Shown: in pieces, positions 1 to 64,000 of the stretch | How positions within the stretch are numbered: the stretch's first letter is position 1 | Layout of the letters: every line of letters starts with the position of its first letter | Assembly (NCBI GenBank): GCA_041675415.1 | Contig: JBAYTX010000008.1 | Location: 2,368 to 66,367, forward strand | Source of the DNA: Rhizobium sp. | GTDB taxonomy: Bacteria; Pseudomonadota; Alphaproteobacteria; Rhizobiales; Rhizobiaceae | Length of the DNA stretch: 64,000 nt | Reading direction: 5' to 3' | Notes under the pieces: model-generated | The model's input: only the letters and a program-made list of their open reading frames with translations | What the model was told of the DNA's origin: nothing | Database searches by the model: none | Program-made: the position numbers and the translations under genes

Positions 1-1
1 C

Positions 2-316
2 CATGGCGGGCGCGATGCGCTGGAAATGGTCACCCGAGCGCTGACCGACGGGCGGCTCACCATCGACAAGTCGATCGGCGGAACCCACGTGATCAACGAT
101 CCGCCCGGCCCTTACGTCTTCCGCTTCAGCTATCGCGGCAAGACGGCTGAAGCCGTGATCAAGCCCGGACATGTGAAGGAGGAATTCATCACGCTCGGCG
201 CCAAGCCCGACAAGACCCCCGACGAGATCGTCCGGCTCGAGGAACTGAAGGCCGAAATGGCCTATCGCCTGCTGCCGCTTCCCGGCGGCGAGGTCTATGC
301 GGTCAGGTTGATCTGA
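2..316 (+). CDS. hypothetical protein, 3' end of a gene that begins upstream of the window
   Basis: The frame is open from base 2, with no stop before the ATG at 26. Third codon positions are GC-rich and the stop is at 314-316. I recognise no motif. Confidence 0.4.
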   Translation, partial: HGGRDALEMVTRALTDGRLTIDKSIGGTHVINDPPGPYVFRFSYRGKTAEAVIKPGHVKEEFITLGAKPDKTPDEIVRLEELKAEMAYRLLPLPGGEVYAVRLI

Positions 317-485
317 GGGGCCAACGCCTGCAAGTCACCTTACCGCTTGCGTGGCAGGACGGCTTCAGCCACACAATCCTCCTGGCATCGGGGCGCATGG
401 GAAATTTCCGCCTTGATAGGTCCGTCCCGCCCCTCTATCTCTCGAAGGAACGCCCGATTTCTCCCGAACAGAGAAGGCCCTGCCC

Positions 486-2594
486 TTGCCCGTCTTTTCC
501 AATCTGCCAAAGCCGCCCGCCGCCGAGAAGAAGCCCGTCTCCGACACCCGCCACGGCATCACCCGTACCGACGACTATGCCTGGATCCGGGCCGAGAACT
601 GGCAGGCGATGTTCAAGGATCCGAGCCTGCTCGATCCGGAGCTTCGCAAGCATCTGGAGGCCGAGAACGCCTATATGGAAGCGGCGATGGCAGACACGAA
701 AGAGCTGCAGGAGACGCTCTTCGCCGAGATGAAGGGCCGCATCAAGGAAGACGATTCATCCGTGCCGATGAAGGACGGACCCTTCGCCTATGGTACCGCC
801 TTCGTCACCGGCGGCGAGCAGCCGCGCTATTTCCGAATCCCGCGGGACGGCGACCACAAGGACGAGAAGCACCGCCAGCTTTTGCTCGACGGCGACAAGG
901 AAGCCAAGGGCAAGGATTATTTCCGCCTGGCAGGGCTCGACCACACGACCGACCATGCCTTCGGCATCTGGGGCTATGACGACAAGGGGTCGGAATATTT
1001 CACGCTCCGGGTGCGCGACCTTGCAACCGGCGAGGATTTGCCCGACGTGATCGAGAACACCGGCGGCGGTGGCGCCTGGGCGCCCGACGGCAAGAGCTTC
1101 TTCTACACGCTCCAGGACGACAATCATCGTCCTTCCAAGGTGTTCCACCATGTGATCGGCTCGCTGCAATCGGAAGACCGGCTGGTCTACGAGGAGAAGG
1201 ACCACGGCTTCTTCATGGGCGTCGGCGGCTCGCTGCTCGACGACTTCATCTATATCGACATTCACGACCATGAGACCTGCGAATACCGCATTCTCTCCAC
1301 GAAGGATCTTTCCGCCGAGCCGAAGCTGGTGGCCGAACGGGTTGAGGGCGTGGAGTATTCGATGGCAGAGGGCGGCGACGTCTTCTTCATCCTCACCAAT
1401 GACGGCGGCGCCAAGGACTTCAAGATCATGGAGGCGCCGGTCACAGCGCCGGGTAAGGAAAACTGGAGGCAAGTGGTTTCCCATGAGCCGGGGCGCCTCA
1501 TCCTCAACCACATGGCTTTTGCCCGCCACCTGGTCTGGCTGCAACGCCGCAACGGCCTGCCGGAAATCATGATCCGCGACCGCAAGACCGGCGAGGAGCA
1601 CGCCATCGCCTTCGCCGAGGAGGCCTATGCGCTCGGCCTCCAGGGCGCTGCCGAATACGACACCGACGTCATCCGCTTCTCCTATTCGTCGATGACGACG
1701 CCCTCCCAGCTCTTCGACTACGACATGGCGACCCGCGAACGCGTGCTGCTGAAGACCCAGGAAGTGCCCTCCGGCCACAATGCGGAGGACTATGTCACCC
1801 GCCGCGTCTTTGCCACGGCCCATGACGGCGCAAAGGTGCCGGTCACGCTGCTCTACCGCAAGGATACGAAACTCGATGGCTCCGCGCCCTGCCTGCTCTA
1901 CGGCTACGGCGCCTACGGCATCTCGATTGCCGCCGGCTTCAACACCAATTGCCTGTCGCTCGCCGACCGCGGCTTCGTCTACGCCATCGCCCATATCCGC
2001 GGCGGCAAGGACAAGGGCTTCCAATGGTACGAAGACGGCAAGATGGAAAAGAAGGTCAACACCTTCAAGGACTTCATCGCCGCCGCCGACCATCTGGTGA
2101 AGGAGGGCTTCACGTCTTACGACCGGATCATCGCCGAAGGCGGATCGGCCGGCGGCATGCTGATGGGGGCGGTCGCCAACATGGCGCCGGAGAAATTCGC
2201 CGGCATCATCGCCGCCGTGCCCTTCGTCGACGTGCTGAACACCATGCTGGATGACACCCTGCCGCTCACCCCGCCGGAGTGGCCCGAATGGGGCAACCCG
2301 ATCGAATCGGCGGAGGAATACCGCTGGATCGCCGCCTACAGCCCCTATGACAATGTCGGGCAAAAACCCTATCCGCCGATCCTGGCGCTGTCAGGCCTCA
2401 CCGATCCGCGCGTGACCTATTGGGAGCCGACCAAATGGGTGGCGAAGCTGCGGGAGAACACGACCAGCACGGCGCCGATCCTGCTCAAGACCAACATGGC
2501 CGCCGGCCATGGCGGCAAGTCCGGGCGCTTCCAGCGGCTGGAGGAAATCGCCTTCGAATACGCCTTCGCCGTGAAGGTGGCGGGGAAGATGTGA
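486..2594 (+). CDS. ptrB: oligopeptidase B / protease II (S9A prolyl oligopeptidase family)
   Basis: 702-aa ORF with a propeller-like N-terminal region and a C-terminal alpha/beta hydrolase carrying the GGSAGGMLMG serine elbow. The N-terminus (HGITRTDDYAWIR) resembles E. coli PtrB from memory. The first codon in the track is TTG at 486 and there is no nearby in-frame ATG, so the exact start is uncertain. Confidence 0.9.
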   Translation: MPVFSNLPKPPAAEKKPVSDTRHGITRTDDYAWIRAENWQAMFKDPSLLDPELRKHLEAENAYMEAAMADTKELQETLFAEMKGRIKEDDSSVPMKDGPFAYGTAFVTGGEQPRYFRIPRDGDHKDEKHRQLLLDGDKEAKGKDYFRLAGLDHTTDHAFGIWGYDDKGSEYFTLRVRDLATGEDLPDVIENTGGGGAWAPDGKSFFYTLQDDNHRPSKVFHHVIGSLQSEDRLVYEEKDHGFFMGVGGSLLDDFIYIDIHDHETCEYRILSTKDLSAEPKLVAERVEGVEYSMAEGGDVFFILTNDGGAKDFKIMEAPVTAPGKENWRQVVSHEPGRLILNHMAFARHLVWLQRRNGLPEIMIRDRKTGEEHAIAFAEEAYALGLQGAAEYDTDVIRFSYSSMTTPSQLFDYDMATRERVLLKTQEVPSGHNAEDYVTRRVFATAHDGAKVPVTLLYRKDTKLDGSAPCLLYGYGAYGISIAAGFNTNCLSLADRGFVYAIAHIRGGKDKGFQWYEDGKMEKKVNTFKDFIAAADHLVKEGFTSYDRIIAEGGSAGGMLMGAVANMAPEKFAGIIAAVPFVDVLNTMLDDTLPLTPPEWPEWGNPIESAEEYRWIAAYSPYDNVGQKPYPPILALSGLTDPRVTYWEPTKWVAKLRENTTSTAPILLKTNMAAGHGGKSGRFQRLEEIAFEYAFAVKVAGKM

Positions 2595-2644
2595 GGGGGT
2601 AACTCAGGCTCTCCGTCACGCCGACATCGAGCGCGGGGCGGCGG

Positions 2645-3268
2645 TCAGCCGGCCCTCAGCCACTCCATGACCCTCTTCACCGCCGGCCGCTCGGCCATGC
2701 GGTTGCGGTGGTCCAGCACCTTGGGGAAACGGGCGGGATCGACGCCATCCGATTCCAGCCAGCCGGCAATGGTGAAAAGATAGGGATCGGCGATCGTATA
2801 CCGGTCGCCCATGACCCAAGGGCCGGCGAGCATCTTCGTCTCGATCAGCGCGAAGCAATCACCCATGTTCTTCGGCACCTTCAGCTTCATGGATTCGATT
2901 GCCTCCGGGTCGTCCGACCAGCGGCTGCCGCGCGGCCGATGCGCATGCGCGACATGGACGGTGGAGCAAAGATAGCTGTTGAAGGACTGGAGCCGCGCAA
3001 ATTCGAAGGCGTCGTCCATCGGCGCCAGATCCGCCTCCGGAAAGGCATGGGCGATATAGGCCAGGATCGACGGTGTTTCCGTCAGGATGCCGCGGTCGGT
3101 AGCGAGCGCCGGGACGCGGGATTTCGGATTGATCGCCAGGAATTCCGGCTGATGCTGCGCACCCCTGGAGAGGTCGACGCGTTCGGCGGCATAGGGGGCA
3201 CCTGCCTCCTCCAGCGCGATATGCGAGGCAAGCGAGCAGGATCCCGGCGCGACATAGAGTTTCAGCAT
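2645..3268 (-). CDS. glutathione S-transferase (beta-class-like)
   Basis: MLKLYVAPGSCSLASHIALEEAG N-terminus typical of bacterial GSTs, 207 aa. I moved the start to the internal ATG (complement 3266-3268); the longer track ORF adds 25 non-conserved residues. Confidence 0.85.
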   Translation of the reverse strand: MLKLYVAPGSCSLASHIALEEAGAPYAAERVDLSRGAQHQPEFLAINPKSRVPALATDRGILTETPSILAYIAHAFPEADLAPMDDAFEFARLQSFNSYLCSTVHVAHAHRPRGSRWSDDPEAIESMKLKVPKNMGDCFALIETKMLAGPWVMGDRYTIADPYLFTIAGWLESDGVDPARFPKVLDHRNRMAERPAVKRVMEWLRAG

Positions 3269-3414
3269 GCGTGTATCTCCCGACTTCGGATTGCCATTGA
3301 GTAGCAGGCCAGCATGGCTCCCGCCAGATCGACAGGGGAACATTCACGCAGTTTTGCTGTTCACCTTTTTGTGCATACTGCGTTGGAAACCTCTGATAAC
3401 CGAGGCCAGGCCGA

Positions 3415-3936
3415 ATGAACGTACATGTCGCCCTGATCCGCGCCGTCAATGTCGGCGACGCCGGAAAACTGCCGATGGCGGAGCTGAAGGCGCTTTGCGA
3501 AGGCCTCGGCTTTACCAATGTCTCGACCTTCATCCAGAGCGGCAACGTCATCTTCCGCGACGGCGGCGATGCGGCCGATATCACAGCCCGCCTCGACGCG
3601 GCGTTGGCCGAACGGCTGGGCAAGCCGCCCGGCGTTTTCCTGCGCCGGCCCGACGAGCTGGCCGCGATCCTCGACGCCAATCCCTTCGCTTCCATGGAGC
3701 CCAACCGGGTATTGGTCAGCTTCTTCGCGGAAGCTGTTCCCGACGATGCGCTTCACGGCCTCGTCGCACCCGACGGCGAGGAGGTGGTGGCCCTCGGTCG
3801 CGAGATCTTCGTCCACTACCCCATCGGGTCCGGACGCTCGCGCCTCAAGCTACCCATCCTGAAGGCCGGCACCTCGCGCAACATCAACACCGTCGCCCGG
3901 CTCGCCGAACTCGCGGGCGCCATCGAAGGGGCTTGA
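3415..3936 (+). CDS. DUF1697 domain protein
   Basis: The N-terminus MNVHVALIRAVNVGDAGKLPMAELKALCEGLGFTNVSTFIQSGNVIF matches the DUF1697 signature from memory. ATG at 3415. Confidence 0.8.
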   Translation: MNVHVALIRAVNVGDAGKLPMAELKALCEGLGFTNVSTFIQSGNVIFRDGGDAADITARLDAALAERLGKPPGVFLRRPDELAAILDANPFASMEPNRVLVSFFAEAVPDDALHGLVAPDGEEVVALGREIFVHYPIGSGRSRLKLPILKAGTSRNINTVARLAELAGAIEGA

Positions 3937-4019
3937 GCGATTGTCTCCCGCCCCCTGCCGGCCGGGGTGCAGATATGGCATCATCCCGCATCAGGGATAG
4001 CCGAGAGCGAGGGCCGGGC

Positions 4020-4553
4020 ATGTCGACAATCATTCCGCTTCTGGCGCTCGGCGCCGTCATCGTGGTGCTCGTCGCCTCGGTTTGGTCGATCCGCCGGCCG
4101 AAGGGGCCGTGGCAGCCGCCCTATCCGCTGATCGACGCAACGGAGGAGGAGATGGCGCGGCGGGCGGCGGAGTTGCGCGACCGGCTTTCGCGCGAGCCCT
4201 TCGGCACGGCCCTTGCGACCGCGCTATGGCGGCGGTTGGCCTCGGTCAAGGACGATGAAGGGCTGATCCTTGAATTTCATCGCGACTTCTGCGGCCACGG
4301 GCTGATACGTCGCGCCGACCGGGTCATGCTATGCGACATCTTCGACGGCGGCGGGCAGACCGGCGACCCCATCACCGCCTGGGCCGACGAAGCCGACTTC
4401 GTTGCCTTCTTCGCCCGCCAGTCGGACTTTTCCTGCAGTGGCTGGGACGAGGGCGAACCGGTCTTCCATTCCGACGATACCTGGTATCGCAACAACCAGC
4501 GGCTGACGCGGGCGGCGATCGACCGCTTCCTGGCCGGACGCATGGAAGGCTGA
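4020..4553 (+). CDS. hypothetical protein with an N-terminal transmembrane anchor
   Basis: This is the only credible part of the 428-aa track ORF. MSTIIPLLALGAVIVVLVASVW forms a hydrophobic anchor followed by a soluble domain with no recognisable motif. An alternative ATG lies at 3975. Confidence 0.5.
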   Translation: MSTIIPLLALGAVIVVLVASVWSIRRPKGPWQPPYPLIDATEEEMARRAAELRDRLSREPFGTALATALWRRLASVKDDEGLILEFHRDFCGHGLIRRADRVMLCDIFDGGGQTGDPITAWADEADFVAFFARQSDFSCSGWDEGEPVFHSDDTWYRNNQRLTRAAIDRFLAGRMEG

Positions 4554-4702
4554 AACAGGCGGGCTCCGATCACTTATCGTGCCCGCTGGCAGGCGCCGCC
4601 TCGTGGGTATCATCGCGAGTCTCCCAAAAGCCCCGCCCGCCAGAGGCGAGTACCACCAGTTTCGCGCAAGTTTCAAAAGTTAACGAAAGGTTAACGAATG
4701 GA

Positions 4703-5032
4703 ATGAGAGAGCCTCCCATGAGGATCGAAAGCGGTCTTAGCGGTTATTCATACCAGAACCGGTACGTTCACAACGCCACCGATGGCGAAGATGTGGCCGC
4801 AGAAACCGCGATCTCCTCCAAGCCGCAGACTGCCTCATCGCCCGCCTTCAGCAGCACACTTCTCTCCCCTTCCCTTGCAACGGCCCTCTGGACCATCGAA
4901 GGCGGCCGGAAGGGTGCGTCTCCCGCCCCCGCCCAGGCTTCCGACGGCGGTTCCGAGGCGCTCATGTCGTCGGCCGAGAAGGTCGAGGCGTTCTATCGCG
5001 AATACGAACTGCCGGAAGATTCGGAGGGCTGA
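4703..5032 (+). CDS. hypothetical small protein (109 aa)
   Basis: In-frame ATG at 4703 (alternative at 4718), purine-rich sequence upstream, and an intrinsic terminator 30 nt after the stop. Ser/Ala/Pro-rich with no known motif. Confidence 0.4.
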   Translation: MREPPMRIESGLSGYSYQNRYVHNATDGEDVAAETAISSKPQTASSPAFSSTLLSPSLATALWTIEGGRKGASPAPAQASDGGSEALMSSAEKVEAFYREYELPEDSEG

Positions 5033-5061
5033 GGCCCGCCCGCGATCCCGGCTCAATCAGC

Positions 5062-5090
5062 AAGAGCGCCATCGGCGCTCTTTTGCATTT
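5062..5090 (+). terminator. rho-independent terminator candidate
   Basis: 9-bp stem AAGAGCGCC / GGCGCTCTT with a 3-nt loop, followed by TTTTGCATTTTT. Confidence 0.5.
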
Positions 5091-5130
5091 TTGCACTCCA
5101 TGAAAACCAGCCGCATCTAGCGGGCGATCG

Positions 5131-5838
5131 TCAGTGATCGTGATGATGCGCGCCTGCCGCGCGGCGGGCGTCGACGCTGCAGGAGGTGCAGCCTTCCCCG
5201 GCCTTCTTCGCCAGCGCCTCGGCGCCGCCCTCTTTCCATTCGCCATAGGACTGCCAGAGGATCTGGGCCGAGGAGTTGAGGAACAGGCCAGCCATGATGA
5301 AGGCGACGGCAAGGTCGGGCCAGGCGGTTGCCGTACCCCAGACGCCGAGCGCCGCGATCATGACGATGACATTGCCGATCGCGTCGTTGCGCGAGCACAG
5401 CCAGACCGAGCGCACATTGGCGTCGCCGTCCTTGTAGTTCATCAAGAGGAGCACGCTCGTGACATTGGCGGCGAGCGCCATGAAGCCGATCACGCCCATC
5501 ACCGGCGCCTCCGGCATGCCGTCAAAGAACACCCGCCAGATGGTCGAGCCGAACACCCAGAGCCCCATCAGGAAGAGGCTGATGCCCTTGGCCGCCGCCG
5601 CGGTGCTGCGAACCTTCAGCGACGCGCCGATCACCGCAAACGAAATGCCGTAGGTCACGGCATCAGCGAAGAAGTCGAGCGCATCGGCCTGCAGCGCCTG
5701 CGAGCGGGCGAGCTGACCCGCCGTCATCTCGACGAGGAACATGGCCGCGTTGATGAAGATCACCAGCCAGAGCCGGCGCTTGTAGGTGTCGGACATGCCG
5801 TCGAAGGGGGCGTGCTCGTGGCCGTGGCTGGCGCTCAT
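5131..5838 (-). CDS. cation diffusion facilitator (CDF) family metal efflux protein, short form
   Basis: His-rich N-terminus (MSASHGHEH), six hydrophobic segments, and the conserved ALQADALDFFADAV motif of TM2. The tail is Cys/His-rich (CTSCS...HHHDH). At 235 aa it appears to lack the usual cytoplasmic C-terminal domain. Confidence 0.85.
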   Translation of the reverse strand: MSASHGHEHAPFDGMSDTYKRRLWLVIFINAAMFLVEMTAGQLARSQALQADALDFFADAVTYGISFAVIGASLKVRSTAAAAKGISLFLMGLWVFGSTIWRVFFDGMPEAPVMGVIGFMALAANVTSVLLLMNYKDGDANVRSVWLCSRNDAIGNVIVMIAALGVWGTATAWPDLAVAFIMAGLFLNSSAQILWQSYGEWKEGGAEALAKKAGEGCTSCSVDARRAAGAHHHDH

Positions 5839-5885
5839 TCCGTCATTTCCTTTTCGTCTTGCTCTCGTTCGACGTCCTACCTAAT

Positions 5886-5902
5886 CTCTATAGCGACTAG
5901 AG
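5886..5902. promoter_or_regulatory. MerR-type operator dyad in the divergent promoter region
   Basis: CTCTA-TAGCGAC-TAGAG dyad. On the minus strand it lies between TTGTAC and TAGGTA hexamers separated by 19 nt, the long-spacer architecture of MerR-activated promoters. From memory it resembles PbrR/ZntR/CadR-class operators. Confidence 0.6.
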
Positions 5903-5924
5903 GTACAAGAGGGTTTTTCACAAA

Positions 5925-6341
5925 ATGTACTCCATCGGCGAACTTTCCCGCCGCACCGGCGTCAAGGTGCCGACTATACGCTACTACGAACAAATGGGGC
6001 TGATCGCGGCGCCGGACAGGTCGGAAGGCAACCAGCGGCGCTACGAGCCTGCCGAACTGGAGCGCCTGGCCTTCATCCGCCACGCCCGCGATCTCGGCTT
6101 CCCGATCGAGGCGATCCGCGAACTCCTGGCGCTGAGCCGCCATCCGGACGAGCCCTGCGAGCGCGCCGACCATATCGCCCGCGAGCAGCTCGTCGAGGTG
6201 CGCGAGAAGATTGCCCGGCTGCAGAAGCTGGAACACGAGCTGGAGCGCATCGTCACCCATTGCGGTAATCACACCGTCGGCGACTGCTATGTCATCCGCG
6301 CGCTCTCCGACCACGGTCTATGCGATCACGAACATGGGTGA
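5925..6341 (+). CDS. MerR family metal-responsive transcriptional regulator
   Basis: MYSIGELSRRTGVKVPTIRYYEQMGL HTH region, a coiled-coil dimerisation helix, and C-terminal Cys/His ligands (CGNHTVGDC...CDHEHG). Divergent from the CDF gene. Confidence 0.85.
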   Translation: MYSIGELSRRTGVKVPTIRYYEQMGLIAAPDRSEGNQRRYEPAELERLAFIRHARDLGFPIEAIRELLALSRHPDEPCERADHIAREQLVEVREKIARLQKLEHELERIVTHCGNHTVGDCYVIRALSDHGLCDHEHG

Positions 6342-6471
6342 GGCCACCCCCATTGACAATCGATTGAATTCGGCGCATTCAAACGCCCATGATCATCGCA
6401 CGCGCACCCATCTCCTGCACGTATTTTTGGGCCTACCGGTAACCGGCGGCTCGACAGATCATCATGTCAAC

Positions 6472-6499
6472 AGGCCGCCGTCAGGCGGCCTTGTTGTTT
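6472..6499 (+). terminator. rho-independent terminator candidate
   Basis: AGGCCGCC-GTCA-GGCGGCCT hairpin followed by TGTTGTTTG. Confidence 0.5.
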
Positions 6500-6543
6500 G
6501 AACAGCTTCCCCTGACGGCGCAAACGAAAGAGGGAAGCGAGAA

Positions 6544-7032
6544 ATGACCGAAGATACCGACCTCACCCTGCCCCGGCCGCCCGTCGTGGTCATCCGCAGC
6601 GCCAAGCCGCATGACCTGCCGGACCTCAACGAAATGATTGCGGCGCTTGCCGCCCATCACGGCGACGCATCGGCCATGACCCCGGACAAACTTGAACGGG
6701 ACCTGTTCGGGCCGATGCCCTGGATCACCGCGCTCGTCGCCGACAGCGGCAAAGGCCTGATCGGCTATGCCATCCTCGTGCCGCTCTACAGGGCCGAGCA
6801 CGGCAAGCGCGGCATGGACCTGCACCATCTCTTCGTGCGCGACGGCCAGCGCGGCAACGGCATCGGCCACAATCTTGTCGCGCGCGCCCGCGAGATTGCC
6901 AAAACAGCAGGTTGTGACTACCTTTCGGTCAGTGCCGCCACCGGCAATTTCGCCGCCCACCGGTTCTACGAAAACCTCGACTTCATCCCGCGCCCGGTCA
7001 CCGGCATGCGCTTCATGCAAGCGCTGTCTTGA
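6544..7032 (+). CDS. GNAT family N-acetyltransferase
   Basis: 162 aa with the acetyl-CoA binding motif region (LFVRDGQRGNGIGHNLVARA). ATG at 6544 follows a GAGGGAAG-type SD. Confidence 0.8.
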   Translation: MTEDTDLTLPRPPVVVIRSAKPHDLPDLNEMIAALAAHHGDASAMTPDKLERDLFGPMPWITALVADSGKGLIGYAILVPLYRAEHGKRGMDLHHLFVRDGQRGNGIGHNLVARAREIAKTAGCDYLSVSAATGNFAAHRFYENLDFIPRPVTGMRFMQALS

Positions 7033-7073
7033 GCAGCCCGACGCCACCAGTCATTTCCAAGGAGAACGAGCCC

Positions 7074-7640
7074 ATGGCCCGTATCGCTGTCGCCCTGCAA
7101 GCCGATTTCGCCGATTGGGAGCCCGCGCTCCTGATGGCGGCCGCCCGATACTATCTCGGGTGCGAGGTCTTGACCGCCTCGCCGGATGGTCAGCCGGTCA
7201 CCTCGATGGGCGGCCTGAAAGTGACGCCGGACATGAGTCTTGCCGAGATCGATCCGGCCCGCTTCGATGCGCTGGTGATCCCCGGCGGCTTTGCCTGGGA
7301 AAAGGGGCAGGCCTTCGATTTCACCGAGCTGGCAAAAGCCTTCCGTGCCGAGGACAAGGTTCTCGCCGGCATCTGCGCCGCAGCGAGCGCGCTCGCCGCT
7401 ACCGGCGTGCTGGACGATATCGCCCATACCGGCAATTCGCTTGCCTCGCATCAGAAATATCCGGGCTATCGCGGCAGCGGGCGTTATCGCGACCAGCCGC
7501 AGGCGGTCTCTGACCAAGGCGTCGTCACGGCTGCTGGTTCCTCGCCCTTCACCTTTACCGTGGAAGTCCTGAAGGCGCTCGATCTGTGGACGCCGGAGGC
7601 CGAGGCCGAACTGGCGGCTTTTGCCGCAGAACACAGATAA
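7074..7640 (+). CDS. DJ-1/PfpI family (type 1 glutamine amidotransferase-like) protein
   Basis: VIPGG...LAGICAAASAL nucleophile-elbow Cys. ATG at 7074 is preceded by AAGGAGA at 7059-7065. I trimmed the start from the track ORF. Confidence 0.8.
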   Translation: MARIAVALQADFADWEPALLMAAARYYLGCEVLTASPDGQPVTSMGGLKVTPDMSLAEIDPARFDALVIPGGFAWEKGQAFDFTELAKAFRAEDKVLAGICAAASALAATGVLDDIAHTGNSLASHQKYPGYRGSGRYRDQPQAVSDQGVVTAAGSSPFTFTVEVLKALDLWTPEAEAELAAFAAEHR

Positions 7641-7674
7641 AGACGCCGATGCCGAGGGCCGGCCATTCTTCAGC

Positions 7675-7899
7675 TCAATGCCGGACGGGCGGGTGTTCCG
7701 ACCAGTTCTGCAGGGTCGTCTTAATCAGGATCAGGGCGGCCTGATGGGCATGATCGCGCTCGCGCGGGTCGACGATATTGGAAAGCCTCCGTTCGAAGGC
7801 CTGAACGGTCTGGTCCACCCAGCGGTGCAAGGCGGGGTCGGGATAGCTGTCGAGCAGCGAGCGGAGCGCGCTTTCCATTCGCCGGCGTTCGATACTCAT
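7675..7899 (-). CDS. small hypothetical protein (paralog of 8289-8552)
   Basis: 74 aa from the internal ATG (complement 7897-7899), which has GGAG upstream; the track start at 7941 is GTG. Shares DP, (E/D)RR(L/F), PR(E/D) and TL..W motifs with the neighbouring small ORF. Confidence 0.4.
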   Translation of the reverse strand: MSIERRRMESALRSLLDSYPDPALHRWVDQTVQAFERRLSNIVDPRERDHAHQAALILIKTTLQNWSEHPPVRH

Positions 7900-7974
7900 T
7901 CCCGTTCCGTCTCCGAATTCTGTCAGGATGGCATCCTGCACCGGCAGTCTTACGCGACGCTGGAGGAGCGGACC

Positions 7975-8290
7975 AGAGCATTTCCGGCCAATTCGGGGTC
8001 GTTCTGACGGAGCGATTTTGCGGCAAGATCAAGCAGAGACGCGAAGAGCATATCCGAAGATACGGTCGAGCGGCTTTGCGCCGATATTGATGCAAAAGCG
8101 CCCGTCCGGCGAAATCTCCGTTTGCGCGTTTGCCGAAGGCAAACGACGCGGGCGGGGTTTCCGATTGGCGGACGCCCGATGGCGACCCGGCCTTGCCCGA
8201 TGTCGGGCATTGCGCTGCGGCCGGTTCACCACCGGATCGCACACGCCAATCGAGAAACAGAACCGACCCCGAATTGGCCGGAAATACTCT
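7975..8290. repeat. 316-bp MITE-like intergenic element bounded by about 32-bp terminal inverted repeats
   Basis: 7975-8006 AGAGCATTTCCGGCCAATTCGGGGTCGTTCTG matches the reverse complement of 8258-8290 (AGAGTATTTCCGGCCAATTCGGGGTCGGTTCTG). That is one mismatch plus one indel, with a 21-nt perfect core. Internal hairpins include CGTTTGCC-GAA-GGCAAACG. No coding capacity. Confidence 0.55.
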
Positions 8291-8552
8291 AGCTTTCGGC
8301 CGCCGCCGGCTCATCCGCCCAGCCCTCGAGCGTTTCGCGGACGAACATCAAGGCGCAGGCGCGGGCAAGCGCCAGATCGCGCGGCTCGGGAAGGTCAGCG
8401 ATGAATCGGCGGTCCAGGGCGCGGACCGCCCTCAAAAGTTCGACAACGCGCGGATCGTCGCTTGCTGCATAACGCTCCGTCATGCGGGCGACGGTCGCCT
8501 CCAGTTCTTCCAGCGAGGGAGAGTCCTTGGTCAATGCGGGGCTCCGTGACAC
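8289..8552 (-). CDS. small hypothetical protein (paralog of 7675-7899)
   Basis: The 87-aa track ORF starts with GTG at 8552. A TTG at 8534 with GGAG 7 nt upstream is an alternative start. The stop codon TAG (8289-8291) overlaps the right inverted repeat of the MITE-like element. Confidence 0.4.
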   Translation of the reverse strand: MSRSPALTKDSPSLEELEATVARMTERYAASDDPRVVELLRAVRALDRRFIADLPEPRDLALARACALMFVRETLEGWADEPAAAES

Positions 8553-8621
8553 GGTTCAACGCCCGCCAGACTAGCGATGGGGCGGAGAGCCGACAAGACG
8601 CGGCCCGCTATGATTTTGCCG

Positions 8622-9539
8622 TCACTGAACCGCTGGAACGGCCTTGAGATAGGCGGCTATCGCCTCTCGATCTTCGGGCGGCAGTTCGGCCATGTTCTTC
8701 TGGACCTCGACCATGGGGCCGCCAACACTGTCGAAGTCGGGCGTGAAACCGCTTTCGAGATAGTAGGCGATGTCGGCTTCCGACCAGGAGCCCATTGTTT
8801 TCGAGCCCGGAGTGATGTTGGGGATCGTGCCCTGCCCTTCCGGGTTCGGGCCACCGGAGAGCCATTTGCCGCTCTGGAAACCGCCCAGCGCATCGCGTGG
8901 CGTGTGGCACTCGCCGCAATGGCCGGGGCCTTCGGCGAGGTACTGACCGCGCTTGACCTTGTCGTCGACGCCGGCAAGTTCAACGCGTGGCGCATCGTTG
9001 AAATAGAGAAATTTCCAGCCGCCGAGCGCCAGCCGGATATTGAAGGGGAACGGCAATTCGTGCGGCGGGGCGACCTTGTCGCTCGCCGGCAGCGTCTTCA
9101 TGAATCCGAAGAGGTCGCTTATATCCTTCGGCGTCATGCGGGCATAGGAACCATAGGGGAAGGACGGATAGAGATGCTCGCCGTCGCGGCCGACACCGCG
9201 GGTCATGGCATTGCCGAACTGGGCAAGCGTCCAGCCGCCGATACCGGCTGTCCCGTCGCTCGAGATATTGGGCGCGTGGAAGGTGCCGAACGGGCTTTTC
9301 AGCGGCGCGCCGCCGGACAGGACAAGCCGTGCATCGCCTTGCGCACCCACCGGGGCATGACAACTGGCGCAGCCTCCGGCCCAGAAGATGCGCTGGCCGT
9401 TTGCGATATCGGGCTCGCCGAGGCCGGCCCAGACCTCATCGGGTTGCGGACGCGGCGCCGTGACGACGAGAAAGCCGGCGCCGCCGACAATGCCCAACGC
9501 GACGACCGCGCCGAGCCCCTTCAGCCATTTCGATGCCAT
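8622..9539 (-). CDS. di-heme c-type cytochrome, membrane anchored
   Basis: Two CxxCH motifs (CASCH and CGECH). N-terminal anchor MASKWLKGLGAVVALGIVGGAGFLVV. ATG (complement 9537-9539) with GGAGGA upstream. Confidence 0.85.
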   Translation of the reverse strand: MASKWLKGLGAVVALGIVGGAGFLVVTAPRPQPDEVWAGLGEPDIANGQRIFWAGGCASCHAPVGAQGDARLVLSGGAPLKSPFGTFHAPNISSDGTAGIGGWTLAQFGNAMTRGVGRDGEHLYPSFPYGSYARMTPKDISDLFGFMKTLPASDKVAPPHELPFPFNIRLALGGWKFLYFNDAPRVELAGVDDKVKRGQYLAEGPGHCGECHTPRDALGGFQSGKWLSGGPNPEGQGTIPNITPGSKTMGSWSEADIAYYLESGFTPDFDSVGGPMVEVQKNMAELPPEDREAIAAYLKAVPAVQ

Positions 9540-9638
9540 GGCATCCTCCGATCGCTGCCTGACGGAAGCCGAAAAGGCCGGCGCATCCCCTCCGTCTCTT
9601 CGAGGAACGGGGACGCGCCGGCAGATCTTCACCAAGCC

Positions 9639-10082
9639 CTATTTCTTCAGGCGGAAAGTCTCATGACAGGCGCTGCAAGCCGCGCCGACCGCTTTCATTG
9701 TCGCGCCGGTGGACGCCTGATCGGTAGGCAGGGCCCCAAGCTGGGCTTCCGCCACCTTCGTAAGCTCCTCGGCCTTGGCCTTGAAACCCGCCATGTCGTC
9801 CCAGATCTTCGGGCTCGCCTCGCTCTTGAAACCGGTTTCCGAGCCCGCCGGGAAATAGTCGGGGAAGGTCTTCGAAACTTCGGCCATAGTGGTCAGGGAA
9901 GCCTTCACCACTTCGGCGTCGAACGGCTTTTCGCCCTTCACGATAGCGCCGATGGCCCCCATGGCATTGCCCACCTTCTCCATCATTTCCTGACGCACGA
10001 CCTGTGGCTCGCCAGCGGCGAAAGCCGTACCCATTCCAAGACCGGCGGCTACGGCCGCAGCCATGACAAGTTTCAGCTTCAT
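9639..10082 (-). CDS. class II cytochrome c (cytochrome c'/c-556 family)
   Basis: Signal peptide MKLKLVMAAAVAAGLGMGTAFA, a four-helix-like body, and a single CSACH heme site at the extreme C-terminus, which is diagnostic of class II cytochromes c. Confidence 0.8.
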   Translation of the reverse strand: MKLKLVMAAAVAAGLGMGTAFAAGEPQVVRQEMMEKVGNAMGAIGAIVKGEKPFDAEVVKASLTTMAEVSKTFPDYFPAGSETGFKSEASPKIWDDMAGFKAKAEELTKVAEAQLGALPTDQASTGATMKAVGAACSACHETFRLKK

Positions 10083-10277
10083 CGTAACACTCCATGTTTG
10101 GTGAGCCGGACGGCGCCGGCGTTTCTCAGGCGCAACGGCGCATGATTGCCGCATAGGGTGACAGGAATGAAGTCACAATAAGGTGAAGTCGCCGATCCTG
10201 ACCAACGGATTGATAGTCATCAGCTAATCCCGCCGAAAGGCATCGCCCCTGAGGCACACAGGGGCAGATCTGGAGCC

Positions 10278-10907
10278 TCAGCTGATGCCCTCCCACAGCG
10301 TGAAAGCGGCGGCCGCGATCAGCAGCATTCCCGCGCCACGGCCGATCCAGGCAGTGACGGCCGGATTGCCGACAAGGGTCTGGCGGGCGCGATCTCCCGC
10401 CAGCGCCACCGCGCCGTAGACCGCGCCCTGCGCGGCCACGGTCATCAGTCCCATGACGATACCCTGCATCCAGATCGGCCCGTATTCGGGTTTGAGAAAT
10501 TGCGGATAGACGGCGATGACGAAGATATAGGCTTTGGGGTTCATCAGGCAGGTCGCCACCGCCTGGCGGAAGGTGGTCCATCCGCTGCGCAACCTGCCGG
10601 TCTCGACCGACGAAACGGTGATCGAGCTTCGAACCAGCGACAGGCCGATCCAGATCATATAGGCGGCGCCGGCGACGAGAACCGGCACGAAAAAGCGCGG
10701 CGCGAAGGCGACGATGAACCCGGTGCCGAGCGTGCCATAGAGCGTATGCACCGCCCCGCCGGTCATCATGCCCCCGGTTGCCGTCAACCCCGAGCGTCGG
10801 CCACCCGACAACGCGCTTGCCAGAACATAGATCATGTCCATACCCGGGACGATGATGATGCCGAGTATCAGGACGAAGAAAAGCCAGAGATTTTCGCTGT
10901 AAGTCAT
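10278..10907 (-). CDS. LysE family amino-acid exporter
   Basis: 209 aa with 5-6 hydrophobic segments and the N-terminal PGMDMIYVL motif typical of LysE/RhtB. Internal ATG at complement 10905-10907. Confidence 0.85.
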   Translation of the reverse strand: MTYSENLWLFFVLILGIIIVPGMDMIYVLASALSGGRRSGLTATGGMMTGGAVHTLYGTLGTGFIVAFAPRFFVPVLVAGAAYMIWIGLSLVRSSITVSSVETGRLRSGWTTFRQAVATCLMNPKAYIFVIAVYPQFLKPEYGPIWMQGIVMGLMTVAAQGAVYGAVALAGDRARQTLVGNPAVTAWIGRGAGMLLIAAAAFTLWEGIS

Positions 10908-11038
10908 GTCAGTATCCTTGAGGTAAGGCGAAGGCGCTGCCGCTGTTTTCAGACGACAATTCAGTCTGTTGTGACGTAACCTAGCGGCCGCCAACTGACA
11001 GCGTCCTGTCAGGAGAGACGAGAGGAAGGCCTAGAATC

Positions 11039-11743
11039 ATGCGCAAGGCATCGCGTCTTTTCGAGATCATCCAGATCCTGCGCGTCGCGCGGCGGGCAGT
11101 GACGGCCAGGACCATGGCCGAGGCGCTGGAAGTGACCGAGAGGTCGATCTACCGCGATATCGCCGAACTCCAGGCGATGCGGGTTCCGATCGAGGGTGAA
11201 CGCGGGCTCGGCTATATCCTCAGGCCCGGATTCGACCTGCCGCCTTTGATGTTCACCATCGAGGAAACGGAGGCGATGGTGCTGGCGCTGGCGCTGCTCG
11301 AGCGGACCGGTGACGGGGAACTGAAACAGGCGGCGAAGCGCATCAGCCAGAAAATCGCCGGCGCGCTGCCGCAACCCCTGCGCCAGGCGCTCTCGACGAA
11401 TGCGCTGCACGCATGGGGAAGCCCCGCCCCCTCGCCCGAGGGCATCGATCTGGCACTGGTGCGGCGCGCGATCCGCGACGAGCGCAAGTTGGAGATCGAC
11501 TATCGCGACGAATTCGGCCGGGCCACGGAACGCACCATCCGACCGATCGCGCTGATCTACTATTCGCAGACCGCCAATATCGTTGCCTGGTGCGAATTGC
11601 GGCAGGCGCTGCGCAACTTCCGCGCCGACCGCGTGGAGCATTGCGACGCTCTCGACGCGTTCTTCAAGGGCGAAGGCGAGGGATTGAGAAACCTCTGGAT
11701 CGGCGGCTGGTCCGCCAGCGGCGGTGCGCCGGAAATTCCCTAG
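11039..11743 (+). CDS. YafY family transcriptional regulator (HTH + WYL domain)
   Basis: N-terminal HTH_11-like region (SRLFEIIQILR...MAEALEVTERSIYRDI) and a C-terminal WYL-like region (KLEIDYRDEFGRATERTIRPIALIYY). Confidence 0.85.
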   Translation: MRKASRLFEIIQILRVARRAVTARTMAEALEVTERSIYRDIAELQAMRVPIEGERGLGYILRPGFDLPPLMFTIEETEAMVLALALLERTGDGELKQAAKRISQKIAGALPQPLRQALSTNALHAWGSPAPSPEGIDLALVRRAIRDERKLEIDYRDEFGRATERTIRPIALIYYSQTANIVAWCELRQALRNFRADRVEHCDALDAFFKGEGEGLRNLWIGGWSASGGAPEIP

Positions 11744-12609
11744 ATCGGAAGTGTGCGGCTCGGCTCACGGCCGAAGCCGACGATCTCCAACCGGTCGGCA
11801 TGAACCTCGACCATGGCGAAGGCGTTTTCGCGCTCGGTATCGACCATGCCCTTGAAGTTGACGAAATGGGTGCCGCCGAGCTCGCCATAATTGCCGGCGT
11901 GGTTGTGGCCGCAGAAATAGGCGGCCACCGCCGGCGACCCGGACAGAAGGCCGGCAACGGTCTCGGCGTCCCAGAGATTATGATCGTTATGCGGATAGAG
12001 CGGATAGTGGCCCAGCACAATCACCCTTTCTCCGGCGGCCTCCGCAAGCTTCAGCCGCCCGGAAAGCCAGGAAAGCTGCGCCTCGCTGACGCCGGCATTC
12101 CAGCTTTGCGCATTGGCGGCGCCGGCGCTTTTCAGCGCATCGAGCCTTTCGGCTGCCAGCGCCCGGCGCGGATCGCCAACCGGCGGGGCGAAGAGCGAGA
12201 TCTCGTTGCCGTCGGTGACGATGATCCGCACGCCGTTGCGCACGAAATCGTAATAGGGCGCAGGCATCGCCAGCTTCTCGTGGACCCCCGGCAGCTTGTC
12301 CGCGGAAACTGCGAAATCATGATTGCCCGGCAGGAACAGGCATTCATGGCGCAGCCCGGTATAGACAGGCAGGATATCGTCGAAACTCTCGAAGTCGCGG
12401 TCAATAATGTCGCCCAGCGTCAGCACGAAATCGAGATCCTCCGCATTCAGCCGCTCGACGGCCTGGCCAAGCTTGCCGAGGCTGTTGGCGTAGTAGCGCC
12501 CAAGCGTCAGGTTCGGCTCGGCGGGGGCATATTGCGGATCGGCGATGATGCCGAAACGAAGGATGGGAGCGGAGGATTTCACGGAGGGCATAGTGAGGCG
12601 TTCGAGCAT
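11740..12609 (-). CDS. metallophosphoesterase, ADPRibase-Mn / CDP-alcohol diphosphatase-like
   Basis: Calcineurin-like motifs: ADPQ, GDIIDR, GNHD, GHYP and GHNH. From memory the overall N-terminus resembles the ADPRM family. Start uncertain (ATG 12609 or 12591, neither with a clear SD). Confidence 0.75.
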   Translation of the reverse strand: MLERLTMPSVKSSAPILRFGIIADPQYAPAEPNLTLGRYYANSLGKLGQAVERLNAEDLDFVLTLGDIIDRDFESFDDILPVYTGLRHECLFLPGNHDFAVSADKLPGVHEKLAMPAPYYDFVRNGVRIIVTDGNEISLFAPPVGDPRRALAAERLDALKSAGAANAQSWNAGVSEAQLSWLSGRLKLAEAAGERVIVLGHYPLYPHNDHNLWDAETVAGLLSGSPAVAAYFCGHNHAGNYGELGGTHFVNFKGMVDTERENAFAMVEVHADRLEIVGFGREPSRTLPI

Positions 12610-13072
12610 TGAGGATGCGCGGGCATAGGATGCCCGCGTGACAAGGCAATGACAGTTAGCGTGTCGATCGACGACTCTACCTCTGGCTGCATCAATCGGC
12701 ACAATCAAGGATAGCAAATAAATTTGCCGAGATCGTCATGACTTCCGTCATTTTCAATAAATCAAAAGTTAACCATGCACGTCTAAACTTTTACCTATAC
12801 TGCTTTACTTTATAACCAGACAGGATTTTCGCACCACCAGACAAACTGCACTTTCGACAATTACTGACAACTCAACACAATAACCGACGCTGCCTATAGT
12901 TTGTGCAATTATATATATAGTTTGCACTCATTTTAGGCTAAAATTACATATTGCCGATTGCCTATTATTTTAGGCCTGACCCCATGTAACGCCGTTGCCA
13001 GAATGACCTTCCCATTCGTTCAAGACTTCGGGAACAGAATTTCAAATGACGATTGTCAAAGGAGATACTTTC

Positions 13073-15448
13073 ATGAAAGACTTTGCTCATACCGACGGGA
13101 AGGGCCGGTCCGCCGCGCGGCGCGCCAGCGGCGGACTGACGATCAGCATTCGCGCCATGCTCCTGCTCGTGGTCTCGGTCTTCGTTCTCGCCCTATTGGC
13201 GCTCGCGCTCCTGAGCATGGGGAAGGCGCTCGACCAGATGAATGCCGCCAAGGCCATGCGCGAGAACAACTCGCTCAGCAGCCATTTTCTCGACAGCGCC
13301 GGCGCCTACGCGGCCGAACGCGGGCTGACGAACGCGGCGCTGTCGGCGCCGACGAAGATTGCGCCGGACACACTGTCGAAAATCGCGCAGTTGCGCCAGC
13401 GTGGCGACGCCGCCCTTTCGGCGGCGCTCGACGCCGTGGCCGGCCGCGCGACCTTCCCGGACAAGCAACGACTGGTCACGACCGTGCTCGACAACAAGAA
13501 AGAGGTCGACACGATCCGCGGCATCGTGGACGCACAACTCGCACTGGAAGGTGCGGCGCGGGATGCGGCAGCCTCCAAGCCATGGGTACCGACCGTCACC
13601 GCACTCATCATGTCGTCGCAGGATCTGAGGATCGCCGCGCAGGTCGTCCCCACCTCCGCACTCGCCCGCACGCAGATCATGCTCGATCTTAGGCAGTCAA
13701 TGTGGGTCATCAGCGAGTATGCGGGCCGGGAGCGGGCGGCGATCAGCGGGCTGATCGGCCGCAATGCGCCGATGAACGCCGCGACGCTCGCGGAACTTTC
13801 CGAGCATCGGGGCCGCCTCGAACAGGCGTGGGCGATGATCGAGGCCTACGAGAAACGCGACTTCACAAACCCGGAGATCGTGAGCGCGATCTCGACGGCG
13901 CGAGCAGCGTTCTTCGAGACCTTCGAGACCACGCGGAAAAACGTCTACGAAGCCGGAACCGGTGACGGCGTCTATCCGATGGCCGGCGACCAGTGGATCG
14001 CAGCCGCGACCAAGGCGATCGATACCCTGCTTGCCCTCTCCACCGCTATAGGAAACGCCACTTCCGACTACACCTCGGCGATCGAGAGCGACGGGCGCAC
14101 CAGCGTCGTCGTCAGCGGAATCGTCCTGGTTCTCGCGGTCGCTCTCGGCGCCTTCTCGTTCTGGATCGTCGTCTCCCGCGTCAGCGCGCCGGTGCAACGC
14201 CTCACGAGCATCATGTCGAGGCTCGCCGACGGCGATCTGGAGGTCGCCATTCCCTCCGTCGAGCGCGGCGACGAGATCGGCCAGATGGCGCGTGCGGTAG
14301 AAGTCTTCCGCCAGGCCGGTCTGAACAATCTCCGGCTCGAAGCGGAGGCGGAAGAGAGCCGCAAGCTGACCGACCAGGAGCGACGCCAGCGCGAGGCCCA
14401 GAAGGCCGCGGAGGCGCTGGAACTGCAGGACACGACCGCCGCGCTCGGCACAGCGCTCGAGCGGCTGGCGGAGGGAGACCTGACGGTACGGATCGAGACG
14501 CCGTTCGTCGGCACGCTCGAGCAGGTGCGCCTCGACTTCAACGGCTCGATCGAGAAACTGCATTCGGCCCTGCGCGTCGTCGGCGACAATGCCGAGGCGA
14601 TCGCCGGGGGGTCGCGCGAGATCCAGTCCGCATCGGACGACCTGGCCAAGCGCACGGAACAACAGGCGGCCGCTGTTGAGGAGACTGCCGCCGCGCTGGA
14701 GGAGATCACGCAGACCGTGGCCGACAGCACCCATCGAGCCGAGGAAGCCGGCGGGCTCGTCGCCAAGACCCGCACCGACGCCGAAAGGTCTGGACAGGTC
14801 GTCAGGAGCGCCATCGACGCCATGGGCCAGATCGAGAATTCGTCGAACGAGATCAGCAACATCATCGGCGTGATCGACGACATCGCCTTCCAGACGAACC
14901 TTCTGGCACTTAACGCCGGCGTGGAAGCCGCCCGCGCAGGCGAGGCCGGCAAGGGTTTCGCCGTCGTGGCCCAGGAGGTGCGCGAACTCGCCCAGCGGTC
15001 CGCGAGTGCGGCGAAGGAGATCAAGACTCTGATCACCACGTCTTCCGAACAGGTGAAGAGCGGCGTGCAACTGGTCGGCGAGACCGGACGGGCGCTGGAG
15101 CAGATCGTCGCGCAGGTCTCCGAAATCGACCTCAACGTCTCCGCGATCGTCGAGGCCGCGCGCGAGCAGACGACCGGCCTCAAGGAGATAAACAACGCCG
15201 TGAACGCGATGGACCAGGGTACGCAGCAGAACGCCGCGATGGTCGAGCAGACCACCGCCGCGAGCCATAGCCTCGCACGCGAGGCGGAAACGCTGCGCAA
15301 TCTGCTGTCGCAGTTCAAGACCGCTCAGCACGCATCGGCAAGGATTGCCGAGGCCCATGCGCAAGACCAGCCCGTCGCATCGCCGGCCCGCCGGCTGATG
15401 GCCAAGGTCGCCGGCGCGCCGGCGCGGGGCGAATGGGAAGACTATTGA
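13073..15448 (+). CDS. methyl-accepting chemotaxis protein
   Basis: Two TM segments flank a periplasmic domain. There are HAMP regions (DGDLEVAIP..GDEIGQMARAVEVF) and a conserved signalling domain (AFQTNLLALNAGVEAARAGEAGKGFAVVAQEVRELAQRS). I prefer the ATG at 13073 (AAGGAG 8 nt upstream) over 13046. Confidence 0.9.
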   Translation: MKDFAHTDGKGRSAARRASGGLTISIRAMLLLVVSVFVLALLALALLSMGKALDQMNAAKAMRENNSLSSHFLDSAGAYAAERGLTNAALSAPTKIAPDTLSKIAQLRQRGDAALSAALDAVAGRATFPDKQRLVTTVLDNKKEVDTIRGIVDAQLALEGAARDAAASKPWVPTVTALIMSSQDLRIAAQVVPTSALARTQIMLDLRQSMWVISEYAGRERAAISGLIGRNAPMNAATLAELSEHRGRLEQAWAMIEAYEKRDFTNPEIVSAISTARAAFFETFETTRKNVYEAGTGDGVYPMAGDQWIAAATKAIDTLLALSTAIGNATSDYTSAIESDGRTSVVVSGIVLVLAVALGAFSFWIVVSRVSAPVQRLTSIMSRLADGDLEVAIPSVERGDEIGQMARAVEVFRQAGLNNLRLEAEAEESRKLTDQERRQREAQKAAEALELQDTTAALGTALERLAEGDLTVRIETPFVGTLEQVRLDFNGSIEKLHSALRVVGDNAEAIAGGSREIQSASDDLAKRTEQQAAAVEETAAALEEITQTVADSTHRAEEAGGLVAKTRTDAERSGQVVRSAIDAMGQIENSSNEISNIIGVIDDIAFQTNLLALNAGVEAARAGEAGKGFAVVAQEVRELAQRSASAAKEIKTLITTSSEQVKSGVQLVGETGRALEQIVAQVSEIDLNVSAIVEAAREQTTGLKEINNAVNAMDQGTQQNAAMVEQTTAASHSLAREAETLRNLLSQFKTAQHASARIAEAHAQDQPVASPARRLMAKVAGAPARGEWEDY

Positions 15449-15640
15449 GCGGTGACGGTACCGCGCAATAGAAGGCAGAAACCCGGCGCCGCGCGGCGCC
15501 GGTGCGTAACCTGGCAGGCGGCGTATCCCGGCTCCGACGGTGACAGACAGGATGCGGGCGAGTTCGCAGACCTGATCTCGGCCAGGGTAACGCGCGTCAG
15601 GCGCCCGCCATTCCCGACGGGCGACCGTTATGCCGGCGCC

Positions 15641-15967
15641 TCAATACCAGCGGCGATGCACGTGCTGTTCGTGATGGGCCGCGACGCCGATGAAATAACC
15701 GATCACGCCGCCGAGGAGACCTGCGGTCAAAAGGGCCGTCGAGGTTGCGGCCGGGTGTTCGCGCATCACGCCTGCGACGGACGCCGCTTCGGACCGCGCA
15801 TATTCGGCCGCGTCTTCGGCAGTGCGCTGCGCGCCGTGAAGCGCGGCTGACGTACGCTCGCGGATCTGGCCGACAGCCCGGTCGCCCTGCCTGCTCAGCA
15901 CATCCCTCAAGTGGTTGATCTGGTTCTGGAGTTCGCGGATTTCCGCCTGAATCGGATTGTCGGCCAT
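15641..15967 (-). CDS. DUF883/ElaB-like tail-anchored small protein
   Basis: 108 aa with an N-terminal coiled-coil (AEIRELQNQINHLRDVL) and a C-terminal hydrophobic anchor (ALLTAGLLGGVIGYFIGV). ATG has GGAG upstream. The family call is tentative. Confidence 0.5.
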   Translation of the reverse strand: MADNPIQAEIRELQNQINHLRDVLSRQGDRAVGQIRERTSAALHGAQRTAEDAAEYARSEAASVAGVMREHPAATSTALLTAGLLGGVIGYFIGVAAHHEQHVHRRWY

Positions 15968-16224
15968 GATGGCTCCTTCTGATTTCGTGGAATGCGAAAC
16001 GCTTGGCATCCGCAATTGTTCCATTCGCCGGCCGTTCTGGCAAGCGGCGATGCCATAAACAGAATGCCCGGGCGCATCGGCCGGTCCGGCTGCTGAGAAT
16101 TCCGCGACCCGCCGGAACGCGCGGCTTCGAACGCAATCCCCAACAGGTAAGGATGCCGAAAGTCTGCGACAGGCCGCGCGACCCGTGACATAAGGGCGCC
16201 GAAACATTCCGGGCCTCGTAAATC

Positions 16225-17847
16225 ATGATTCGTATCGAAAATATCAGCAAGCAGCTCAGCCACCGTATTCTCTTCATCGAAAGCTCCGCCGCGCTCAACA
16301 GGGGCGAGAAGATCGGCCTCGTCGGACCCAACGGGGCCGGCAAGACGACAGTCTTCCGCATGATCACGGGCGAAGAGCACCCCGACGAGGGGCAGGTGTC
16401 CGTCGATAAGGGCGTAACCATCGGTTACTTCAATCAGGATGTGGGCGAGATGGAAGGCCGCAGCGCCGTCGCCGAGGTGATGGACGGCGCCGGTCCTGTA
16501 AGCGTGGTCGCCGCCGAGCTGCGCGAGCTCGAGGCCGCCATGGTCGATCCGGATCGGCTCGACGAGATGGACGCCATCATCGAGCGCTACGGCGAAGTCC
16601 AGGCGCGCTACGAGGAACTCGACGGCTATGCGCTGGAGGGCCGGGCCCGCGAAGTGCTGGCCGGTCTGAGCTTCAGCCAGGAAATGATGGACGGTGACGT
16701 CGGCAAGCTCTCCGGCGGCTGGAAGATGCGCGTGGCGCTTGCCCGCATTCTCCTCATGCGCCCCGATGTCATGCTTCTCGACGAACCGTCGAACCATCTC
16801 GATCTCGAAAGCCTGATCTGGCTGGAGGAATTCCTCAAGGGTTACGAGGGCGCGTTGCTGATGACCTCGCACGACCGGGAGTTCATGAACCGCATCGTCA
16901 ACAAGATTATCGAGATCGACGCGGGCTCGCTCAACACCTATTCCGGCGACTACGCGTTCTACGAACAGCAGCGGGCGCAGAACGAAAAGCAGCAACAGGC
17001 CCAGTTCGAGCGGCAGCAGGCGATGCTGGCCAAGGAAATCAAGTTCATCGAGCGCTTCAAGGCGCGTGCCAGCCACGCTTCGCAGGTGCAGAGCCGGGTG
17101 AAGAAGCTGGAGAAGATCGACCGGGTCGAGCCGCCGAAGCGCCGCCAGACGGTCTCGTTCGAGTTTGCGCCCGCACCGCGTTCGGGCGAGGATGTCGTCA
17201 GCCTGAAGAGCGTGCACAAGGGCTATGGCAGCCGGACGATCTACCAGGGGCTCGATTTCATGATCCGTCGGCGTGAACGCTGGTGCGTCATGGGCATCAA
17301 CGGCGCCGGCAAGTCGACCTTGCTAAAGCTGGTGGCAGGCGCCTCCCAGCCTGACGATGGCAATGTCGCGCTCGGCGCCAGCGTCAAGATGGGCTATTTC
17401 GCCCAGCACGCCATGGACCTGCTCGACGGCGACCGCACCGTGTTCGAACAGCTGGAACACGATTTCCCGCGGGCGAGCCAGGGCTCGCTGCGGGCGCTTG
17501 CCGGCTGCTTCGGCTTTTCCGGCGACGACGTCGAGAAGAAATGCCGGGTGCTCTCCGGTGGCGAAAAGGCCCGGCTCGCGATGGCGACCATGCTGTTCGA
17601 TCCGCCGAATTTCCTGGTGCTGGACGAACCGACCAACCATCTCGACCTCGACACCAAGGAAATGCTGATCGAGGCGCTCAAGCAATACGAGGGCACGATG
17701 CTGTTCGTCAGCCACGACCGGCACTTCCTCGCGGCGCTCTCCAATCGCGTGCTTGAACTGACGCCCGAGGGCGTCCACCAATATGGCGGAGGCTACACCG
17801 AATACGTGGCGCGCACCGGCCAGGAGGCACCTGGGCTCCGGGGCTGA
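16225..17847 (+). CDS. ABC-F family ATPase (two ABC domains, no TM domain)
   Basis: Two Walker A motifs (GPNGAGKT and GINGAGKS), two LSGG signatures, and a charged inter-domain linker. 540 aa. Confidence 0.9.
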   Translation: MIRIENISKQLSHRILFIESSAALNRGEKIGLVGPNGAGKTTVFRMITGEEHPDEGQVSVDKGVTIGYFNQDVGEMEGRSAVAEVMDGAGPVSVVAAELRELEAAMVDPDRLDEMDAIIERYGEVQARYEELDGYALEGRAREVLAGLSFSQEMMDGDVGKLSGGWKMRVALARILLMRPDVMLLDEPSNHLDLESLIWLEEFLKGYEGALLMTSHDREFMNRIVNKIIEIDAGSLNTYSGDYAFYEQQRAQNEKQQQAQFERQQAMLAKEIKFIERFKARASHASQVQSRVKKLEKIDRVEPPKRRQTVSFEFAPAPRSGEDVVSLKSVHKGYGSRTIYQGLDFMIRRRERWCVMGINGAGKSTLLKLVAGASQPDDGNVALGASVKMGYFAQHAMDLLDGDRTVFEQLEHDFPRASQGSLRALAGCFGFSGDDVEKKCRVLSGGEKARLAMATMLFDPPNFLVLDEPTNHLDLDTKEMLIEALKQYEGTMLFVSHDRHFLAALSNRVLELTPEGVHQYGGGYTEYVARTGQEAPGLRG

Positions 17848-17887
17848 GTAACGGGCCCTGGCTTAGGGGCGCTCGTTTCACCGACAC

Positions 17888-17922
17888 AAAAACGCCCGGT
17901 GCTTGCGGCACCGGGCGTTTTC
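17888..17922. terminator. bidirectional rho-independent terminator between convergent genes
   Basis: 11-bp stem ACGCCCGGTGC / GCACCGGGCGT with a 5-nt loop, an A-run upstream and a T-run downstream. Confidence 0.6.
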
Positions 17923-17944
17923 TCAATCCGATTGAACCCGCACC

Positions 17945-18547
17945 TTACCTGGTGGCGGCTTCGTACATTTCCAGCACGTAATCCCAGTTGATCAGGCTGT
18001 CGACGAAGGCTTCGAGGTATTTCGGGCGCATGTTGCGGTAGTCGATGTAGTAGGAGTGTTCCCAGACGTCGACGCCGAGGATGGGGGAGGCGCCGTGAAC
18101 GAGCGGGTTCTCGCCGTTCGGGGTCTTGGGGATTTCGAGCTTGCCGTCCTTGACCGAAACCCAGGCCCAGCCGGAGCCGAACTGGGTGGTGCCGGCGGCG
18201 ATGAAATCGGCCTTGAACTTGTCGTAGCCGCCGAGATCGGACGCAATCGCCGATTCGAGCTTGCCCGGCAGCTTGGTGCCGCCGCCGCCCTTCTTCATCC
18301 ACTTCCAGAAATGGATATGGTTGTAATGCTGCGCGGCGTTGTTGAAGAGGCCCTGATTGGTGCCGAATGACTTCTTGACCACTTCCTCGACGGACAGATC
18401 GCCAAGGCCGGCATCGGTCGCCAGCTTGTTGCCGTTGTCGACATAGGCCTTGTGGTGCTTGTCGTGGTGATATTCCAGCGTCTCTGCCGACATGAAGGGG
18501 GCAAGGGCGTCGTAGGCGTAGGGAAGTGCGGGCAATTCAAAAGCCAT
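17945..18547 (-). CDS. sodB: Fe/Mn superoxide dismutase
   Basis: MAFELPALPYAYDALAPFMSAETLEYHHDKHH N-terminus and DVWEHSYY C-terminal metal-ligand motif. 200 aa from the ATG with GGAGA upstream. Confidence 0.9.
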   Translation of the reverse strand: MAFELPALPYAYDALAPFMSAETLEYHHDKHHKAYVDNGNKLATDAGLGDLSVEEVVKKSFGTNQGLFNNAAQHYNHIHFWKWMKKGGGGTKLPGKLESAIASDLGGYDKFKADFIAAGTTQFGSGWAWVSVKDGKLEIPKTPNGENPLVHGASPILGVDVWEHSYYIDYRNMRPKYLEAFVDSLINWDYVLEMYEAATR

Positions 18548-18774
18548 GGTGATATCTCCTTTTGGCAACAGAATGCGTAAATTGCGGTGATCGGGAACAT
18601 AGGAGGGGAAGCCCTCATAGGCAACCTGTCAAAGATCAAATTAATCCCGTTCAAGGCAAAGATCTTCTCGCGGACCGGCACAAAATTGGTGCATTAATCC
18701 AGCGGCTTATCAACAGTTTCGGGGCCTTTCGGGACCGTCCGAAAACCGCCGGCACGGCCCACCCTGCCTGACTG

Positions 18775-19170
18775 TCAGCCGAAAACGTCCGGATCGGGCA
18801 GGCTGTCGACCGGAAATCCCAACTCGGCCCGGGCGATCCGGCATTCCGCGTCGCCCGGCATGCAGGTCCGGCAGACGTGCGGACGGTCGGCATAGACCGC
18901 GCATCCGACATGCTTGCCGAGCTCGCCGGTAAGCGCCGCGCAGCGTCCGGCCTCGAACTTCATGCCGCTCAGGTCGGCGGCGATGAATTTCTCCGGGATC
19001 TTGGCCAGCTCCTCGTCGGTCTCCAGCGAGAAGCGCGGCCAGTCGGCCGAATAGGCGCAGCACGCGCCACAGGTCTGGCAGTCGAATATATCAGGGGGCG
19101 AGGTTTCCAGCATCGCAGACCCAAAGCAGATCGGCGGCCGGAAATCCAGCAGTTTCCCAGACTGACTCAT
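18775..19170 (-). CDS. YkgJ family cysteine-cluster protein (UPF0153-like)
   Basis: CQTCGACC cluster plus CAVY...CRTC...C. The ATG at complement 19168-19170 overlaps the upstream MFS stop as ATGA. An alternative ATG lies at 19113. Confidence 0.7.
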   Translation of the reverse strand: MSQSGKLLDFRPPICFGSAMLETSPPDIFDCQTCGACCAYSADWPRFSLETDEELAKIPEKFIAADLSGMKFEAGRCAALTGELGKHVGCAVYADRPHVCRTCMPGDAECRIARAELGFPVDSLPDPDVFG

Positions 19171-20339
19171 GCAGCCGCAGGCGGACGCCTGAGCCCGGAT
19201 GCGAAGACAAGCGCAAAGAGAAGCATCAACAGCCCGATACCGACGGGGCCGGCTCCAGGCGAAAACAGATCCATGGCAAGGCCGGTGGTGCCGGAACCCA
19301 GGGCGCTGCCGACCGCATAGGCAAGCGCATAGGCCGCACTTCCCGACACCAGCAGGCCGCCGCGAAAACGCTCGCCGAGCAGGGTGAGCGCGCAGGTATA
19401 GAGGGAAAAGCTTGCGGCCCCGAGCAGCGACACGGCGACGAGAAGCCCCACCTGCGAGCCGAGGAAAGGCAGGACGAGGAAGCTCGCCCCGCACACGAGC
19501 GCGGAGGTGACAGCGATGAGGGGCCGCGAGGCATGGTCGAGCAGCCAGCCCACCAACGGCTGGGCGAGCGCGGTCGGCAACGCGACCATGGTCACGACGA
19601 GGGCCGCAAAGGCTTCGGAATGACCGATCTTGACGAAATAGAGCGGGATCATCGAGATCGCGGCGATGTCGGACAGGCCGAAGGCCAAAACCATCAGCGC
19701 CAGCACGGGGGCGAGACGCGCAAAGGCGATCAGCCCGCCCGCCGCGGAGGCTTCCGGCCGCGTGCGGGCAAAACGCCCGAGCATGACCGAGACAAAGGCG
19801 ACGAAGGCGACATAGACGGCGATGAGGGCGAATGCGAAACCGTCCTCAGTTCCCACCAGCGGGATCGCTAGCGGGCCCGCGGCAAAGCCCGCGCACATGC
19901 CGGCGCCATAAGCGCCCGACACGCGGCCGCGCAGACGATCGGGACAGGCGGCATTGAGCCAGGCTTCGCTGAGCGTGAAGATGATGCTGGTCGAAAAGCC
20001 GAGCAGGAAACGGGCGACGAACCAGACCCAGAGCTGATCGAAAAATGCGAAGGCCGACAGCGACGCGGACGCCCCCAAGAGGCCCGCGATGATCAGCTTG
20101 TCTCCACGCATCATGGCCGTCAGCCGGCCGATCATCAGGGTCGATACGGCAAGGCCGAATGCGAAGACCGAGGCGTTGAGCCCGGACAGGCTGGAGGAGA
20201 CGCCCCGGCCCTCGAGGACCAGCGCGATCAGCGGATAGGTGAGCCCTTGGCCGACCGAAAAGGCGGTGACGCCCAGGATGACGACGCCGATCGCCGCCCA
20301 GTCGGGAGCGAAATCCTCGGCGATACCCGTTGCCTGCAT
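19167..20339 (-). CDS. MFS transporter
   Basis: About 12 hydrophobic segments and 390 aa from the internal ATG (GAGG 9 nt upstream). The track start at 20372 is GTG. Confidence 0.8.
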   Translation of the reverse strand: MQATGIAEDFAPDWAAIGVVILGVTAFSVGQGLTYPLIALVLEGRGVSSSLSGLNASVFAFGLAVSTLMIGRLTAMMRGDKLIIAGLLGASASLSAFAFFDQLWVWFVARFLLGFSTSIIFTLSEAWLNAACPDRLRGRVSGAYGAGMCAGFAAGPLAIPLVGTEDGFAFALIAVYVAFVAFVSVMLGRFARTRPEASAAGGLIAFARLAPVLALMVLAFGLSDIAAISMIPLYFVKIGHSEAFAALVVTMVALPTALAQPLVGWLLDHASRPLIAVTSALVCGASFLVLPFLGSQVGLLVAVSLLGAASFSLYTCALTLLGERFRGGLLVSGSAAYALAYAVGSALGSGTTGLAMDLFSPGAGPVGIGLLMLLFALVFASGLRRPPAAA

Positions 20340-20514
20340 AACCCTTGCCTCAGAAAAATGCGGCCGGTTCACCCTAGCCCCGCGCGACCGATCTATCCCC
20401 GGCGCGGGGGAAAGTCCAGTTGGGGAAACCGCTCACAGAGAAGGTGCCGTCCCCTCCCCGTCATCCGCGGACCGGATGCGGGTTGACGGAGTGGCAGGCG
20501 CTCCACTCCTGGCC

Positions 20515-21642
20515 TTACCGATAAGCGCGCAGGTAGTGCCGCTCGAAATAGCGCTTCAGCCAGTGGAAGATCTTCAGGCGCGGGCCGACGAAATTGCGGG
20601 TCAGGCTGCGATAGACGAGGATGCCGGAATCGAGCGTGTCGACTATGCAGATCAGCTCCGGCTTGAAGTCTGTCGCCGGAGGCTGTCCCTTCAGTGTCGC
20701 GGCGATATTGGCGGCGGCGGCCTTGGCCTGCAGGTCGGCCTGATGCGCCTGCTTCGGCATCCAGTCCGGCCCGGAGAAACTGCCGCTATCGCCGACCACC
20801 CAGACCCCTTCCCTGCCCGGGACACGGCATTTTGAGTCCGCCTCGATCATGCCGCCGGGAGACAGGGGCAAATCGGCATTCTCAAGCCAGGCGGGACCGG
20901 TCAGCCCGGGCATGAAGAGGATCAGGTCGGCGTGGAACGCGCCGCCCTCGGTCACCACCGTGTTCGCCTCGAGCGCGACCATCTTGTGGCCAAGCTTCGT
21001 CTCGATGCCGCGCCGCACCATTTCGCGCAGCAAGCCGTCGACGGCCTTGTCGCCAAGGCGCTGGCCCGGGCGCTCGGAGGGATTGAAGAAGATCAGCTTG
21101 AAGCGTTCGCGCCGACCCTGGCGCCGTAGGATCGTATCGATGATGAAGAGAAATTCGAACATGGGGCCACCGCGCACGGCGCCCTGCTCCTTGGGATTGG
21201 TGGCAAAACCGATCGCGATCGTGCCGCCGTCCATCGCTGACAGCCGGCGCTCGATTTCCTCGCCGACGGCAATGCCCTCGCACGGGATCAACGCATGCTC
21301 GATGCCGGGCAGCTTGCGGATGAAGCGCCCACCGGTGGCGATGACCAACTGGTCGTTCCCGAACTCGCCGGCATCCGTGACGACCGTGCGCCCGCCATCG
21401 GCAAGGCCGGTGACCGATGCCTTGACATAGTTCACCCTGTTACCGACGAAAAAGTTGCCGAGCGGGATTTTCAGCGCCTCGCCCTTGCGCAGCCGGGCCG
21501 GGATCCAGATCGAACTCGGCAGGTAGTGCAGCTCGTCGCGCGGCGAGATCACCCTGATTTCGCTGTCGACACCCTGCCGGCGAAGCTCGCGGACGGTGGT
21601 GAGCGCCCCGAAGCCGGAGCCGAGAACAGTGATGTTGGTCAC
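20515..21642 (-). CDS. NAD(P)/FAD-dependent oxidoreductase (NDH-2 / sulfide:quinone reductase-like)
   Basis: N-terminal Rossmann motif ITVLGSGFGAL, a second dinucleotide-binding region (IAIGFATNPKEQGA), and a VWVVGD motif. GTG start with GGGAGA 6 nt upstream. Confidence 0.8.
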   Translation of the reverse strand: MTNITVLGSGFGALTTVRELRRQGVDSEIRVISPRDELHYLPSSIWIPARLRKGEALKIPLGNFFVGNRVNYVKASVTGLADGGRTVVTDAGEFGNDQLVIATGGRFIRKLPGIEHALIPCEGIAVGEEIERRLSAMDGGTIAIGFATNPKEQGAVRGGPMFEFLFIIDTILRRQGRRERFKLIFFNPSERPGQRLGDKAVDGLLREMVRRGIETKLGHKMVALEANTVVTEGGAFHADLILFMPGLTGPAWLENADLPLSPGGMIEADSKCRVPGREGVWVVGDSGSFSGPDWMPKQAHQADLQAKAAAANIAATLKGQPPATDFKPELICIVDTLDSGILVYRSLTRNFVGPRLKIFHWLKRYFERHYLRAYR

Positions 21643-21740
21643 GGGCGGTCTCCCAGAAGATAACGTTCCTTCATATATACGTATATTTATCGGACACGAA
21701 AAGGGCTGGCGCAGTCGTGAGCGCGAATGCCGCAGGCCGC

Positions 21741-21772
21741 AAAGAAAACGCGCGGGGGTTGCCCGCGCGCGT
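21741..21772 (-). terminator. rho-independent terminator candidate downstream of ilvE
   Basis: The minus strand reads GCGCGCGGG-CAAC-CCCCGCGCG followed by TTTTCTTTG. Confidence 0.45.
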
Positions 21773-21807
21773 CATGCCCCTGAAAACGAGTGGCCGGTAA
21801 AGCCGGA

Positions 21808-22692
21808 TCAGGCCACCTTCTTCGCGGAGTGGGCCCAGTCCATATAGAGCTGCAAAGCCTTGCGGGTGACCGGACCTTCCTGCAGGTCGCGGTCGTCCAG
21901 ACGGGCGACCGGAGAGACCTTGGAATAGTTGCCGGAGGTGAAGATTTCATCGGCGTTCATGAAGTCCTCGACCGAAAGCGTCGTCTCGCGAACCTCGTAG
22001 CCCGCCCCGCGCAGAAGTCCCATGACGCGCGAACGCGTGATGCCGGCAAGGAAGGTGCGATTGGGGACGGGCGTGAAGACGACGCCATCCTTGACCATGA
22101 AAACGTTGGAGGAAGCCGTCTCGACGACGTTTCCGTTCATATCGCGAACCAGCGCATTGTCGAAGCCGCGGGCGCGGGCCTCGATGATCATGCGGCCGGA
22201 ATTGGGATAGAGACTGCCGGTCTTGGCGTCCGTCATTGCGCATTCGGGCGTCGGGCGGCGGAAGGGCGAGAGCGTCAACCTGCTCGGCTGCGAGGGGTTC
22301 AGCGGCGCCTCGAACAGGCAAAGCGCGAAGCGGGTCGAATCCGGATCGGCGGCGACGACCGAACCGTGTTGTCCGTGTTCGGCCCAGTACATCGGCTTGA
22401 TGTAGATCGCGGTCTTGCCGTCGAACTTCTTGATGCCTTCCCAGGCCAGCCGCTCGATCTCTTCGGCTGCGACGGTCGCCTTCATCCCCATGTTGGCGGC
22501 CGAGCGGTTGATGCGCTTGCAGTGCTCGTCGAGATCGGGGGCGATGCCGTCGAACCAGCGCGCGCCGTCGAACACGGTCGAGCCCAGCCACATGGCATGC
22601 GACGTCGGGCCGATCAGCGGCGGATTGCCGGCAATCCATTCTCCATCGACATAGGTCCAGGTGGGGGAGCGGGGGGAGGTATCGACAGCCAT
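21808..22692 (-). CDS. ilvE: branched-chain amino acid aminotransferase (PLP fold type IV)
   Basis: 294 aa with conserved class IV aminotransferase blocks (GSTVFDGARWF..., ETASSNVFMVKDGVVFTP, GITR). ATG at complement 22690-22692 with GGAG upstream. Confidence 0.8.
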   Translation of the reverse strand: MAVDTSPRSPTWTYVDGEWIAGNPPLIGPTSHAMWLGSTVFDGARWFDGIAPDLDEHCKRINRSAANMGMKATVAAEEIERLAWEGIKKFDGKTAIYIKPMYWAEHGQHGSVVAADPDSTRFALCLFEAPLNPSQPSRLTLSPFRRPTPECAMTDAKTGSLYPNSGRMIIEARARGFDNALVRDMNGNVVETASSNVFMVKDGVVFTPVPNRTFLAGITRSRVMGLLRGAGYEVRETTLSVEDFMNADEIFTSGNYSKVSPVARLDDRDLQEGPVTRKALQLYMDWAHSAKKVA

Positions 22693-22962
22693 TTCAGTCT
22701 CCAATCGGGTTATGGCTGGCAGTCAACGGCAGGAGACGCACCAAGGTCAAGGAGAAAGTCACCCACAAGGCGAATTGGCAAGAAATCCTTCTCCGACATA
22801 TCGAAAGCGCAAGATATATGCGCAAAAACAACACGTTGGCGAATGTGTCGATCACAGAATTTGATTGGATGAAAATGACTGCCGCGGTGTTTCTTTCCCT
22901 TCGCCTCGCATCCGACGGCAGAATAAATAGGCGCGACGGTGCCGCACCTGCCTTCTCCCCGT

Positions 22963-22986
22963 CAGAACGGGGAGAAAGTGCCGGCA
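22963..22986. repeat. REP-like hairpin (TTCTCCCCG-TCAGAA-CGGGGAGAA) within a rhizobial-type intergenic repeat
   Basis: Perfect 9-bp stem. The flanking GTGCCGGCAGGCGGATGAGGGG matches a motif I recall as dispersed in Rhizobiaceae intergenic regions. It lies 57 nt downstream of the ABC ATPase stop. Confidence 0.4.
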
Positions 22987-23042
22987 GGCGGATGAGGGGC
23001 AAGAGTTATGGGGCGCCTGCTCCCGCGAACCAGCCCCAAGCC

Positions 23043-23828
23043 TCAGACCGTCTGCATGGCTCCCGGACCCGGAATTGCCCCGGGCGGGCACTTGCCCATG
23101 ATGATCATGCCAAGCACCTCGTCCTTGGTGACGTCCTGGGTTCGTGCCTGGCCGACCACCTTGCCGTTCTTCATGACGAAGACGCGGTCCGCCAGATCGA
23201 AGACATCGTGGATGTCGTGGCTGATCAGGAAGATGCCGATGCCTTCGCGCTTCAGCTGCTGGATCAGCTCGCCGACCTGGGCGGTCTCCTGCGGTCCGAG
23301 TGCTGCCGTCGGTTCGTCCATGATCAGGATGCGGGCATCGAACAGGATGGCGCGGGCGATCGCCACCGACTGGCGCTGGCCGCCGGACAAGGCCTTCACC
23401 GGCTCCTTGAAGCGCTGGAAGTTCGGGTTCAGGCGTCCCATCACCTCGCGCGCCTTGGCCTCCATGGCGACATCGTCGAGCGTGCCCCAGGAGGTGCGGA
23501 GTTCCCGGCCGAGATAGAGGTTGGCGGCGGCGTCGACATTGTCGGCGACCGCGAGCGTCTGGTAGATCGTCTCGATGCCGTATTTCTTGGCGTCGCGCGG
23601 ATTGGCGATATCTGCCGGCTCGCCGTCGATCAGGATCTCGCCCTCGTCGCGGCGATAGGCGCCGGACAGGATCTTGATGAGCGTCGACTTGCCCGCGCCG
23701 TTGTGCCCGAGAAGGGCGACCACCTCTCCGGGATAAAGATCGACGGAGGCATCGTCGACGGCGTGAATGCCGCCGAATGCGATGGAAATATGCTTCATTT
23801 CCACGAGCGGAGTGCGTTTGTCATTCAT
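23043..23828 (-). CDS. sugar ABC transporter ATP-binding protein (single ABC domain)
   Basis: Walker A GHNGAGKS, signature LSGGQRQ and Walker B ILIMDEP. 261 aa from the ATG at complement 23826-23828. The rest of the 725-aa track ORF is a frame artefact across the permease gene. Confidence 0.9.
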
Positions 23829-23842
23829 GGTTCGTACTCCTC

Positions 23843-25153
23843 TTATCTGGCACGCGCGCGGTAGATGGTGTCGAGCCAGACGGCGACGACCAGGACGACG
23901 CCGACGACGATGCGCTGGAACGGCGTATCGATGCCGACGAGCACCATGCCCGATTGCAGGGATTGCATGACAAGAGCGCCGAGCATGGCGCCGGCGATGG
24001 TGCCGATGCCGCCCGAGAGCGACGTTCCGCCGATCACGGCAGCTGCGATCGTATAGAGCTCGTCGAGCTCGCCTTGCGCATTCGTCGCGGCATTGAGGCG
24101 CGCGGTGGAGATCGCCGCAGCGACGGCGCAGAGCATGCCCATCAGCGCGAAGATCTTGACGGTGACCCAGCGGGTCTTGATGCCGGCGAGTTCGGCGGCC
24201 TCCGGATTTCCGCCGATGGCGAAGACATACCGGCCAAAGCGAAGCCGGGTCGAGATGAAGGTCATCACGATGCCGACCACCACCGCCATCAGCACCGGAA
24301 TGGCAAGGCCATGGGCGATAAAGAGACCTCCCTCCGGCCATGCGATGCCGTTGGCATCGGCGAAACGGCGGGCAATGGCTGTCGGCCAGGGATAGCTGTT
24401 GACCACGGCGATAGCTCCCAGGACGGACGCGCAGCTGACGCCGACGAGGAAATATTCCGCCCAGATCGGCCGCAGCGGAAAGCCGAAGCGGCGGCGCTGC
24501 TTGCGCGAATTGATAATTGCCGCGACGATGGCGAGGCACGCGAAGGTGCCGACGATCCAGCTGGCCGTCGCGCCGATCGAGCCGTCCGTGCCGCCACCCA
24601 TGAGGCGGAAGGTCTGGTCCATCGGGGCAACCGTGCGGCCGCTCGTGACGAACCAAGTGGCGCCGCGCCAGATGAGCAGGCCGCCGAGCGTCACGATGAA
24701 AGACGGCACATTGAGGAAGGCGATGATGACGCCATGCAGCGCACCGATCGCGGCACCGAGCAGCAGGCCTGCGACAAGCGCGATGATCCAGGTGAGCGGA
24801 TGGTCGAAGCCGAGGATCTGCGGCAGGAGCTCGGCCTGCAGCACCCCCATGAACATGCCGACGAAACCGAGTACCGAACCGACCGAGAGGTCGATATTCC
24901 GGGTGACGATGACCAGCACCATACCGGTCGCCATGACGGCGACGGAGGCGGTCTGGACCGAAAGGTTCCACAGGTTTCTCGGGGTCAGGAAAAGACCGCC
25001 TGACAGGATGTTGAAGCCGATCCAGATGACCACCATGGCTCCGATCATGCCGAGCAGGCGGGTGTCGATTTCGGTGGCGCGGAAAAAGCGCTTTACCGGA
25101 TTCTCCACCGCGCGAGCGCGTCCGGCTTGCGTGGTATTCGTGATGTCGGCCAT
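23843..25153 (-). CDS. xylH: xylose-type sugar ABC transporter permease
   Basis: 436 aa and multi-TM. From memory the block NIDLSVGSV...[11 protein letters not shown] closely resembles E. coli XylH. Adjacent to xylF. Confidence 0.8.
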
Positions 25154-25315
25154 GCCTTGCCGTTCTCCCACTTTTCGTAATCCCTTGCGATGGCGCGCCG
25201 GCCGCATCCAAGCGCGGCAATGGCGGCCGGGCCTCCCCTTCGATCCGAAGAGGCGCCGCGACCTTCAGGATCGCGACGCTTCGAGGCCCAATGAGGCCGT
25301 TCTGTCGGGCCTATG

Positions 25316-26356
25316 TCAATTGCAGGCTGCGACGGAGCCGGCGGCGACGCCCTGGCAGGCGGCTTCCTTGGTGATCCAGCCGGCGTCGATGACGACGTTC
25401 AGGTTGTCCCTGGTGATCGGCAGCGGAGCAAGGAAGACGGACTTCATTTCAACACCCTTCGGGCCGCCGTTGAAGGTTGTCATGCCGTCGATCTCGTCCA
25501 TCGTCTTGCCGCCGGCAAGAGCTGCGGCGATTTCAGCCGCACGCTTGCCGAGTTCGCGGCTGTCCTTCCAGACGGAAACCGTCTGGGTGCCGAGCGCGAC
25601 ACGGTTCAGCGCCGCATGGTCGGCGTCCTGTCCGGAAACCGGGACGGAACCGGCCAGTCCCTGCGCGGCAAGCGCCGCGATCGCCCCGCCGGCGGTGCCG
25701 TCGTTGGAGGCGACGACCGCGTCGACCTTGTTGTCGTTGGCGGTCAGGAACTGCTCCATGTTCTTCTGGGCGTTTTCAGGCTTCCAGCCATCGGTATAGG
25801 CTTCGCCGACATTCTTGATCTTGCCGGCGTCGATGGCTTCCTTCAGCACTTCCATCTGCCCGGAAAACAGGAAGTCGGCGTTCGGGTCGGCCGAATTGCC
25901 CTTGATGAAGACGTAGTTGCCTTCCGGCTTCACCTTGAATACTTCGCGGGCCTGCATGCGGCCGACTTCCTTGTTGTCGAAGGTGATGTAGAAGGCGGCA
26001 GGATTTTCGATCAGGCGGTCATAACCGACGACCGGGATGCCTTCAGCTGCGGCCTTTTCGATCGCCGGGCCGATGGCGTCGCTGTCCTGAGCCAGAACGA
26101 TGAGAGCATTCGCGCCCTGGGCGATCAGGCTTTCGACGTCGGTCAGCTGCTTGGCGGCCGAGGACTGTGCGTCGGCCGAGATGTACTTGTCGCCGGAGGC
26201 CTCGAGCGCCTTCTTGATGGCGGCTTCGTCGGTCTTCCAGCGCTCTTCCTGGAAGTTCGACCAGGACACGCCGATGACGAGATCCTTGGCGCTGGCGGCG
26301 GAATGCATGGATACGATGACGGCAGCGCATGCCATCAGTTTCGATACGGATTTCAT
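25316..26356 (-). CDS. xylF: D-xylose ABC transporter substrate-binding protein
   Basis: Signal peptide [23 protein letters not shown]. From memory there are long collinear matches to E. coli XylF ([57 protein letters not shown]). GGGAGGA SD. Confidence 0.9.
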
Positions 26357-26458
26357 AATTATCCTCCCATTTGGATGCAGGCCGTCGAGCGGAACTCCCT
26401 GCCCCCGGACGACCGTTGAAAATTCACTGTCGCATGCCCCGGCCTCAGTGCCCATGGT

Positions 26459-26479
26459 TTTTCTCGACAGTCGAGAAAA
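26459..26479. promoter_or_regulatory. perfect 21-bp palindrome, candidate operator in the xylF / ROK-regulator divergent region
   Basis: TTTTCTCGAC-A-GTCGAGAAAA has 10-bp arms with no mismatch. A related GACTGTC copy lies about 40 nt downstream. Confidence 0.45.
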
Positions 26480-26597
26480 TAAGTGTCAGAAGAATCCATG
26501 ACTGTCAACATCGCCTGTGGAGGGCTTGCAAAGCGGCCGGGCGAATGCTTTGGGAGAAGCATGTGTTGCGAACGAATGCCATGACCGGACCGCTGCC

Positions 26598-27827
26598 ATG
26601 CTGACGAAATCCAGCACCGAAATGGTGCGTCAGCAAAACAGCGCGCTCGTCCTGTCATCACTCAGGCGACACGGCCCCCTTGCCCACACGGACATCGCCG
26701 CTTCCACCCAGCTGGCTTCCGCAACCGTCTCGGCCATCACCGCCGAACTCGAGCGCATGGGTGCGATCGAGCGGCACGAGCAGCAGGTGTCGGGAAGCCG
26801 CGGGCGCCCGCGCGTGCTCTTCGCCCGAAAACGGGACTACTGCCACCTGATCGCGGTCAGGATATCCTCCGACAATGTCCAGTATTCGCTGGCCGACTAC
26901 ACCGGCACGCTGATCGACCGTTTCGAGGAACCGCGCGATCATGCGGCCTCCTCCGCGGAGCAATTCGTCACCGGTTTTCGCGATGCGCTGGCACGGCTGG
27001 CAGTCCGCTCCCGGCTCGATACCGCGCAGATCGCCGCAATCTCGATCAGCAGCAAGGGCCTTGTCGACCCGGAGGGATCGCGCCTCCTGTGGTCTCCGGT
27101 CTTCGGCCGCCAGGAGATCGACTTCGCCACCTCGCTGCCGGTCTCGCCCGCGACGCGGATCAGGCTCAACAACGAGACGCTGCTCGTCGCGCATGCTCTG
27201 GCGCTTCGTGCCGACAAGGATGCGGAGCGCCCTTTCCATGCGCTCGCCACCCTGTCGCTCGGACACAGTATCGGCCTTGGCATTGCGCGGCGGGGCCAAT
27301 CCGGCGAACTGGAAGTGAGCGCCCCCAATTTTGGCCATATGCTGAATGCGGCGGATGGCAAGCTCTGCCGCTGCGGCTCATTCGGCTGCGTCGAGGCTTC
27401 CGCTGGTTTCTACGGCATTCTTCGGACCGCCTTCGAAGTACCGCCCGACACCATTCCCGCCAAGTTCGTGCCGCTCGTCGAGATGGACAAGATCGCGCTT
27501 CGGGCCCGGCAAGGCCATCGCATGTCGGAATATGCCTTCCGGCAGGCGGGCCTTGCGCTCGGTCAGGGCCTCTCGCGGATGCTGAGCCTATGCGAGAACA
27601 TGCCGATTGCGATCACCGGCCACGGGACACGCTATATGGATCTGCTTGGCCGGGGGATCGAGGAAGGGCTGCAACAATCTCTGCATGTGCGCATCCATGG
27701 TGCGCCGGAGATTGCCATCGTGCAGGAAGAGGCAACACTGGTGTTCGAGGGCCATCTCGACCGGGCGCTGACCGAAATCGACCACAACGTGGCGGGGCTC
27801 AGGGCCGAAGAGGCGCAGGCGCGCTGA
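26598..27827 (+). CDS. ROK family transcriptional regulator (XylR-like repressor candidate)
   Basis: N-terminal winged HTH (NSALVLSSLRRHGPLAHTDIAASTQLASATVSAITAELERMG), a ROK sugar-kinase-like body, and the CRCGSFGCVEA zinc motif. Divergent from xylF. Confidence 0.85.
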   Translation: MLTKSSTEMVRQQNSALVLSSLRRHGPLAHTDIAASTQLASATVSAITAELERMGAIERHEQQVSGSRGRPRVLFARKRDYCHLIAVRISSDNVQYSLADYTGTLIDRFEEPRDHAASSAEQFVTGFRDALARLAVRSRLDTAQIAAISISSKGLVDPEGSRLLWSPVFGRQEIDFATSLPVSPATRIRLNNETLLVAHALALRADKDAERPFHALATLSLGHSIGLGIARRGQSGELEVSAPNFGHMLNAADGKLCRCGSFGCVEASAGFYGILRTAFEVPPDTIPAKFVPLVEMDKIALRARQGHRMSEYAFRQAGLALGQGLSRMLSLCENMPIAITGHGTRYMDLLGRGIEEGLQQSLHVRIHGAPEIAIVQEEATLVFEGHLDRALTEIDHNVAGLRAEEAQAR

Positions 27828-27903
27828 ACCGAGCTGGATGACGCCCTTGCCGCGCAGCCGCCCTCGTCCTATCACTGCGATGAATGCGATCGAGGGAGAA
27901 GCG

Positions 27904-28554
27904 ATGTCCACCGCAGCCTATGTCTTTGATGCCTATGGCACGCTGTTTGACGTGCATGCAGCGGTGCGTCGCCATGCCGAACGAGCTGGCTCCGAGCATC
28001 AGCGATTTTCCGAAATGTGGCGGGCCAAGCAGCTGGAATATTCCTGGGTGCGCACGCTGATGGGCAGCTATCGCGACTTCTGGCAACTGACCGAAGAGGC
28101 GCTGGATTACACGCTCGCGCGCTTCCCCAGCGTCGATCGCTCGCTGCGCGGCGACCTGCTCTCGGCCTACTGGACGCTGGACTGCTATCCGGAAGTGCCC
28201 GCCGTGCTGAAGGAACTGAAGAGCCGGGGCGCGAAGCTTGCGATCCTCTCCAATGGCTCGCCGGCCATGCTTGAAGCGGCAGTGAAGAACGCGGCGCTCG
28301 ACGTGATACTCGACGACGTGTTTTCCGTCGATACGGTGCGTGCCTACAAGACCGCGCCGCAAGTCTACGACATGGTGACGACGGCCTATCGTCTCTATCC
28401 GGACGCGGTGTCCTTCCAGTCGTCCAATCGCTGGGACGTGGCCGGCGCGCAGAAATTCGGCTTCCGCACGGTGTGGATCAACCGGCTCGACCTGCCGGAC
28501 GAATATGCCGACCAAGCGCCGGATCTGATCCTGCGCAGTCTCGAAAGTCTCTGA
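27904..28554 (+). CDS. haloacid dehalogenase type II (HAD superfamily)
   Basis: [12 protein letters not shown] nucleophile motif and SNG motif, 216 aa. ATG at 27904 with GAGGGAGAA upstream. Confidence 0.85.
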
Positions 28555-28568
28555 CGAGGGAGCGTGCC

Positions 28569-29339
28569 ATGGCCTGGTCGGCGACGCAGTACCTGAAGTT
28601 CGAGGAAGAGCGAACGCGGCCGGCGCGCGATCTCCTGGTGCGTGTGCCGCTGGGCGCGGCGGCGCGGGTCTACGATCTCGGCTGCGGTCCGGGCAATTCG
28701 ACCGAACTACTGATAGAACGCTTCGGGCTACGGGCCGTCGCAGGGCTCGACAGTGATGCCGATATGCTGGAAAAGGCGCGCAAGCGGCTTCCGGAAACGC
28801 CCTTCGTTCAGGCCGACCTTTCCACCTGGAAACCCGAGGCGCCGGCCGATCTGCTCTATGCCAATGCGGTTCTGCAATGGCTGCCCGACCATCTTTCGCT
28901 GATGGAACGCCTGATCGACCACCTGGCGCCGGGCGGGGTTCTGGCCGTTCAGATGCCCGACAATCTCGACGAGCCGACGCATCTGCTGATGGAGGAGACG
29001 GGCGCGGCCGGCCCATGGGCGCGAGCCTTTGCCGGCGGACGCATTATGCGCGCGCCGCTCCCCTCGCCTGCCGCCTATCTCGAGCGGCTCTCCCGGAAGG
29101 CGTCCCGCGTCGACATATGGCACACGATCTACTACCATCCGATGGAAAATGCCGAGGCGATCGTCGAATGGGTGAAGGGCACGGGGCTACGCCCCTATCT
29201 CGATGCAGCGGGAGAAGATCATGCGCCGGCCTTCCTCTCCGATTACACGGCGCGCATCGCCCGCGCCTATCCGCCGATGGCCGACGGGCGGGTGCCGCTG
29301 CGCTTTCCGCGTCTGTTTGTCGTGGCGGTGAAGAGATAA
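28569..29339 (+). CDS. tam: trans-aconitate 2-methyltransferase
   Basis: Collinear with E. coli Tam from memory: [44 protein letters not shown] and FPRLF.VA. 256 aa. Confidence 0.85.
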
Positions 29340-29413
29340 GTTCGCTAGAAGCGATCCCGACCCCATGACGGCGCATGCGCCGACGCCAACCGAATTCTTG
29401 AAAGCTTCTGCCG

Positions 29414-29659
29414 ATGAGCAAGCCCTGGACACAGCCCGTCATCCTCGCACTCGGTGAAGACGGCAGCGACGTGACGATCGACAGCACCGAGGCCGCCTCC
29501 TGGGCGATGATCGAGGACTGGCCGACCGAGGAAGGACCGGCGCTCGACAAGGCGCTGCTCGTCTGCATGGACGTAGTCGCCGGCAAGAAGAGCGACGAGG
29601 ATGCGCGCCGCGCCTTCATCGAGGCTGCGATGGAGGCGGGCATCGCTATCCGGACATGA
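29414..29659 (+). CDS. DUF982 domain protein
   Basis: 81 aa. The pattern (W.QPV......V.....EA..... WP......A...C...) is typical of the rhizobial DUF982 family. Confidence 0.7.
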   Translation: MSKPWTQPVILALGEDGSDVTIDSTEAASWAMIEDWPTEEGPALDKALLVCMDVVAGKKSDEDARRAFIEAAMEAGIAIRT

Positions 29660-29787
29660 GAAGTACGCCGGCCTGCCCGCCCATGACTTGATCCGGGCCG
29701 ATCGCGAGCGGCAGGAAACGGGTGGCTGCGCCGGCCTGAAGATGAAAACGATGACCTCCATATCCTGATCGGAAAAAGGAGGATCTA

Positions 29788-30558
29788 ATGGATAGCCTGA
29801 AAAACAAGGTGGCGATCGTGACGGGCGCAAGCTCGGGTATCGGCTATGCCACGGCCAGACTGTTCGCAAGCGAGGGTGCAAAAGTCGTCATCGCGGGACG
29901 CCGAACGGCGGAACTCGACGCTCTGGTCGACGAAATCGCGGCGGCTGGCGGGGAAGCCTTTGCCGTACCGGGTGACGTGCGCGATGAAGCCCACGCAAAG
30001 GAACTGGTCGACACGGCGGTGGGCCGCTATGGCGGCCTCGACATATCCTTCAACAATGCCGGATCGGTTGGCGAGATGGGGAGCATTTCCGACGTATCGC
30101 TCACCGGATGGCGCGATACGCTCGATACGAACCTGACGAGCGCTTTCCTCGGCGCGAAATATCAGGCGCCGGCCATGGCCGAACGGGGCGGCGGCTCGCT
30201 CATCTTCACCTCGACCTTTGTCGGCTACAGCGCCGGGATGGCGGGCCTGGGAGCTTACGCCGCCGCCAAATCCGGATTGATCGGGCTCGTTCAGGTCCTT
30301 GCGGCTGAACTCGGCACCAGAGCCGTCCGGGTCAATGCCGTCATCCCCGGTGGGACCGATACTCCGTCGAACTTCGTCAACGCGCCGGGTGCCACCCAGG
30401 AAACGCGCGCCTTTGTCGAAGGGCTGCATGCACTGAAGCGCATCGCGAAGCCCGAGGAGATCGCGCGATCCGTCCTGCATCTGGCGTCAGATTCGGCAAG
30501 CTTCGTCACCGGCAGCGCATTTCTTGTCGATGGCGGGGTCTCGATCAGCCGAGGCTGA
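29788..30558 (+). CDS. SDR family oxidoreductase
   Basis: TGASSGIG cofactor motif, NNAG, and the YxxxK catalytic pair (YAAAK). AAGGAGGA SD. Confidence 0.9.
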   Translation: MDSLKNKVAIVTGASSGIGYATARLFASEGAKVVIAGRRTAELDALVDEIAAAGGEAFAVPGDVRDEAHAKELVDTAVGRYGGLDISFNNAGSVGEMGSISDVSLTGWRDTLDTNLTSAFLGAKYQAPAMAERGGGSLIFTSTFVGYSAGMAGLGAYAAAKSGLIGLVQVLAAELGTRAVRVNAVIPGGTDTPSNFVNAPGATQETRAFVEGLHALKRIAKPEEIARSVLHLASDSASFVTGSAFLVDGGVSISRG

Positions 30559-30564
30559 ACGCAG

Positions 30565-33384
30565 TCATGCCAGGGCCCGCCGCTTCGCCGGCGGGCCGGC
30601 GACCAATTTCAGGATATCCTCGCTCGACTGGGGTTTGCCGAAATAATAGCCCTGCCCTTCCTCGCAGCCCATGCTGGCGAGCTGGCGCCATTCGGCCTCG
30701 CCTTCGATCCCTTCGCAGACCACCTTCGCGCCGAGACCGGAGGCAAGCGCCTTGATGGCGCAGACGATATTCCGGCTTGCCTGGTCGCTCGCGACATGAC
30801 GCACGAAGGTCTGGTCGATCTTGATCCTGTCTAGATGAAACTTGGCGATATAGCCGAGCGACGAATAGCCGGTGCCGAAATCGTCGAGCGCGATCTTCAC
30901 GCCGAGCACGCGAAGCGCCGAGAGCTGGCCGAGAACGGAATCGGCTGAATCGAGGAAGGCCGATTCGGTGATTTCGAGATGGAGGCGATCAGGTGTAAGA
31001 CCCGAGACCTGCAATGCATGCCGGACAGCGGCGACGATATCGCTACGGACGAACTGGAGCGGAGAGACATTCACTGCCACGGTCATGTGGCCGGGCCATG
31101 CCGAAGCGGCCCGGCACGCTTCCTCCAGCACCCACGCCCCGAGTTGACAAATGAAGCCGCTCGCCTCGGCGATTTCGATGAATTCCAGCGGCGGGATGAC
31201 GCCTTGTTCGGGATGCATCCAGCGGACCAGCGCTTCCGCGCCGATGACACCGCCGCTCGCAAGATCGACCTGCGGCTGATAGAGGACAAAGAACTGACCG
31301 CTCTCCAGCGCGCCCTTCATTTCCGCCTCGAGCGCCAACGCCCGCAACTGCCGCCCGGCAGAATCGGGATCATATACGCTGTAGCCCGATCCGGCAGACG
31401 CCCTTGCGCGATCGAGCGCCGCTTCGGCGCCGGCAACGAGCTGACCCGCGCTTCCGTGGGCGCCGGAGGAGCAGCATATGCCGATCCGCGCGCCAATCTC
31501 GGCGACAGAATTTCCGACAAAGAAGGGCTTGCTCAGGAGAGCGATCATCCGATCCGCGTAATCGGACGCCGAAGCGGCGCGCATGACGGCGGGAACCGCA
31601 ATGCAAAAGCCGTCGCCATCGGTGCGTCCGATCAATGCACCTTCGGGGACATCGTCCCGAAGGCGCGCGGCAACCGCCCGCAGCAGCAAATCGCCTGTCG
31701 CGCGGCCGAGGACCGTGTTGATGGCCGAGAAACGATGGAGGTTGAGGGCAAAGATCGCCCATCCGTCCATGCCGGCAGTCTCGATACGCCGCAGCAATTC
31801 ATCGCGTCGAAGCGCTCCCGTCAGTTCGTCGAACTGCGACAGGTTCTTCAGTTTTTCTTCATAGGCGCGGCGCTCGGTCATATCGCGCACAGTCAGGCAG
31901 GCGACGAACGGCCGCTCTTGCCCGTCGTCAGATCCATCCACTGTTTCAAGGACCGAAACCGTCACATGGCCTTCCAGCGCCCTGTTCTCCCCGCCCGAAA
32001 CCACCGAGAACTCGAATGGAACAGGCAGGACTCCGGCGCTGCCACGCAGGCCGCGCGCCTGTTCCAGCGCGGCGGCCATGGGCTTCGGAGCGTTTTCAGC
32101 AAAATCCATGCACATCGAACGGCAGAGATCCGCGCCGAAAATCACCTCGGCGGAACGGCTCGCCTCAAGCACCTTTCCGTTGTGATCGAGGATGATGACT
32201 GCATCTGCACTGTCATCGATCACCCGGCGCAACATCTTCTGGGAATTACGGCTTTCGAGTTGGGCGAGCCTGGCGAGCCAGCGGCCGATATCCACATTTT
32301 CGACAAGGTAGAGCAGCAATCCGGCCGCCAGGATCACCTGGAAGACCGCTGTCGGCAGGAGCAAGGCCCGCTGCGCCTGCAAGAGGAAGGCCGCCGCCTC
32401 CACCCCGGCGCTGGTGACAAACAGGAACGGCAGGAGAATCCAACCCGAGATCGAGTGCGCCGACCGGATCGAGATTACAATCAGTCCCGCCAGGGCCAGC
32501 GCATAGGGCATCGGATCGACGGGCACGGGCACCCGCCCCTGCAGCAGGGTCTCGGCACCGAGAATGTGGAGCATGGGACCATTCAGGAGCCCGTAGACCG
32601 GAACCGCGAATATGTCCTTGAGTTCCGTGGCAAAGGCGCCGATCACGACGGACTTGTCCGAAAGCTGCTCTTCGGGGATCGCCCCCGACAGCAGATCCGC
32701 CACAGAGAATACCGGAACCGTGCCCGGAGAGATGGAGAAATCGACGGAGAAATCCCCGGTGCGGGTCTCGGGCACCCCGGCAAGCAGGGCCGCGACGGAC
32801 TGTACCACCGTATCACCCAGCTTCACGCCGAGCGGGAGCGAGCGGACGACCCCGTCGGGATCCGGAACGACATTGGCGCTGGCCAGCCAGGCGACCTCTT
32901 CGAACTGCGCAAGCGGGCGAGAAACCACCGTCGTCTCATGCCCGGGATTGGCATTCTGATACTGCACGAAGGCCGGCAGCACGACCCCACCTCCAGCATC
33001 GGACAAGGATCGGGCGAGGCGGGCATCGGCTTCCGGGGTCGAACGGGCGCTGAAATCGACATCAAGGAAAATATCGCTAGCGCCGGCTTCGGCGAGCTTG
33101 TCGATAACCTCGGCATAGACGGTACGCGGCCAGGGCCAGACGCCTATCTTGTCGAGGCTCTGCTTGTCGATGGCGATGAAGACGAAGCGGTCACCGGCCG
33201 GTCTCGGAGCCTGGGCGGCACGCCATTCCGACAGGCCGAGATCGACGCTCCGGAGGAAGCCGGAAGCCGGGAGCGCGATCGGCAACAGCAGCAGGACGAG
33301 GGCCGTGAGGACACTATAGAAATTGATCCGCCCCGTGCTTGCGGCCAGTCTGCGCAGTCCTTTCACCCAGCCGGTCGAGGTCAT
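30565..33384 (-). CDS. CHASE2-PAS-GGDEF(degenerate)-EAL membrane signalling protein (c-di-GMP phosphodiesterase candidate)
   Basis: N-terminal TM, a periplasmic CHASE2-like region, then several TM segments. The GGDEF domain reads GRTDGDGF in place of RxGGDEF. The EAL domain is intact (EALVRW, DDFGTGYSSL, KIDQTFV, EGIE, QGYYF). The ATG overlaps the stop of the upstream FecR-like gene. Confidence 0.9.
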   Translation of the reverse strand: MTSTGWVKGLRRLAASTGRINFYSVLTALVLLLLPIALPASGFLRSVDLGLSEWRAAQAPRPAGDRFVFIAIDKQSLDKIGVWPWPRTVYAEVIDKLAEAGASDIFLDVDFSARSTPEADARLARSLSDAGGGVVLPAFVQYQNANPGHETTVVSRPLAQFEEVAWLASANVVPDPDGVVRSLPLGVKLGDTVVQSVAALLAGVPETRTGDFSVDFSISPGTVPVFSVADLLSGAIPEEQLSDKSVVIGAFATELKDIFAVPVYGLLNGPMLHILGAETLLQGRVPVPVDPMPYALALAGLIVISIRSAHSISGWILLPFLFVTSAGVEAAAFLLQAQRALLLPTAVFQVILAAGLLLYLVENVDIGRWLARLAQLESRNSQKMLRRVIDDSADAVIILDHNGKVLEASRSAEVIFGADLCRSMCMDFAENAPKPMAAALEQARGLRGSAGVLPVPFEFSVVSGGENRALEGHVTVSVLETVDGSDDGQERPFVACLTVRDMTERRAYEEKLKNLSQFDELTGALRRDELLRRIETAGMDGWAIFALNLHRFSAINTVLGRATGDLLLRAVAARLRDDVPEGALIGRTDGDGFCIAVPAVMRAASASDYADRMIALLSKPFFVGNSVAEIGARIGICCSSGAHGSAGQLVAGAEAALDRARASAGSGYSVYDPDSAGRQLRALALEAEMKGALESGQFFVLYQPQVDLASGGVIGAEALVRWMHPEQGVIPPLEFIEIAEASGFICQLGAWVLEEACRAASAWPGHMTVAVNVSPLQFVRSDIVAAVRHALQVSGLTPDRLHLEITESAFLDSADSVLGQLSALRVLGVKIALDDFGTGYSSLGYIAKFHLDRIKIDQTFVRHVASDQASRNIVCAIKALASGLGAKVVCEGIEGEAEWRQLASMGCEEGQGYYFGKPQSSEDILKLVAGPPAKRRALA

Positions 33385-34433
33385 CCATTGCGGCCTATCA
33401 ATGGGAACATCGGGTCGAGCATGGCTTTTTTCCCGTTTCCGTTGCCGTTCCCGTTTCCGTTGCCGTTCCCCTTGCCGTTGCCGTTTCCACCTGCGTTGCC
33501 GTTGCCGTGACCATTGCCTCCGGCGTTCCCGTTGCCATTGCCATTGCCTCCGGCGTTCCCATTGGCATTGCCATTGCCGTTATTGCCGCCGGGATTGCCA
33601 TTGCCGTTGTTGGCGGCATTGCCGTTACCGTTGCCGTTGCCGGAACCGCCCTTACCGCCATTGCCATTGTTGGAGTTGGTGTTACCGGATCCATTGTCGG
33701 CATCGTCGTCGGACGCGCCCGCGGCCGATTTCCCCGCATTCCCGGCGCGGCCATTCGTCGTGCCGTTGGTACCCATGCGGGCGGCATTGGCGCTGGCGAT
33801 GGACGCCGGAGTCTTCGGTCCCAGCACCGGCACGCTGGCCGCAGTCGGCGGAACAGACGCGACCTTGTCCTTCGGCCCGACGCCGACGACCCGCATTCCC
33901 TGGCCGCTGGTGGGATCGACCGTCACGCTCTGCCCAGGCCGCACATGCGCACGCTCGCCGCGCGCAAATCCGGTGACCTCGACAAGGCCGCGGCTGACAC
34001 TGACCGAGGCCGTGTTGCGGGTCACCGTCACGCCGAACTGGGTGCCCTTGACGACGGCTGCCAGGAAAGGCGTCTGAACGGATGTATGGGGCCTGTTGCG
34101 TGTCTCGATATCAAACAGCATGGAGCCGTACTGCGCGGCAATTTCCGTCTTGCGGACGAAGAAACCCGATGTCGTAAGCGACGCCAGGCTATTGGGCTGG
34201 AAAGTGATGCTTTCCTTGTTTCGCGTCAGCAGAAGCCGTCCGCGCGCGCCCGTCACGATCACCGCCTTGTTTGGGATCCTTGCGCCCACCTCGACCGCGG
34301 TCCAGGTCGCATTGTCGGTCGTGTATTGTACCGGCTGGCTGACCTTGGCAGCGATCCACTCCGCGCACTGTCCGGCACCCGCCGAGGCAAGAATGAAAAG
34401 CACCGCTGAACAGAATTTGACCACAAAAGACAT
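33381..34433 (-). CDS. FecR domain protein with a C-terminal Gly/Asn-rich low-complexity tail
   Basis: Signal peptide (MSFVVKFCSAVLFILASAGAGQCA), then a FecR-like beta-rich domain (ARGRLLLTR...GTQFGVTVT...VSVSRGLVEV), then about 110 aa dominated by GN repeats. ATGA overlap with the CHASE2 gene. Confidence 0.8.
   Translation of the reverse strand: MSFVVKFCSAVLFILASAGAGQCAEWIAAKVSQPVQYTTDNATWTAVEVGARIPNKAVIVTGARGRLLLTRNKESITFQPNSLASLTTSGFFVRKTEIAAQYGSMLFDIETRNRPHTSVQTPFLAAVVKGTQFGVTVTRNTASVSVSRGLVEVTGFARGERAHVRPGQSVTVDPTSGQGMRVVGVGPKDKVASVPPTAASVPVLGPKTPASIASANAARMGTNGTTNGRAGNAGKSAAGASDDDADNGSGNTNSNNGNGGKGGSGNGNGNGNAANNGNGNPGGNNGNGNANGNAGGNGNGNGNAGGNGHGNGNAGGNGNGKGNGNGNGNGNGNGKKAMLDPMFPLIGRNG
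33424..33775. repeat. imperfect short tandem repeats encoding the (Gly-Asn)n tract
   Basis: The plus strand is a run of GTTGCC/ATTGCC/GTTTCC units. It includes a 30-bp tandem duplication (33511-33540 versus 33541-33570) with 2 mismatches. Confidence 0.8.
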
Positions 34434-34641
34434 AGCATCCCCCAATATCCGGCTCATTGAAGGAAAAAACCCCTTAATCTTCAGTGAAGACAAGGCCCCG
34501 TCTGTAATCGTGACTAAGGGATCATGAATGCAATGGCGCGCTAAAATAAAATGAGGGATTCAGGAAAGAGCGCCGGGAACGGGCCTGTGGTGAACAGGCC
34601 ATCCGTCTGGCGCCAGCGGGCCTTCAGCGCGGCGGCGCGTC

Positions 34642-35958
34642 TCACAAGGCAGCGTTCGAAAGTCCCGGGATCTCGATACCGAAGGTATGCAACAAGAGCA
34701 CGAGGTTCAGCATCAGAACAATCGTCGTCCCGATCGCCGCGAGCGTGCGCATCAACTTGCCGCTCACGTATGCACCCATGATATCGGCCCTGCTCGTGAA
34801 GAGAACAAGCGCTACCATCGGAACCGGCAGGGAAATGCTGAGGATGACCTGACTGATGACCAGCGCCTTCGTCGCGTTGACCCCAAGGGCCACGATCACG
34901 AAGGCGGGCGCCATCGTTATGAGGCGGCGTAGCCAGATCGGAATACGGAAGTTGACGAAGCCCTGCATGATGATCTGTCCGGCCATCGTGCCGACGACCG
35001 AGCTGGACACTCCCGACGCGATCAGCGAGACCAGAAAGGCCGCGGCCGCGGCCCCGCCCAGAAGCGGCGTCAGCGAATGATAGGCGGTCTCGATCTCCGC
35101 GACCTCGCTGTGCCCGGCGTGAAAGGCGCTGGCGGCCATCATCACCATCGCGGCGTTGATCATCCCCGCCACACCGAGGGCAATGACGACCTCGATATTG
35201 GAGTAACGCAGGAGCCTGCGCCGATCATCCTCGTTGTGGATCACGATGCGGTCCTGGGTAAGGCCCGAATGCAGGTAGATCGCATGGGGCATGACGGTGG
35301 CGCCGATGATGCCCACCGAGATCATCAGCGCCGTGGTATCGGGGATCTGCGGAACGACGAAGCCCATGGCGGCATCGCCCCATGCAATAGGCGCGATGAA
35401 AAGCTCCAGCAGATAGCAAAGCCCGATCACCCCGATGAGCGCACCGATGATCAGTTCCATCGGACGGAAGCCGCGGCCCTCGAAAAGCAGGATACCATAG
35501 GTGACGACGGCGGTGACGGCCATGCCGGCCATCAGCGGCATATCGAACAGGAGCGCGAGCCCGATCGCACCGCCCAAGAATTCCGCCAGATCCGTGGCCA
35601 TCGCCGCAATCTCGCTGACGCCCCACATCACCCAGACGACGGGTTTGGGGAAATGGTCGCGGCACATCTCCGCCAGATTGAGCCCCGTCACGATGCCGAG
35701 CTTGGCTGAAAGCGCCTGAAACAGCATGGCGATGAGATTTGCCATGAGCACCACCCACAGAAGGGTGAAGCCGTAGCCGGCCCCGGCCTGGATGTTCGTC
35801 GCATAATTGCCGGGATCCATATAGGCGATGGACGCAATGATCGCCGGCCCCGCGAAAAGCAGCGCCGACCTGGGGCCGCTTCGCCGGCCCGCGAACACAT
35901 CCGCCACGCCGCTTCGCGTGCGGCCCGTCAAGGATTTATCGGAACCCACTGTCTTCAC
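34642..35958 (-). CDS. mntH: Nramp family divalent metal (Mn2+)/proton symporter
   Basis: 438 aa with the conserved AYMDPGN motif near the N-terminus and about 11 TM segments. GTG start (no upstream ATG) with GAGG 8 nt upstream. Confidence 0.9.
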   Translation of the reverse strand: MKTVGSDKSLTGRTRSGVADVFAGRRSGPRSALLFAGPAIIASIAYMDPGNYATNIQAGAGYGFTLLWVVLMANLIAMLFQALSAKLGIVTGLNLAEMCRDHFPKPVVWVMWGVSEIAAMATDLAEFLGGAIGLALLFDMPLMAGMAVTAVVTYGILLFEGRGFRPMELIIGALIGVIGLCYLLELFIAPIAWGDAAMGFVVPQIPDTTALMISVGIIGATVMPHAIYLHSGLTQDRIVIHNEDDRRRLLRYSNIEVVIALGVAGMINAAMVMMAASAFHAGHSEVAEIETAYHSLTPLLGGAAAAAFLVSLIASGVSSSVVGTMAGQIIMQGFVNFRIPIWLRRLITMAPAFVIVALGVNATKALVISQVILSISLPVPMVALVLFTSRADIMGAYVSGKLMRTLAAIGTTIVLMLNLVLLLHTFGIEIPGLSNAAL

Positions 35959-35988
35959 CGGATGCGCCTCTGATTGCCCGTGGCAGCC

Positions 35989-36010
35989 TGATTAAGCCAA
36001 GGCTACACTT
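35989..36010. promoter_or_regulatory. candidate MntR box in the mntH-mntR divergent region
   Basis: TGATTAAGCCAAGGCTACACTT contains AAGCCAAGGCTA. From memory that is close to the E. coli MntR operator core TAGCAAAGGCTA. The dyad is imperfect. Confidence 0.35.
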
Positions 36011-36161
36011 TTGTCAATTTGGATCAGCATGAAGCCATTTCTTGACCCGGCAGGTCTTCCCGTGTTTACAATGACGAGTCGTGGCTTTATGCCTTGCCCG
36101 GAATTTGACTTCGCGATGCCGCACCTGGTTCTGGCCGGCAATGCCAATCTGGAACGCACCG

Positions 36162-36599
36162 ATGTCCGAGGAAAAAACTCCAGATCACGATATGCCTGCC
36201 CAGGCCGAGCGCTTCACCCGAGCCAGAACGGCGCAATCGCACGCGCTTCTCGAAGACTATACCGAGATGATCGACGACCTTATCCGCGAACATGGAGAAG
36301 CGCGGGTCACCGACATCGCACGCCAGCTGGGCGTGACTCACCCGACGGCAGCCAAGGCGATTGCCCGTCTCAAGCGCGAAGGGCTGGCCGTGTCGCGGCC
36401 CTATCGCGGCGTCTTCCTCACCGAAGCCGGCGTGGGAATGGCGGAGCGCGCGCGCACGCGGCACCGCGTCGTCATCGATGTCCTCGTGTCGATCGGCGTG
36501 CCGGCGGATGCCGCCGAGATCGACGCGGAAGGCATCGAACACCATGTCTCCGACGAGACCCTTGCGGCCTTCGAGGCGTTCCTGCGACGCAAGCGCTGA
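36162..36599 (+). CDS. mntR: manganese-responsive DtxR-family regulator
   Basis: Collinear with E. coli MntR from memory: DDY.E.I.DLIRE.GEAR..D.A..LGV..PT.AK...RL and DAEG.EHHVS.ETL.AF. 145 aa from the ATG at 36162. Confidence 0.85.
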   Translation: MSEEKTPDHDMPAQAERFTRARTAQSHALLEDYTEMIDDLIREHGEARVTDIARQLGVTHPTAAKAIARLKREGLAVSRPYRGVFLTEAGVGMAERARTRHRVVIDVLVSIGVPADAAEIDAEGIEHHVSDETLAAFEAFLRRKR

Positions 36600-36611
36600 C
36601 GCGGATTGCAC

Positions 36612-36647
36612 GGCCCCTCCCCGCGTTTGCCACATGAGGGGCCTTTT
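36612..36647 (+). terminator. terminator candidate after mntR
   Basis: GGCCCCTC ... GAGGGGCC 8-bp stem with a 16-nt loop, followed by TTTT. Confidence 0.4.
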
Positions 36648-36666
36648 CAAGCCAAGGAGATTTTTC

Positions 36667-36900
36667 ATGGACATCGGCGCCCGCCACGGCAAGACGGCGG
36701 CTCAAGTTGCGCTGCGCTGGCTGGTCCAGCAGCAGAGCGTCGCGGCGCTGACCAAGACCGCGACCGAAAGCCGGCTCGCGGAAAATTTTGCCGTCTTCGA
36801 TTTCTCGCTCGACGGCGACGAAATGGGCGCAATCTCAGGGCTCGCCAGACCCGACGGGCGGATCGTCAACCCGGGGCATCTCGCGCCCAAGTGGGATTGA
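36667..36900 (+). pseudogene. 5'-truncated aldo/keto reductase remnant (last ~77 codons only)
   Basis: HGKTAAQVALRWLVQQ....L.K....SRLAENFAVFDFSL..DEM..I matches only the C-terminal end of roughly 275-aa AKRs. No AKR-like sequence lies upstream in any frame. The remnant retains an ATG with an AAGGAG SD. Confidence 0.6.
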
Positions 36901-36951
36901 GGGGGGGGGAATGCTGCGGAGTATCAGAACAGTGCTACGCCAACCAAAGCA

Positions 36952-37563
36952 TCACATGTAGCTTCTTAAAAAGTCGCGACCAACATGCGCTAGCGCAATA
37001 AACGATGGCGCCATCGTCAATGCCAGTCCGGATGAAAAAAGAGAAAACACAATAATTCTAAATGCGCACCTCGATCTGTCTTTTGCTTCAAAAAAATTTC
37101 GCAAGGTGAATAATTTCGCCGCCTGCTGCGGCTGGTTACCAACACCTGCCGAAATCGCATTTTTGTAGAGCTTAGCCTCTTCTTCTACAACCGATCCCAA
37201 TTCGACATGCTGCAAGATAAACTGCAACTTCTGCGACAACTCCGACGCTGTAACAATCGATTGAGCTCGCTCAACATAGTCGTCCGCCGAATTGAATCTC
37301 TTCGCGATTTCCGGCGAGGTTACTTGAAATATAAACGATCCAAGACCGAATAAAAATAGACCAAAATACAATAAATAAAACCCAATTCCTAGTTTGATTT
37401 CGGAATTGACACCCATTCCGGTGAATGGCGAAATGAACCTCGCCACCTCATCCTGCAATAGTAAAATGTATCCTATAAATGGCATCAGTATTGAAAATTT
37501 AGATACAGGAGATCTGCCGATAGAACCAAGGGCTGACCAGGTAATCTCGTAACAGAGTCTCAT
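36952..37563 (-). CDS. membrane protein of unknown family (3 predicted TM helices), second gene of the AT-rich islet operon
   Basis: 203 aa from the ATG at complement 37561-37563, which overlaps the upstream stop as ATGA. Hydrophobic helices are FSILMPFIGYILLL, IKLGIGFYLLYFGLFLFGLGSFIF and FRIIVFSLFSSGLALTMAPSFIALA, with a charged helical segment between TM2 and TM3. AT-rich codon usage unlike the host. Confidence 0.65.
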   Translation of the reverse strand: MRLCYEITWSALGSIGRSPVSKFSILMPFIGYILLLQDEVARFISPFTGMGVNSEIKLGIGFYLLYFGLFLFGLGSFIFQVTSPEIAKRFNSADDYVERAQSIVTASELSQKLQFILQHVELGSVVEEEAKLYKNAISAGVGNQPQQAAKLFTLRNFFEAKDRSRCAFRIIVFSLFSSGLALTMAPSFIALAHVGRDFLRSYM

Positions 37564-38969
37564 AACTCCAATGCATCCAAGATAGCGTTGACGTTTTCCG
37601 GTTGCAGCGCCCAACGATAAGCTGGGTGTATTTCCCAACCGTAGCCGAAATCAACAATTTCATGACCCAGAAAGCGCGATTCCTCGAAATATTTTCTTAC
37701 AAGATTACCATTTTCCTCCACTTTTCTAGCAGTTATAAAATCTATTTTATACAAAAATTGTATCAACGCGCGCGAACTAACCGCCTTACCATTCGTAAAT
37801 GTAAAATTATTCTGTTGAATAATATTCGTAAGCTTCCTAGACAACTGATCAGTTGGAAACGTATAATTTGTTGCGGTTTTCCGCTCTATCTTTGTTGGCT
37901 TCATGGCAAGAAGCAAACGTTCAATCTGTGGTAACTCACTCTTGAATTCGTTTATGATATCCTGCAAGCGCTCTTGCGAATACATCTCAAAAATGCCATT
38001 TAGATCTTGCGATGATATGATACTGGCACCACGCTTGTTTGCACTTTTCGCCGCAAGCCGAAAGAGCTTCACTAGGTCACGTGGTCTCGCCCGCGTCAGC
38101 GAAAGCAGGATTTTGTGAACCGGCCGATCCTCCCACTTACCCTTTCCGGAAAACCGAGGCTCAATAACTTCCTTTAGTATAAGACTGGTAATCTGTCCTT
38201 GATCAAGATTATCAATAGCCTGCTGCGTGTACTCTAATCTGAAGAACGTAGCAATTCTCTTTGCAATGACCCGTAGAATGTCATCATTAATCCATCTCAG
38301 CCAAATGACATTTCCTTCAATCTTATCCGTTGACTCGTCCGACGTCCGAACCAAAAAATATACGTCACTTCTAAGTCCGATTCGGAATCGGATGCGTGGG
38401 TGTTTCCCCCCTATATCGCGGATAGCGTTTAGCAGAGCAGAAATATTTGTGATATCTTCAGGGTTTGCTTTCCATCCGCGGTCTATGTCATCAATATAAA
38501 TATTGATCGAGCGGACGTCCCCGTTCTCTAACCTCTTTTCGTCTAGCCACTTTACGATTAACTCAGCAAGAGAATTAGCAGAGGCATTTTCCAGCTCAGG
38601 GAGCTGATTGAGCATTGCCTTTTCAAATAGTGCGCCGAGTATTTCCCTTAAAATTCCTGTTTTCCACACCGAAATTTTGCGTACGAATTGGTCGTTTGGG
38701 TTGGTATCTGTCTGCACATTGAGCAATGCGTCCGGCTGCAACCAGACACAGGGAATATGCGCCTCTACGTCTGACAGATAAGCCCGTTTAAGAAGCGCGC
38801 TTTTGCCGACTCCTTTGTGACCAACAAGAACCCGTACAGGCAAGTTAGACGTCAGGGAGTCGTAAGCCATGTTCCTATAGAAGTATTCCTTCAGGCGTTC
38901 ATCGTTCTCATTTTCCGCATCATCCGCGCCAAATATTTGTTGTATCGTTGCATCGTCAAATGTGTGCAC
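37560..38969 (-). CDS. P-loop NTPase of unknown family (AAA+/STAND-like), first gene of the AT-rich islet operon
   Basis: 469 aa. Walker A GHKGVGKS (38799-38822) and Walker B INIYIDDID (38481-38507). There is a lid/sensor-2-like stretch, LTRARPRDLVKLFRLAAKSA. GTG start with GAGG 7 nt upstream. This is the only long ORF in a roughly 2-kb AT-rich stretch. Confidence 0.75.
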   Translation of the reverse strand: MHTFDDATIQQIFGADDAENENDERLKEYFYRNMAYDSLTSNLPVRVLVGHKGVGKSALLKRAYLSDVEAHIPCVWLQPDALLNVQTDTNPNDQFVRKISVWKTGILREILGALFEKAMLNQLPELENASANSLAELIVKWLDEKRLENGDVRSINIYIDDIDRGWKANPEDITNISALLNAIRDIGGKHPRIRFRIGLRSDVYFLVRTSDESTDKIEGNVIWLRWINDDILRVIAKRIATFFRLEYTQQAIDNLDQGQITSLILKEVIEPRFSGKGKWEDRPVHKILLSLTRARPRDLVKLFRLAAKSANKRGASIISSQDLNGIFEMYSQERLQDIINEFKSELPQIERLLLAMKPTKIERKTATNYTFPTDQLSRKLTNIIQQNNFTFTNGKAVSSRALIQFLYKIDFITARKVEENGNLVRKYFEESRFLGHEIVDFGYGWEIHPAYRWALQPENVNAILDALEL

Positions 38970-39003
38970 CTGAGGACCTCAGATTCATCGTTCAACATCA
39001 CTC

Positions 39004-39031
39004 GTTATAGATAATGCAATTCTTGTTTGAA
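39004..39031 (-). promoter_or_regulatory. sigma70-like promoter candidate for the islet operon
   Basis: The minus strand reads TTCAAA-N16-TATAAC, about 35 nt upstream of the GTG start. Confidence 0.3.
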
Positions 39032-39209
39032 GCACTACCGATTGTGTACCTTAGCGCGACATTTTGAAGTGCATTCCTTCATCCCGCAAGTCTTGCGCGC
39101 ACTATTCCGCAGACTTCTCAACGTTGCCCACTCCAAAAATACGTAGGATCGCTCCAACGGCCCTGTCCAGTCGGTAAGCGTTCACGCGGCGCCTCCACCT
39201 CCTCCGTCA

Positions 39210-39336
39210 CCCCGGCCCTGAGCCGGGGGCCAGCAACGGCGCAGCAAAAGACTCCTCTCGCGATCAATGTCTTGATCGCGCTGGATGCCGGATCAAGTCC
39301 GGCAGGGCGGCGGGTTTCTGCTTGCGCCGGAAACCC
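39210..39336. repeat. stack of four GC-rich stem-loops (REP/RIME-like mosaic)
   Basis: CCCCGGC-CCTGA-GCCGGGG (39210-39228); CGCGATCAA-TGTC-TTGATCGCG (39259-39280); TGCCGGA-TCAAG-TCCGGCA (39286-39304); GGGTTTC...GAAACCC (39312-39336). Confidence 0.45.
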
Positions 39337-39347
39337 CCACCCCAATC

Positions 39348-39377
39348 AAAAAAAACCGCCGGATCGCTCCGGCGGTT
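39348..39377 (-). terminator. rho-independent terminator of the 39404-39793 gene
   Basis: The minus strand reads CCGCCGGA-GCGA-TCCGGCGG followed by T8. Confidence 0.7.
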
Positions 39378-39403
39378 TCTTCATTCCAATCCTTGCGCCC
39401 GTC

Positions 39404-39793
39404 TCAGACGAACTGGCTCAGGCCCGGAACCGAGGAGACGACGTTGTCGACCACTTCGTCGCCGGCATATTCGCGGGCGGCGGCGATCGTTTCCCTGGCG
39501 AGCGCGGTGATCTCGCCCATACCGAGGCCCTGGGCCATCAGCTGCTGGCCGAGACCCATGATGCCGCCGCCGCCGATCGCGCTCATCAGCCCGCCGAGGA
39601 TGCCCTTGCCCTCGCCTTCGCCATTGTACCTGGCGACGAGATCCATGGCGCCGGGGACCGCCTCGATCATCTTGGCGACCGGACCGTCGGCCGCTTCGCG
39701 CTGGAGGAAGCCGAGCATCATGCCGACGGACTTTTCCGCGACGTCCGGCTCGATGCCGACCTTGTCGGCGATGCGGGTTACGAGTTCATTCAT
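39404..39793 (-). CDS. small conserved hypothetical protein (possibly DUF2780-like)
   Basis: 129 aa with a strong SD (GGAGG) and a strong terminator. Helical N-terminal half and a Gly/Met-rich centre (GGLMSAIGGGGIMGLGQQLMAQGLGMG). The family name is tentative. Confidence 0.55.
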   Translation of the reverse strand: MNELVTRIADKVGIEPDVAEKSVGMMLGFLQREAADGPVAKMIEAVPGAMDLVARYNGEGEGKGILGGLMSAIGGGGIMGLGQQLMAQGLGMGEITALARETIAAAREYAGDEVVDNVVSSVPGLSQFV

Positions 39794-39814
39794 GGCTTGC
39801 CTCCTGTGGATATT

Positions 39815-39830
39815 TTGACGTTAACGTCAA
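39815..39830. promoter_or_regulatory. perfect 16-bp palindrome TTGACGTTAACGTCAA upstream of the 39404-39793 gene
   Basis: Seen directly, 22 nt upstream of the ATG at 39793 in a divergent intergenic region. Confidence 0.3.
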
Positions 39831-40031
39831 CGTAAATTATTCGGGCTGCGAACTCAAGCACCCATATCGCGTTCCACGGCATTCTCCGCGCATTCTCCGG
39901 GGCGCGGGGCGCGGCTCCATCCGGGCTGTTGTCATGTTCCACACTATCCTTATAACTACAATACGATGTTTCATTGAAGAGTGGGAGTCCGCCGGCGGTG
40001 CCGCCGGCATTCCCCGCGAAGGACGAGGCGC

Positions 40032-41594
40032 ATGCTCGAAGACGGAAAGCTCTATATCGGCACCAGCCGCAATCCCGACGACAGCCTCAACAAGGGCGAA
40101 TATCTCGAGCTGAAATACGGCAACCGCCACGGCATCGTCACCGGCGCCACGGGCACCGGCAAGACGGTGACGCTTCAGGTGCTGGCCGAGAGCTTTTCCA
40201 ATGCCGGGGTGCCGGTGTTCTGCGCCGACATCAAGGGCGACCTCTCCGGCATCGCCGTCATGGGCGAGCCGAAGGACTGGGTCGACCAGCGAGCCAAGCT
40301 GATCGGTTTTGACGATTTCGCCTACCAGGAATTCCCGGTGATCTTCTGGGACCTCTACGGCGAGCAGGGCCACCGGGTGCGCACCACCGTCGCCGAGATG
40401 GGGCCGCTTCTGCTCTCCCGGCTGATGGATGCATCGGAAGCGCAGGAAGGCGTCTTGAACATCGCCTTCAAGATCGCCGACCAGGGCGGGCTGCCGCTGC
40501 TCGACCTGAAAGACCTGCAGGCGCTCCTGAACTACATGGGCGAGCATGCAAGCGAGCTGTCGAGCCAATTCGGGCAGATCTCGAAAGCGTCGGTCGGCTC
40601 GCTGCAACGCGGCCTGCTGATCCTCGAACAACAGGGCGCGGAAAATTTCTTCGGCGAGCCGGCGCTGGCGATCTCCGACATCATGCGCACCACCAATGAC
40701 GGGCGCGGGGCGATTTCGGTGCTGGCCGCCGACAAGCTGATGATGAACCCGAGGCTCTACTCGACCTTCCTGCTGTGGCTGTTGTCGGAACTGTTCGAGG
40801 AATTGCCGGAAGTGGGCGATCCGGACAAGCCGAGGCTGGTGTTCTTCTTCGACGAGGCGCATCTCCTGTTCAACGACGCGCCGAAGGTGCTGATCGAGCG
40901 GATCGAGCAGGTCGTCCGCCTCATCCGCTCCAAGGGCGTCGGCGTCTATTTCGTCACCCAGAACCCGCTCGACGTGCCGGAAACGGTTCTCGCGCAAATG
41001 GGCAACCGCATCCAGCATGCGCTGCGCGCCTACACGCCGCGCGAGCAGAAGGCGGTCAGAACCGCAGCCACCACCTTCCGCCCCAACCCGGCCTTCGACT
41101 GCGAGACCGCGATCACCATGCTCGGCATCGGCGAGGCGCTGGTCTCGACGCTTCAGGCCAAGGGCGTGCCCTCGGTCGTCGAGCGCACGCTGGTGCGCCC
41201 GCCGTCGGGGAGGCCCGGGACGATCAGCGAGGCCGAGCGCCGCGCGGTGATGAATGTGAGCCCGGTCGCGGGCGTCTACGACAAGGATATCGACCGGGAA
41301 TCGGCCTACGAGATCCTTCTTGCCCGCGAGCAGAAGGCGGCCGAAGCCGAGGCTGCCCGGCGGGCGCAGGAAGAGGGCCGCACAGCCGACAGCGCCGAAG
41401 GCCGCTGGACGCTGCCCGGCTTTGGCACCGAGGACGACGACGAGCGCACGACCAAGACCAGGACGACAACGATGCGCCGAACCTATCAGCGCGAAACGGT
41501 GTTCGAAGCGGCCATGAAGAGCGCCGCACGCTCGGTGGCCAATTCCGTCGGACGGGCGATCGTGCGCGGAATTCTGGGAAGCCTGAAGCGGTAG
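40032..41594 (+). CDS. DUF853 / YjgR-type HerA-like P-loop ATPase
   Basis: Walker A GATGTGKT, Walker B VFFFDEAH and a C-terminal basic tail. The N-terminus is typical of the YjgR family. Internal ATG at 40032. Confidence 0.85.
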
Positions 41595-41603
41595 GGGCGG
41601 GCT

Positions 41604-42452
41604 TTGCGGCAGGGCGTGAGCAGATTTGCATTCCAACAGGTTGATGTCTTTTCCTCGCGGCCCCTGCGGGGCAATCCGCTCGCCGTCGTCGTCGGCGCGG
41701 ATACCTTGAGCGAACCGGAGATGGCCGCCTTCGCCAACTGGACGAACCTCAGCGAGACGACCTTTCTGCTGAAGCCCAAGTCGGCCGGCGCTGACTATCG
41801 GGTCCGGATATTCACCCCCGTGCGCGAACTGCCGTTTGCCGGCCATCCCACATTGGGCAGCTGCCATGTCTGGCTGGCCTCGGGCGGTACGCCGAAGGGT
41901 GGCGAGATCATACAGGAGTGCGAGGCCGGGCTTATCCGAATTCGCCGTGACAATGACCGGCTTTCCTTCGCGGCCCCCGATCTGCGCCGTGCCGGACCCA
42001 TCGAGCCCGAAATCCTATCGCGAGTCGTCGGAGGGCTTAATCTGGAACCCGATGCGATCGTCGGTGCGAACTGGGTGGACAACGGCCCGGGATGGCTCGC
42101 GGTCCTGCTGCGCTCCAGAGAGGAGGTCCTGGCGCTACGTCCGGACTACGCGATCATATCCGGACTGCGGGTCGGTGTCGTCGCCCCCTGGAATTCTTCG
42201 AAAGAGGGGCGCGACGCCGATTTCGAGGTGCGCGCCTTTACCGCGGCCGGCTTCGAGGACCCCGTGACCGGCAGCCTGAATGCCGGTCTCGCCCAATGGC
42301 TGATCGGCAGCGGCATCGCGCCATCGACCTATATCGCCAGCCAGGGCACCGTGCTCGGACGAGCGGGCCGCGTTCATGTCGAACAGGCCGGTGGCGATAT
42401 CTGGATTGGCGGCAATGTCGCCACATGCATCGAGGGCTCCGTGACCATTTGA
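41604..42452 (+). CDS. PhzF family isomerase-like protein
   Basis: F.QVDVFS....GNPLAVV N-terminus and SETTFL motif, 282 aa. The track start is TTG; a GTG at 41616 is an alternative. Confidence 0.8.
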   Translation: MRQGVSRFAFQQVDVFSSRPLRGNPLAVVVGADTLSEPEMAAFANWTNLSETTFLLKPKSAGADYRVRIFTPVRELPFAGHPTLGSCHVWLASGGTPKGGEIIQECEAGLIRIRRDNDRLSFAAPDLRRAGPIEPEILSRVVGGLNLEPDAIVGANWVDNGPGWLAVLLRSREEVLALRPDYAIISGLRVGVVAPWNSSKEGRDADFEVRAFTAAGFEDPVTGSLNAGLAQWLIGSGIAPSTYIASQGTVLGRAGRVHVEQAGGDIWIGGNVATCIEGSVTI

Positions 42453-42662
42453 GATCGGCTTCGACGCCGATGTCGCACCGACGCGCCGCCGGCCCCGGCC
42501 CGGTTGCCTCCTGCCCGGTAGCACCACGGGCAAATGCCCCACCTCCCCGAGATCACCCCCTAGGAGCATCCCGCGCCCGATGGTATAGAATAACCATCTG
42601 ACGAGCCTTTTTCACGACTGCCTACCCGCTAACGTTCATCATTGCTTACGGGGATATCTGTC

Positions 42663-44282
42663 ATGGCGCATAAACAGGTTCTCTTTCGCGACGAAGCCCG
42701 GGCGAAAATCCTGCGCGGGGCAACACTTCTCGCCGACGCGGTCCGTATCACGCTGGGTCCGCGATCCAAGTCCGTTCTGATCGAGAAGAAATGGGGCGTT
42801 CCGATCGTCTGCAACGACGGGGTGACGATCGCCAAGGAATTCGACCTCAAGGATGCGGAGGAAAATCTCGGTGCGCGCATGCTGCGCGAAGCGGCGGAGA
42901 AAACCGGCGAAATGGTCGGTGACGGCACCAGCACGGCGACGATCCTCGCGCATGCGATCTTTTCCGAAGGGCTTCGCAACGTCGTGGCCGGGGCCAGCGC
43001 GGTCGACATCAAGCGCGGCCTCGACCGGGCGACGAAATGCACCACGGAGGCCCTGAAGAAGTTGTCGCGGCCGGTCGCGACGACGCGCGAGAAGCAGCAG
43101 GTGGCGGCGATCTCCGCCCACAACGACGAGGCAATCGGCACACTCATCGCCGAGGCGATCGAAAAGGTCGGGGACGACGGCGTCATTACCGTCGAGGAGG
43201 CGAAGACGACGGAGACCCACCTCAACGTCGTCGAGGGCATGCAGTTCGACCGGGGGTTCATATCGCCCTATTTCGTCACCAATGCCGAGGACATGGAGGC
43301 CGCTCTGGAGGATGCGCGCATCCTGCTCTTCGACCGCAAGATCTCGGCCCTGATGGACCTCGTGCCGCTCCTCGAACAGATCGCCAAGTCCGGCCGCCCG
43401 CTGTTGGTCATTGCCGAGGACATCGAGGGCGAGGCGCTCGCCACCCTCATCGTCAACCAGATCCGCGGAACGTTCCACAATTGCGCCGTCAAGGCGCCGG
43501 GTTTCGGCGACCGGCGAAAGGCGATGCTGGAGGACATTGCGATCCTGACCGGTGCCCAGCTGATTTCCGAGGAACTCGGCTCGAAACTCGAAAACGTCAC
43601 CATGGAACAGCTCGGCACCGCCGCCCGGGTCGTGATCGACAAGGAGACGACGACGATCATCGGCGGTGCAGGCGACCCGGCGCGGATCAAGGGCCGGATC
43701 GAGGAAATCCGCCGCCAGATCGAGAAGACCACCAGCGATTACGACAAGGAGAAGCTGGAGGAGCGCCTCGCCAAGCTTTCCGGTGGCGTTGCCGTCATCC
43801 GCGTGGGTGCGCCGGCGGAAGCGGAAATGAAAGCCAGGAAGGACGCGATCGAGGACGCGATCAACGCCACCAAGGCGGCGGTCGCCGAAGGCATCGTGCC
43901 GGGCGGCGGGCTTGCGCTCCTGCGCTGCGTCGAGGCTGTCGCGGCCGAAGAGGCGAAATGCGACGGCGACGAGCGGACCGGCGTGCAGATCCTCAAGCGC
44001 GCGCTCGAAGCGCCGGCACGGCAGATCGCGCTGAATTCGGCGGTCGATGACGGCGTCGTCGTCGAGCGCATGCTGAAGGGAACCGGAGCCTATGGCTTCG
44101 ATGCCGGACGGCGGGAATATGTCGACCTGATGGAGGCCGGCATCATCGACCCGACCAAGGTGGTGCGGATCGCGCTCGAAAACGCGGTTTCCGTCGCCAG
44201 CATCCTGCTGCTGACGGAAGCGACGATGACAGAGGTGCGCGAGCCGGCGAAGCCGCCGGAGCCGGAGATGGGCGGGGCTTGA
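42663..44282 (+). CDS. groEL: chaperonin GroEL paralog (no adjacent groES)
   Basis: Canonical Cpn60 blocks: [24 protein letters not shown]-like [11 protein letters not shown], and [14 protein letters not shown]. 539 aa. The C-terminus ends EPEMGGA without a GGM repeat. Confidence 0.9.
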
Positions 44283-44297
44283 GGCTCACAGGAGGTT

Positions 44298-44543
44298 TCA
44301 GGCCTTCCGTTGCCGCCACCACGTCCGCAGGAGCGCAATCCCGACGCCGATGGCAAATCCGGGAAGCGCCATGGCGATGGCCGCGGCCGCCGCACCCATT
44401 TCGCAGCCGCCGGAATCGCCCGGCGTGCCACAGCGCGGATCGAAGATGTATCCCATCGAAAGCGCGAAGACGCCGGTGAGAATCGGCAGGCCGATGAAGC
44501 CGATCAGTCCGTAGACCAGCGATTTGACAATCAGCCTCAGCAT
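44298..44543 (-). CDS. small membrane protein, hypothetical
   Basis: 81 aa with two hydrophobic helices. True ATG start. No known motif. Confidence 0.4.
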   Translation of the reverse strand: MLRLIVKSLVYGLIGFIGLPILTGVFALSMGYIFDPRCGTPGDSGGCEMGAAAAAIAMALPGFAIGVGIALLRTWWRQRKA

Positions 44544-44699
44544 TCTTTCCCCCCTGCCTTCAAAGCCTGTCTATAAGAAAGATAGCGCAATTGGCGCACG
44601 ACGTGAACGGCCGGCGCGCCGCAGCGGCCTTGACCTCTCAGCAAATTGCCGCCATCTCCACCTCGAGGCTGCGGCGCGGCAAGCGGAACGGAGAGACGG

Positions 44700-45380
44700 A
44701 TGGCCTTTCGGATCAACAACGGATCGCTCTACCCCTACGCCGCTGGTGCCGTGGTCGCCGGCCTGCTTGCCGCCTTTGGCATGATCGCCGACGAAGTGAG
44801 CGAGGGCGAGACGCTCGGCCTCGACGAGGCGGTGCTGATGGCACTCAGGACGCCGGGCAATCCCGCCGACCCGATCGGCCCGGCATGGCTCGAGGAGGCC
44901 GCCCGCGACGTGACCGCGCTCGGCAGCTTCTCGGTGCTGACCATTCTCGTTCTGGTCGTCGTTATCCATCTCTTCCTCATCAGGCGGCAGCGGACCGGAT
45001 GGTTCCTCGCACTCTCGGTCATCGGCGGGACGATCATGAGCACGACGCTGAAATCCTTCTACGACCGGCCGCGCCCCGATCTCACCGGCGCGGCGCGCGT
45101 CTTTACCGCGAGCTTTCCGAGCGGGCACGCGACGATCTCGGCCGTCGTCTATCTGACGCTCGGCGCGCTGCTTGCCGAAATGGCGGATCGCAGGAGCCAG
45201 CAGGTTCTCTATCTCGGCTCGGCGATCTTCCTGGCGGTGATCATCGGCCTGAGCCGCGTCTATCTCGGCGTCCACTACCCGACGGACGTGCTTGCCGGCT
45301 GGTCGATCGGTGCCGGCTGGGCGCTCGCCTGGACGCTCGCCGCCCATCTGGTGCGCAAGCGAATGAAGACTAAGGGGTGA
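44700..45380 (+). CDS. PAP2 family phosphatase
   Basis: All three acid-phosphatase motifs are present: KSFYDRPRP, PSGH and SRVYLGVHYPTD. ATG at 44700 with GGAGAG upstream. Confidence 0.85.
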   Translation: MAFRINNGSLYPYAAGAVVAGLLAAFGMIADEVSEGETLGLDEAVLMALRTPGNPADPIGPAWLEEAARDVTALGSFSVLTILVLVVVIHLFLIRRQRTGWFLALSVIGGTIMSTTLKSFYDRPRPDLTGAARVFTASFPSGHATISAVVYLTLGALLAEMADRRSQQVLYLGSAIFLAVIIGLSRVYLGVHYPTDVLAGWSIGAGWALAWTLAAHLVRKRMKTKG

Positions 45381-45415
45381 GGAGACGGCGCTGCGCCGCC
45401 TCCCCTCCTGCCTCG

Positions 45416-46192
45416 TCAGCGCTTCGGCGCGACGAGCGAAAAATGCGCGCCCTGCGGGTCAATGCAATTGACGATCCAGCTGCCGCCGGGGACTTCCATG
45501 GGACCATTGATGATCTGGCCACCGCCCACCTTCACCCGCTCCGCCGCCGCATCGATCGCCTCGACATTGATATAATAACCCCAGAAGGCCACGGGCATGT
45601 CCGGCATCTTGGTCATCATGCCGCCGAGCCCCACCCCATCAACCTTGAAGGTCTGGTAGATGCCCATCGCCCCCATATCGACCGCCATGTCCTTTTCCCA
45701 GCCGAACATCCTGGAATAGAAGGCGAAGGCTTCCTCACCGTTGCCGGCCATCAGTTCGCGCCAGCCGAATGTGCCGGGCGTGCCCATTTGCGGCTCCGGC
45801 GGCATCGGGCCCTCCGGCATATTGGGCTTGAAGAGGTTGATGACGGCACCATGGGGATCGGCGACCACGGCAAAGCGGCCGATGCCGGGAATGTCTTCGG
45901 GTGCGCGATGCACGACGCCGCCGTTGTCGGCGAATTCCTTCGCCTTGGCGTCGACGTCGTCGACCGCGACATAACCGCTCCAGTTGGGCGGGATCTTCTG
46001 GTCGCACATCTCCTGCGTCAACGCCATCATGCCCGCAACGCCCATTTCGAAACCCGGAATACTGAAGATACTGTAGGACATGCCCGGCATGCCAGAGTCC
46101 TTGACCTCCCAACCGGCGACAGGTCCATAGAATTTCGCGGCGGCCGCCATGTCGGTGGTCATCAGCTCGTACCAGATGAATGTGCCTTGCAT
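45416..46192 (-). CDS. VOC (glyoxalase/bleomycin resistance) family protein, two-domain
   Basis: Two repeated betaalphabetabetabeta modules (F.WYELMT...; F.WRELM...) and a good SD (GGAAGGAAG). Confidence 0.8.
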   Translation of the reverse strand: MQGTFIWYELMTTDMAAAAKFYGPVAGWEVKDSGMPGMSYSIFSIPGFEMGVAGMMALTQEMCDQKIPPNWSGYVAVDDVDAKAKEFADNGGVVHRAPEDIPGIGRFAVVADPHGAVINLFKPNMPEGPMPPEPQMGTPGTFGWRELMAGNGEEAFAFYSRMFGWEKDMAVDMGAMGIYQTFKVDGVGLGGMMTKMPDMPVAFWGYYINVEAIDAAAERVKVGGGQIINGPMEVPGGSWIVNCIDPQGAHFSLVAPKR

Positions 46193-46215
46193 CGTCTCTT
46201 CCTTCCCGGGGTTGC

Positions 46216-46707
46216 TCAGGATTGTCTCTGCATTTCGCTCGTCATGAAGGTATGGAAAGTGCCGTTGGGCTGGCGGACGCTGGCCGTGAAGCGGCGAGTG
46301 TTGTCGTCGACGAAGGTGATGGCGTCGTGGTAGATCGCCGTCTTCGTCGGATCGGTGAAGTCCGGCCCTTCCGCCTCGAGCGTCAGGGTCCTGCCGTCGG
46401 GCTCGATCCAGCCCTTGTAGACCCAGAGCTTGGTCATCATCGAGCCAACCCAGGTGCCGACATAGTGGCCGGCCTGCGGATCGTAGCCGAGCGTCATCAT
46501 GACGGAGCCCAGACGCCCGTCCGGCATCTTGCCGCGGCTCTCGCCGACATACCAGAGGCCGTCGAACGTGCGGACCGTCTCGGTCCAGCGGTCATCGGGG
46601 CTTTCAGGCCCGCAATCCTCGTTGCCGGTGGCCGAGGTGACGACCCAGTCGCCGAGAAGTTTTTCTAGAAAGTGGTGTTCCTGCTGCGGTGCGGCGAATT
46701 CCATCAT
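46216..46707 (-). CDS. DUF1579 domain protein
   Basis: The LEKLLGDW....... pattern and its 163-aa size are typical of DUF1579. GGAGGA SD. Confidence 0.65.
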   Translation of the reverse strand: MMEFAAPQQEHHFLEKLLGDWVVTSATGNEDCGPESPDDRWTETVRTFDGLWYVGESRGKMPDGRLGSVMMTLGYDPQAGHYVGTWVGSMMTKLWVYKGWIEPDGRTLTLEAEGPDFTDPTKTAIYHDAITFVDDNTRRFTASVRQPNGTFHTFMTSEMQRQS

Positions 46708-46762
46708 GGCCTCATCCTCCTCGATGGGGTTTCATAAAAAGATGCCTGCAGATATGAACGGC

Positions 46763-47485
46763 TCAGGACGCGGCGGCGCGCGGCTTGCCGTCGTACTCGT
46801 CATGGCGACGGACGAAGTCCATCGTCGTCCTCTCGTTGCGCCCCTTCGGCGCCCGGTCGAGGATCATCAGCGTGCCGATCAGTTCTTCCGGACCCCGCGC
46901 ATAGCTCGAATAGGTATGGAAGACGGTGCCGTCGGCATCGCGGTAGAAGGCGCTCAAGCCCGGAAGCTCGGTGCCGGCATCCTTCGCTGGCAATGCGGTG
47001 AAATTATAGAAGACCTTGCCGGAGGCGAGCTCGTCCGGATCGAAGGACACGTGATAGTCGCGGTTGAAATCGGTACCGAAGGACGACACCCACGGGAAAT
47101 GCCAGCCCATGCGGCGCTTGTAGGCCTCGATCTTTTCTAGCGGCGCGCGGGAAACGGCGACCAGCGTCACGTCGTGGTGGTTCAAATGCGGCAGCGTGCC
47201 GTCCAGATGATCGGCGATGAAAGAGCAGCCCGTGCAGCCCGCTTGCCAGTCCGGGCCGAGCATGAAGTGGTAGATCATCAGCTGGCTGCGGCCGTCGAAC
47301 AACTCGGACAGTGTCTTGCGGCCGGTGGGCGTGGTGAAGACATAGTCCTTTTCGACCCTGACCCAGGGCAGCGCCAGGCGCTCGGCATTCACCCGGTCGC
47401 GCATCCGGGTCATTTCCTTTTCCTTTTGCAGAAGAGCGCGGCGAGCCTCAAGCCAATCTTCGCGGGATACGACGGGATGTTCCAT
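46763..47485 (-). CDS. DUF899 thioredoxin-like protein
   Basis: SREDWLEARRALLQKEKE...R.RD.....R..LPWV.V.K.Y.F and a CxxC-like motif (CTGCS). 240 aa. Confidence 0.8.
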   Translation of the reverse strand: MEHPVVSREDWLEARRALLQKEKEMTRMRDRVNAERLALPWVRVEKDYVFTTPTGRKTLSELFDGRSQLMIYHFMLGPDWQAGCTGCSFIADHLDGTLPHLNHHDVTLVAVSRAPLEKIEAYKRRMGWHFPWVSSFGTDFNRDYHVSFDPDELASGKVFYNFTALPAKDAGTELPGLSAFYRDADGTVFHTYSSYARGPEELIGTLMILDRAPKGRNERTTMDFVRRHDEYDGKPRAAAS

Positions 47486-47529
47486 AATTCCCTCCTCCAG
47501 GATGGTTGATGGACGTCCTTGACATTTAC

Positions 47530-47541
47530 GTTGATATCAAC
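47530..47541. promoter_or_regulatory. 12-bp perfect palindrome GTTGATATCAAC, candidate MarR operator
   Basis: Lies in the 67-bp divergent region between the DUF899 and MarR genes. Confidence 0.3.
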
Positions 47542-47552
47542 ATATATAGCTT

Positions 47553-48002
47553 ATGTCAAATCAGCCTGTGATTCCTTTTTCCACCACCATCCATGTTCGC
47601 GACACATGCCTTTGCCTGCATGCGCAGAGGGCGGCCCGCGCACTCGCGCGCCGCTTCGATACCGCTTTGAAGTCATTGGGTCTCACCAATGGCCAGTTCT
47701 CGCTGATGATGTCGCTGAACCGTCCCGAGCCGCCGCCCATGGGGCCGGTCGCGGCCATGCTCGCCATGGACCGCACGACGCTGACAGCGGCGCTGAAGCC
47801 ACTGGAACGGCGCCGCTGGGTGGAAATCCTCCCCGATCCGAAGGATCGGCGCGGCAAGCGCCTGAAGCTGACGCCGGCAGGCGTGGCGGTGCTTTCCGCC
47901 GCCTTGCCGATCTGGAAGGAGACCCATGACGCGGTCGAGGCCAAGTTGTCGTCGGGCAATCCAGACGGATTGCGACGGGACCTGCTGGAGATCGGGCAGT
48001 AG
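47553..48002 (+). CDS. MarR family transcriptional regulator
   Basis: 149 aa with a winged-helix core (GLTNGQFSLMMSL...DRTTLTAALKPLERRRWVE..PDPKDRRGK.L.LT..G). Confidence 0.85.
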   Translation: MSNQPVIPFSTTIHVRDTCLCLHAQRAARALARRFDTALKSLGLTNGQFSLMMSLNRPEPPPMGPVAAMLAMDRTTLTAALKPLERRRWVEILPDPKDRRGKRLKLTPAGVAVLSAALPIWKETHDAVEAKLSSGNPDGLRRDLLEIGQ

Positions 48003-48025
48003 GGACGCTCCGCCCGAATTGTCCC

Positions 48026-48787
48026 TCATCCGAACCTCTCCCTCAGCCTCTCATCCCCCGCAAAATCCGCAATCGCGAAGCCGACCAGCCAGCGCGGGAA
48101 CTCGCATAGCGCCTGAACACCGGTCCGGCTCAGCCTGATGCGCCAGGTCTGGCGCTCGACCGGCTCGCGCGATGCAAAGGCCAGGGCCGTGAGAAGAGCA
48201 ATGTTCATCCCTCCCCCGGGATCACGAACCGAACGATAGAGGATCGCCTCCATGCCCGCTTCGCGCGCAGCTTCGGCCAGCCTCTGGCAGGCTTCGTAGT
48301 TGACGGGATCCATCCATGCCGCCCGATCTCGGGACAGCGGCGGCTTGGTCAGGTCGACCGCACGGCCTGTCGAGACCAGCGCGCAAAAGGCCGTGTATTC
48401 CGCCGCATTGGCCGGCAGCGGGGTCGAGGGCGATTCGGAATAGAACAACAGACGATAGAAGGCCATTTCGGCCAGCGCCGTCGTGACCTCTTCCGCCGCG
48501 TAGTAGACGCCCGGCGTTCGCCCAGCGCGACGAAAGCGGGAGCCCCTGGGATAGGCGCCGCCATAGCGGAACGGTGTTGCCAGCAGATAATCGAGCCCCG
48601 CGCATTCAGGTGGGAAGGCGGGCTTGGTTTCCTCGAGAAGCGCTTCGAGCAGAGATTGCTCCTCGACGCTGTCGACCAGTTTCATGGTCGAAACCTGGTG
48701 CTGCGCCTCGACGAGCCGCCACCAGGCGCCGGAAGCGGTGCGCGCCTCAGACGAGAGCGCGGCGGGCGTCCAGATAGGCAAGGACAT
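48026..48787 (-). CDS. RES domain toxin (NAD+-targeting toxin family)
   Basis: R...E...S signature blocks: GSRFRRAG, YAAEEVTTALAEM and LYRSVRD. Its start overlaps the 3' end of the upstream Xre/DUF2384-type gene. Confidence 0.8.
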   Translation of the reverse strand: MSLPIWTPAALSSEARTASGAWWRLVEAQHQVSTMKLVDSVEEQSLLEALLEETKPAFPPECAGLDYLLATPFRYGGAYPRGSRFRRAGRTPGVYYAAEEVTTALAEMAFYRLLFYSESPSTPLPANAAEYTAFCALVSTGRAVDLTKPPLSRDRAAWMDPVNYEACQRLAEAAREAGMEAILYRSVRDPGGGMNIALLTALAFASREPVERQTWRIRLSRTGVQALCEFPRWLVGFAIADFAGDERLRERFG

Positions 48788-49130
48788 CGGTCAATCCGGA
48801 AACGGTTGCGATCTTGTCGGCCGGCACGCCGCCGAGCGACGTATTGACATTGCGCAGCCAAGCGCGCGCGACCGCCTCGTCCCCGCCGGCAATGGCGTCG
48901 AGCGAGCGGAAGACGCGGATGAACAGGAGCGCAAGTTCGAAAGGCTTCGTGCCTCGCTCCAGCGTGAAATCGAGCCGCTTCATGCGCGAAACACTGGCTT
49001 CGGACACGCCGAGCACCGATGCCAGCGCGCGCGCGCTCAACCCCAGCCGCTCGGCGGCGTTTACCACCGCCTTGGTCACAACGGCGCGCTCGGACAGGGC
49101 TTGCGGGGCGGTTTCGACTTGCGGCAACAT
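48747..49130 (-). CDS. Xre/MbcA/ParS-type antitoxin (DUF2384 toxin-binding domain)
   Basis: HTH-like N-terminal region (AAERLGLSARALASVLGVSEASVSRM) and a C-terminal W L...N..LGG..P...........V...L pattern typical of DUF2384. Internal ATG at complement 49128-49130 with AGGAAAGGA upstream. Confidence 0.8.
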   Translation of the reverse strand: MLPQVETAPQALSERAVVTKAVVNAAERLGLSARALASVLGVSEASVSRMKRLDFTLERGTKPFELALLFIRVFRSLDAIAGGDEAVARAWLRNVNTSLGGVPADKIATVSGLTDVLAYLDARRALV

Positions 49131-49233
49131 GAAAGCATTCCTTTCCTTGGAAAGAATATAGCACAATTCCATCCACAGACAAGGAATTCAACAATGTGTC
49201 TCTGGCGGGACAATCCCCTTTGCCCAACAGAGA

Positions 49234-49258
49234 AAGGGCCGGCGCGAGGCCGGCCCTT
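49234..49258 (-). terminator. hairpin terminator candidate downstream of ohr
   Basis: AAGGGCCGG-CGCGAGG-CCGGCCCTT 9-bp stem. The minus strand continues TCTCTGTT. Confidence 0.4.
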
Positions 49259-49286
49259 CGGGCGGTGGATCTGTAACGGGGCTCTG

Positions 49287-49709
49287 TCAGGCGACGGAAA
49301 CCGGAACTTCGGTGGATGTGCGCATGGCGTGGCTATAGGGGCAGACGATATGGGCGGCGGCGACCAGCCTCTCGGCCAGGGCACGCTCCATGCCGGGGAT
49401 ATTGGCGGAGATCGCCACTTCGATGCCGAAGCCGGTGCCATCGTCGCGCGGACCGATGCCGACACGGGTCGTGATCTTCGCGTCGTCCGGGATCTTCACC
49501 TTTTCCTTGCCGGCGACGAATTTCAGTGCGCCGAGAAAGCAGGCGGAATAGCCGGCGGCGAACATCTGTTCCGGATTGGTGCCGGTGGCGCCGTCGCCGC
49601 CGAGCTCCTTCGGCGCGGTCAGCGTCACGTCGAGAACGCCGTTGTCGGAGACGGCGCGGCCGGCGCGGCCGCCGGTCGCGGAAGCCTGGGCAGTATAGAG
49701 AATGCTCAT
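49287..49709 (-). CDS. ohr: organic hydroperoxide resistance protein
   Basis: 140 aa of the OsmC/Ohr fold with both catalytic Cys contexts (AGYSACF and VCPYS). Divergent from ohrR. Confidence 0.9.
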   Translation of the reverse strand: MSILYTAQASATGGRAGRAVSDNGVLDVTLTAPKELGGDGATGTNPEQMFAAGYSACFLGALKFVAGKEKVKIPDDAKITTRVGIGPRDDGTGFGIEVAISANIPGMERALAERLVAAAHIVCPYSHAMRTSTEVPVSVA

Positions 49710-49751
49710 GTCAAAATTCCTTGTATCTGGCTGCAATGGCATTTATATATA

Positions 49752-49768
49752 GCACAATTAAATTGTGC
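49752..49768. promoter_or_regulatory. OhrR operator candidate
   Basis: Perfect dyad GCACAATT-A-AATTGTGC in the AT-rich ohr-ohrR intergenic region. It matches the AT-rich ACAATT/AATTGT dyads known for OhrR. Confidence 0.6.
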
Positions 49769-49852
49769 GCAAACTTTATTTACAGATTGCGCCAACCAGA
49801 TGAAATTGCAAGAATTGGCGCAGGGGAAAGCAACGGGGCAAGGCAGGGAATA

Positions 49853-50302
49853 ATGAACGACACCAAGGAGGAAACGGCACCGACGCTCGACAGGCAGCTT
49901 TGCTTTGCGGTCTATGGCGCGGCGCACGCCTTCAATCGGGCCTACAAACCGCTGCTGGAGCCTTTGGGCCTCACCTATCCGCAATATCTAGTGATGATGG
50001 TGCTCTGGGAGGAAGATACCCAGTCGGTCAAGGCGATCGGCGACAGGCTGGGGCTCGATTCGGGAACCCTTTCGCCGCTCCTGAAGCGGCTGGAACAGGC
50101 GGGCTATGTCGTGCGCAAGCGCTGCTCCGACGACGAGCGGCAGGTCCTCGTCTCGCTCACCGAGACCGGAACCGGACTGCGCAGGAGAGCCTGCGACGTG
50201 ATGCAATCGATCGGCAAGGCGACCGGCTGCACCCGCCAGGAAATCGAAAACCTCCGCAACCGACTGCAGGACCTGCGCCACCAGCTCACGCCGGAGGAAT
50301 AA
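49853..50302 (+). CDS. ohrR: organic hydroperoxide-sensing MarR family repressor
   Basis: 149 aa with an N-terminal sensing Cys in LDRQLCFAVY and a MarR wHTH. Internal ATG at 49853. Confidence 0.85.
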   Translation: MNDTKEETAPTLDRQLCFAVYGAAHAFNRAYKPLLEPLGLTYPQYLVMMVLWEEDTQSVKAIGDRLGLDSGTLSPLLKRLEQAGYVVRKRCSDDERQVLVSLTETGTGLRRRACDVMQSIGKATGCTRQEIENLRNRLQDLRHQLTPEE

Positions 50303-50457
50303 AGGGCGGAGGTCTCTGCAGGTGTCATGTATCAGGTGCCACCGAAGATCGGTTTAGGGACGTTGTGTCCGGCTGCCGCGAAACTCCGACTTTTGCGACG
50401 GAGTTTTGCGGCGAAACTGCTCGAAGGTTTCAGGTCGTCACAAGACTGATACCTGGT

Positions 50458-51201
50458 TCAGACTGCCACGAAGCCGCCATCGACGAATAGCTCCTCGCCG
50501 CCAACGAAGCTGCTTTCCTCCGATGCGAGAAACAACACCGCCTTGGCAATCTCTTCGGACCGGGCGAGCCTGCCGAACGGAATGGTTTGCTGCATCCATT
50601 CCTCGGCGCCGGCATTGTTCTGAAGATAGGTCTGCATCGCAGGTGTCAGGACCATGCCGGGTGAAACGACGTTCACGCGAATGCCCTGGCTCTTGAGATC
50701 GGTTGTCCATGTTCGTGCGAACGAGCGGATCGCTGCCTTCGTAGCGCTGTAGATGGATAGGTTGGCAAAACCCTTGGCTCCCGCCCCCGATCCGGTCAAC
50801 ACAACTGCGCCACCGGCAGACATAAGGGGCAGAGCCTTCTGGACGGTGAAGACCATGCCCTTCACGTTGATGCCGAAGACACGATCGAAATGATCTTCTT
50901 CAATGGCGCCGATCGGGGCGGATTCGGACACGCCGGCGTTTGCGAAGACCACATCCACGCGCCCGCGATCACGCTCTACTTCCGCATAGAGCCTGTCGAG
51001 ACTTGCCAGATCGCTGACATCGCCTTGGACGCCAACGGCGCCGTTGCCGATTTCCTCTAGCGCCTCGTCCAGGCGTTCTTGCCGGCGTCCCGTGACATAC
51101 ACATGGGCACCATCTGCTGCGAATAGCTTGGCCGTGGTCAAGCCTATGCCGTCCGTTCCGCCCGTGATCACCACGATCTTGTCCTCAAATCGCTTTGTCA
51201 T
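50458..51201 (-). CDS. SDR family oxidoreductase
   Basis: TGGTDGIG, NAG and YSATK motifs. 247 aa. Confidence 0.9.
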   Translation of the reverse strand: MTKRFEDKIVVITGGTDGIGLTTAKLFAADGAHVYVTGRRQERLDEALEEIGNGAVGVQGDVSDLASLDRLYAEVERDRGRVDVVFANAGVSESAPIGAIEEDHFDRVFGINVKGMVFTVQKALPLMSAGGAVVLTGSGAGAKGFANLSIYSATKAAIRSFARTWTTDLKSQGIRVNVVSPGMVLTPAMQTYLQNNAGAEEWMQQTIPFGRLARSEEIAKAVLFLASEESSFVGGEELFVDGGFVAV

Positions 51202-51221
51202 GTCATTGGCTCGCTTTCATA

Positions 51222-51270
51222 GTAAGTGGAGGATTGCTCCATTTACTATATGGAGATATCCTCCACTTAC
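51222..51270. promoter_or_regulatory. nested 49-bp palindrome, candidate TetR operator
   Basis: The outer 13-bp arms GTAAGTGGAGGAT / ATCCTCCACTTAC are perfect. The inner arms are CTCCAT / ATGGAG. It fills most of the 74-bp SDR-TetR divergent region. Confidence 0.5.
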
Positions 51271-51275
51271 AAGTC

Positions 51276-51848
51276 ATGGCGAGGCAGATTTTTTTGGCTG
51301 ACGAAACCCCATTGCGAGTCGATGCGCAGCTCAACAAGGAGCGGATCCTTGCCGCAGCCGAGGAAGCCTTTATGGAGCGAGGCGCTGGCGTCTCACTGGA
51401 TGACGTCGCAAGGCGCGCCGGGGTTGGGATCGGGACGCTTTATCGCCGCTTCCCAACGCGGGAAGACCTCCTGGCCGCGACGTACAGCGCCCGATTCCTG
51501 GCTTTCGCTGAGAAGAGCCGTGCCAGGTCAGTCAATCTTGACCCTTCAAGCGCCTTGCGCGCCTATCTTGAAGAACTCGTCCAATATACGACTGTTTATC
51601 GAGGTTTCGCGGCGTCTCTCGGGACGGTTCTACAGATTGGAACGCCGGGATGTCTCGCCACCAGTGAGGAAGGTGCCCGCCTTCTGCATGCCGCACAGGA
51701 GGCGGGAGCAGTTCGACCTGATATCAGCTTCAACGACATCGTCTGCGTGGCAACCGCAATATCACTAGCGACCGAGCAAGACAGCTCACCACAAGCGCAC
51801 ATCGCTCATTTGGTCGGTGTATTCATGAATGGAATCGTCGAGCGCTGA
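51276..51848 (+). CDS. TetR family transcriptional regulator
   Basis: TetR_N HTH (ILAAAEEAFMERGAGVSLDDVARRAGVGIGTLYRRFPTREDL). 190 aa from the internal ATG. Confidence 0.85.
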   Translation: MARQIFLADETPLRVDAQLNKERILAAAEEAFMERGAGVSLDDVARRAGVGIGTLYRRFPTREDLLAATYSARFLAFAEKSRARSVNLDPSSALRAYLEELVQYTTVYRGFAASLGTVLQIGTPGCLATSEEGARLLHAAQEAGAVRPDISFNDIVCVATAISLATEQDSSPQAHIAHLVGVFMNGIVER

Positions 51849-51982
51849 AACGTTCGCGATAACCGGTCTCGGCGGGTGTCATGTCGCAGGCGCCGCCGAC
51901 GAGCGCTTTGGGGGCCGGTCTGGGGCGGCCTTTCGGGACAGAGGATGCCGGGTGCCGTTCGCGCAGCACCCGGCGTCAAGGG

Positions 51983-52738
51983 TCAGATGGTCTGCCCGCC
52001 CGATACCTCGACGCGCTGGCCGTTGACCCAGCGGTTGTCGGGGCCGAGCAGGCTCGCCACCATCGGGCCGATATCATCGGGCACGCCGACGCGGCCGAGT
52101 GCGGTCATGCCCGCGAACGCCGTGTTATAATCCGGTATGTCACGTACCGCGCCGCCCAGGAAGTCGGTTTCGATCGCGCCCGGCGCCACGGTGTTTGCGG
52201 TGATGCCGCGGCTGCCCAACTCCCTGGCCATGTAGACCGTCAGAATTTCGACCGCACCCTTGGCGGCCGAGTAGGCCGAAAAGCCGGGGAACGAGACGCG
52301 GGTCAGGCCCGACGAGAAGTTGATGATGCGGCCGCCATCCGCCAGCATCGGCAACAGCGCCTGCGTCAGGAAGAATACGCCCTTGACGTGGACATCGAAC
52401 AGCATATCGAACTGTTCTTCGGTGGTGGTGGCGAAGTCGGCCATTTCTCCATGCCCGGCATTGTTGACGAGGTGGTCGAACGTGTCGCGCTGCCATGTGG
52501 TCGGCAGCGCGGTTCGCAGCGCCTCGACGAATGCCGGAAAGGACGAGACCTTGCCGGTGTCGAGCTGTAGCGCGACAGCCTTGCGGCCCAGCGCTTCGAT
52601 GTCGGCGACGACGGCGTCGGCCTCGTCCTTGCTGCTGCGATAGGTCAGGATCACATCTCCGCCGTGGCGAGCGATGCTGATGGCGGTGTTGCGGCCCAGG
52701 CCGCGGCTACCGCCGGTTACGAGTGAAATGCTGGTCAT
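51983..52738 (-). CDS. SDR family oxidoreductase
   Basis: TGGSRGLG, NNAG and YSAAK motifs. 251 aa from the internal ATG at complement 52736-52738. Confidence 0.9.
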   Translation of the reverse strand: MTSISLVTGGSRGLGRNTAISIARHGGDVILTYRSSKDEADAVVADIEALGRKAVALQLDTGKVSSFPAFVEALRTALPTTWQRDTFDHLVNNAGHGEMADFATTTEEQFDMLFDVHVKGVFFLTQALLPMLADGGRIINFSSGLTRVSFPGFSAYSAAKGAVEILTVYMARELGSRGITANTVAPGAIETDFLGGAVRDIPDYNTAFAGMTALGRVGVPDDIGPMVASLLGPDNRWVNGQRVEVSGGQTI

Positions 52739-52848
52739 ACATGCCTCCGTTTCTGTGACATTCTTATGCAACAGACCGGCCGCACGTTGTTGCGCGATCC
52801 TCCCGAATACTTGCCCGAAAATCCTGCCGCATTGCCGGAACGTCCTGC

Positions 52849-53751
52849 ATGCCGTATCAGTCTTCGATGACCGATTCCCTCCTGGACCACACCCGTCGCT
52901 ACGCCGATGCCCATGTCGACCCCGCTGGCGTTGCCGCAACACCGGTCGCGGGGATGGCGATCCTGCGCGAAACCGCGCCGACGATGCTGCAATTTGCCGT
53001 TTCCAGGCCCTTGGTGGCGCTGGTCCTGCAGGGCAGCAAGCGTGCGACGATGGGAAGCCACAGCTTCGATTTCGGCGCCGGCGAATCGCTGCTGATCACC
53101 ACCGATGTCCCAACCGTCAGCCAGATCACGACTGCCAGCAAAGTCTTGCCTTATTATTCAATTGTCTTCGAACTCGACTCCGCCATCATCGGCGATATGG
53201 TCGATCAGATCGGCCCGGTCCCGTTCGAAGCGGATCAGCCGGTCCGCGTCGATGCGACCGAAACGGAAATTGCCGATGCGGCGCTGCGCCTTCTGCGGCT
53301 CATCGATCGGCCCAAGGCGCTAGCGGTACTCGGCGAGCAGTTGCGTCGCGAGTTGCACTATTGGCTGCTCGCCGGCCGTCACGGCGGCGCCATCCGCGCG
53401 CTGGGCGTGACCGACAGCCATGCACAGCGCATCGCCCGTGCCGTTGCCTTGCTACGCGACCATTATGCCGAGCCGGTGCGGGTCGAAGCGCTGGCGACGG
53501 CGGCGGGCATGAGCCTGTCGGCCTTCCACGTTCACTTCCGCGCCATCACATCGCTGACGCCGCTGCAGTTTCAGAAGCAGCTTCGGCTCATCGAGGCTCG
53601 ACGCCGGATGCTGGCGCAAGGCGAAGCGATCAGCGATGCGGCCTACGGCGTTGGTTACGAGAGCGTCCCGCAATTCACCCGCGAGTATGGCCGCATGTTC
53701 GGACAACCGCCCGCGCGGGACGTCCGGCAAGCGCGCGCACAGACGGCATAG
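52849..53751 (+). CDS. AraC family transcriptional regulator
   Basis: N-terminal AraC_N-like sensor region and a C-terminal double HTH (LSAFHVHFRAITSLTPLQFQKQLRL.EARR...; ...VGYESVPQFTREYGRMFGQPP). Confidence 0.85.
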   Translation: MPYQSSMTDSLLDHTRRYADAHVDPAGVAATPVAGMAILRETAPTMLQFAVSRPLVALVLQGSKRATMGSHSFDFGAGESLLITTDVPTVSQITTASKVLPYYSIVFELDSAIIGDMVDQIGPVPFEADQPVRVDATETEIADAALRLLRLIDRPKALAVLGEQLRRELHYWLLAGRHGGAIRALGVTDSHAQRIARAVALLRDHYAEPVRVEALATAAGMSLSAFHVHFRAITSLTPLQFQKQLRLIEARRRMLAQGEAISDAAYGVGYESVPQFTREYGRMFGQPPARDVRQARAQTA

Positions 53752-54065
53752 AGCATTCCCGATACAACATCCTTTTTCGGAAATCGGTGATCCAAGCCAA
53801 CGGCGGTGATCGCCATCAGCTTCGACAGAAGCCGCCCGTCACCTATACCACCAAAATCGGACATCTGGCCTGATAAGGCCGGTGACGGACTTCAGAAACT
53901 CTGTACAGCAGGCTGAGCGGCCGTAACGAAGGGCATAAAGCTGTCGACGCTCGGCGGCAGCTGCTGCCCAATTTCGGATACCTCCCCTCACCCGTCGAAA
54001 TCCGGCGGCTTGACCTCTCCCGCCTCGGGACCACCCCTCCCCGGTCCTCAAGGCGCGAAGCGGCC

Positions 54066-54782
54066 TTACTGCCAGACGACGATGCGCGCGTTCTCCGGCA
54101 CACGTTGATAAAGATCGATAATATCCTGATTCATCAGACGTACGCAGCCAGACGAGACGGCCTTGCCGATGGATTGCCATTCCGGCGAGCCATGCAGCCG
54201 ATAGAGCGTGTCCTGGCCATTCTGGAAGATATAGAGCGCGCGGGCGCCCAGCGGATTATCCAGGCCCGGCGGCATACCGCCATTGTCGGCCGAATATTTC
54301 GCCAGTTCCGGCTGGCGGGCGATCATTTCCTCCGGCGGCGTCCATTTCGGCCATTTCTGCCGCCACTCGATGACGCCGGCCCCCTGCCAGGCAAAGCCTT
54401 CGCGGCCGATGCCGACGCCGTAGCGCATGGCTGTCCCGCCCGACTCGACGAGATAGAGGAAGCGCGACGGCGTATCGACCACGATGGTTCCCGGCGGCTG
54501 GCCGGTCGGATCGAGCACCCGCTGGCGATAATAGCGTGGATCGATCTGCTGATAGGGGATTGCCGGGATGACATAGCCGCCGTCGACCAGCGTGCCGTAC
54601 ATCGCATCGAGCTCGGCGGAGCCGCGCATGGGCGGGCGGGCGACCATGCCGACCGGAGTGCCATAGGCAGGGGTCGGACGGTTATAGGAGCCGGAGGACG
54701 CGCAACCGGCAAGCAGGCTCGCCGCGCCGACGCCGGACAGGGAGAGAAAAGCGCGACGCGAAAGGAAACTGGAAGATAGCAT
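54066..54782 (-). CDS. L,D-transpeptidase (YkuD domain) lipoprotein
   Basis: Catalytic HGS...SSGCVRL motif. Signal/lipobox LLAGC. 238 aa from the internal ATG. Confidence 0.85.
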   Translation of the reverse strand: MLSSSFLSRRAFLSLSGVGAASLLAGCASSGSYNRPTPAYGTPVGMVARPPMRGSAELDAMYGTLVDGGYVIPAIPYQQIDPRYYRQRVLDPTGQPPGTIVVDTPSRFLYLVESGGTAMRYGVGIGREGFAWQGAGVIEWRQKWPKWTPPEEMIARQPELAKYSADNGGMPPGLDNPLGARALYIFQNGQDTLYRLHGSPEWQSIGKAVSSGCVRLMNQDIIDLYQRVPENARIVVWQ

Positions 54783-54943
54783 GGAGGGTCGGTCTTCCTG
54801 TGCAAGTTTCAAGGACAGGAACGATCAAAGCACGGAAAGCCTAAATGTTCCCCTTACGCATTGATTGTAACGTAGCGTATTCTAAAAGACATACACGTTG
54901 ATGCCGCAGGAGGCGTTCACTTTTTTGCGATGGCGCTCCGGGC

Positions 54944-55756
54944 CTAGAGCACGACGATCGGAGCCTTGCCGCCGACGCGGTCGTAGAGGTCGATGACGTC
55001 CTGGTTGAACATCCGCACGCAACCGGACGACGTCGCCTTGCCGACCGACTGCCAGTCCGGCGTGCCGTGCACCCGGTAGAGCGTGTCCTGGCCGTTCTGA
55101 AAAATATAGAGCGCGCGGGCGCCGAGCGGATTGTTGAGGCCGGCTTCGAGACCACCCTCCTCCGCCGAGATGCTGCGCAGGTCTGGCTGGCGCGCCACCA
55201 TGTCGTTGGACGGGGTCCAGTGCGGCCATTTCTGCTTCATCTGGATCGTGCCGCGGCCCGACCACGAAAAGCCGTCGCGGCCGATGCCGACTCCGTAGCG
55301 GATCGCCTTGCCGTCCGCCTGCACGAGATAGAGGTAGCGTGCCTTGGTGTCGACGACGATGGTGCCCGGCTTCTCGGCGGTCTGGTAGCTGATTTCCTGG
55401 CGCAGATAGCGGGAATCGACGCGATCAAGCGGAATGGCCGGAAGCGTGTGGCCGTCGTCGCGAATCACGCCATACATCACCCGGTGCAGCGGATTGGCGA
55501 CCGGCAGGCCGTAGGTCTGGTGGAACTGGGTGCTATAGAGCCGCTGCTGCGGTACCGGCTGGCGGGCGGACGGCTGGACGCGGGCCGGGTCGTAATAGAC
55601 CGGCGCCACCTCATCCTGGAACCGGTCGATATTCATGCGGCTGGTATCGGTTACGAAGAGGCATCCGCTCAATCCCGAAAGCAGAAGCCCCCCGGCGGCC
55701 AGGCCCGCGGCCCGGTTCACAACCCCGATCATCGACGAATATGGCTTTGACAACAT
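54944..55756 (-). CDS. L,D-transpeptidase (YkuD domain) lipoprotein, paralog
   Basis: HGT...SSGCVRM catalytic motif and lipobox LSGC. The YkuD domain is collinear with the neighbouring gene. An alternative ATG lies at 55771. Confidence 0.85.
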   Translation of the reverse strand: MLSKPYSSMIGVVNRAAGLAAGGLLLSGLSGCLFVTDTSRMNIDRFQDEVAPVYYDPARVQPSARQPVPQQRLYSTQFHQTYGLPVANPLHRVMYGVIRDDGHTLPAIPLDRVDSRYLRQEISYQTAEKPGTIVVDTKARYLYLVQADGKAIRYGVGIGRDGFSWSGRGTIQMKQKWPHWTPSNDMVARQPDLRSISAEEGGLEAGLNNPLGARALYIFQNGQDTLYRVHGTPDWQSVGKATSSGCVRMFNQDVIDLYDRVGGKAPIVVL

Positions 55757-55853
55757 CGCACACCGCTTCATGCCCGCTAAACACTCCCGGATTGTTTCAG
55801 GCGCGGCTGGCGCGAAACTGTTGTCGGACGGAAAGCGCGATATTTCCGGCGAT

Positions 55854-57392
55854 CTAGCCGGGCTTTCCGCCCCTCGCCACGGGCAGTCTCACGTTCTTCA
55901 GCAACAACGACGCGACAATGCCGAGCGCGACAATGCCGGCAGCGGTCACAAACATCGGGAAAAAGGCGTCCGCATAGGCGAGCGCAACGACGTGGCGAGC
56001 CTCGTCCGGCAATGCCGCCAGAAGTTTCGGCGTGAGTTCGCGAATATTGTCGATGCCGGGAACGGGTGTCGCCAGAGGCGTCAGACTGGATGTCACGATC
56101 GCCCCATAGATCGAGATGGCGATTGACGCCCCCGCCATGCGCGTCAGCGTCAGTGTTCCGGTGGCGGCCCCGACATCGCGCGCCAGCGCGGCATTCTGCA
56201 CACCGATGACGGGAACCTGCTGGCCAATGCCGATCCCGATCCCGTGAAGCAGCATGACCAGCGCAATCAGCACGATCGGCGCACCCGCCTCCAGCTGGCT
56301 GAAGGTCAGGAGACTGACAAAACCGGTCGCCGTGCTCGCCACGGCAAAGGGTTTGTAGAGCCCCGTTTTCGAGATGAAGCGCCCGGCCACAAGCGATCCG
56401 GCGGCTATGCCCCCCGTGGTGGCGATGAAGAGAAGGCCCGCCATGGAAGGCGACAGGCCGGTGGTGGTCTGCAAAAACAGCGCGATATAGTTGATCGAGC
56501 CGATGCCGATCGCGCCGCTGACGAGCGAGACGACGAGCAGAAGATTGATGGTCGAACTGCCGAAGAGAGACAGCGGCACGACGGGTTCGGGCACGCGCCG
56601 CTCAACCGCGATCCATCCGGCAAGGCAAAGGATGCCGAAGGCGACGATCGACAGGCCCTGCCAGGAGAAAAGCGAGCCGAAAAGCTCGGAACTGTCCGCC
56701 CAGAGCACGACGCTGGCCACGGCTCCAGCCAGCAGCAAGGCGCCGGCATAGTCCACCTTCGGCTTGCGGTGAGGTTTGCGATAGGGCAGAAAGATCATCA
56801 GGCCGGATATGACAAGAATGCCGATCGGCAGGTTGATCAGGAATATCGAGCGCCAGCCGAACCAGTCGCTCATGGCGCCGCCGAGCGCCGGCCCGATCGC
56901 GCCCGAAGCCATCAGCACAAGACTCGAATAGCTCTGGTAGCGGGCCCGCTCGCGCGGCTCGAAAAGGTCGGCGTTGATCGAGAAGATCGAAACCATGATG
57001 CCGCCGCCACCGAGCCCCTGAAGGACACGGGCGGCGATCAGCGTATTCATCGACACGGCGAGCCCGCAGACGAGTGAACCGACCGTGAAAATCGAGACTG
57101 CGGCTATGATCACATATTTGCGGCCGAAGAGATCGCCGAGCTTTCCATAGAGCGGCATCACGGCGCTGGTGGCCAGAAGATAGGCCGAGCCGACCCAGCC
57201 GAAGCGCTCGAGCTGGCCGAACTCGCCGACGATGGTCGGAAGTGCCGTCGAGACGATCTGATTGTCCAGGGTCGCCATGAACATGGCCGTCAGCAGGAAG
57301 CCAAAGACCAGCAACCGCAGGCGATTATCCGCAATGAGCGGCGTCGCGGGTGGCGGGATGACGGCTGGCTGGGGTTGGCTCTGGCTGTCCAT
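55854..57392 (-). CDS. MFS drug:H+ antiporter, DHA2 (EmrB/QacA, 14-TMS) family
   Basis: 512 aa with the N-terminal ATLDNQIVSTALPTI motif and GKLGDLFGRK (motif A). About 14 hydrophobic segments. Confidence 0.85.
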   Translation of the reverse strand: MDSQSQPQPAVIPPPATPLIADNRLRLLVFGFLLTAMFMATLDNQIVSTALPTIVGEFGQLERFGWVGSAYLLATSAVMPLYGKLGDLFGRKYVIIAAVSIFTVGSLVCGLAVSMNTLIAARVLQGLGGGGIMVSIFSINADLFEPRERARYQSYSSLVLMASGAIGPALGGAMSDWFGWRSIFLINLPIGILVISGLMIFLPYRKPHRKPKVDYAGALLLAGAVASVVLWADSSELFGSLFSWQGLSIVAFGILCLAGWIAVERRVPEPVVPLSLFGSSTINLLLVVSLVSGAIGIGSINYIALFLQTTTGLSPSMAGLLFIATTGGIAAGSLVAGRFISKTGLYKPFAVASTATGFVSLLTFSQLEAGAPIVLIALVMLLHGIGIGIGQQVPVIGVQNAALARDVGAATGTLTLTRMAGASIAISIYGAIVTSSLTPLATPVPGIDNIRELTPKLLAALPDEARHVVALAYADAFFPMFVTAAGIVALGIVASLLLKNVRLPVARGGKPG

Positions 57393-57457
57393 GAACATAT
57401 CCTGGCATGAAGGTCTGGATTTATGTGCTTTTAGCATATATTTGTCAATGGCACATA

Positions 57458-57472
57458 CATGCAAAATGCATG
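57458..57472. promoter_or_regulatory. palindrome CATGCA-AAA-TGCATG, candidate MarR operator
   Basis: Lies in the AT-rich divergent region between the MFS pump and its MarR-type neighbour. Confidence 0.3.
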
Positions 57473-57514
57473 AGAGAACTTTGTGCGACCGGGAACTTCT
57501 GCTATAGGGTGGCC

Positions 57515-58063
57515 ATGGAAAATGACGATCGCACCCTGACAGCACCTCCTCGCGGGGCTTCACGAGAAGACGATGTAGCGCTTATCGGGCAGGCGATGAC
57601 GCGCATGCGGCTGATGATCGGCCGGCGCTTCATCGGCAAACTGGCTATTGAACGGCATGGGGCGGGAATGGAACTGTCCCATCTGGACGTGCTGGGCGTA
57701 GTCCGTCAGCTTCAGGACAGAAGCGAGGCGACGATCGGGGCAATCGCCCAGCAGATGCGCATCGATCCCTCGCGCAGCAGCCGGATCGTCGCGGATCTCG
57801 TCAAGCGCGGGGCGCTGAAACGTCAGGTCTCGCAGGAAGATGCGCGGCGAAGCATCGTGGTACTGACGGATATGGGAAGACGCCTGCTGTCACAGGTCAA
57901 GGAGGTCAAGCTGGAGGCCGTATCCGAGGTCCTCGCCGACTGGTCGCCGGAAGATTCGGCAGTATTCGCTCGGTTCTTCGACCAGTTCATCGAGGGGCTC
58001 GAGCGCCGTTATCAGCACTTCGAGACGGAATCGGACCCGATCGGCCACGGGTCCGAGCGCTGA
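57515..58063 (+). CDS. MarR family transcriptional regulator
   Basis: wHTH core (LSHLDVLGVV...ATIGAIAQQMRIDPSRSSRIVADLVKRGALKRQVSQEDARRS.VVLT..G). Internal ATG at 57515. Confidence 0.8.
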   Translation: MENDDRTLTAPPRGASREDDVALIGQAMTRMRLMIGRRFIGKLAIERHGAGMELSHLDVLGVVRQLQDRSEATIGAIAQQMRIDPSRSSRIVADLVKRGALKRQVSQEDARRSIVVLTDMGRRLLSQVKEVKLEAVSEVLADWSPEDSAVFARFFDQFIEGLERRYQHFETESDPIGHGSER

Positions 58064-58189
58064 CAGGACAAGAAAATCGCCTCCGGCCAGCCATTCGACA
58101 TCGGTCGAGGCCGGCCGGAGCGGGCGCACGTGTAGCCGTCAGAATGTCGACAAGCCCACCGCGCCGTCCCCCATATTGGCCGGAAGGCT

Positions 58190-58393
58190 TTATCTGGCAA
58201 GCGGCGGCTTCATCGCCGTATAGATCTTCTTTCCAAGAATGATCGCAATCGGCAGGGCAAGGACGCAGCCGACTGCGAAGGCTCCCGCGATCTGCCAAGC
58301 ATCCATCATACCCATGGAAAGTACTGCCGTCACCGCCGCGCCGCCCAAGGCCGTTGCGACAAGAATATAAAGAACCGCAGCAAGACGAAACAT
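58190..58393 (-). CDS. small membrane protein, hypothetical
   Basis: 67 aa with two hydrophobic helices. ATG with GGAGGG SD. Confidence 0.4.
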   Translation of the reverse strand: MFRLAAVLYILVATALGGAAVTAVLSMGMMDAWQIAGAFAVGCVLALPIAIILGKKIYTAMKPPLAR

Positions 58394-58571
58394 TCGACCC
58401 TCCGTCGTTGATTACGGCATTGAGACTATAGACCAAATGGGCGCCGGCATTGATCTGGAACAAATGCTTCCATGTAAACAGGGGCGAGGAAAGCCTCGCG
58501 GCTCTTGTGGACCCCGGCGCTGTTCGCGCATGATCGCGCCTGAATGCTGGGGATGAGAACGGGAACAGGCC

Positions 58572-59945
58572 ATGCTGAAACGACGCGGTTTTCTTTCGGG
58601 GCTCGCGGGTCCGGGCCTCCTGCTCGCCATCTCGCCACGCCCGCTTTTCGCCGCCTCTGCGACAAATCCGCCGGCTGAACTGCGCGGATCCATCGATGCA
58701 GCCGAGGCCGGCGTCGTTCCGGGCGCTGCCGACAACCAGAGCCGACGGATGCAGGCGCTGATCGACGAGGCGGCGCGGCGCGGGCTCGAGGTCTTCCTGC
58801 CGTCCGGCAATTACAACGTCTCCAACCTCAACCTGCCGGACGGGACCCGGCTCACCGGCGTTCCCGGCGCAACCCGCCTCTCCTATGGCGGCGACGGCCA
58901 CCTGATCTCCGCCAATGACGCTGCACACATCGAAATCTCCAATATCGCCCTCGACGGCGCAAACCGCTGGCTTGGCGACTATACGCAGGCGCTCGTTTCC
59001 TTCCGCGGGGTCGGCGAAGTCAGGATCGATAATTGCGAGATCGCGGGCAGCCGCAAGCACGGCCTGCAGCTGGAGCGCAGCGGCGGCAGGATCGAGCGCA
59101 GCCATATCACAGGTGCTGCCCAAGCCGGGATCATGTCGCACGAGGGCGTGGCGCTCATGATCACCGGCAACCAAATCTCCGACTGCGGCAACGGCGGCAT
59201 TCTGGTGCATCGCTGGACCAAGGGCGAGGATGCCACCATGATCTCCGGCAACCGCATCGCCCGCATTTCCGCCAAGGAAGGCGGTACCGGCCAGTACGGC
59301 AACGGCATCAACCTCTTTCGCGCCGACAATGCGATTATCGCTGGCAATCACATTTCCGATTGCGCGTTTTCGGCAATCCGCGCCAATTCCGCCTCCAATG
59401 TCCAGATCACCGGCAACCAGTGCCTGCGCTCCGGCGAAACCGCGGTCTATGCCGAATTCGCCTTCGAGGGCGCGCTGGTCGCCAACAATCTCGTCGACGG
59501 CGCGGCAAACGGCATCCTGATCGTCAATTTCGCCGAGGGCGGCCGGCTTTCGACCGTCACCGGCAACATCGTGCGCAACCTGTCGCTGACCGGTCCCTAC
59601 GTGCATGACGGCGCGGGCTTCGGCTTCGGGATCGCCGCCGAGGCCGATACGGTCATTTCCGGCAACGTGATCGAGAACGCCCCGAAATGGGGCCTCATGC
59701 TCGGCTGGGGGCCGTATCTGCGCAATGTCACGGCGAGCAGCAACGTCATCCGGCAGTCGCCGGTCGGGATCGCGGTCACCGTCGTGGAAAATGCCGGTCA
59801 GGCGCTCATTTCCGGCAATCTCATCGACGGCGCCATGGACGGCGCAATCGTCGGCTTCCGCTGGAACGACAAGGCGACCGGCGATCTCATCGGCGGCAAT
59901 GACGGCCACCGGCATCTGACGATCGAGGGCAACCGGGCAGGCTGA
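58572..59945 (+). CDS. Tat-signal right-handed beta-helix repeat protein (pectin-lyase fold, TIGR03808-like)
   Basis: Twin-arginine leader MLKRRGFLSGLAG...AAS, followed by repeated (I.GN.I.....GI) parallel beta-helix units. Confidence 0.75.
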   Translation: MLKRRGFLSGLAGPGLLLAISPRPLFAASATNPPAELRGSIDAAEAGVVPGAADNQSRRMQALIDEAARRGLEVFLPSGNYNVSNLNLPDGTRLTGVPGATRLSYGGDGHLISANDAAHIEISNIALDGANRWLGDYTQALVSFRGVGEVRIDNCEIAGSRKHGLQLERSGGRIERSHITGAAQAGIMSHEGVALMITGNQISDCGNGGILVHRWTKGEDATMISGNRIARISAKEGGTGQYGNGINLFRADNAIIAGNHISDCAFSAIRANSASNVQITGNQCLRSGETAVYAEFAFEGALVANNLVDGAANGILIVNFAEGGRLSTVTGNIVRNLSLTGPYVHDGAGFGFGIAAEADTVISGNVIENAPKWGLMLGWGPYLRNVTASSNVIRQSPVGIAVTVVENAGQALISGNLIDGAMDGAIVGFRWNDKATGDLIGGNDGHRHLTIEGNRAG

Positions 59946-59992
59946 GGGCCGGCCCGCCTCCCCTCGGCCTTTCGCGGCCACGGTGCCTCCGG

Positions 59993-60550
59993 TCAGGCCT
60001 GGCTTGCGATTGGGGGCGCGGAGTGGCTGCCCCGGATCAGCGCCAGCGCATCGGGCGGCGGCCGGCGCTCGATCCGGCGGTAGAGGCGGCAATCGGGCGT
60101 GCGAAACAACAGTCCCTGATTGAACAACTCGCGCCTGAGAAGCACATGGTCGCCGAAGCGGTGATATCTCTTCAGCAGATCGTTGACCTGCGGTTCGCTG
60201 AGATCGCAATCGGACGGGAACAGGGACCAGAGCTTCCAGAGACAAAGCTGCTGCTGGCTCGTCCTTGCCGGCCAACGAACAAGGACGCCCTGGGCATCGA
60301 AACAGCGCAAAGCGGCCTCGACGCGGCGGTAGTCCACGATTTCCGGCTGTGGATGTGTGTGCGCCATCCGCTCACGGGCCGTGTCGGAAGCTTTCATATG
60401 CTGGTAATTGCGGTATCCGGCAGCCTTCGCCAGTATGTTGAGCAGTTCGACATGGCCGGGCTTGTCCGCACGGCCGTCGAGCTCACGTTTGAGCATACGC
60501 GCCAGCGCCGACATGTCCGGCGCCTGATAGGGATGCAATGTTCTCGACAT
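59993..60550 (-). CDS. DUF2087 domain protein
   Basis: The C-terminal E..VN..L.......DHVLLRRELF..GLL.R pattern is characteristic of DUF2087. 185 aa. Confidence 0.65.
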   Translation of the reverse strand: MSRTLHPYQAPDMSALARMLKRELDGRADKPGHVELLNILAKAAGYRNYQHMKASDTARERMAHTHPQPEIVDYRRVEAALRCFDAQGVLVRWPARTSQQQLCLWKLWSLFPSDCDLSEPQVNDLLKRYHRFGDHVLLRRELFNQGLLFRTPDCRLYRRIERRPPPDALALIRGSHSAPPIASQA

Positions 60551-60860
60551 CGTCTTTTCCTCGATATCGTGCCGTCAGAAACTGAAATTGCCGGAGGCCA
60601 CCGTCTTTCCGACACGGCACGGGAAAAGTGTCGGTCGTCAAACCAAATCTTGCAGGTTTAGCTCTCCTCTTCAGAGCGGTGACGCCTGGGTGAACTGCGG
60701 ACCCTGACGCCTGAGATACGATCCCGGGCAGACACTGTCAACATTTGGCGCGGGCTGCCCGTGTCAGGAATTTGTGAGCGCATCACCGGGACACGGCTTC
60801 AAACTCCGCCGCTTTGCGGTTAGCTTCGCCGGCAGCCAATCGAAGAGGAGAACGGACAAC

Positions 60861-61511
60861 ATGCTGAAAATCTACGGCGTCTACAAATCGAGAGCCACCC
60901 GGCCGCTCTGGCTTGCCGGCGAACTCGGCCTCGCCTTCGAGCACGTACCCGTTCTCCAGGCCCGCAAGTTCGACGACCCGCTTGCCGCAGACGCGCAGAT
61001 CAACACCCGCACGCCGGCCTTTCTCGAGCTCTGCCCGATGGGCGTCATCCCGGCAATCGAGGACGACGGGCTGGTGCTCTTCGAAAGCATGGCGATCAAC
61101 CTCTACCTCGCCAAGAAACATGGCGGAACGCTCGCACCGAAGGATCTCGCCGAAGACGCGCTGATGACGCAGTGGTCGTTTTTCGGCGCCACCGAGATTG
61201 AAACGAATGCGCTGAAGATCTCGACGGCCGCCGCCGAAGGCCGGCTCGAAAGCAGCAAGGACGAGGTGGAGGCGGCAGCACGGCTCCTCAAACGGCCCTT
61301 CGCCGTGCTCGAACGGCATTTTGCCGGCAACGACTATCTGGTCGGCGGTCGCTTCACCGTCGCCGACATCAACCTCGCCGAGATCGTGCGCTATGCGCAG
61401 GCGCACACGCCGCTCTTCGACGCACATCCGAAGCTCAAAGCCTGGCTCGCGCGCTGCCAGTCGCGCCCGGCCTTCAAGGCGATGTGGGAAAAGCGGCTCG
61501 CCGAAGTCTAA
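60861..61511 (+). CDS. glutathione S-transferase
   Basis: Thioredoxin-like N-terminal region (MLKIYG...SRATRPLW...; [22 protein letters not shown]) and a helical C-terminal domain. GAGGAG SD. Confidence 0.85.
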
Positions 61512-61593
61512 TCTGCACGACAGGGGCCTGCCGGCTTGCAAGCCGACGGGATCGCGCTAGGCTGGGGCCGCGACAAAATACCGAGGAGAATTC

Positions 61594-62013
61594 ATGCGTC
61601 CATTTCATCTCGCCTTCCCCATCACCGACATCGAGGCCACCCGGCACTTTTACGGCACCGTTCTCGGTTGCCGCATTGGCCGCGAAAGCCCTGGAAAATG
61701 GATCGACTTCGATCTCTTCGGTCATCAGATGTCAGCGCATCTGAGGCAGGAAATGCCGAAGGACACAGCCAGCGGCTCGGTGGACGGCGACACGGTGCCT
61801 ATCCCGCATTTCGGCGTGATCCTTGGCATGGACGACTTCCTGGCGCTGGCGAAAAGGCTTGAGGACGACCCGGACACACGCTGGGGCCTGAAGCCGAAAC
61901 TTCGCTTCGAGGGCCTGTCGGGCGAGCAGCGCACCATGTTCATCTTCGATCCCTCCGGCAATGCGCTGGAGTTCAAGGCGTTTGCCGACGATTCGGCGAT
62001 CTTCGCCGTCTGA
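61594..62013 (+). CDS. VOC family (glyoxalase-like) protein
   Basis: The HLAFPITDIEATRHFYGTVLGC start is typical of VOC metal-binding modules. 139 aa, GAGGAG SD. Confidence 0.75.
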   Translation: MRPFHLAFPITDIEATRHFYGTVLGCRIGRESPGKWIDFDLFGHQMSAHLRQEMPKDTASGSVDGDTVPIPHFGVILGMDDFLALAKRLEDDPDTRWGLKPKLRFEGLSGEQRTMFIFDPSGNALEFKAFADDSAIFAV

Positions 62014-62062
62014 CGGCGGGCGATCCTGCTGTAAATCAGACAAACATTGTCACCAGCGTCCG

Positions 62063-62097
62063 AGTCTGCCCATCCCCGCCATGGGGATGGGCAGACT
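62063..62097. terminator. strong hairpin between convergent genes
   Basis: Perfect 15-bp stem AGTCTGCCCATCCCC / GGGGATGGGCAGACT with a 5-nt loop. There is no U-tract, so factor-independent termination is not certain. Confidence 0.45.
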
Positions 62098-62108
62098 GGC
62101 CGGTCGCG

Positions 62109-62465
62109 TCAGGCGCATCCCGGCACGTCCTCGAGGCGATACCAGACAGGAATGCCGCGCTCGCGAGCGATCCTCACATCGTTATCGGCACCCTTCGAGT
62201 CGCCGGGTAGGCGCAAGACGCCCTCGCATAGCTGCAGGAGCCGTCCGGCGACGGGATGAAAAATTTCCTCGTAGAGATCGTCGCCCACCGTTCTTCCGCC
62301 GGCCGCTCGCCAGACCGGCAAGGCGACCCACTCACCGATCATCGGGACGTGCCCGGCCCTGAACAGAGCGTGGGACGGCGCCTCCAGGCGTTTCAGGTTT
62401 TCCGCCATTTTCGCCGGATCGTCCCCCGTGCCGGAACGATAAGGCCCCGCAATCAATATCAACAT
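62109..62465 (-). CDS. DUF4406 / nucleoside 2-deoxyribosyltransferase-like protein
   Basis: MLILIAGPYRSGT start and a C-terminal GDSKGADNDVRIARERGIPV pattern. 118 aa from the internal ATG after GAAGGAGGA. The family call is tentative. Confidence 0.5.
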   Translation of the reverse strand: MLILIAGPYRSGTGDDPAKMAENLKRLEAPSHALFRAGHVPMIGEWVALPVWRAAGGRTVGDDLYEEIFHPVAGRLLQLCEGVLRLPGDSKGADNDVRIARERGIPVWYRLEDVPGCA

Positions 62466-62586
62466 GCATCCTCCTTCAACTTCCCACTTCATGCGGGAAT
62501 TTGCACGATAATGCGTATTTATTCTTGTTTGTCGAGAGTATTTGCTGCTATTGAACGGATACCGTCATTTTCGTGCAGGTTCACGC

Positions 62587-63345
62587 ATGCTCACAGGTCA
62601 ACGCAAGGCCCATATTCTTTCCACGCTACGCCAACACGGCCAGGCCATTGCAAGGGACATGGCCGAGGAGATGCATGTGTCGGAAGATACGATCCGGCGC
62701 GATATGCGGGACTTGGCCGCCGCCGGGCTTTTGAAGCGCGTGCATGGCGGCGCGCTGCCGATATCGCCGGACCTGCCGGATTTCACGACCCGGCGCGACC
62801 TATCCTCCGAGGTCAAGGCGGCGCTCGGCGCGCGCGCGGCAAGCCTCGTCAAGCCGGGTCAGATGGTCTTTCTCGACGGCGGCACCACCACGGCGGAGAT
62901 TGCACAGCATCTGCCGAAGGACGTGCCTCTCACGATTGTCACTCACAGCCCGACGATCGCGTCCGAATTCGAGCATCACCGACAAGTGGAGGTGATCTTG
63001 ATCGGCGGACGGATCTACAAGCATTCCATGGTGGCGGTCGGCGCGGCGGCGATGAAGGCGATCGACGATCTGCGGCCGGATATCTTCTTCCTCGGCGTAA
63101 CGGCGGTTCACCCCGCGCACGGGCTTTCGACCGGAGATTTCGAGGAGGCCGCGATCAAGCGCCATATCGCGGCGGCCAGTGCGGAAACCTATGTGCCTGT
63201 GACGGCGGAAAAGCTCGACAGCGTATCGCCTTGCCGGATCATGGCGCTCGACGGCATTGCCGGGTTGATCGTTCCCGGCGGAGTGACCGCAGAAAGCCTC
63301 GCGCCCTATCGCGAGGCGGGCGTCATGATCGTGGAGGCTGGCTAG
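62587..63345 (+). CDS. DeoR family transcriptional regulator
   Basis: N-terminal DeoR HTH (RKAHILSTLRQHGQAIARDMAEEMHVSEDTIRRDMRDL) and a C-terminal DeoRC sugar-phosphate sensor domain. Confidence 0.85.
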   Translation: MLTGQRKAHILSTLRQHGQAIARDMAEEMHVSEDTIRRDMRDLAAAGLLKRVHGGALPISPDLPDFTTRRDLSSEVKAALGARAASLVKPGQMVFLDGGTTTAEIAQHLPKDVPLTIVTHSPTIASEFEHHRQVEVILIGGRIYKHSMVAVGAAAMKAIDDLRPDIFFLGVTAVHPAHGLSTGDFEEAAIKRHIAAASAETYVPVTAEKLDSVSPCRIMALDGIAGLIVPGGVTAESLAPYREAGVMIVEAG

Positions 63346-63375
63346 CTCCTGTCCCCCTTGGGGAGAAGAAAGAAG

Positions 63376-64000
63376 TCAGGCGAAAAGCGCGTCGGTGACG
63401 CGGATGTCGCCGACATGCGTTCCGTTCCAGTTGAACATGGAGTGGTTCGCCATGGCGACCAGGGCCGATTGTTCCGCGCTGTCATTCTCGAAATGCTTCG
63501 CCAGCAGCGCCGCGATCATCGCCTCGGCGGCGCGCGTGGTGCCGTCCTCGCATTTGACCGCGATCGAGATACCCTTTTCCGGCAATACGGCGCAGAAGAC
63601 ACCCTCCGCACCGGTCTTGGCGAAGATCTTGCCTGGCGCCACTTCCATCAGCTTCGTGCAGAAGCGCTTGGTGCCCGCGACATAGAAGGGTTCGGCCATG
63701 CAGGCCTCCATCAGCCGACGGGACGCCTTGGCGCGGACAGGCTCCAGCCCGTTGCCGGTCGCCATCTTGCCGAAACCACGGGCGAGCGCCACGAGCGGCA
63801 CGGCATAGGTCGGGATCGAGCAGCCGTCGGTGCCGCAATTGTCATGGCCGAGCGCCGCACCGGTGAGGTTTTCCATGACGGAGCGGATTTCGGCCTGAAG
63901 CGGATGGTCGTATCCGACATAGCCCTTCGGGTCGTGGCCCATATGGCAGCAGGCGCAGATGAAGCCCGAATGCTTGCCCGAGCAGTTGTTGTGAAGTGCG
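63376..64000 (-). CDS. asparaginase II family protein (Rhizobium AnsA-type), 5' end beyond the window
   Basis: The frame stays open to base 64000 and there reads ...HNNCSGKHSGFICACCHMGH, the family signature. The rest is collinear with the asparaginase II family. Confidence 0.8.
   Translation of the reverse strand, partial: ALHNNCSGKHSGFICACCHMGHDPKGYVGYDHPLQAEIRSVMENLTGAALGHDNCGTDGCSIPTYAVPLVALARGFGKMATGNGLEPVRAKASRRLMEACMAEPFYVAGTKRFCTKLMEVAPGKIFAKTGAEGVFCAVLPEKGISIAVKCEDGTTRAAEAMIAALLAKHFENDSAEQSALVAMANHSMFNWNGTHVGDIRVTDALFA

Follow-up and report, generated by a model that had tools for sequence, protein, structure and literature searches.

Within a 64,000-nt stretch of a Rhizobium sp. 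contig (JBAYTX010000008.1, assembly GCA_041675415.1), referred to below as the window, an AT-rich islet of 2.25 kb is probably a horizontally acquired, mobile two-gene cassette, which sits in an integrase-free hotspot, would have been moved by homologous recombination, and which we infer to be an anti-phage system of the abortive-infection type. The evidence comes from the base composition of the islet, its comparison with related loci (designated by L numbers) and the analysis of the two encoded proteins.

Composition, limits and gene content of the islet

The islet had been singled out in a preliminary description as a sharp AT-rich region of about 2.2 kb with genes rich in A/T-ending codons, and quantification bears this out. 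GC content is 0.441 in 36910-39130 against 0.632 in the remaining window (44% for 36910-39162 against 63% elsewhere) and, since the 1147 windows of 2.2 kb taken outside the islet have a mean of 0.632, an sd of 0.0146 and a minimum of 0.580, the islet stands at z = -13, far outside the window's range and not within normal variation. The G/C counts of individual lines quoted earlier (14 in 37321-37380 and 43 in 36721-36780) are exact. Furthermore, GC3 is 0.458 in both islet genes against 0.784 +/- 0.069 in 59 host ORFs (z = -4.7), their codon adaptation indices relative to the host table are 0.36 and 0.31 against 0.69 +/- 0.07, and the codons TTA and ATT occur at 16.4 and 43 per 1000 codons against 0.1 and 7 in the host. 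GC falls to a similar level in only one other place of the window, an unremarkable intergenic region between divergent genes at about 12400-12900.

Change points of cumulative GC fall at 36919 and 39149, while the junctions seen on alignment with related loci lie at 36909/36910 and about 39162. The islet consists of one minus-strand operon of two genes, and the region is organized as follows.

36667..36900, plus strand: aldo-keto reductase (AKR) remnant, left flank of the slot, in which the last ~76 codons of a 274-aa AKR follow the original start codon in frame
36901..36909, no strand: poly-G tract (G9) directly 3' of the TGA of the AKR remnant, left junction of the variable slot
36910..36951, minus strand: 3' tail of the cassette, 42 nt between the gene 2 stop codon and the poly-G junction, ~91% identical to L001; the AT-rich shift starts here
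36952..37563, minus strand: gene 2, membrane protein of 203 aa with three predicted transmembrane helices, without family assignment
37560..38969, minus strand: gene 1, P-loop ATPase of the Sll1717 family, 469 aa, GTG start codon
38970..39162, minus strand: upstream region of the cassette (promoter, 5'-leader) and its right end, with 92-99% identity to L001 as far as 39162, at which point homology is lost
39163..39349, no strand: GC-rich, hairpin-filled spacer separating the cassette from the core terminator
39350..39381, no strand: hairpin terminator of the DUF2780-like gene (inverted repeat I3, 14-nt arms), right edge of the slot, kept in L001 and L088
39404..39793, minus strand: DUF2780/DUF937-like core gene, 129 aa, convergent with the AKR gene, right flank together with herA
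39981..41594, plus strand: herA, right flank

Because of the in-frame fusion, the AKR remnant lacks ~197 codons. Indeed, Pfam Aldo_ket_red covers it at profile positions 229-289 of 291 only, and the internal deletion is apparent when it is aligned with the complete AKR genes found in L001, L085, L088 and L007. The remnant shares 89-91% identity with the AKR 3' ends of L108-L110 and 77-78% with those of L085, L088 and L001, and it appears from these values to be mosaic in origin; instead of reflecting a simple internal deletion in situ, it may stem from an AKR 3' fragment carried along with a cassette, as in L108. The G9 tract lies at the position first described, directly after the remnant's TGA, and a run of 4-9 G follows the AKR TGA in all relatives examined (G5 in L001, G8 in L085, G4 in L088, G6 in L108-L110), the different cargos each starting directly 3' of it. 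On the right side, 39135-39160 repeats the neighbouring terminator in a degenerate and AT-shifted form, pairing with 39350-39375 in repeat family D1 at 77% identity. The spacer beyond it is common to L001, where about 360 nt more are found, and is absent in L088 and L108, in which homology resumes at 39334. The DUF2780-herA neighbourhood is conserved across Hyphomicrobiales, and the DUF2780-like protein has more than 1000 homologues. An Rfam search of the islet returned no RNA family, and scans for promoters and terminators gave no informative signal.

A slot of exchangeable genes and the arrival of the cassette

Close relatives were found through the DUF2780-like protein and by exact-protein look-ups; a HerA scan of genome contigs gave no relative closer than 78% identity among the matches listed. 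Comparison of these genomes shows the slot to be a variable-gene hotspot bounded by the converging 3' ends of two core genes, with recognised defence systems among its cargos. At least eight cargo states were counted between the AKR and DUF2780-like genes in the genomes examined, including the following.

L085: LysR and DUF2798
L088: 1040-aa nSTAND3-like protein (nSTAND3 match weak)
L104: 389-aa protein and LysR
L107: NA37, a 391-aa protein and BrnA
L108: the same ATPase/membrane-protein cassette and BrnTA
L109: KAP NTPase (PADLOC PDC-S49, 82.8 bits)
L110: AbiL (AbiLi 298.6 bits, AbiLii 90.1 bits)

BrnT/BrnA toxin-antitoxin genes are found in the slots of L107, L108 and L110. One identical DUF2780-like protein occurs in three genomes beside three cargos, namely the cassette of the window, the KAP NTPase and AbiL. 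Furthermore, L085 and L088, whose flanks are 91-94% nucleotide-identical to those of the window, are devoid of the islet and carry other genes in its place. The empty site expected from the preliminary description, with the AKR remnant adjoining the gene at 39404-39793, was encountered in none of the genomes examined, as the slot holds some cargo in every one of them. Since the cargo may also be unrelated to defence (LysR and DUF2798), occupancy of the slot alone is no proof of a defence function.

The history of the cassette departs from that of its flanks. Identity to Ciceribacter ferrooxidans is 94% in the islet and about 80% in the flanks, with dS of 0.18-0.24 and 0.60-0.77, respectively; identity to the nearer genome L108 is 78.6% in the islet and 85-89% in the flanks, so that the cassette tree conflicts with the flank tree. 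Recent horizontal acquisition, first proposed from composition, is therefore supported by four independent lines, which are the polymorphism of the slot with relatives lacking the islet, the identical neighbour beside three cargos, the conflict between trees and the AT-richness of the pair wherever it is found. In keeping with this, the genus as a whole does not share the islet, as it would an ancient core element at this site.

As reported before, no integrase, transposase or tRNA gene accompanies the islet: the whole window is devoid of tRNA genes and the neighbouring genes include no recombinase. The hallmarks of a classical integrase-borne island are thus absent, the more so as no direct or inverted repeats above chance flank the islet; a 7-nt match, CTGCGGA, found at both ends was rejected as chance. 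The mechanism of insertion had been described as unclear, but it is no longer wholly so, as pieces of the flanks present in duplicate suggest recombination through homologous flanking sequence. Indeed, the cassette of L108 is adjoined by a decayed duplicate of the AKR 3' end with its TGA and G6, and the terminator copy at 39135-39160 and the mosaic AKR remnant of the window are scars of the same kind. Cassettes would be exchanged by homologous recombination through the AKR 3' end and poly-G on one side and terminator sequences on the other, each event possibly leaving duplicated scraps of the flanks.

One observation, that identity to L001 falls exactly at the edges of the islet and not within the flanks, is not predicted by simple exchange through flank homology and would fit a site-specific mechanism acting in trans. 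The cassette may then be the residue or cargo of a site-specific element targeting the AKR 3' end/poly-G or the terminator, with a recombinase provided in trans or lost. This explanation would account for different cargos starting at the same nucleotide after the G run and for the sharp shift of identity at both edges, and the AKR 3' end duplicated at the L108 cassette resembles the att duplications of elements that target 3' ends; moreover, the L004 cassette is bracketed by a 20-nt direct repeat (19/20) at 5998-6017 and 8180-8199. Yet the loci of the Ciceribacter group are all free of integrase, transposase and tRNA genes within and around the islet, the lack of flanking repeats above chance at the window islet speaks against it as well, and no terminal repeats or common cassette ends are shared across independent insertions. 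We therefore consider a site-specific element rather unlikely and retain homologous recombination as the likelier route of arrival.

The ATPase and its membrane partner

The product of gene 1 scores 238.7 bits (E 1.4e-70) with NCBIfam NF047389, which defines the Sll1717 family, over three-fold the cut-off of 75, the best stretch aligning residues 142-455 with profile positions 178-454. The Walker A (GHKGVGKS, 50-57), Walker B (DDID, 160-163) and RxRPRD (293-298) motifs are invariant in 51 homologues, and by residue G50-S57, D160-D163, R196/R200 and R293-D298 show little or no variation in this set. The AlphaFold2 model (pLDDT 82.8) suggests an ORC/Cdc6-like AAA+ fold, the best Foldseek matches being archaeal Orc1/Cdc6 (2qby_A, E 8e-8), 1w5t, 2fna and BrxC (9zdx), with modest TM-scores of 0.3-0.5, and Pfam PF24389 (ORC-CDC6-like) reaches 21.9 bits against a threshold of 27 over the first ~50 residues only. 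A search with PF07693 (KAP) gave no match and hydropathy analysis no hydrophobic segment, while searches of PDB sequences returned chance matches and of BFVD folds generic AAA+ matches only. Scanning with the ATPase recovered 5 loci only in metagenomes and none in viruses, and literature searches on the Sll1717 family found no paper.

The start of gene 2 was placed at M26 of a mechanically called 228-aa ORF by alignment of homologue N-termini. Its ATG (37563-37561), preceded by GGAG, overlaps the TGA of the ATPase gene as ATGA; on both grounds, the 228-aa ORF was discarded in favour of the 203-aa protein (37563..36952). The AlphaFold2 model (pLDDT 75) predicts helices at 19-44, 60-82 and 166-202, in agreement with the hydropathy peaks, with a soluble, helical domain separating the second helix from the third. 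No match was found in Pfam, NCBIfam, PADLOC, PHROGs or by PDB fold search, where resemblances to BAR domains (E>0.2) were rejected. A profile search recovers 1065 cluster representatives at E<=1e-3, and the family of the partner comprises about 1000 clusters at 50% identity.

As the preliminary description had recommended, the islet was sought in other taxa, and the same pair forms AT-rich islets of 2.2 kb in other Alphaproteobacteria too, where it occupies unrelated chromosomal sites and in some cases adjoins known defence genes. The ATPase gene is directly followed by that of a ~200-aa protein with 2-3 transmembrane segments in L002, L004, L095-L098, L100 and L101/102, and the pair is AT-rich wherever found, below host GC in every case (hosts 49-65% GC). 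Within the Alphaproteobacterial subfamily (at least ~56% identity), the translationally coupled membrane partner is always present. The pair of L004 adjoins CARF6 (382 bits), a PRTase, an ORC-CDC6-like protein, a dGTPase (410 bits) and a methyltransferase, this defence island thus holding a genuine PF24389 protein, and L103 adjoins HEC-01A (507 bits); several copies lie between housekeeping genes without a defence neighbour, as in L100 between a dsbA-like gene and lepA.

Other members of the family are differently equipped. The F plasmid of E. coli encodes, beside Tn3-family resolvase and transposase genes, a 698-aa homologue with the same ATPase (292 bits) and a fused C-terminal domain that matches PADLOC PDC-M36A and carries a weak PD-(D/E)XK hint, while some relatives keep the ATPase without any partner. 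Besides the F-plasmid protein, ORF1 of Pseudomonas phage PfAC09 and homologues from Paracoccus and Lactiplantibacillus plasmids pass the NF047389 cut-off, the phage copy lying within a Pf prophage and the Lactiplantibacillus plasmid being a small one. Literature searches for defence genes as Tn1000 passengers, or by the accession of the 698-aa protein, found nothing.

Proposed function and comparison with known systems

From sequence comparison, the likeliest function of the islet is phage defence of the abortive-infection type, and the cassette is a credible candidate for such a system because it occupies a slot where sister strains hold known anti-phage genes. Neither protein of the window has a match in PADLOC-DB v2.0.0 at E<=1, nor have the copies of L108. 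The ATPase may be a sensor or switch powered by ATP, and its C-terminal alpha/beta domain might recognise nucleic acid; upon infection the ATPase would activate the membrane partner, which, purely by analogy, might then collapse membrane integrity.

Alternatively, the pair may be a selfish addiction module resembling toxin-antitoxin systems, with the membrane protein as toxin and the ATPase as regulator, spreading without any benefit against phages. Two small and tightly coupled genes, BrnT/BrnA in the same slot of relatives, a patchy distribution and mobile contexts are all in line with such a module, but an AAA+ ATPase of 469 aa whose catalytic motifs are conserved would be an unusual antitoxin, and the relatives that keep the ATPase while swapping the partner for a fused nuclease-like domain, or for none, are typical of sensor-effector immunity. 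We regard a purely selfish module as improbable, bearing in mind that it is not sharply separable from defence, since many toxin-antitoxin and Abi systems overlap functionally. A physiological role at the membrane, outside any conflict, is highly unlikely. It would agree with membership by HMM in a family whose namesake, Sll1717 of Synechocystis, reportedly influences quinol oxidase activity and the redox state of plastoquinone, and with the copies residing between housekeeping genes; the pair is, against this, strain-variable, AT-rich, poorly adapted to host codon usage and at odds with its hosts in history, it shares a slot allelically with AbiL and a KAP NTPase, and its relatives travel on a Tn3-family element of the F plasmid, a Pf prophage and a small plasmid. 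Finally, an old, vertically inherited islet whose odd composition was kept by selection can hardly be entertained, its presence at the same site in C. ferrooxidans and L108 notwithstanding, given that the nearest relatives lack it, that an identical neighbour protein stands beside three different cargos and that its dS is three times lower than that of the flanks against the former relative while its divergence exceeds theirs against L108.

Hotspots of defence genes between conserved core genes occur in E. coli, Pseudomonas aeruginosa and Vibrio, and the slot of the window resembles them in its fixed core flanks, its alternative low-GC cargos (among them AbiL, a KAP NTPase and BrnTA) and the lack of a dedicated integrase; it differs from them in lying between convergent 3' ends and in the scraps of both flanks duplicated around the cargo. 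To our knowledge, the slot between the AKR 3' end/poly-G and DUF2780-herA in the Ciceribacter-Rhizobium group has not been described before.

At the protein level, the Sll1717 family is named (NF047389) without a function, and the Alphaproteobacterial subfamily of the window is set apart by its constant, coupled membrane partner. The combination of a P-loop NTPase with membrane-spanning segments recalls the KAP proteins, one of which occupies the same slot in L109, and Tmn, reportedly a single-gene transmembrane NTPase system (Gao et al. 2020); in KAP proteins, however, the helices lie inside the NTPase polypeptide, whereas here they belong to a separate, coupled protein. BrxC of BREX and the PF24389 proteins are ORC/Cdc6-like ATPases of defence or conflict systems, and the best structural matches of the ATPase are to Orc1/Cdc6 and BrxC, at modest TM-scores of 0.3-0.5; the locus of the window has no BREX or PRTase partners. 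DS-41 ('AAA2'), an AAA-type ATPase of about 500 aa, was validated as a single-gene anti-phage system in the DefensePredictor study (PMC13092281). The ATPase of the window is remotely similar to it (NF053860) over the N-terminal ~160 residues (E 9e-9; E 1e-14 for the F-plasmid homologue), with 34.8 bits, well short of the equivalog cut-off of 370, and DS-41 acts as a single gene without a membrane partner (PMC13092281).

Tentatively, and with less confidence than for the cassette itself, the Sll1717-family ATPase and its three-helix partner might represent a widespread, undescribed anti-phage system with interchangeable effectors (a separate membrane protein in the window, a fused nuclease-like domain on the F plasmid), whose cassette would spread among high-GC Alphaproteobacteria without a recombinase of its own through the 3'-end/poly-G junction. 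Whatever its extent, the cassette is a credible candidate phage-defence system and not a new kind of biology, the concept of a defence hotspot with an Abi-like two-gene system being already familiar. What began as an anomaly of composition has become a compact, testable two-gene candidate with clear boundaries, drawn from a named ATPase family devoid of function and a large unannotated family of partners. If the proposal is true, the defence catalogue would gain a new system made of an ATPase and a membrane effector, the long-unannotated 698-aa gene of the F plasmid, beside Tn3-family transposition genes, would gain a probable function, and rhizobial genomics would gain a mapped defence hotspot.

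Composition and gene content of the islet

The abrupt AT-rich break reported in the preliminary description is real and large, with a GC content of 44.1% at positions 36910-39130 versus 63.2% in the rest of the window (z = -13), and no other 2.2-kb stretch of the window falls below 58%. Indeed, the line counts given there (14 and 43 G/C) match exactly on recount, and the G9 run lies precisely at 36901-36909. The codon usage is likewise unlike that of the host, since GC3 is 0.46 in both islet genes versus 0.78 ± 0.07 in host ORFs, adaptation to host codons is 0.31-0.36 versus 0.69, and TTA and ATT codons are in strong excess. No Rfam family was found within the islet. The second-lowest GC stretch of the window (12400-12900, 0.42-0.46 over 500 nt) is intergenic, between divergent metallophosphoesterase-like and chemoreceptor genes, and is apparently a normal promoter region. 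Positions 49900-51800, with a mildly lowered GC content (0.59-0.60) and an ORF GC3 of 0.46-0.69, could be a foreign segment that is older or less pronounced, or else its ORFs may be mis-framed.

The islet is a single operon on the minus strand, made up of two genes:

38969..37560, minus strand: gene 1, P-loop ATPase of 469 aa, GTG start, NCBIfam 'Sll1717 family'
37563..36952, minus strand: gene 2, membrane protein of 203 aa; start ATG and ATPase stop codon share an ATGA overlap, preceded by GGAG

The ATPase scores 238.7 bits against the Sll1717-family model (cut-off 75), and its Walker A, Walker B and RxRPRD motifs are invariant across 51 homologues. The structures nearest to its AlphaFold2 model (pLDDT 82.8) are archaeal Orc1/Cdc6, the archaeal ATPase SSO1545 and the BREX ATPase BrxC, all with modest TM-scores. 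A mechanical ORF of 228 aa for gene 2 was rejected in favor of the start at the ATGA overlap. Three transmembrane helices are predicted in its product (19-44, 60-82, and 166-202), around a helical soluble domain; the protein matches nothing in Pfam, NCBIfam, PADLOC, PHROG, or PDB, while a profile search retrieved 1065 cluster representatives, nearly all of 190-230 aa.

The ATPase and its partner in other genomes

Directly downstream of ATPase homologues at 56-83% identity there is always a protein of about 200 aa with 2-3 transmembrane segments. This pair was found, among others, in Brucella pituitosa (L002), in loci L004, L095-L098 and L100, and in Rhodopseudomonas (L101/102); its GC content is below that of the host in every occurrence examined, and it frequently stands out as an equally sharp AT-rich islet of 2.2 kb (for instance, 0.42-0.47 GC in a 0.64 GC genome for L100). 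The neighbors vary: a defence island with CARF6, PRTase, ORC-CDC6-like, dGTPase, and methyltransferase genes in L004, HEC-01A in L103, and housekeeping genes in L100.

More distant members of the family occur as stand-alone genes on a Paracoccus megaplasmid, on a Lactiplantibacillus plasmid of 13.6 kb, and in the filamentous Pf-type Pseudomonas phage PfAC09 (ORF1, L092 3956-5458, 243 bits); the phage ORF is annotated as 'DNA-binding protein' and has an excisionase gene nearby. Furthermore, a 698-aa 'hypothetical protein' of the E. coli F plasmid (NC_002483.1 4303-6399; L091 4468-6564) includes the Sll1717-family ATPase over its full length (292 bits) and is encoded beside Tn3-family resolvase and transposase genes. 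The domain fused at its C-terminus hits PADLOC candidate PDC-M36A and gives a weak hint of PD-(D/E)XK; the protein has matches on 130 plasmids, mostly of Escherichia and Klebsiella.

Cargo and history of the slot

The left neighbors of the islet are mntH, mntR, and the remnant of an aldo-keto reductase (AKR) gene. On its right, a hairpin terminator comes first, then the minus-strand gene for a DUF2780-like protein of 129 aa, then herA. The AKR remnant and the DUF2780-like gene converge, so that the islet has a 3' end on either side.

36667-36900: AKR remnant, in which the original start codon is joined in frame to the final ~76 codons of a 274-aa AKR, with GGA..ATCG microhomology at the junction

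Comparison with related genomes reveals the slot to be a hotspot.

Cargo of the slot in related genomes
L001 (Ciceribacter ferrooxidans): same cassette, adjoining an intact AKR
L085, L086, L087: LysR+DUF2798 at normal GC; flanks 91-94% identical to the window
L088, L089: 1040-aa protein with a weak nSTAND3 P-loop match
L104-L106: 389-aa unknown protein plus LysR+DUF2798; DUF2780-like protein 99% identical to the window's
L107 (C. lividus): NA37, 391-aa protein, BrnA
L108: ATPase and membrane-protein cassette, plus BrnTA
L109: KAP NTPase, matching PADLOC PDC-S49
L110: AbiL (AbiLi 298.6 bits, AbiLii 90.1 bits)
L007 (more distant relative): AKR, then a low-GC SUKH/SMI1 immunity-family gene

The DUF2780-like protein is identical in L108, L109, and L110, and the cargo is different in each. 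An empty slot, with the AKR side directly joined to the gene at 39404-39793, had been predicted and was never observed among the relatives compared. The 1040-aa protein of L088 (10690-13812, minus strand), which has no PADLOC match, is possibly an uncharacterised defence protein of the STAND type. At L107 10723-12898, the gene for NA37 (YejK-like, nucleoid-associated) overlaps that of the family-less 391-aa protein, adjoining BrnA, and the two are possibly another uncharacterised conflict pair. Further out in the window, 33381-34493 (minus strand) encodes a 370-aa protein with a long C-terminal Gly/Asn-rich low-complexity run (GNGNGNAGGNG...), whose L088 orthologue has a FecR domain and lies upstream of a CHASE2-GGDEF-EAL gene, and 60650-60704 (minus strand) matches the Rfam COG3860 cis-regulatory RNA (66.5 bits, gathering score 42.5).

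The recent horizontal acquisition proposed from composition is supported, as the history of the cassette is at odds with that of its flanks. Compared with L001, the islet is ~94% identical and both flanks ~76-82%, the step falling at the composition boundaries; at synonymous sites, divergence amounts to 0.18 (ATPase) and 0.24 (partner) versus 0.60 (herA) and 0.77 (AKR remnant). The relation is reversed with L108 (cassette 78.6%, flanks 85-89%). Furthermore, the AKR remnant shares 89-91% identity with its L108-L110 counterparts and 77-78% with those of L085 and L088, whereas the mntR side is nearest to L085 and L088, so that the locus is a recombination mosaic. These incongruences require repeated transfer or recombination and exclude the islet being ancient core.

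Route into the slot and candidate function

As described beforehand, neither a recombinase nor a tRNA gene is present at the islet, and the whole window contains no tRNA gene. A G run (G4-G9) follows the AKR stop codon, and each cargo type begins immediately 3' of it. In L108, a second, decayed copy of the AKR 3' end, TGA and G6 adjoins the cassette; the window's cassette carries at its upstream end (39135-39160) a degenerate version of the DUF2780 terminator (39350-39375), shifted towards AT, and L001 carries additional terminator-like scraps. These flank duplications would be scars of cassette exchange and accretion through recombination in flanking homology. A rival, kept in play by two features, is a site-specific route with a recombinase supplied in trans. 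Identity changes abruptly right at both ends of the islet, and in L004 a 20-nt direct repeat (GG[A/G]TAAGTCTGCGAAAGATA, 19/20 matching, 5998-6017 and 8180-8199), whose copies are spaced 2182 bp apart, exactly encloses the two-gene cassette and may be an att-like or target-duplication signature; end sequences common to independent cassette insertions were not found. Between the cassette and the DUF2780 terminator, the GC-rich, hairpin-filled segment 39163-39349 looks like a REP/RIME-type intergenic element, with no second copy within the window; it is shared with C. ferrooxidans (~360 nt more there) and absent in L088 and L108.

Sensor-effector immune systems are usually built on a single ATPase scaffold that takes interchangeable effectors. 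The best-supported reading of the cassette is a candidate abortive-infection-type defence pair, based on context, architecture, effector swapping on one ATPase scaffold, allelism with AbiL and the KAP NTPase in the slot, and remote similarity to DS-41, in which the ORC/Cdc6-like ATPase would act as an ATP-driven sensor or switch gating the membrane effector. DS-41 is a validated single-gene defence system (PMC13092281); its similarity to the window ATPase is restricted to the N-terminus of the latter and scores far under the DS-41 cut-off. Neither islet gene matches PADLOC v2, and a literature search on the Sll1717 family returned nothing. Rival explanations are an addiction module or a physiological membrane role, such as that reported for Synechocystis Sll1717. 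Taken as a candidate defence pair, the islet is of a kind already familiar, that of compact defence-like cassettes occupying a hotspot that varies between strains.

Follow-up and report, generated by a model that had tools for sequence, protein, structure and literature searches.

What is the function of the two overlapping genes that make up an AT-rich islet in a stretch of Rhizobium DNA? The window analysed here, the whole 64,000-nucleotide stretch, encodes on its minus strand ORF1 (38969..37560; GTG start, 469 aa) and ORF2 (37563..36952; ATG start, 203 aa). An earlier note, written from the letters of the DNA alone, had proposed that this pair is a defence module composed of a P-loop NTPase and a small membrane protein. 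The gene layout described in that note is correct: the genes are co-directional, and the TGA stop codon of ORF1 (37562-37560) overlaps the ATG start codon of ORF2 (37563-37561) in an ATGA sequence (37560..37563, minus strand), which implies translational coupling of ORF1 and ORF2. The N-termini of homologues agree with both of the chosen start codons, and GGAG and GAGG motifs are found 5' of the ORF1 and ORF2 starts. Measured against the orthologues from Ciceribacter ferrooxidans, ORF1 has a dN/dS of 0.06 and ORF2 one of 0.19, and both are real genes under purifying selection.

ORF1 and ORF2 are the sole genes of the islet, which spans ~2.2 kb (36905..39160) and whose edges, at ~36905 and ~39160, were placed with a 100-nt GC profile. 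The islet is, as had been claimed, horizontally acquired: the module has a GC content of 0.44 versus 0.635 in the flanks (63% in the genome), and window positions 36669-39160 form a block that is 93% identical to C. ferrooxidans, with 81% identity in the flank outside the block. No tRNA, integrase, transposase or terminal repeat was found in the islet, and flanking direct and inverted repeats do not exceed chance. In the window, the islet adjoins no defence genes but lies among housekeeping genes, mntH/mntR and a HerA-like gene. Upstream of ORF1, a promoter-like TTCAAA-N16-TATAAC sequence (39004..39031, minus strand; TTCAAA at 39031-39026, a 16-nt spacer, and TATAAC at 39009-39004) ends 34 nt before the GTG codon. 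The hexamers and the spacing are indeed those that had been described, but a consensus promoter scan rejected the element, the −10 hexamer of which does not end in T. It is unchanged in C. ferrooxidans, as is nearly all of the sequence around it, and might be a promoter, a weak assignment that is a reading of the letters only.

What kind of protein is ORF1? The NCBIfam model NF047389 (P-loop ATPase, Sll1717 family; curated cut-off 75 bits) matches the whole protein with 238.7 bits (E 1.4e-70), a score that clearly places ORF1 among the full members of the family. The P-loop motifs are present with the lysine and the two aspartates that the earlier note had singled out, K56 and D160/D161, all of which are invariant in 18 homologues. 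In Walker A, GHKGVGKS (38799..38822, minus strand; residues 50-57), the residues G50, H51, K52, G53, G55, K56 and S57 are invariant in these sequences; in Walker B, IYIDDID (38481..38501, minus strand; residues 157-163), Y158, D160, D161, I162 and D163 are. The same is true of R293, R295, P296, R297 and D298 in TRARPRDLVKL (38064..38096, minus strand; residues 292-302), a sensor-2-like arginine motif of the AAA+ lid, an assignment inferred from the ORC/Cdc6 fold match described below. Finally, a winged-helix-like C-terminal domain (37563..37892, minus strand; residues ~360-469) holds the best-conserved motifs of the family, QFLYKIDF and WEIHPAYRWALQP, which served as search patterns for homologues; the secondary structure of this domain in the model comprises H373-386, H399-408, E412-417 and E423-426.

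The AlphaFold2 model of ORF1 (pLDDT 81) was compared with known structures using Foldseek. The top PDB matches are the archaeal ORC2/Cdc6 proteins 1w5s and 2qby (E ~1e-7), and further matches include eukaryotic ORC/Cdc6, SSO1545 and BrxC. The ORC/Cdc6 matches have E-values of 1e-7 to 1e-5 and a probability of 1.0, with TM-scores of only 0.37-0.45. We predict that ORF1 adopts an ORC/Cdc6-like AAA+ fold consisting of a base, a lid and a C-terminal winged-helix-like domain. These predicted domains and the arginine-rich sensor-2-like motif are likenesses to the ORC/Cdc6 initiators (1w5s, 2qby, 2fna), from which ORF1 differs in having no replication context. At the sequence level, ORF1 scores 21.9 bits on the Pfam ORC-CDC6-like model PF24389, below the gathering threshold of 27 and with a match to the first 50 profile positions alone; no PDB chain was matched in a sequence search, and the two PHROG families that match ORF1 are both of unknown function. 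Two other NTPase identities were rejected. A STAND NTPase (Avs / nSTAND) is not indicated, as the score on Pfam nSTAND1 is sub-threshold (17.8 bits; gathering 27.1) and the 469-aa protein has no C-terminal repeats of the kind that would form a repeat sensor. A KAP NTPase or Tmn is not indicated either, since the P-loop domain of ORF1 has no transmembrane insert, no PADLOC Tmn model matched, and no hydrophobic segment was found in ORF1.

Does the pair correspond to a defence system that already has a name? Neither ORF1 nor ORF2 matched a family of PADLOC v2 (2023) at E <=1, Kiwa, Zorya and Rst_Hydrolase-3Tm included, and we rejected a named system as the identity of the pair. The claim that no named system could be matched holds for the two genes together but not for ORF1 by itself, which shares its curated Sll1717 family with DS-41. 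DS-41 ('AAA2', WP_033812887.1) is a single-gene E. coli anti-phage system that was validated against Bas phages in DefensePredictor (Science 2026, PMC13092281). Though truncated, DS-41 scores 92.2 bits on NF047389 (cut-off 75), so that both proteins pass the model. They are of similar size (about 470-500 aa). The two share Walker A and B as well as two further stretches, the 'AENE...Y' lead-in at the N-terminus and the 'PR(D/E)L(V/I)KL' motif of the lid (TRARPRDLVKL in ORF1, aligned with SPRELIKL in DS-41), and neither contains an enzymatic effector domain that can be recognised. However, BLASTP between the two gives short motif matches only, and on NF053860, the DS-41 equivalog model, ORF1 reaches 34.8 bits versus a cut-off of 370, with a match limited to the N-terminal 160 residues. 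Moreover, one gene suffices in the DS-41 system, whereas the ORF1 locus and 11 Hyphomicrobiales contexts have two genes, and host and phage range are wholly unlike. By these comparisons ORF1 is best described as a family relative, not an orthologue, of DS-41.

Kiwa (KwaA/KwaB), Rst_Hydrolase-3Tm and Tmn/KAP resemble the islet in that a soluble NTPase or DNA-binding part is combined with a small multi-pass membrane protein on mobile, AT-rich DNA. They differ in that ORF2 has no relative by fold or by sequence, and KAP/Tmn proteins differ further in the transmembrane insert that ORF1 does not have. In Kiwa, a membrane sensor is joined to a DNA-binding effector, a mechanism to which that of the islet may bear a likeness.

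What, then, is ORF2? It is, as first described, a 203-aa membrane protein without an enzymatic motif: Pfam, PADLOC and NCBIfam revealed no enzymatic or toxin motif, there was no significant match in Pfam, PADLOC, NCBIfam or PHROG, and a PDB sequence search came back empty. The hydrophobicity profile shows two strong segments, at residues ~56-82 and 166-189, and the AlphaFold2 model (pLDDT 75) is all-helical with long helices at residues 19-44, 60-82 and 166-202. Of the three transmembrane helices originally proposed, two coincide with the strong segments; the N-terminal segment is weak in ORF2 itself and exceeds the threshold in homologues. Three transmembrane helices are plausible from the model. 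Helix 1, the weaker hydrophobic segment (37432..37509, minus strand; residues 19-44), carries the motif SK..ILMPFIGY.LLLQ; predicted transmembrane helix 2 (37318..37386, minus strand; residues 60-82) carries FYLLYFGLF.FG..SF; and predicted transmembrane helix 3 (36958..37068, minus strand; residues 166-202) carries R...V..LFS.G..L...PS..AL. Between the last two lies a soluble helical region (37069..37317, minus strand; residues 83-165, with model helices at 85-162), the length of which varies among family members and which would, by the positive-inside rule, be cytoplasmic. The ORF2 model matched nothing: PDB and BFVD returned non-significant helical look-alikes only (e.g., BAR domains, E above 0.2). 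A profile search with ORF2 recovered 1065 clusters at 50% identity, and ORF2 is, by this profile, a member of a large family of ~200-aa, putatively three-helix membrane proteins without database annotation.

How widely do the two genes pair? The ATPase is accompanied by the membrane gene in 11 of the 11 distinct Hyphomicrobiales contexts in which it is at least 57% identical to ORF1, and the intergenic gap is −8 to +4 nt in all of the paired homologous loci. Across this clade, identity falls to minima of 57% for the ATPase and ~25% for the membrane protein. Among more distant ATPases, the membrane-family profile found the partner downstream of none of the 71 with sequence enough to judge. A membrane partner is not, then, a general trait of the ATPase family, the downstream partner being limited to the clade of at least 57% identity. 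Nor does the membrane-family gene always lie behind an ATPase. Distant members have no ATPase nearby in 26 distinct loci, namely three genome or assembly contexts, where the gene is solo on a long contig, and 23 metagenome loci, from which ATPase remnants are also absent and whose upstream genes are of unrelated kinds (uvrA at three loci, AAA_25 and HTH_3 at others). One Pirellulales MAG has a distant membrane-family member divergently adjacent to an ATPase of an otherwise solo clade, which is a second, independent association of the two families. The pairing is, from these loci, real but narrow, confined as a downstream partnership to one Hyphomicrobiales clade. Thus, the expectation that the pair would recur in other genomes is borne out within this clade, but the notion that it follows a general grammar is not, as most of the relatives of either gene that were sampled stand alone. 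Because both families are mostly solo, the membrane protein is not a general effector of the ATPase family; for the same reason, the ATPase evidently works without a membrane partner elsewhere.

Is the pair mobile, and in what company does it travel? Two unrelated contexts, of which one adjoins a type I restriction-modification system, share a 2803-bp block over both genes at 99.9% identity; the ATPase and the membrane gene move as a unit. Insertion sites of the cassette vary even within Rhizobium, and the GC content of the module is 10-23 points under that of the flanks at every paired locus (solo ATPase genes lie on average 17 GC points below theirs). The enrichment beside known defence genes that the earlier note had looked to for the pair is seen for the ATPase homologues: 150 ORFs flanking 80 ATPase homologues match 111 PADLOC models, versus 9 models, all generic, for 115 control ORFs ~8 kb off in the same loci. 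The flanking matches include HmaC (1e-108), AbiU (2e-108), DrmMI, AbiEi, type IIG restriction-modification, GajB and a DRT reverse transcriptase. Beside the ATPase homologues, defence genes are over-represented; many of the neighbours are nevertheless housekeeping genes, which counts against a defence reading, and no conserved metabolic neighbour of the homologues was found. The membrane family, for its part, has a distant member on Rhizobium johnstonii pRL11, in an island of the defence type that also contains a DUF262 protein, DUF4917, a DNA methyltransferase and RES-Xre.

The ATPase family has a patchy distribution that takes in more than 10 phyla, members from different phyla being 44-50% identical, and homologues occur on 130 plasmid records. 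The P0114, F-plasmid and Pf homologues score 218-292 bits on NF047389. The F-plasmid protein WP_000422420.1 (698 aa, 291.9 bits) is cargo adjoining a Tn3-family transposase and resolvase, while the filamentous prophage Pf carries a solo ATPase copy, ORF1 of Pseudomonas phage PfAC09. These representatives of the Sll1717 family at large resemble ORF1 of the islet both in their full-length matches to the family model and in being AT-rich cargo on mobile or variable DNA. They differ in their partners. WP_000422420.1 has, instead of a membrane partner, a fused C-terminal domain of ~200 aa that is soluble, matches a PADLOC candidate (PDC-M36A-like) and contains, by eye, a PD-(D/E)xK-like motif; being soluble and not of the membrane family, this extension led us to reject the protein as an ATPase-membrane fusion. 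The Pf copy and most of the genomic Sll1717 copies are solo, unlike the paired Hyphomicrobiales clade. A literature search found no paper on Sll1717 or on WP_000422420.1, and a search on Cdc6-type proteins, phage defence and transmembrane partners found nothing relevant. As far as is known, Sll1717 itself has been studied only once, reportedly in relation to the plastoquinone pool of Synechocystis and its redox state; phage did not come into it.

We propose that the two genes of the islet form an anti-phage cassette that spreads horizontally, that it arose when an ATPase of the DS-41 type gained a membrane partner, and that its outcome is abortive infection; to this proposal we give about an even chance. 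The proposal builds on the family membership and fold of ORF1, the coupling of the genes, the conservation of the pair throughout its clade, its mobility as a unit and the defence-rich neighbourhoods. A defence role is favoured because DS-41 belongs to NF047389, the neighbours are rich in defence genes, and the cassette recurs almost unchanged in two unrelated contexts. Since the ATPase family includes a proven anti-phage protein and the partner is translationally coupled and unannotated, this would be a two-gene form of a known defence type, and probably a new one. We envisage the following. First, ORF1 would be the infection-sensing, nucleotide-binding component, the winged-helix-like C-terminal domain of which probably binds phage nucleic acid or a phage protein. 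Second, after recognition, ORF1 would pass into another oligomeric state in a manner that depends on ATP. The translationally coupled partner, 203 aa long and predicted to have three membrane helices and a cytoplasmic helical loop of ~80 aa, would have been gained by the ATPase of one Hyphomicrobiales clade. Third, the ATPase, presumably in physical contact with ORF2, would act on this partner in the inner membrane, opening it or making it disordered; membrane potential would be lost, and the infected cell would be halted ahead of phage release (abortive infection). ORF2 would then be the killing effector, and the ORF1 clade as a whole would function in defence.

A more ambitious form of this proposal, which we advance tentatively, is that the ORF2 family is a portable membrane module of bacterial immunity that acts alone or with changing partners, the DS-41-type ATPase here and possibly, on pRL11, the DUF262 protein. 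Read in this way, the two genes would make up an anti-phage system of two components that has not been described before, the ORC/Cdc6-like AAA+ protein acting as a switch by which a membrane effector of a new class is gated.

Within defence, the roles of the two proteins could also be divided differently. The ATPase might be a self-sufficient effector that, for example, binds phage DNA and blocks it via its ORC/Cdc6-like winged-helix domain, while the membrane protein would form no killing pore and would instead, in a Kiwa-like manner, tether the ATPase at the inner membrane, the place of phage DNA entry, or sense envelope perturbation. That the partner is absent from most family members and that DS-41 protects as one gene are consistent with this division of labour, as are the resemblance of the predicted ORF1 fold to DNA-binding initiators and the lack of a toxin or enzymatic motif in ORF2. 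ORF2 also evolves faster than ORF1 (omega 0.19 vs 0.06; ~25% vs 57% clade identity), as expected of a phage-exposed component. Solo members of the membrane family, however, would need a separate explanation, and we consider such an arrangement unlikely, though it deserves a serious hearing.

We think it improbable that the pair has no anti-phage function and instead serves mobile DNA selfishly, as an addiction-type or exclusion module (for example, a toxin-antitoxin-like pair or a factor in plasmid/ICE competition) whose persistence reflects its mobility and the difficulty of losing it. Low GC throughout and movement as a unit would suit such a module, as would the homologues on the F-plasmid Tn3-family transposon, the plasmid records and the Pf prophage, and the lack of defence genes next to the islet in the window. 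Yet the islet has no integrase, transposase or terminal repeats, an anti-phage phenotype has been measured for the family member DS-41, and the neighbours of the homologues are enriched in defence genes and not in mobility genes alone. Lastly, a cellular role at the membrane outside of any conflict, e.g., the regulation of a respiratory or transport process, as is reported to have been proposed for Sll1717 in Synechocystis, is scarcely credible. In its favour, the family takes its name from a chromosomal gene of a cyanobacterium, one of the two proteins (ORF2) is a membrane protein, and housekeeping genes lie directly beside the islet in the window, but the patchy spread over more than 10 phyla at 44-50% inter-phylum identity, the strongly deviant GC content, the lack of a conserved metabolic neighbour and the differing insertion sites even within Rhizobium all argue against it.

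If the cassette we propose to be anti-phage is not protective, it is merely another AT-rich cargo gene pair. If it is protective, the newly validated DS-41/Sll1717 ATPase family would be extended from a single-gene to a modular system. Three effector arrangements are already visible in sequence: the solo ATPase, the F-plasmid ATPase with its fused soluble C-terminal domain, and the ATPase with a membrane partner described here. Protection would also provide the first functional handle on an unannotated membrane family of more than 1000 clusters and add one more defence system native to rhizobia, of which, to our knowledge, few have been tested. Finally, comparing close relatives of the ATPase that have the partner with others that lack it would serve as a natural experiment on the requirements of an ORC/Cdc6-like ATPase in defence.

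What do the two genes of the AT-rich islet encode, and how far is their association conserved? ORF1, the P-loop ATPase gene (window 38969-37560, minus strand, GTG start, 469 aa), and ORF2, the membrane-protein gene (37563-36952, minus strand, ATG start, 203 aa), lie exactly where the earlier note had placed them, and the overlap of the ORF1 stop with the ORF2 start, on which it based translational coupling, reads ATGA. The N-termini of aligned homologues agree with both start codons. The Walker A motif GHKGVGKS (K56) and the Walker B motif IYIDDID (D160/D161), also claimed from the sequence, are both invariant among the 18 aligned homologues. Against the orthologues in Ciceribacter ferrooxidans, dN/dS comes to 0.06 (ORF1) and 0.19 (ORF2), and we regard both as real genes under selection. 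The islet is as AT-rich as described, with 44% GC against 63.5% in its flanks and a sharp change of composition at either end (near 36905 and near 39160); searches for a tRNA, an integrase and repeats in the flanks were negative. The proposed promoter stands only in part: the promoter-like hexamers TTCAAA-N16-TATAAC can be read at 39031-39004 on the minus strand, but they do not pass a standard consensus promoter scan, the −10 hexamer having C as its last base.

The ATPase can be assigned to a named family. ORF1 scores 238.7 bits on the NCBIfam model NF047389 (P-loop ATPase, Sll1717 family; cut-off 75), while its Pfam matches (AAA_16, ORC-CDC6-like and nSTAND1) are all sub-threshold, PADLOC v2 gives no match, and a PDB sequence search returns no matching chain. 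The AlphaFold2 model (pLDDT 81) predicts an AAA+ base and a lid, the latter with the arginine-rich motif TRARPRDLVKL; the C-terminal domain is winged-helix-like and contains the family's most conserved motifs. With this model, Foldseek ranks archaeal ORC2/Cdc6 first, followed by eukaryotic ORC/Cdc6 and, after these, by BrxC and the archaeal ATPase SSO1545 (E 1e-7 to 1e-5).

ORF2, by comparison, has no significant match in Pfam, NCBIfam, PADLOC or PHROGs. A word-seeded search yields just 10 relatives, every one of them in Rhizobium or Ciceribacter; an exhaustive profile search finds 1065 clusters (50% identity) at E ≤1e-3 and 472 at E ≤1e-10. Members of this family are about 200 aa long. In all of them an N-terminal motif (W..L..IG.S...K...P..GY) runs into helix 1, helix 2 (LY.LYFGL) is very hydrophobic, the helical stretch after it varies in length, and the C-terminus is formed by a long hydrophobic helix (R....Y..G..L..IPS). 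Precomputed Pfam assignments, listed for 72 relatives, show no domain in any of them, and the all-helical AlphaFold2 model of ORF2 (pLDDT 75) has no significant match in the PDB or a viral structure library.

Conservation of the pairing, which the earlier note left to be established, holds within one Hyphomicrobiales clade and not beyond it. At each locus with a close ORF2 relative, a 464-479-aa Sll1717 ATPase gene lies immediately upstream (gap −8 to +4 nt), and the pair is found in 11 separate contexts: Ciceribacter, three Rhizobium species, Brucella pituitosa, Rhodopseudomonas, Chelativorans, Bradyrhizobium, another Rhizobiales genome and two metagenome contexts. Across these, identity falls to 57% for the ATPase and to about 25% for the membrane protein. 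In Bradyrhizobium sp. AT1 (comparison locus L072, 9998-11421) the paired ATPase gene is broken, as by a frameshift, into two ORFs that overlap, and the membrane gene downstream is intact. Two unrelated contexts, one between R. multihospitium housekeeping genes and the other adjoining a type I restriction-modification system, share at 99.9% identity a 2803-bp block that comprises both genes and 560 bp of upstream sequence; thus the cassette moves as a unit.

We also surveyed 80 representative genomes from more than 10 phyla with ATPases 42-98% identical to ORF1. All six with an ATPase at least 57% identical are paired; in the other 74 no membrane gene was found downstream (three of these have too little downstream sequence to judge), so that the partner is not a feature of the ATPase family as a whole. 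Nor does the membrane gene always lie beside an ATPase: at B. diazoefficiens blr7681, two more long-contig members and 23 metagenome loci, no ATPase or remnant is nearby, and the upstream neighbours of such distant members are unrelated. In three metagenome contigs (L119, L121, L128) uvrA lies immediately upstream, which may reflect either repeated insertion at one site or conservation of the context. Two loci with distant family members still tie the membrane family to ATPase and defence biology. In a Pirellulales MAG (L036), a membrane-family gene whose product has an insertion separating helix 1 from helix 2 (8963-9793, minus strand) is divergently adjacent to a solo-clade ATPase (9911-11431, plus strand), an arrangement unlikely to be chance since the membrane family is rare. 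On pRL11 of Rhizobium johnstonii 3841 (L129, 108180-108800), a member lies directly downstream of a DUF262 gene, which may be an alternative partner, in an island with DUF4917, a DNA methyltransferase and a RES-Xre toxin-antitoxin pair.

What do the relatives of the ATPase do? DS-41, one of 31 validated systems of the DefensePredictor study, is a single 502-aa E. coli gene ('AAA2', WP_033812887.1) with plaque data against Bas phages in the supplement and homologues reported as distant as Halobacteria (PMC13092281). The 399 residues printed there score 325.9 bits on the DS-41 model and 92.2 bits on the Sll1717 model; as DS-41 and ORF1 both exceed the latter's cut-off, they belong, by profile score, to one curated family. 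The two are nevertheless not orthologues, since ORF1 matches NF053860 (DS41_1_antiphage) weakly and N-terminally (34.8 bits against a cut-off of 370), and by BLASTP the two proteins share motifs only. The F plasmid (NC_002483.1, 4303-6399; L103) has a hypothetical gene for a 698-aa protein whose score on the Sll1717 model is 291.9 bits. The gene adjoins a Tn3-family transposase and resolvase, and its product has an extra soluble C-terminal domain that matches a PADLOC candidate model (PDC-M36A-like), with a PD-(D/E)xK-like motif seen by eye; it looks like putative defence cargo. A tblastn search with ORF1 reached 130 plasmid records, chiefly from Escherichia and Klebsiella. Likewise, the Pseudomonas filamentous Pf phage PfAC09 (158-1660; L104) carries a solo family member, annotated 'DNA-binding protein', beside the excisionase end of its genome.

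The company that ATPase homologues keep bears on a possible enrichment beside defence genes. The ATPase gene is on average 17 GC points below its own flanks, and at least 5 points lower in 70 of 72 loci. For the 80 homologues, the ORFs on either flank (150 in total) matched 111 PADLOC models, with strong, specific matches to HmaC (1e-108), AbiU (2e-108), AbiEi (5e-89), DrmMI (4e-89), type IIG restriction-modification, GajB, DRT reverse transcriptase, PDC-S26 and PDC-S60, whereas 115 control ORFs, taken from these loci at a distance of about 8 kb, matched nine, all generic or weak. By Pfam, however, many neighbours are ordinary housekeeping genes, and therefore the ATPase gene often inserts singly, as it does in the window.

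There, an aldo-keto reductase remnant and mntR/mntH lie on one side of the islet, a DUF2780-like gene and a HerA-like ATPase on the other. The remnant (36661-36900, plus strand), preceded by AAGGAG-N7-ATG, retains only the final ~60 residues of the Pfam profile (231-289 of 291); its C. ferrooxidans counterpart is intact (274 aa). Here mntR/mntH (34642-36599) replaces the 5' part of the reductase, with a breakpoint near 36669, so synteny with C. ferrooxidans breaks at the islet edge. Because islet and remnant (36669-39160) are 93% identical to C. ferrooxidans and the adjacent HerA-like flank (39190-41594) 81%, sequence comparison suggests that exchange of the islet is more recent than divergence of the chromosome around it. 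We also note a minus-strand C9 homopolymer at the downstream islet edge (36901-36909; C5 in C. ferrooxidans), a 370-aa protein (33381-34493, minus strand) that has a signal-like N-terminus and, C-terminally, a long repeat rich in Gly and Asn (GNGNGN), its N-terminal part having a 76% identical C. ferrooxidans counterpart, and a second, milder GC dip at 12001-13000 (0.55 against about 0.63).

Together, these observations support the view that the islet carries a conflict gene from the DS-41/Sll1717 family, one that moves horizontally and whose membrane partner was captured and kept in one Hyphomicrobiales lineage. Its function, all variants taken together, is probably anti-phage defence. We favour a mechanism in which the ATPase would sense infection and gate the membrane protein, which would in turn bring about abortive infection; this draws on the gene coupling, the lack of an enzymatic effector in either protein, and analogy with defence pairs that contain membrane proteins. 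The main rival is that the ATPase suffices by itself, as single-gene DS-41 and the many solo homologues would indicate, and that the membrane protein localises it or acts as a sensor. Less likely than a defensive role of either kind are a selfish or addiction role and a cellular membrane role.

The earlier note could not match the pair to a named system. The locus is not categorically new, because its ATPase has a named family, one member of which is a validated defence protein, but the two-gene arrangement and the membrane family are absent from Pfam 2025, PADLOC 2023, NCBIfam 2026, PHROGs, PDB and BFVD. That the membrane family is large and unannotated is a further reason for interest, and the natural series of ATPases with and without the partner could reveal how DS-41/Sll1717 ATPases defend.
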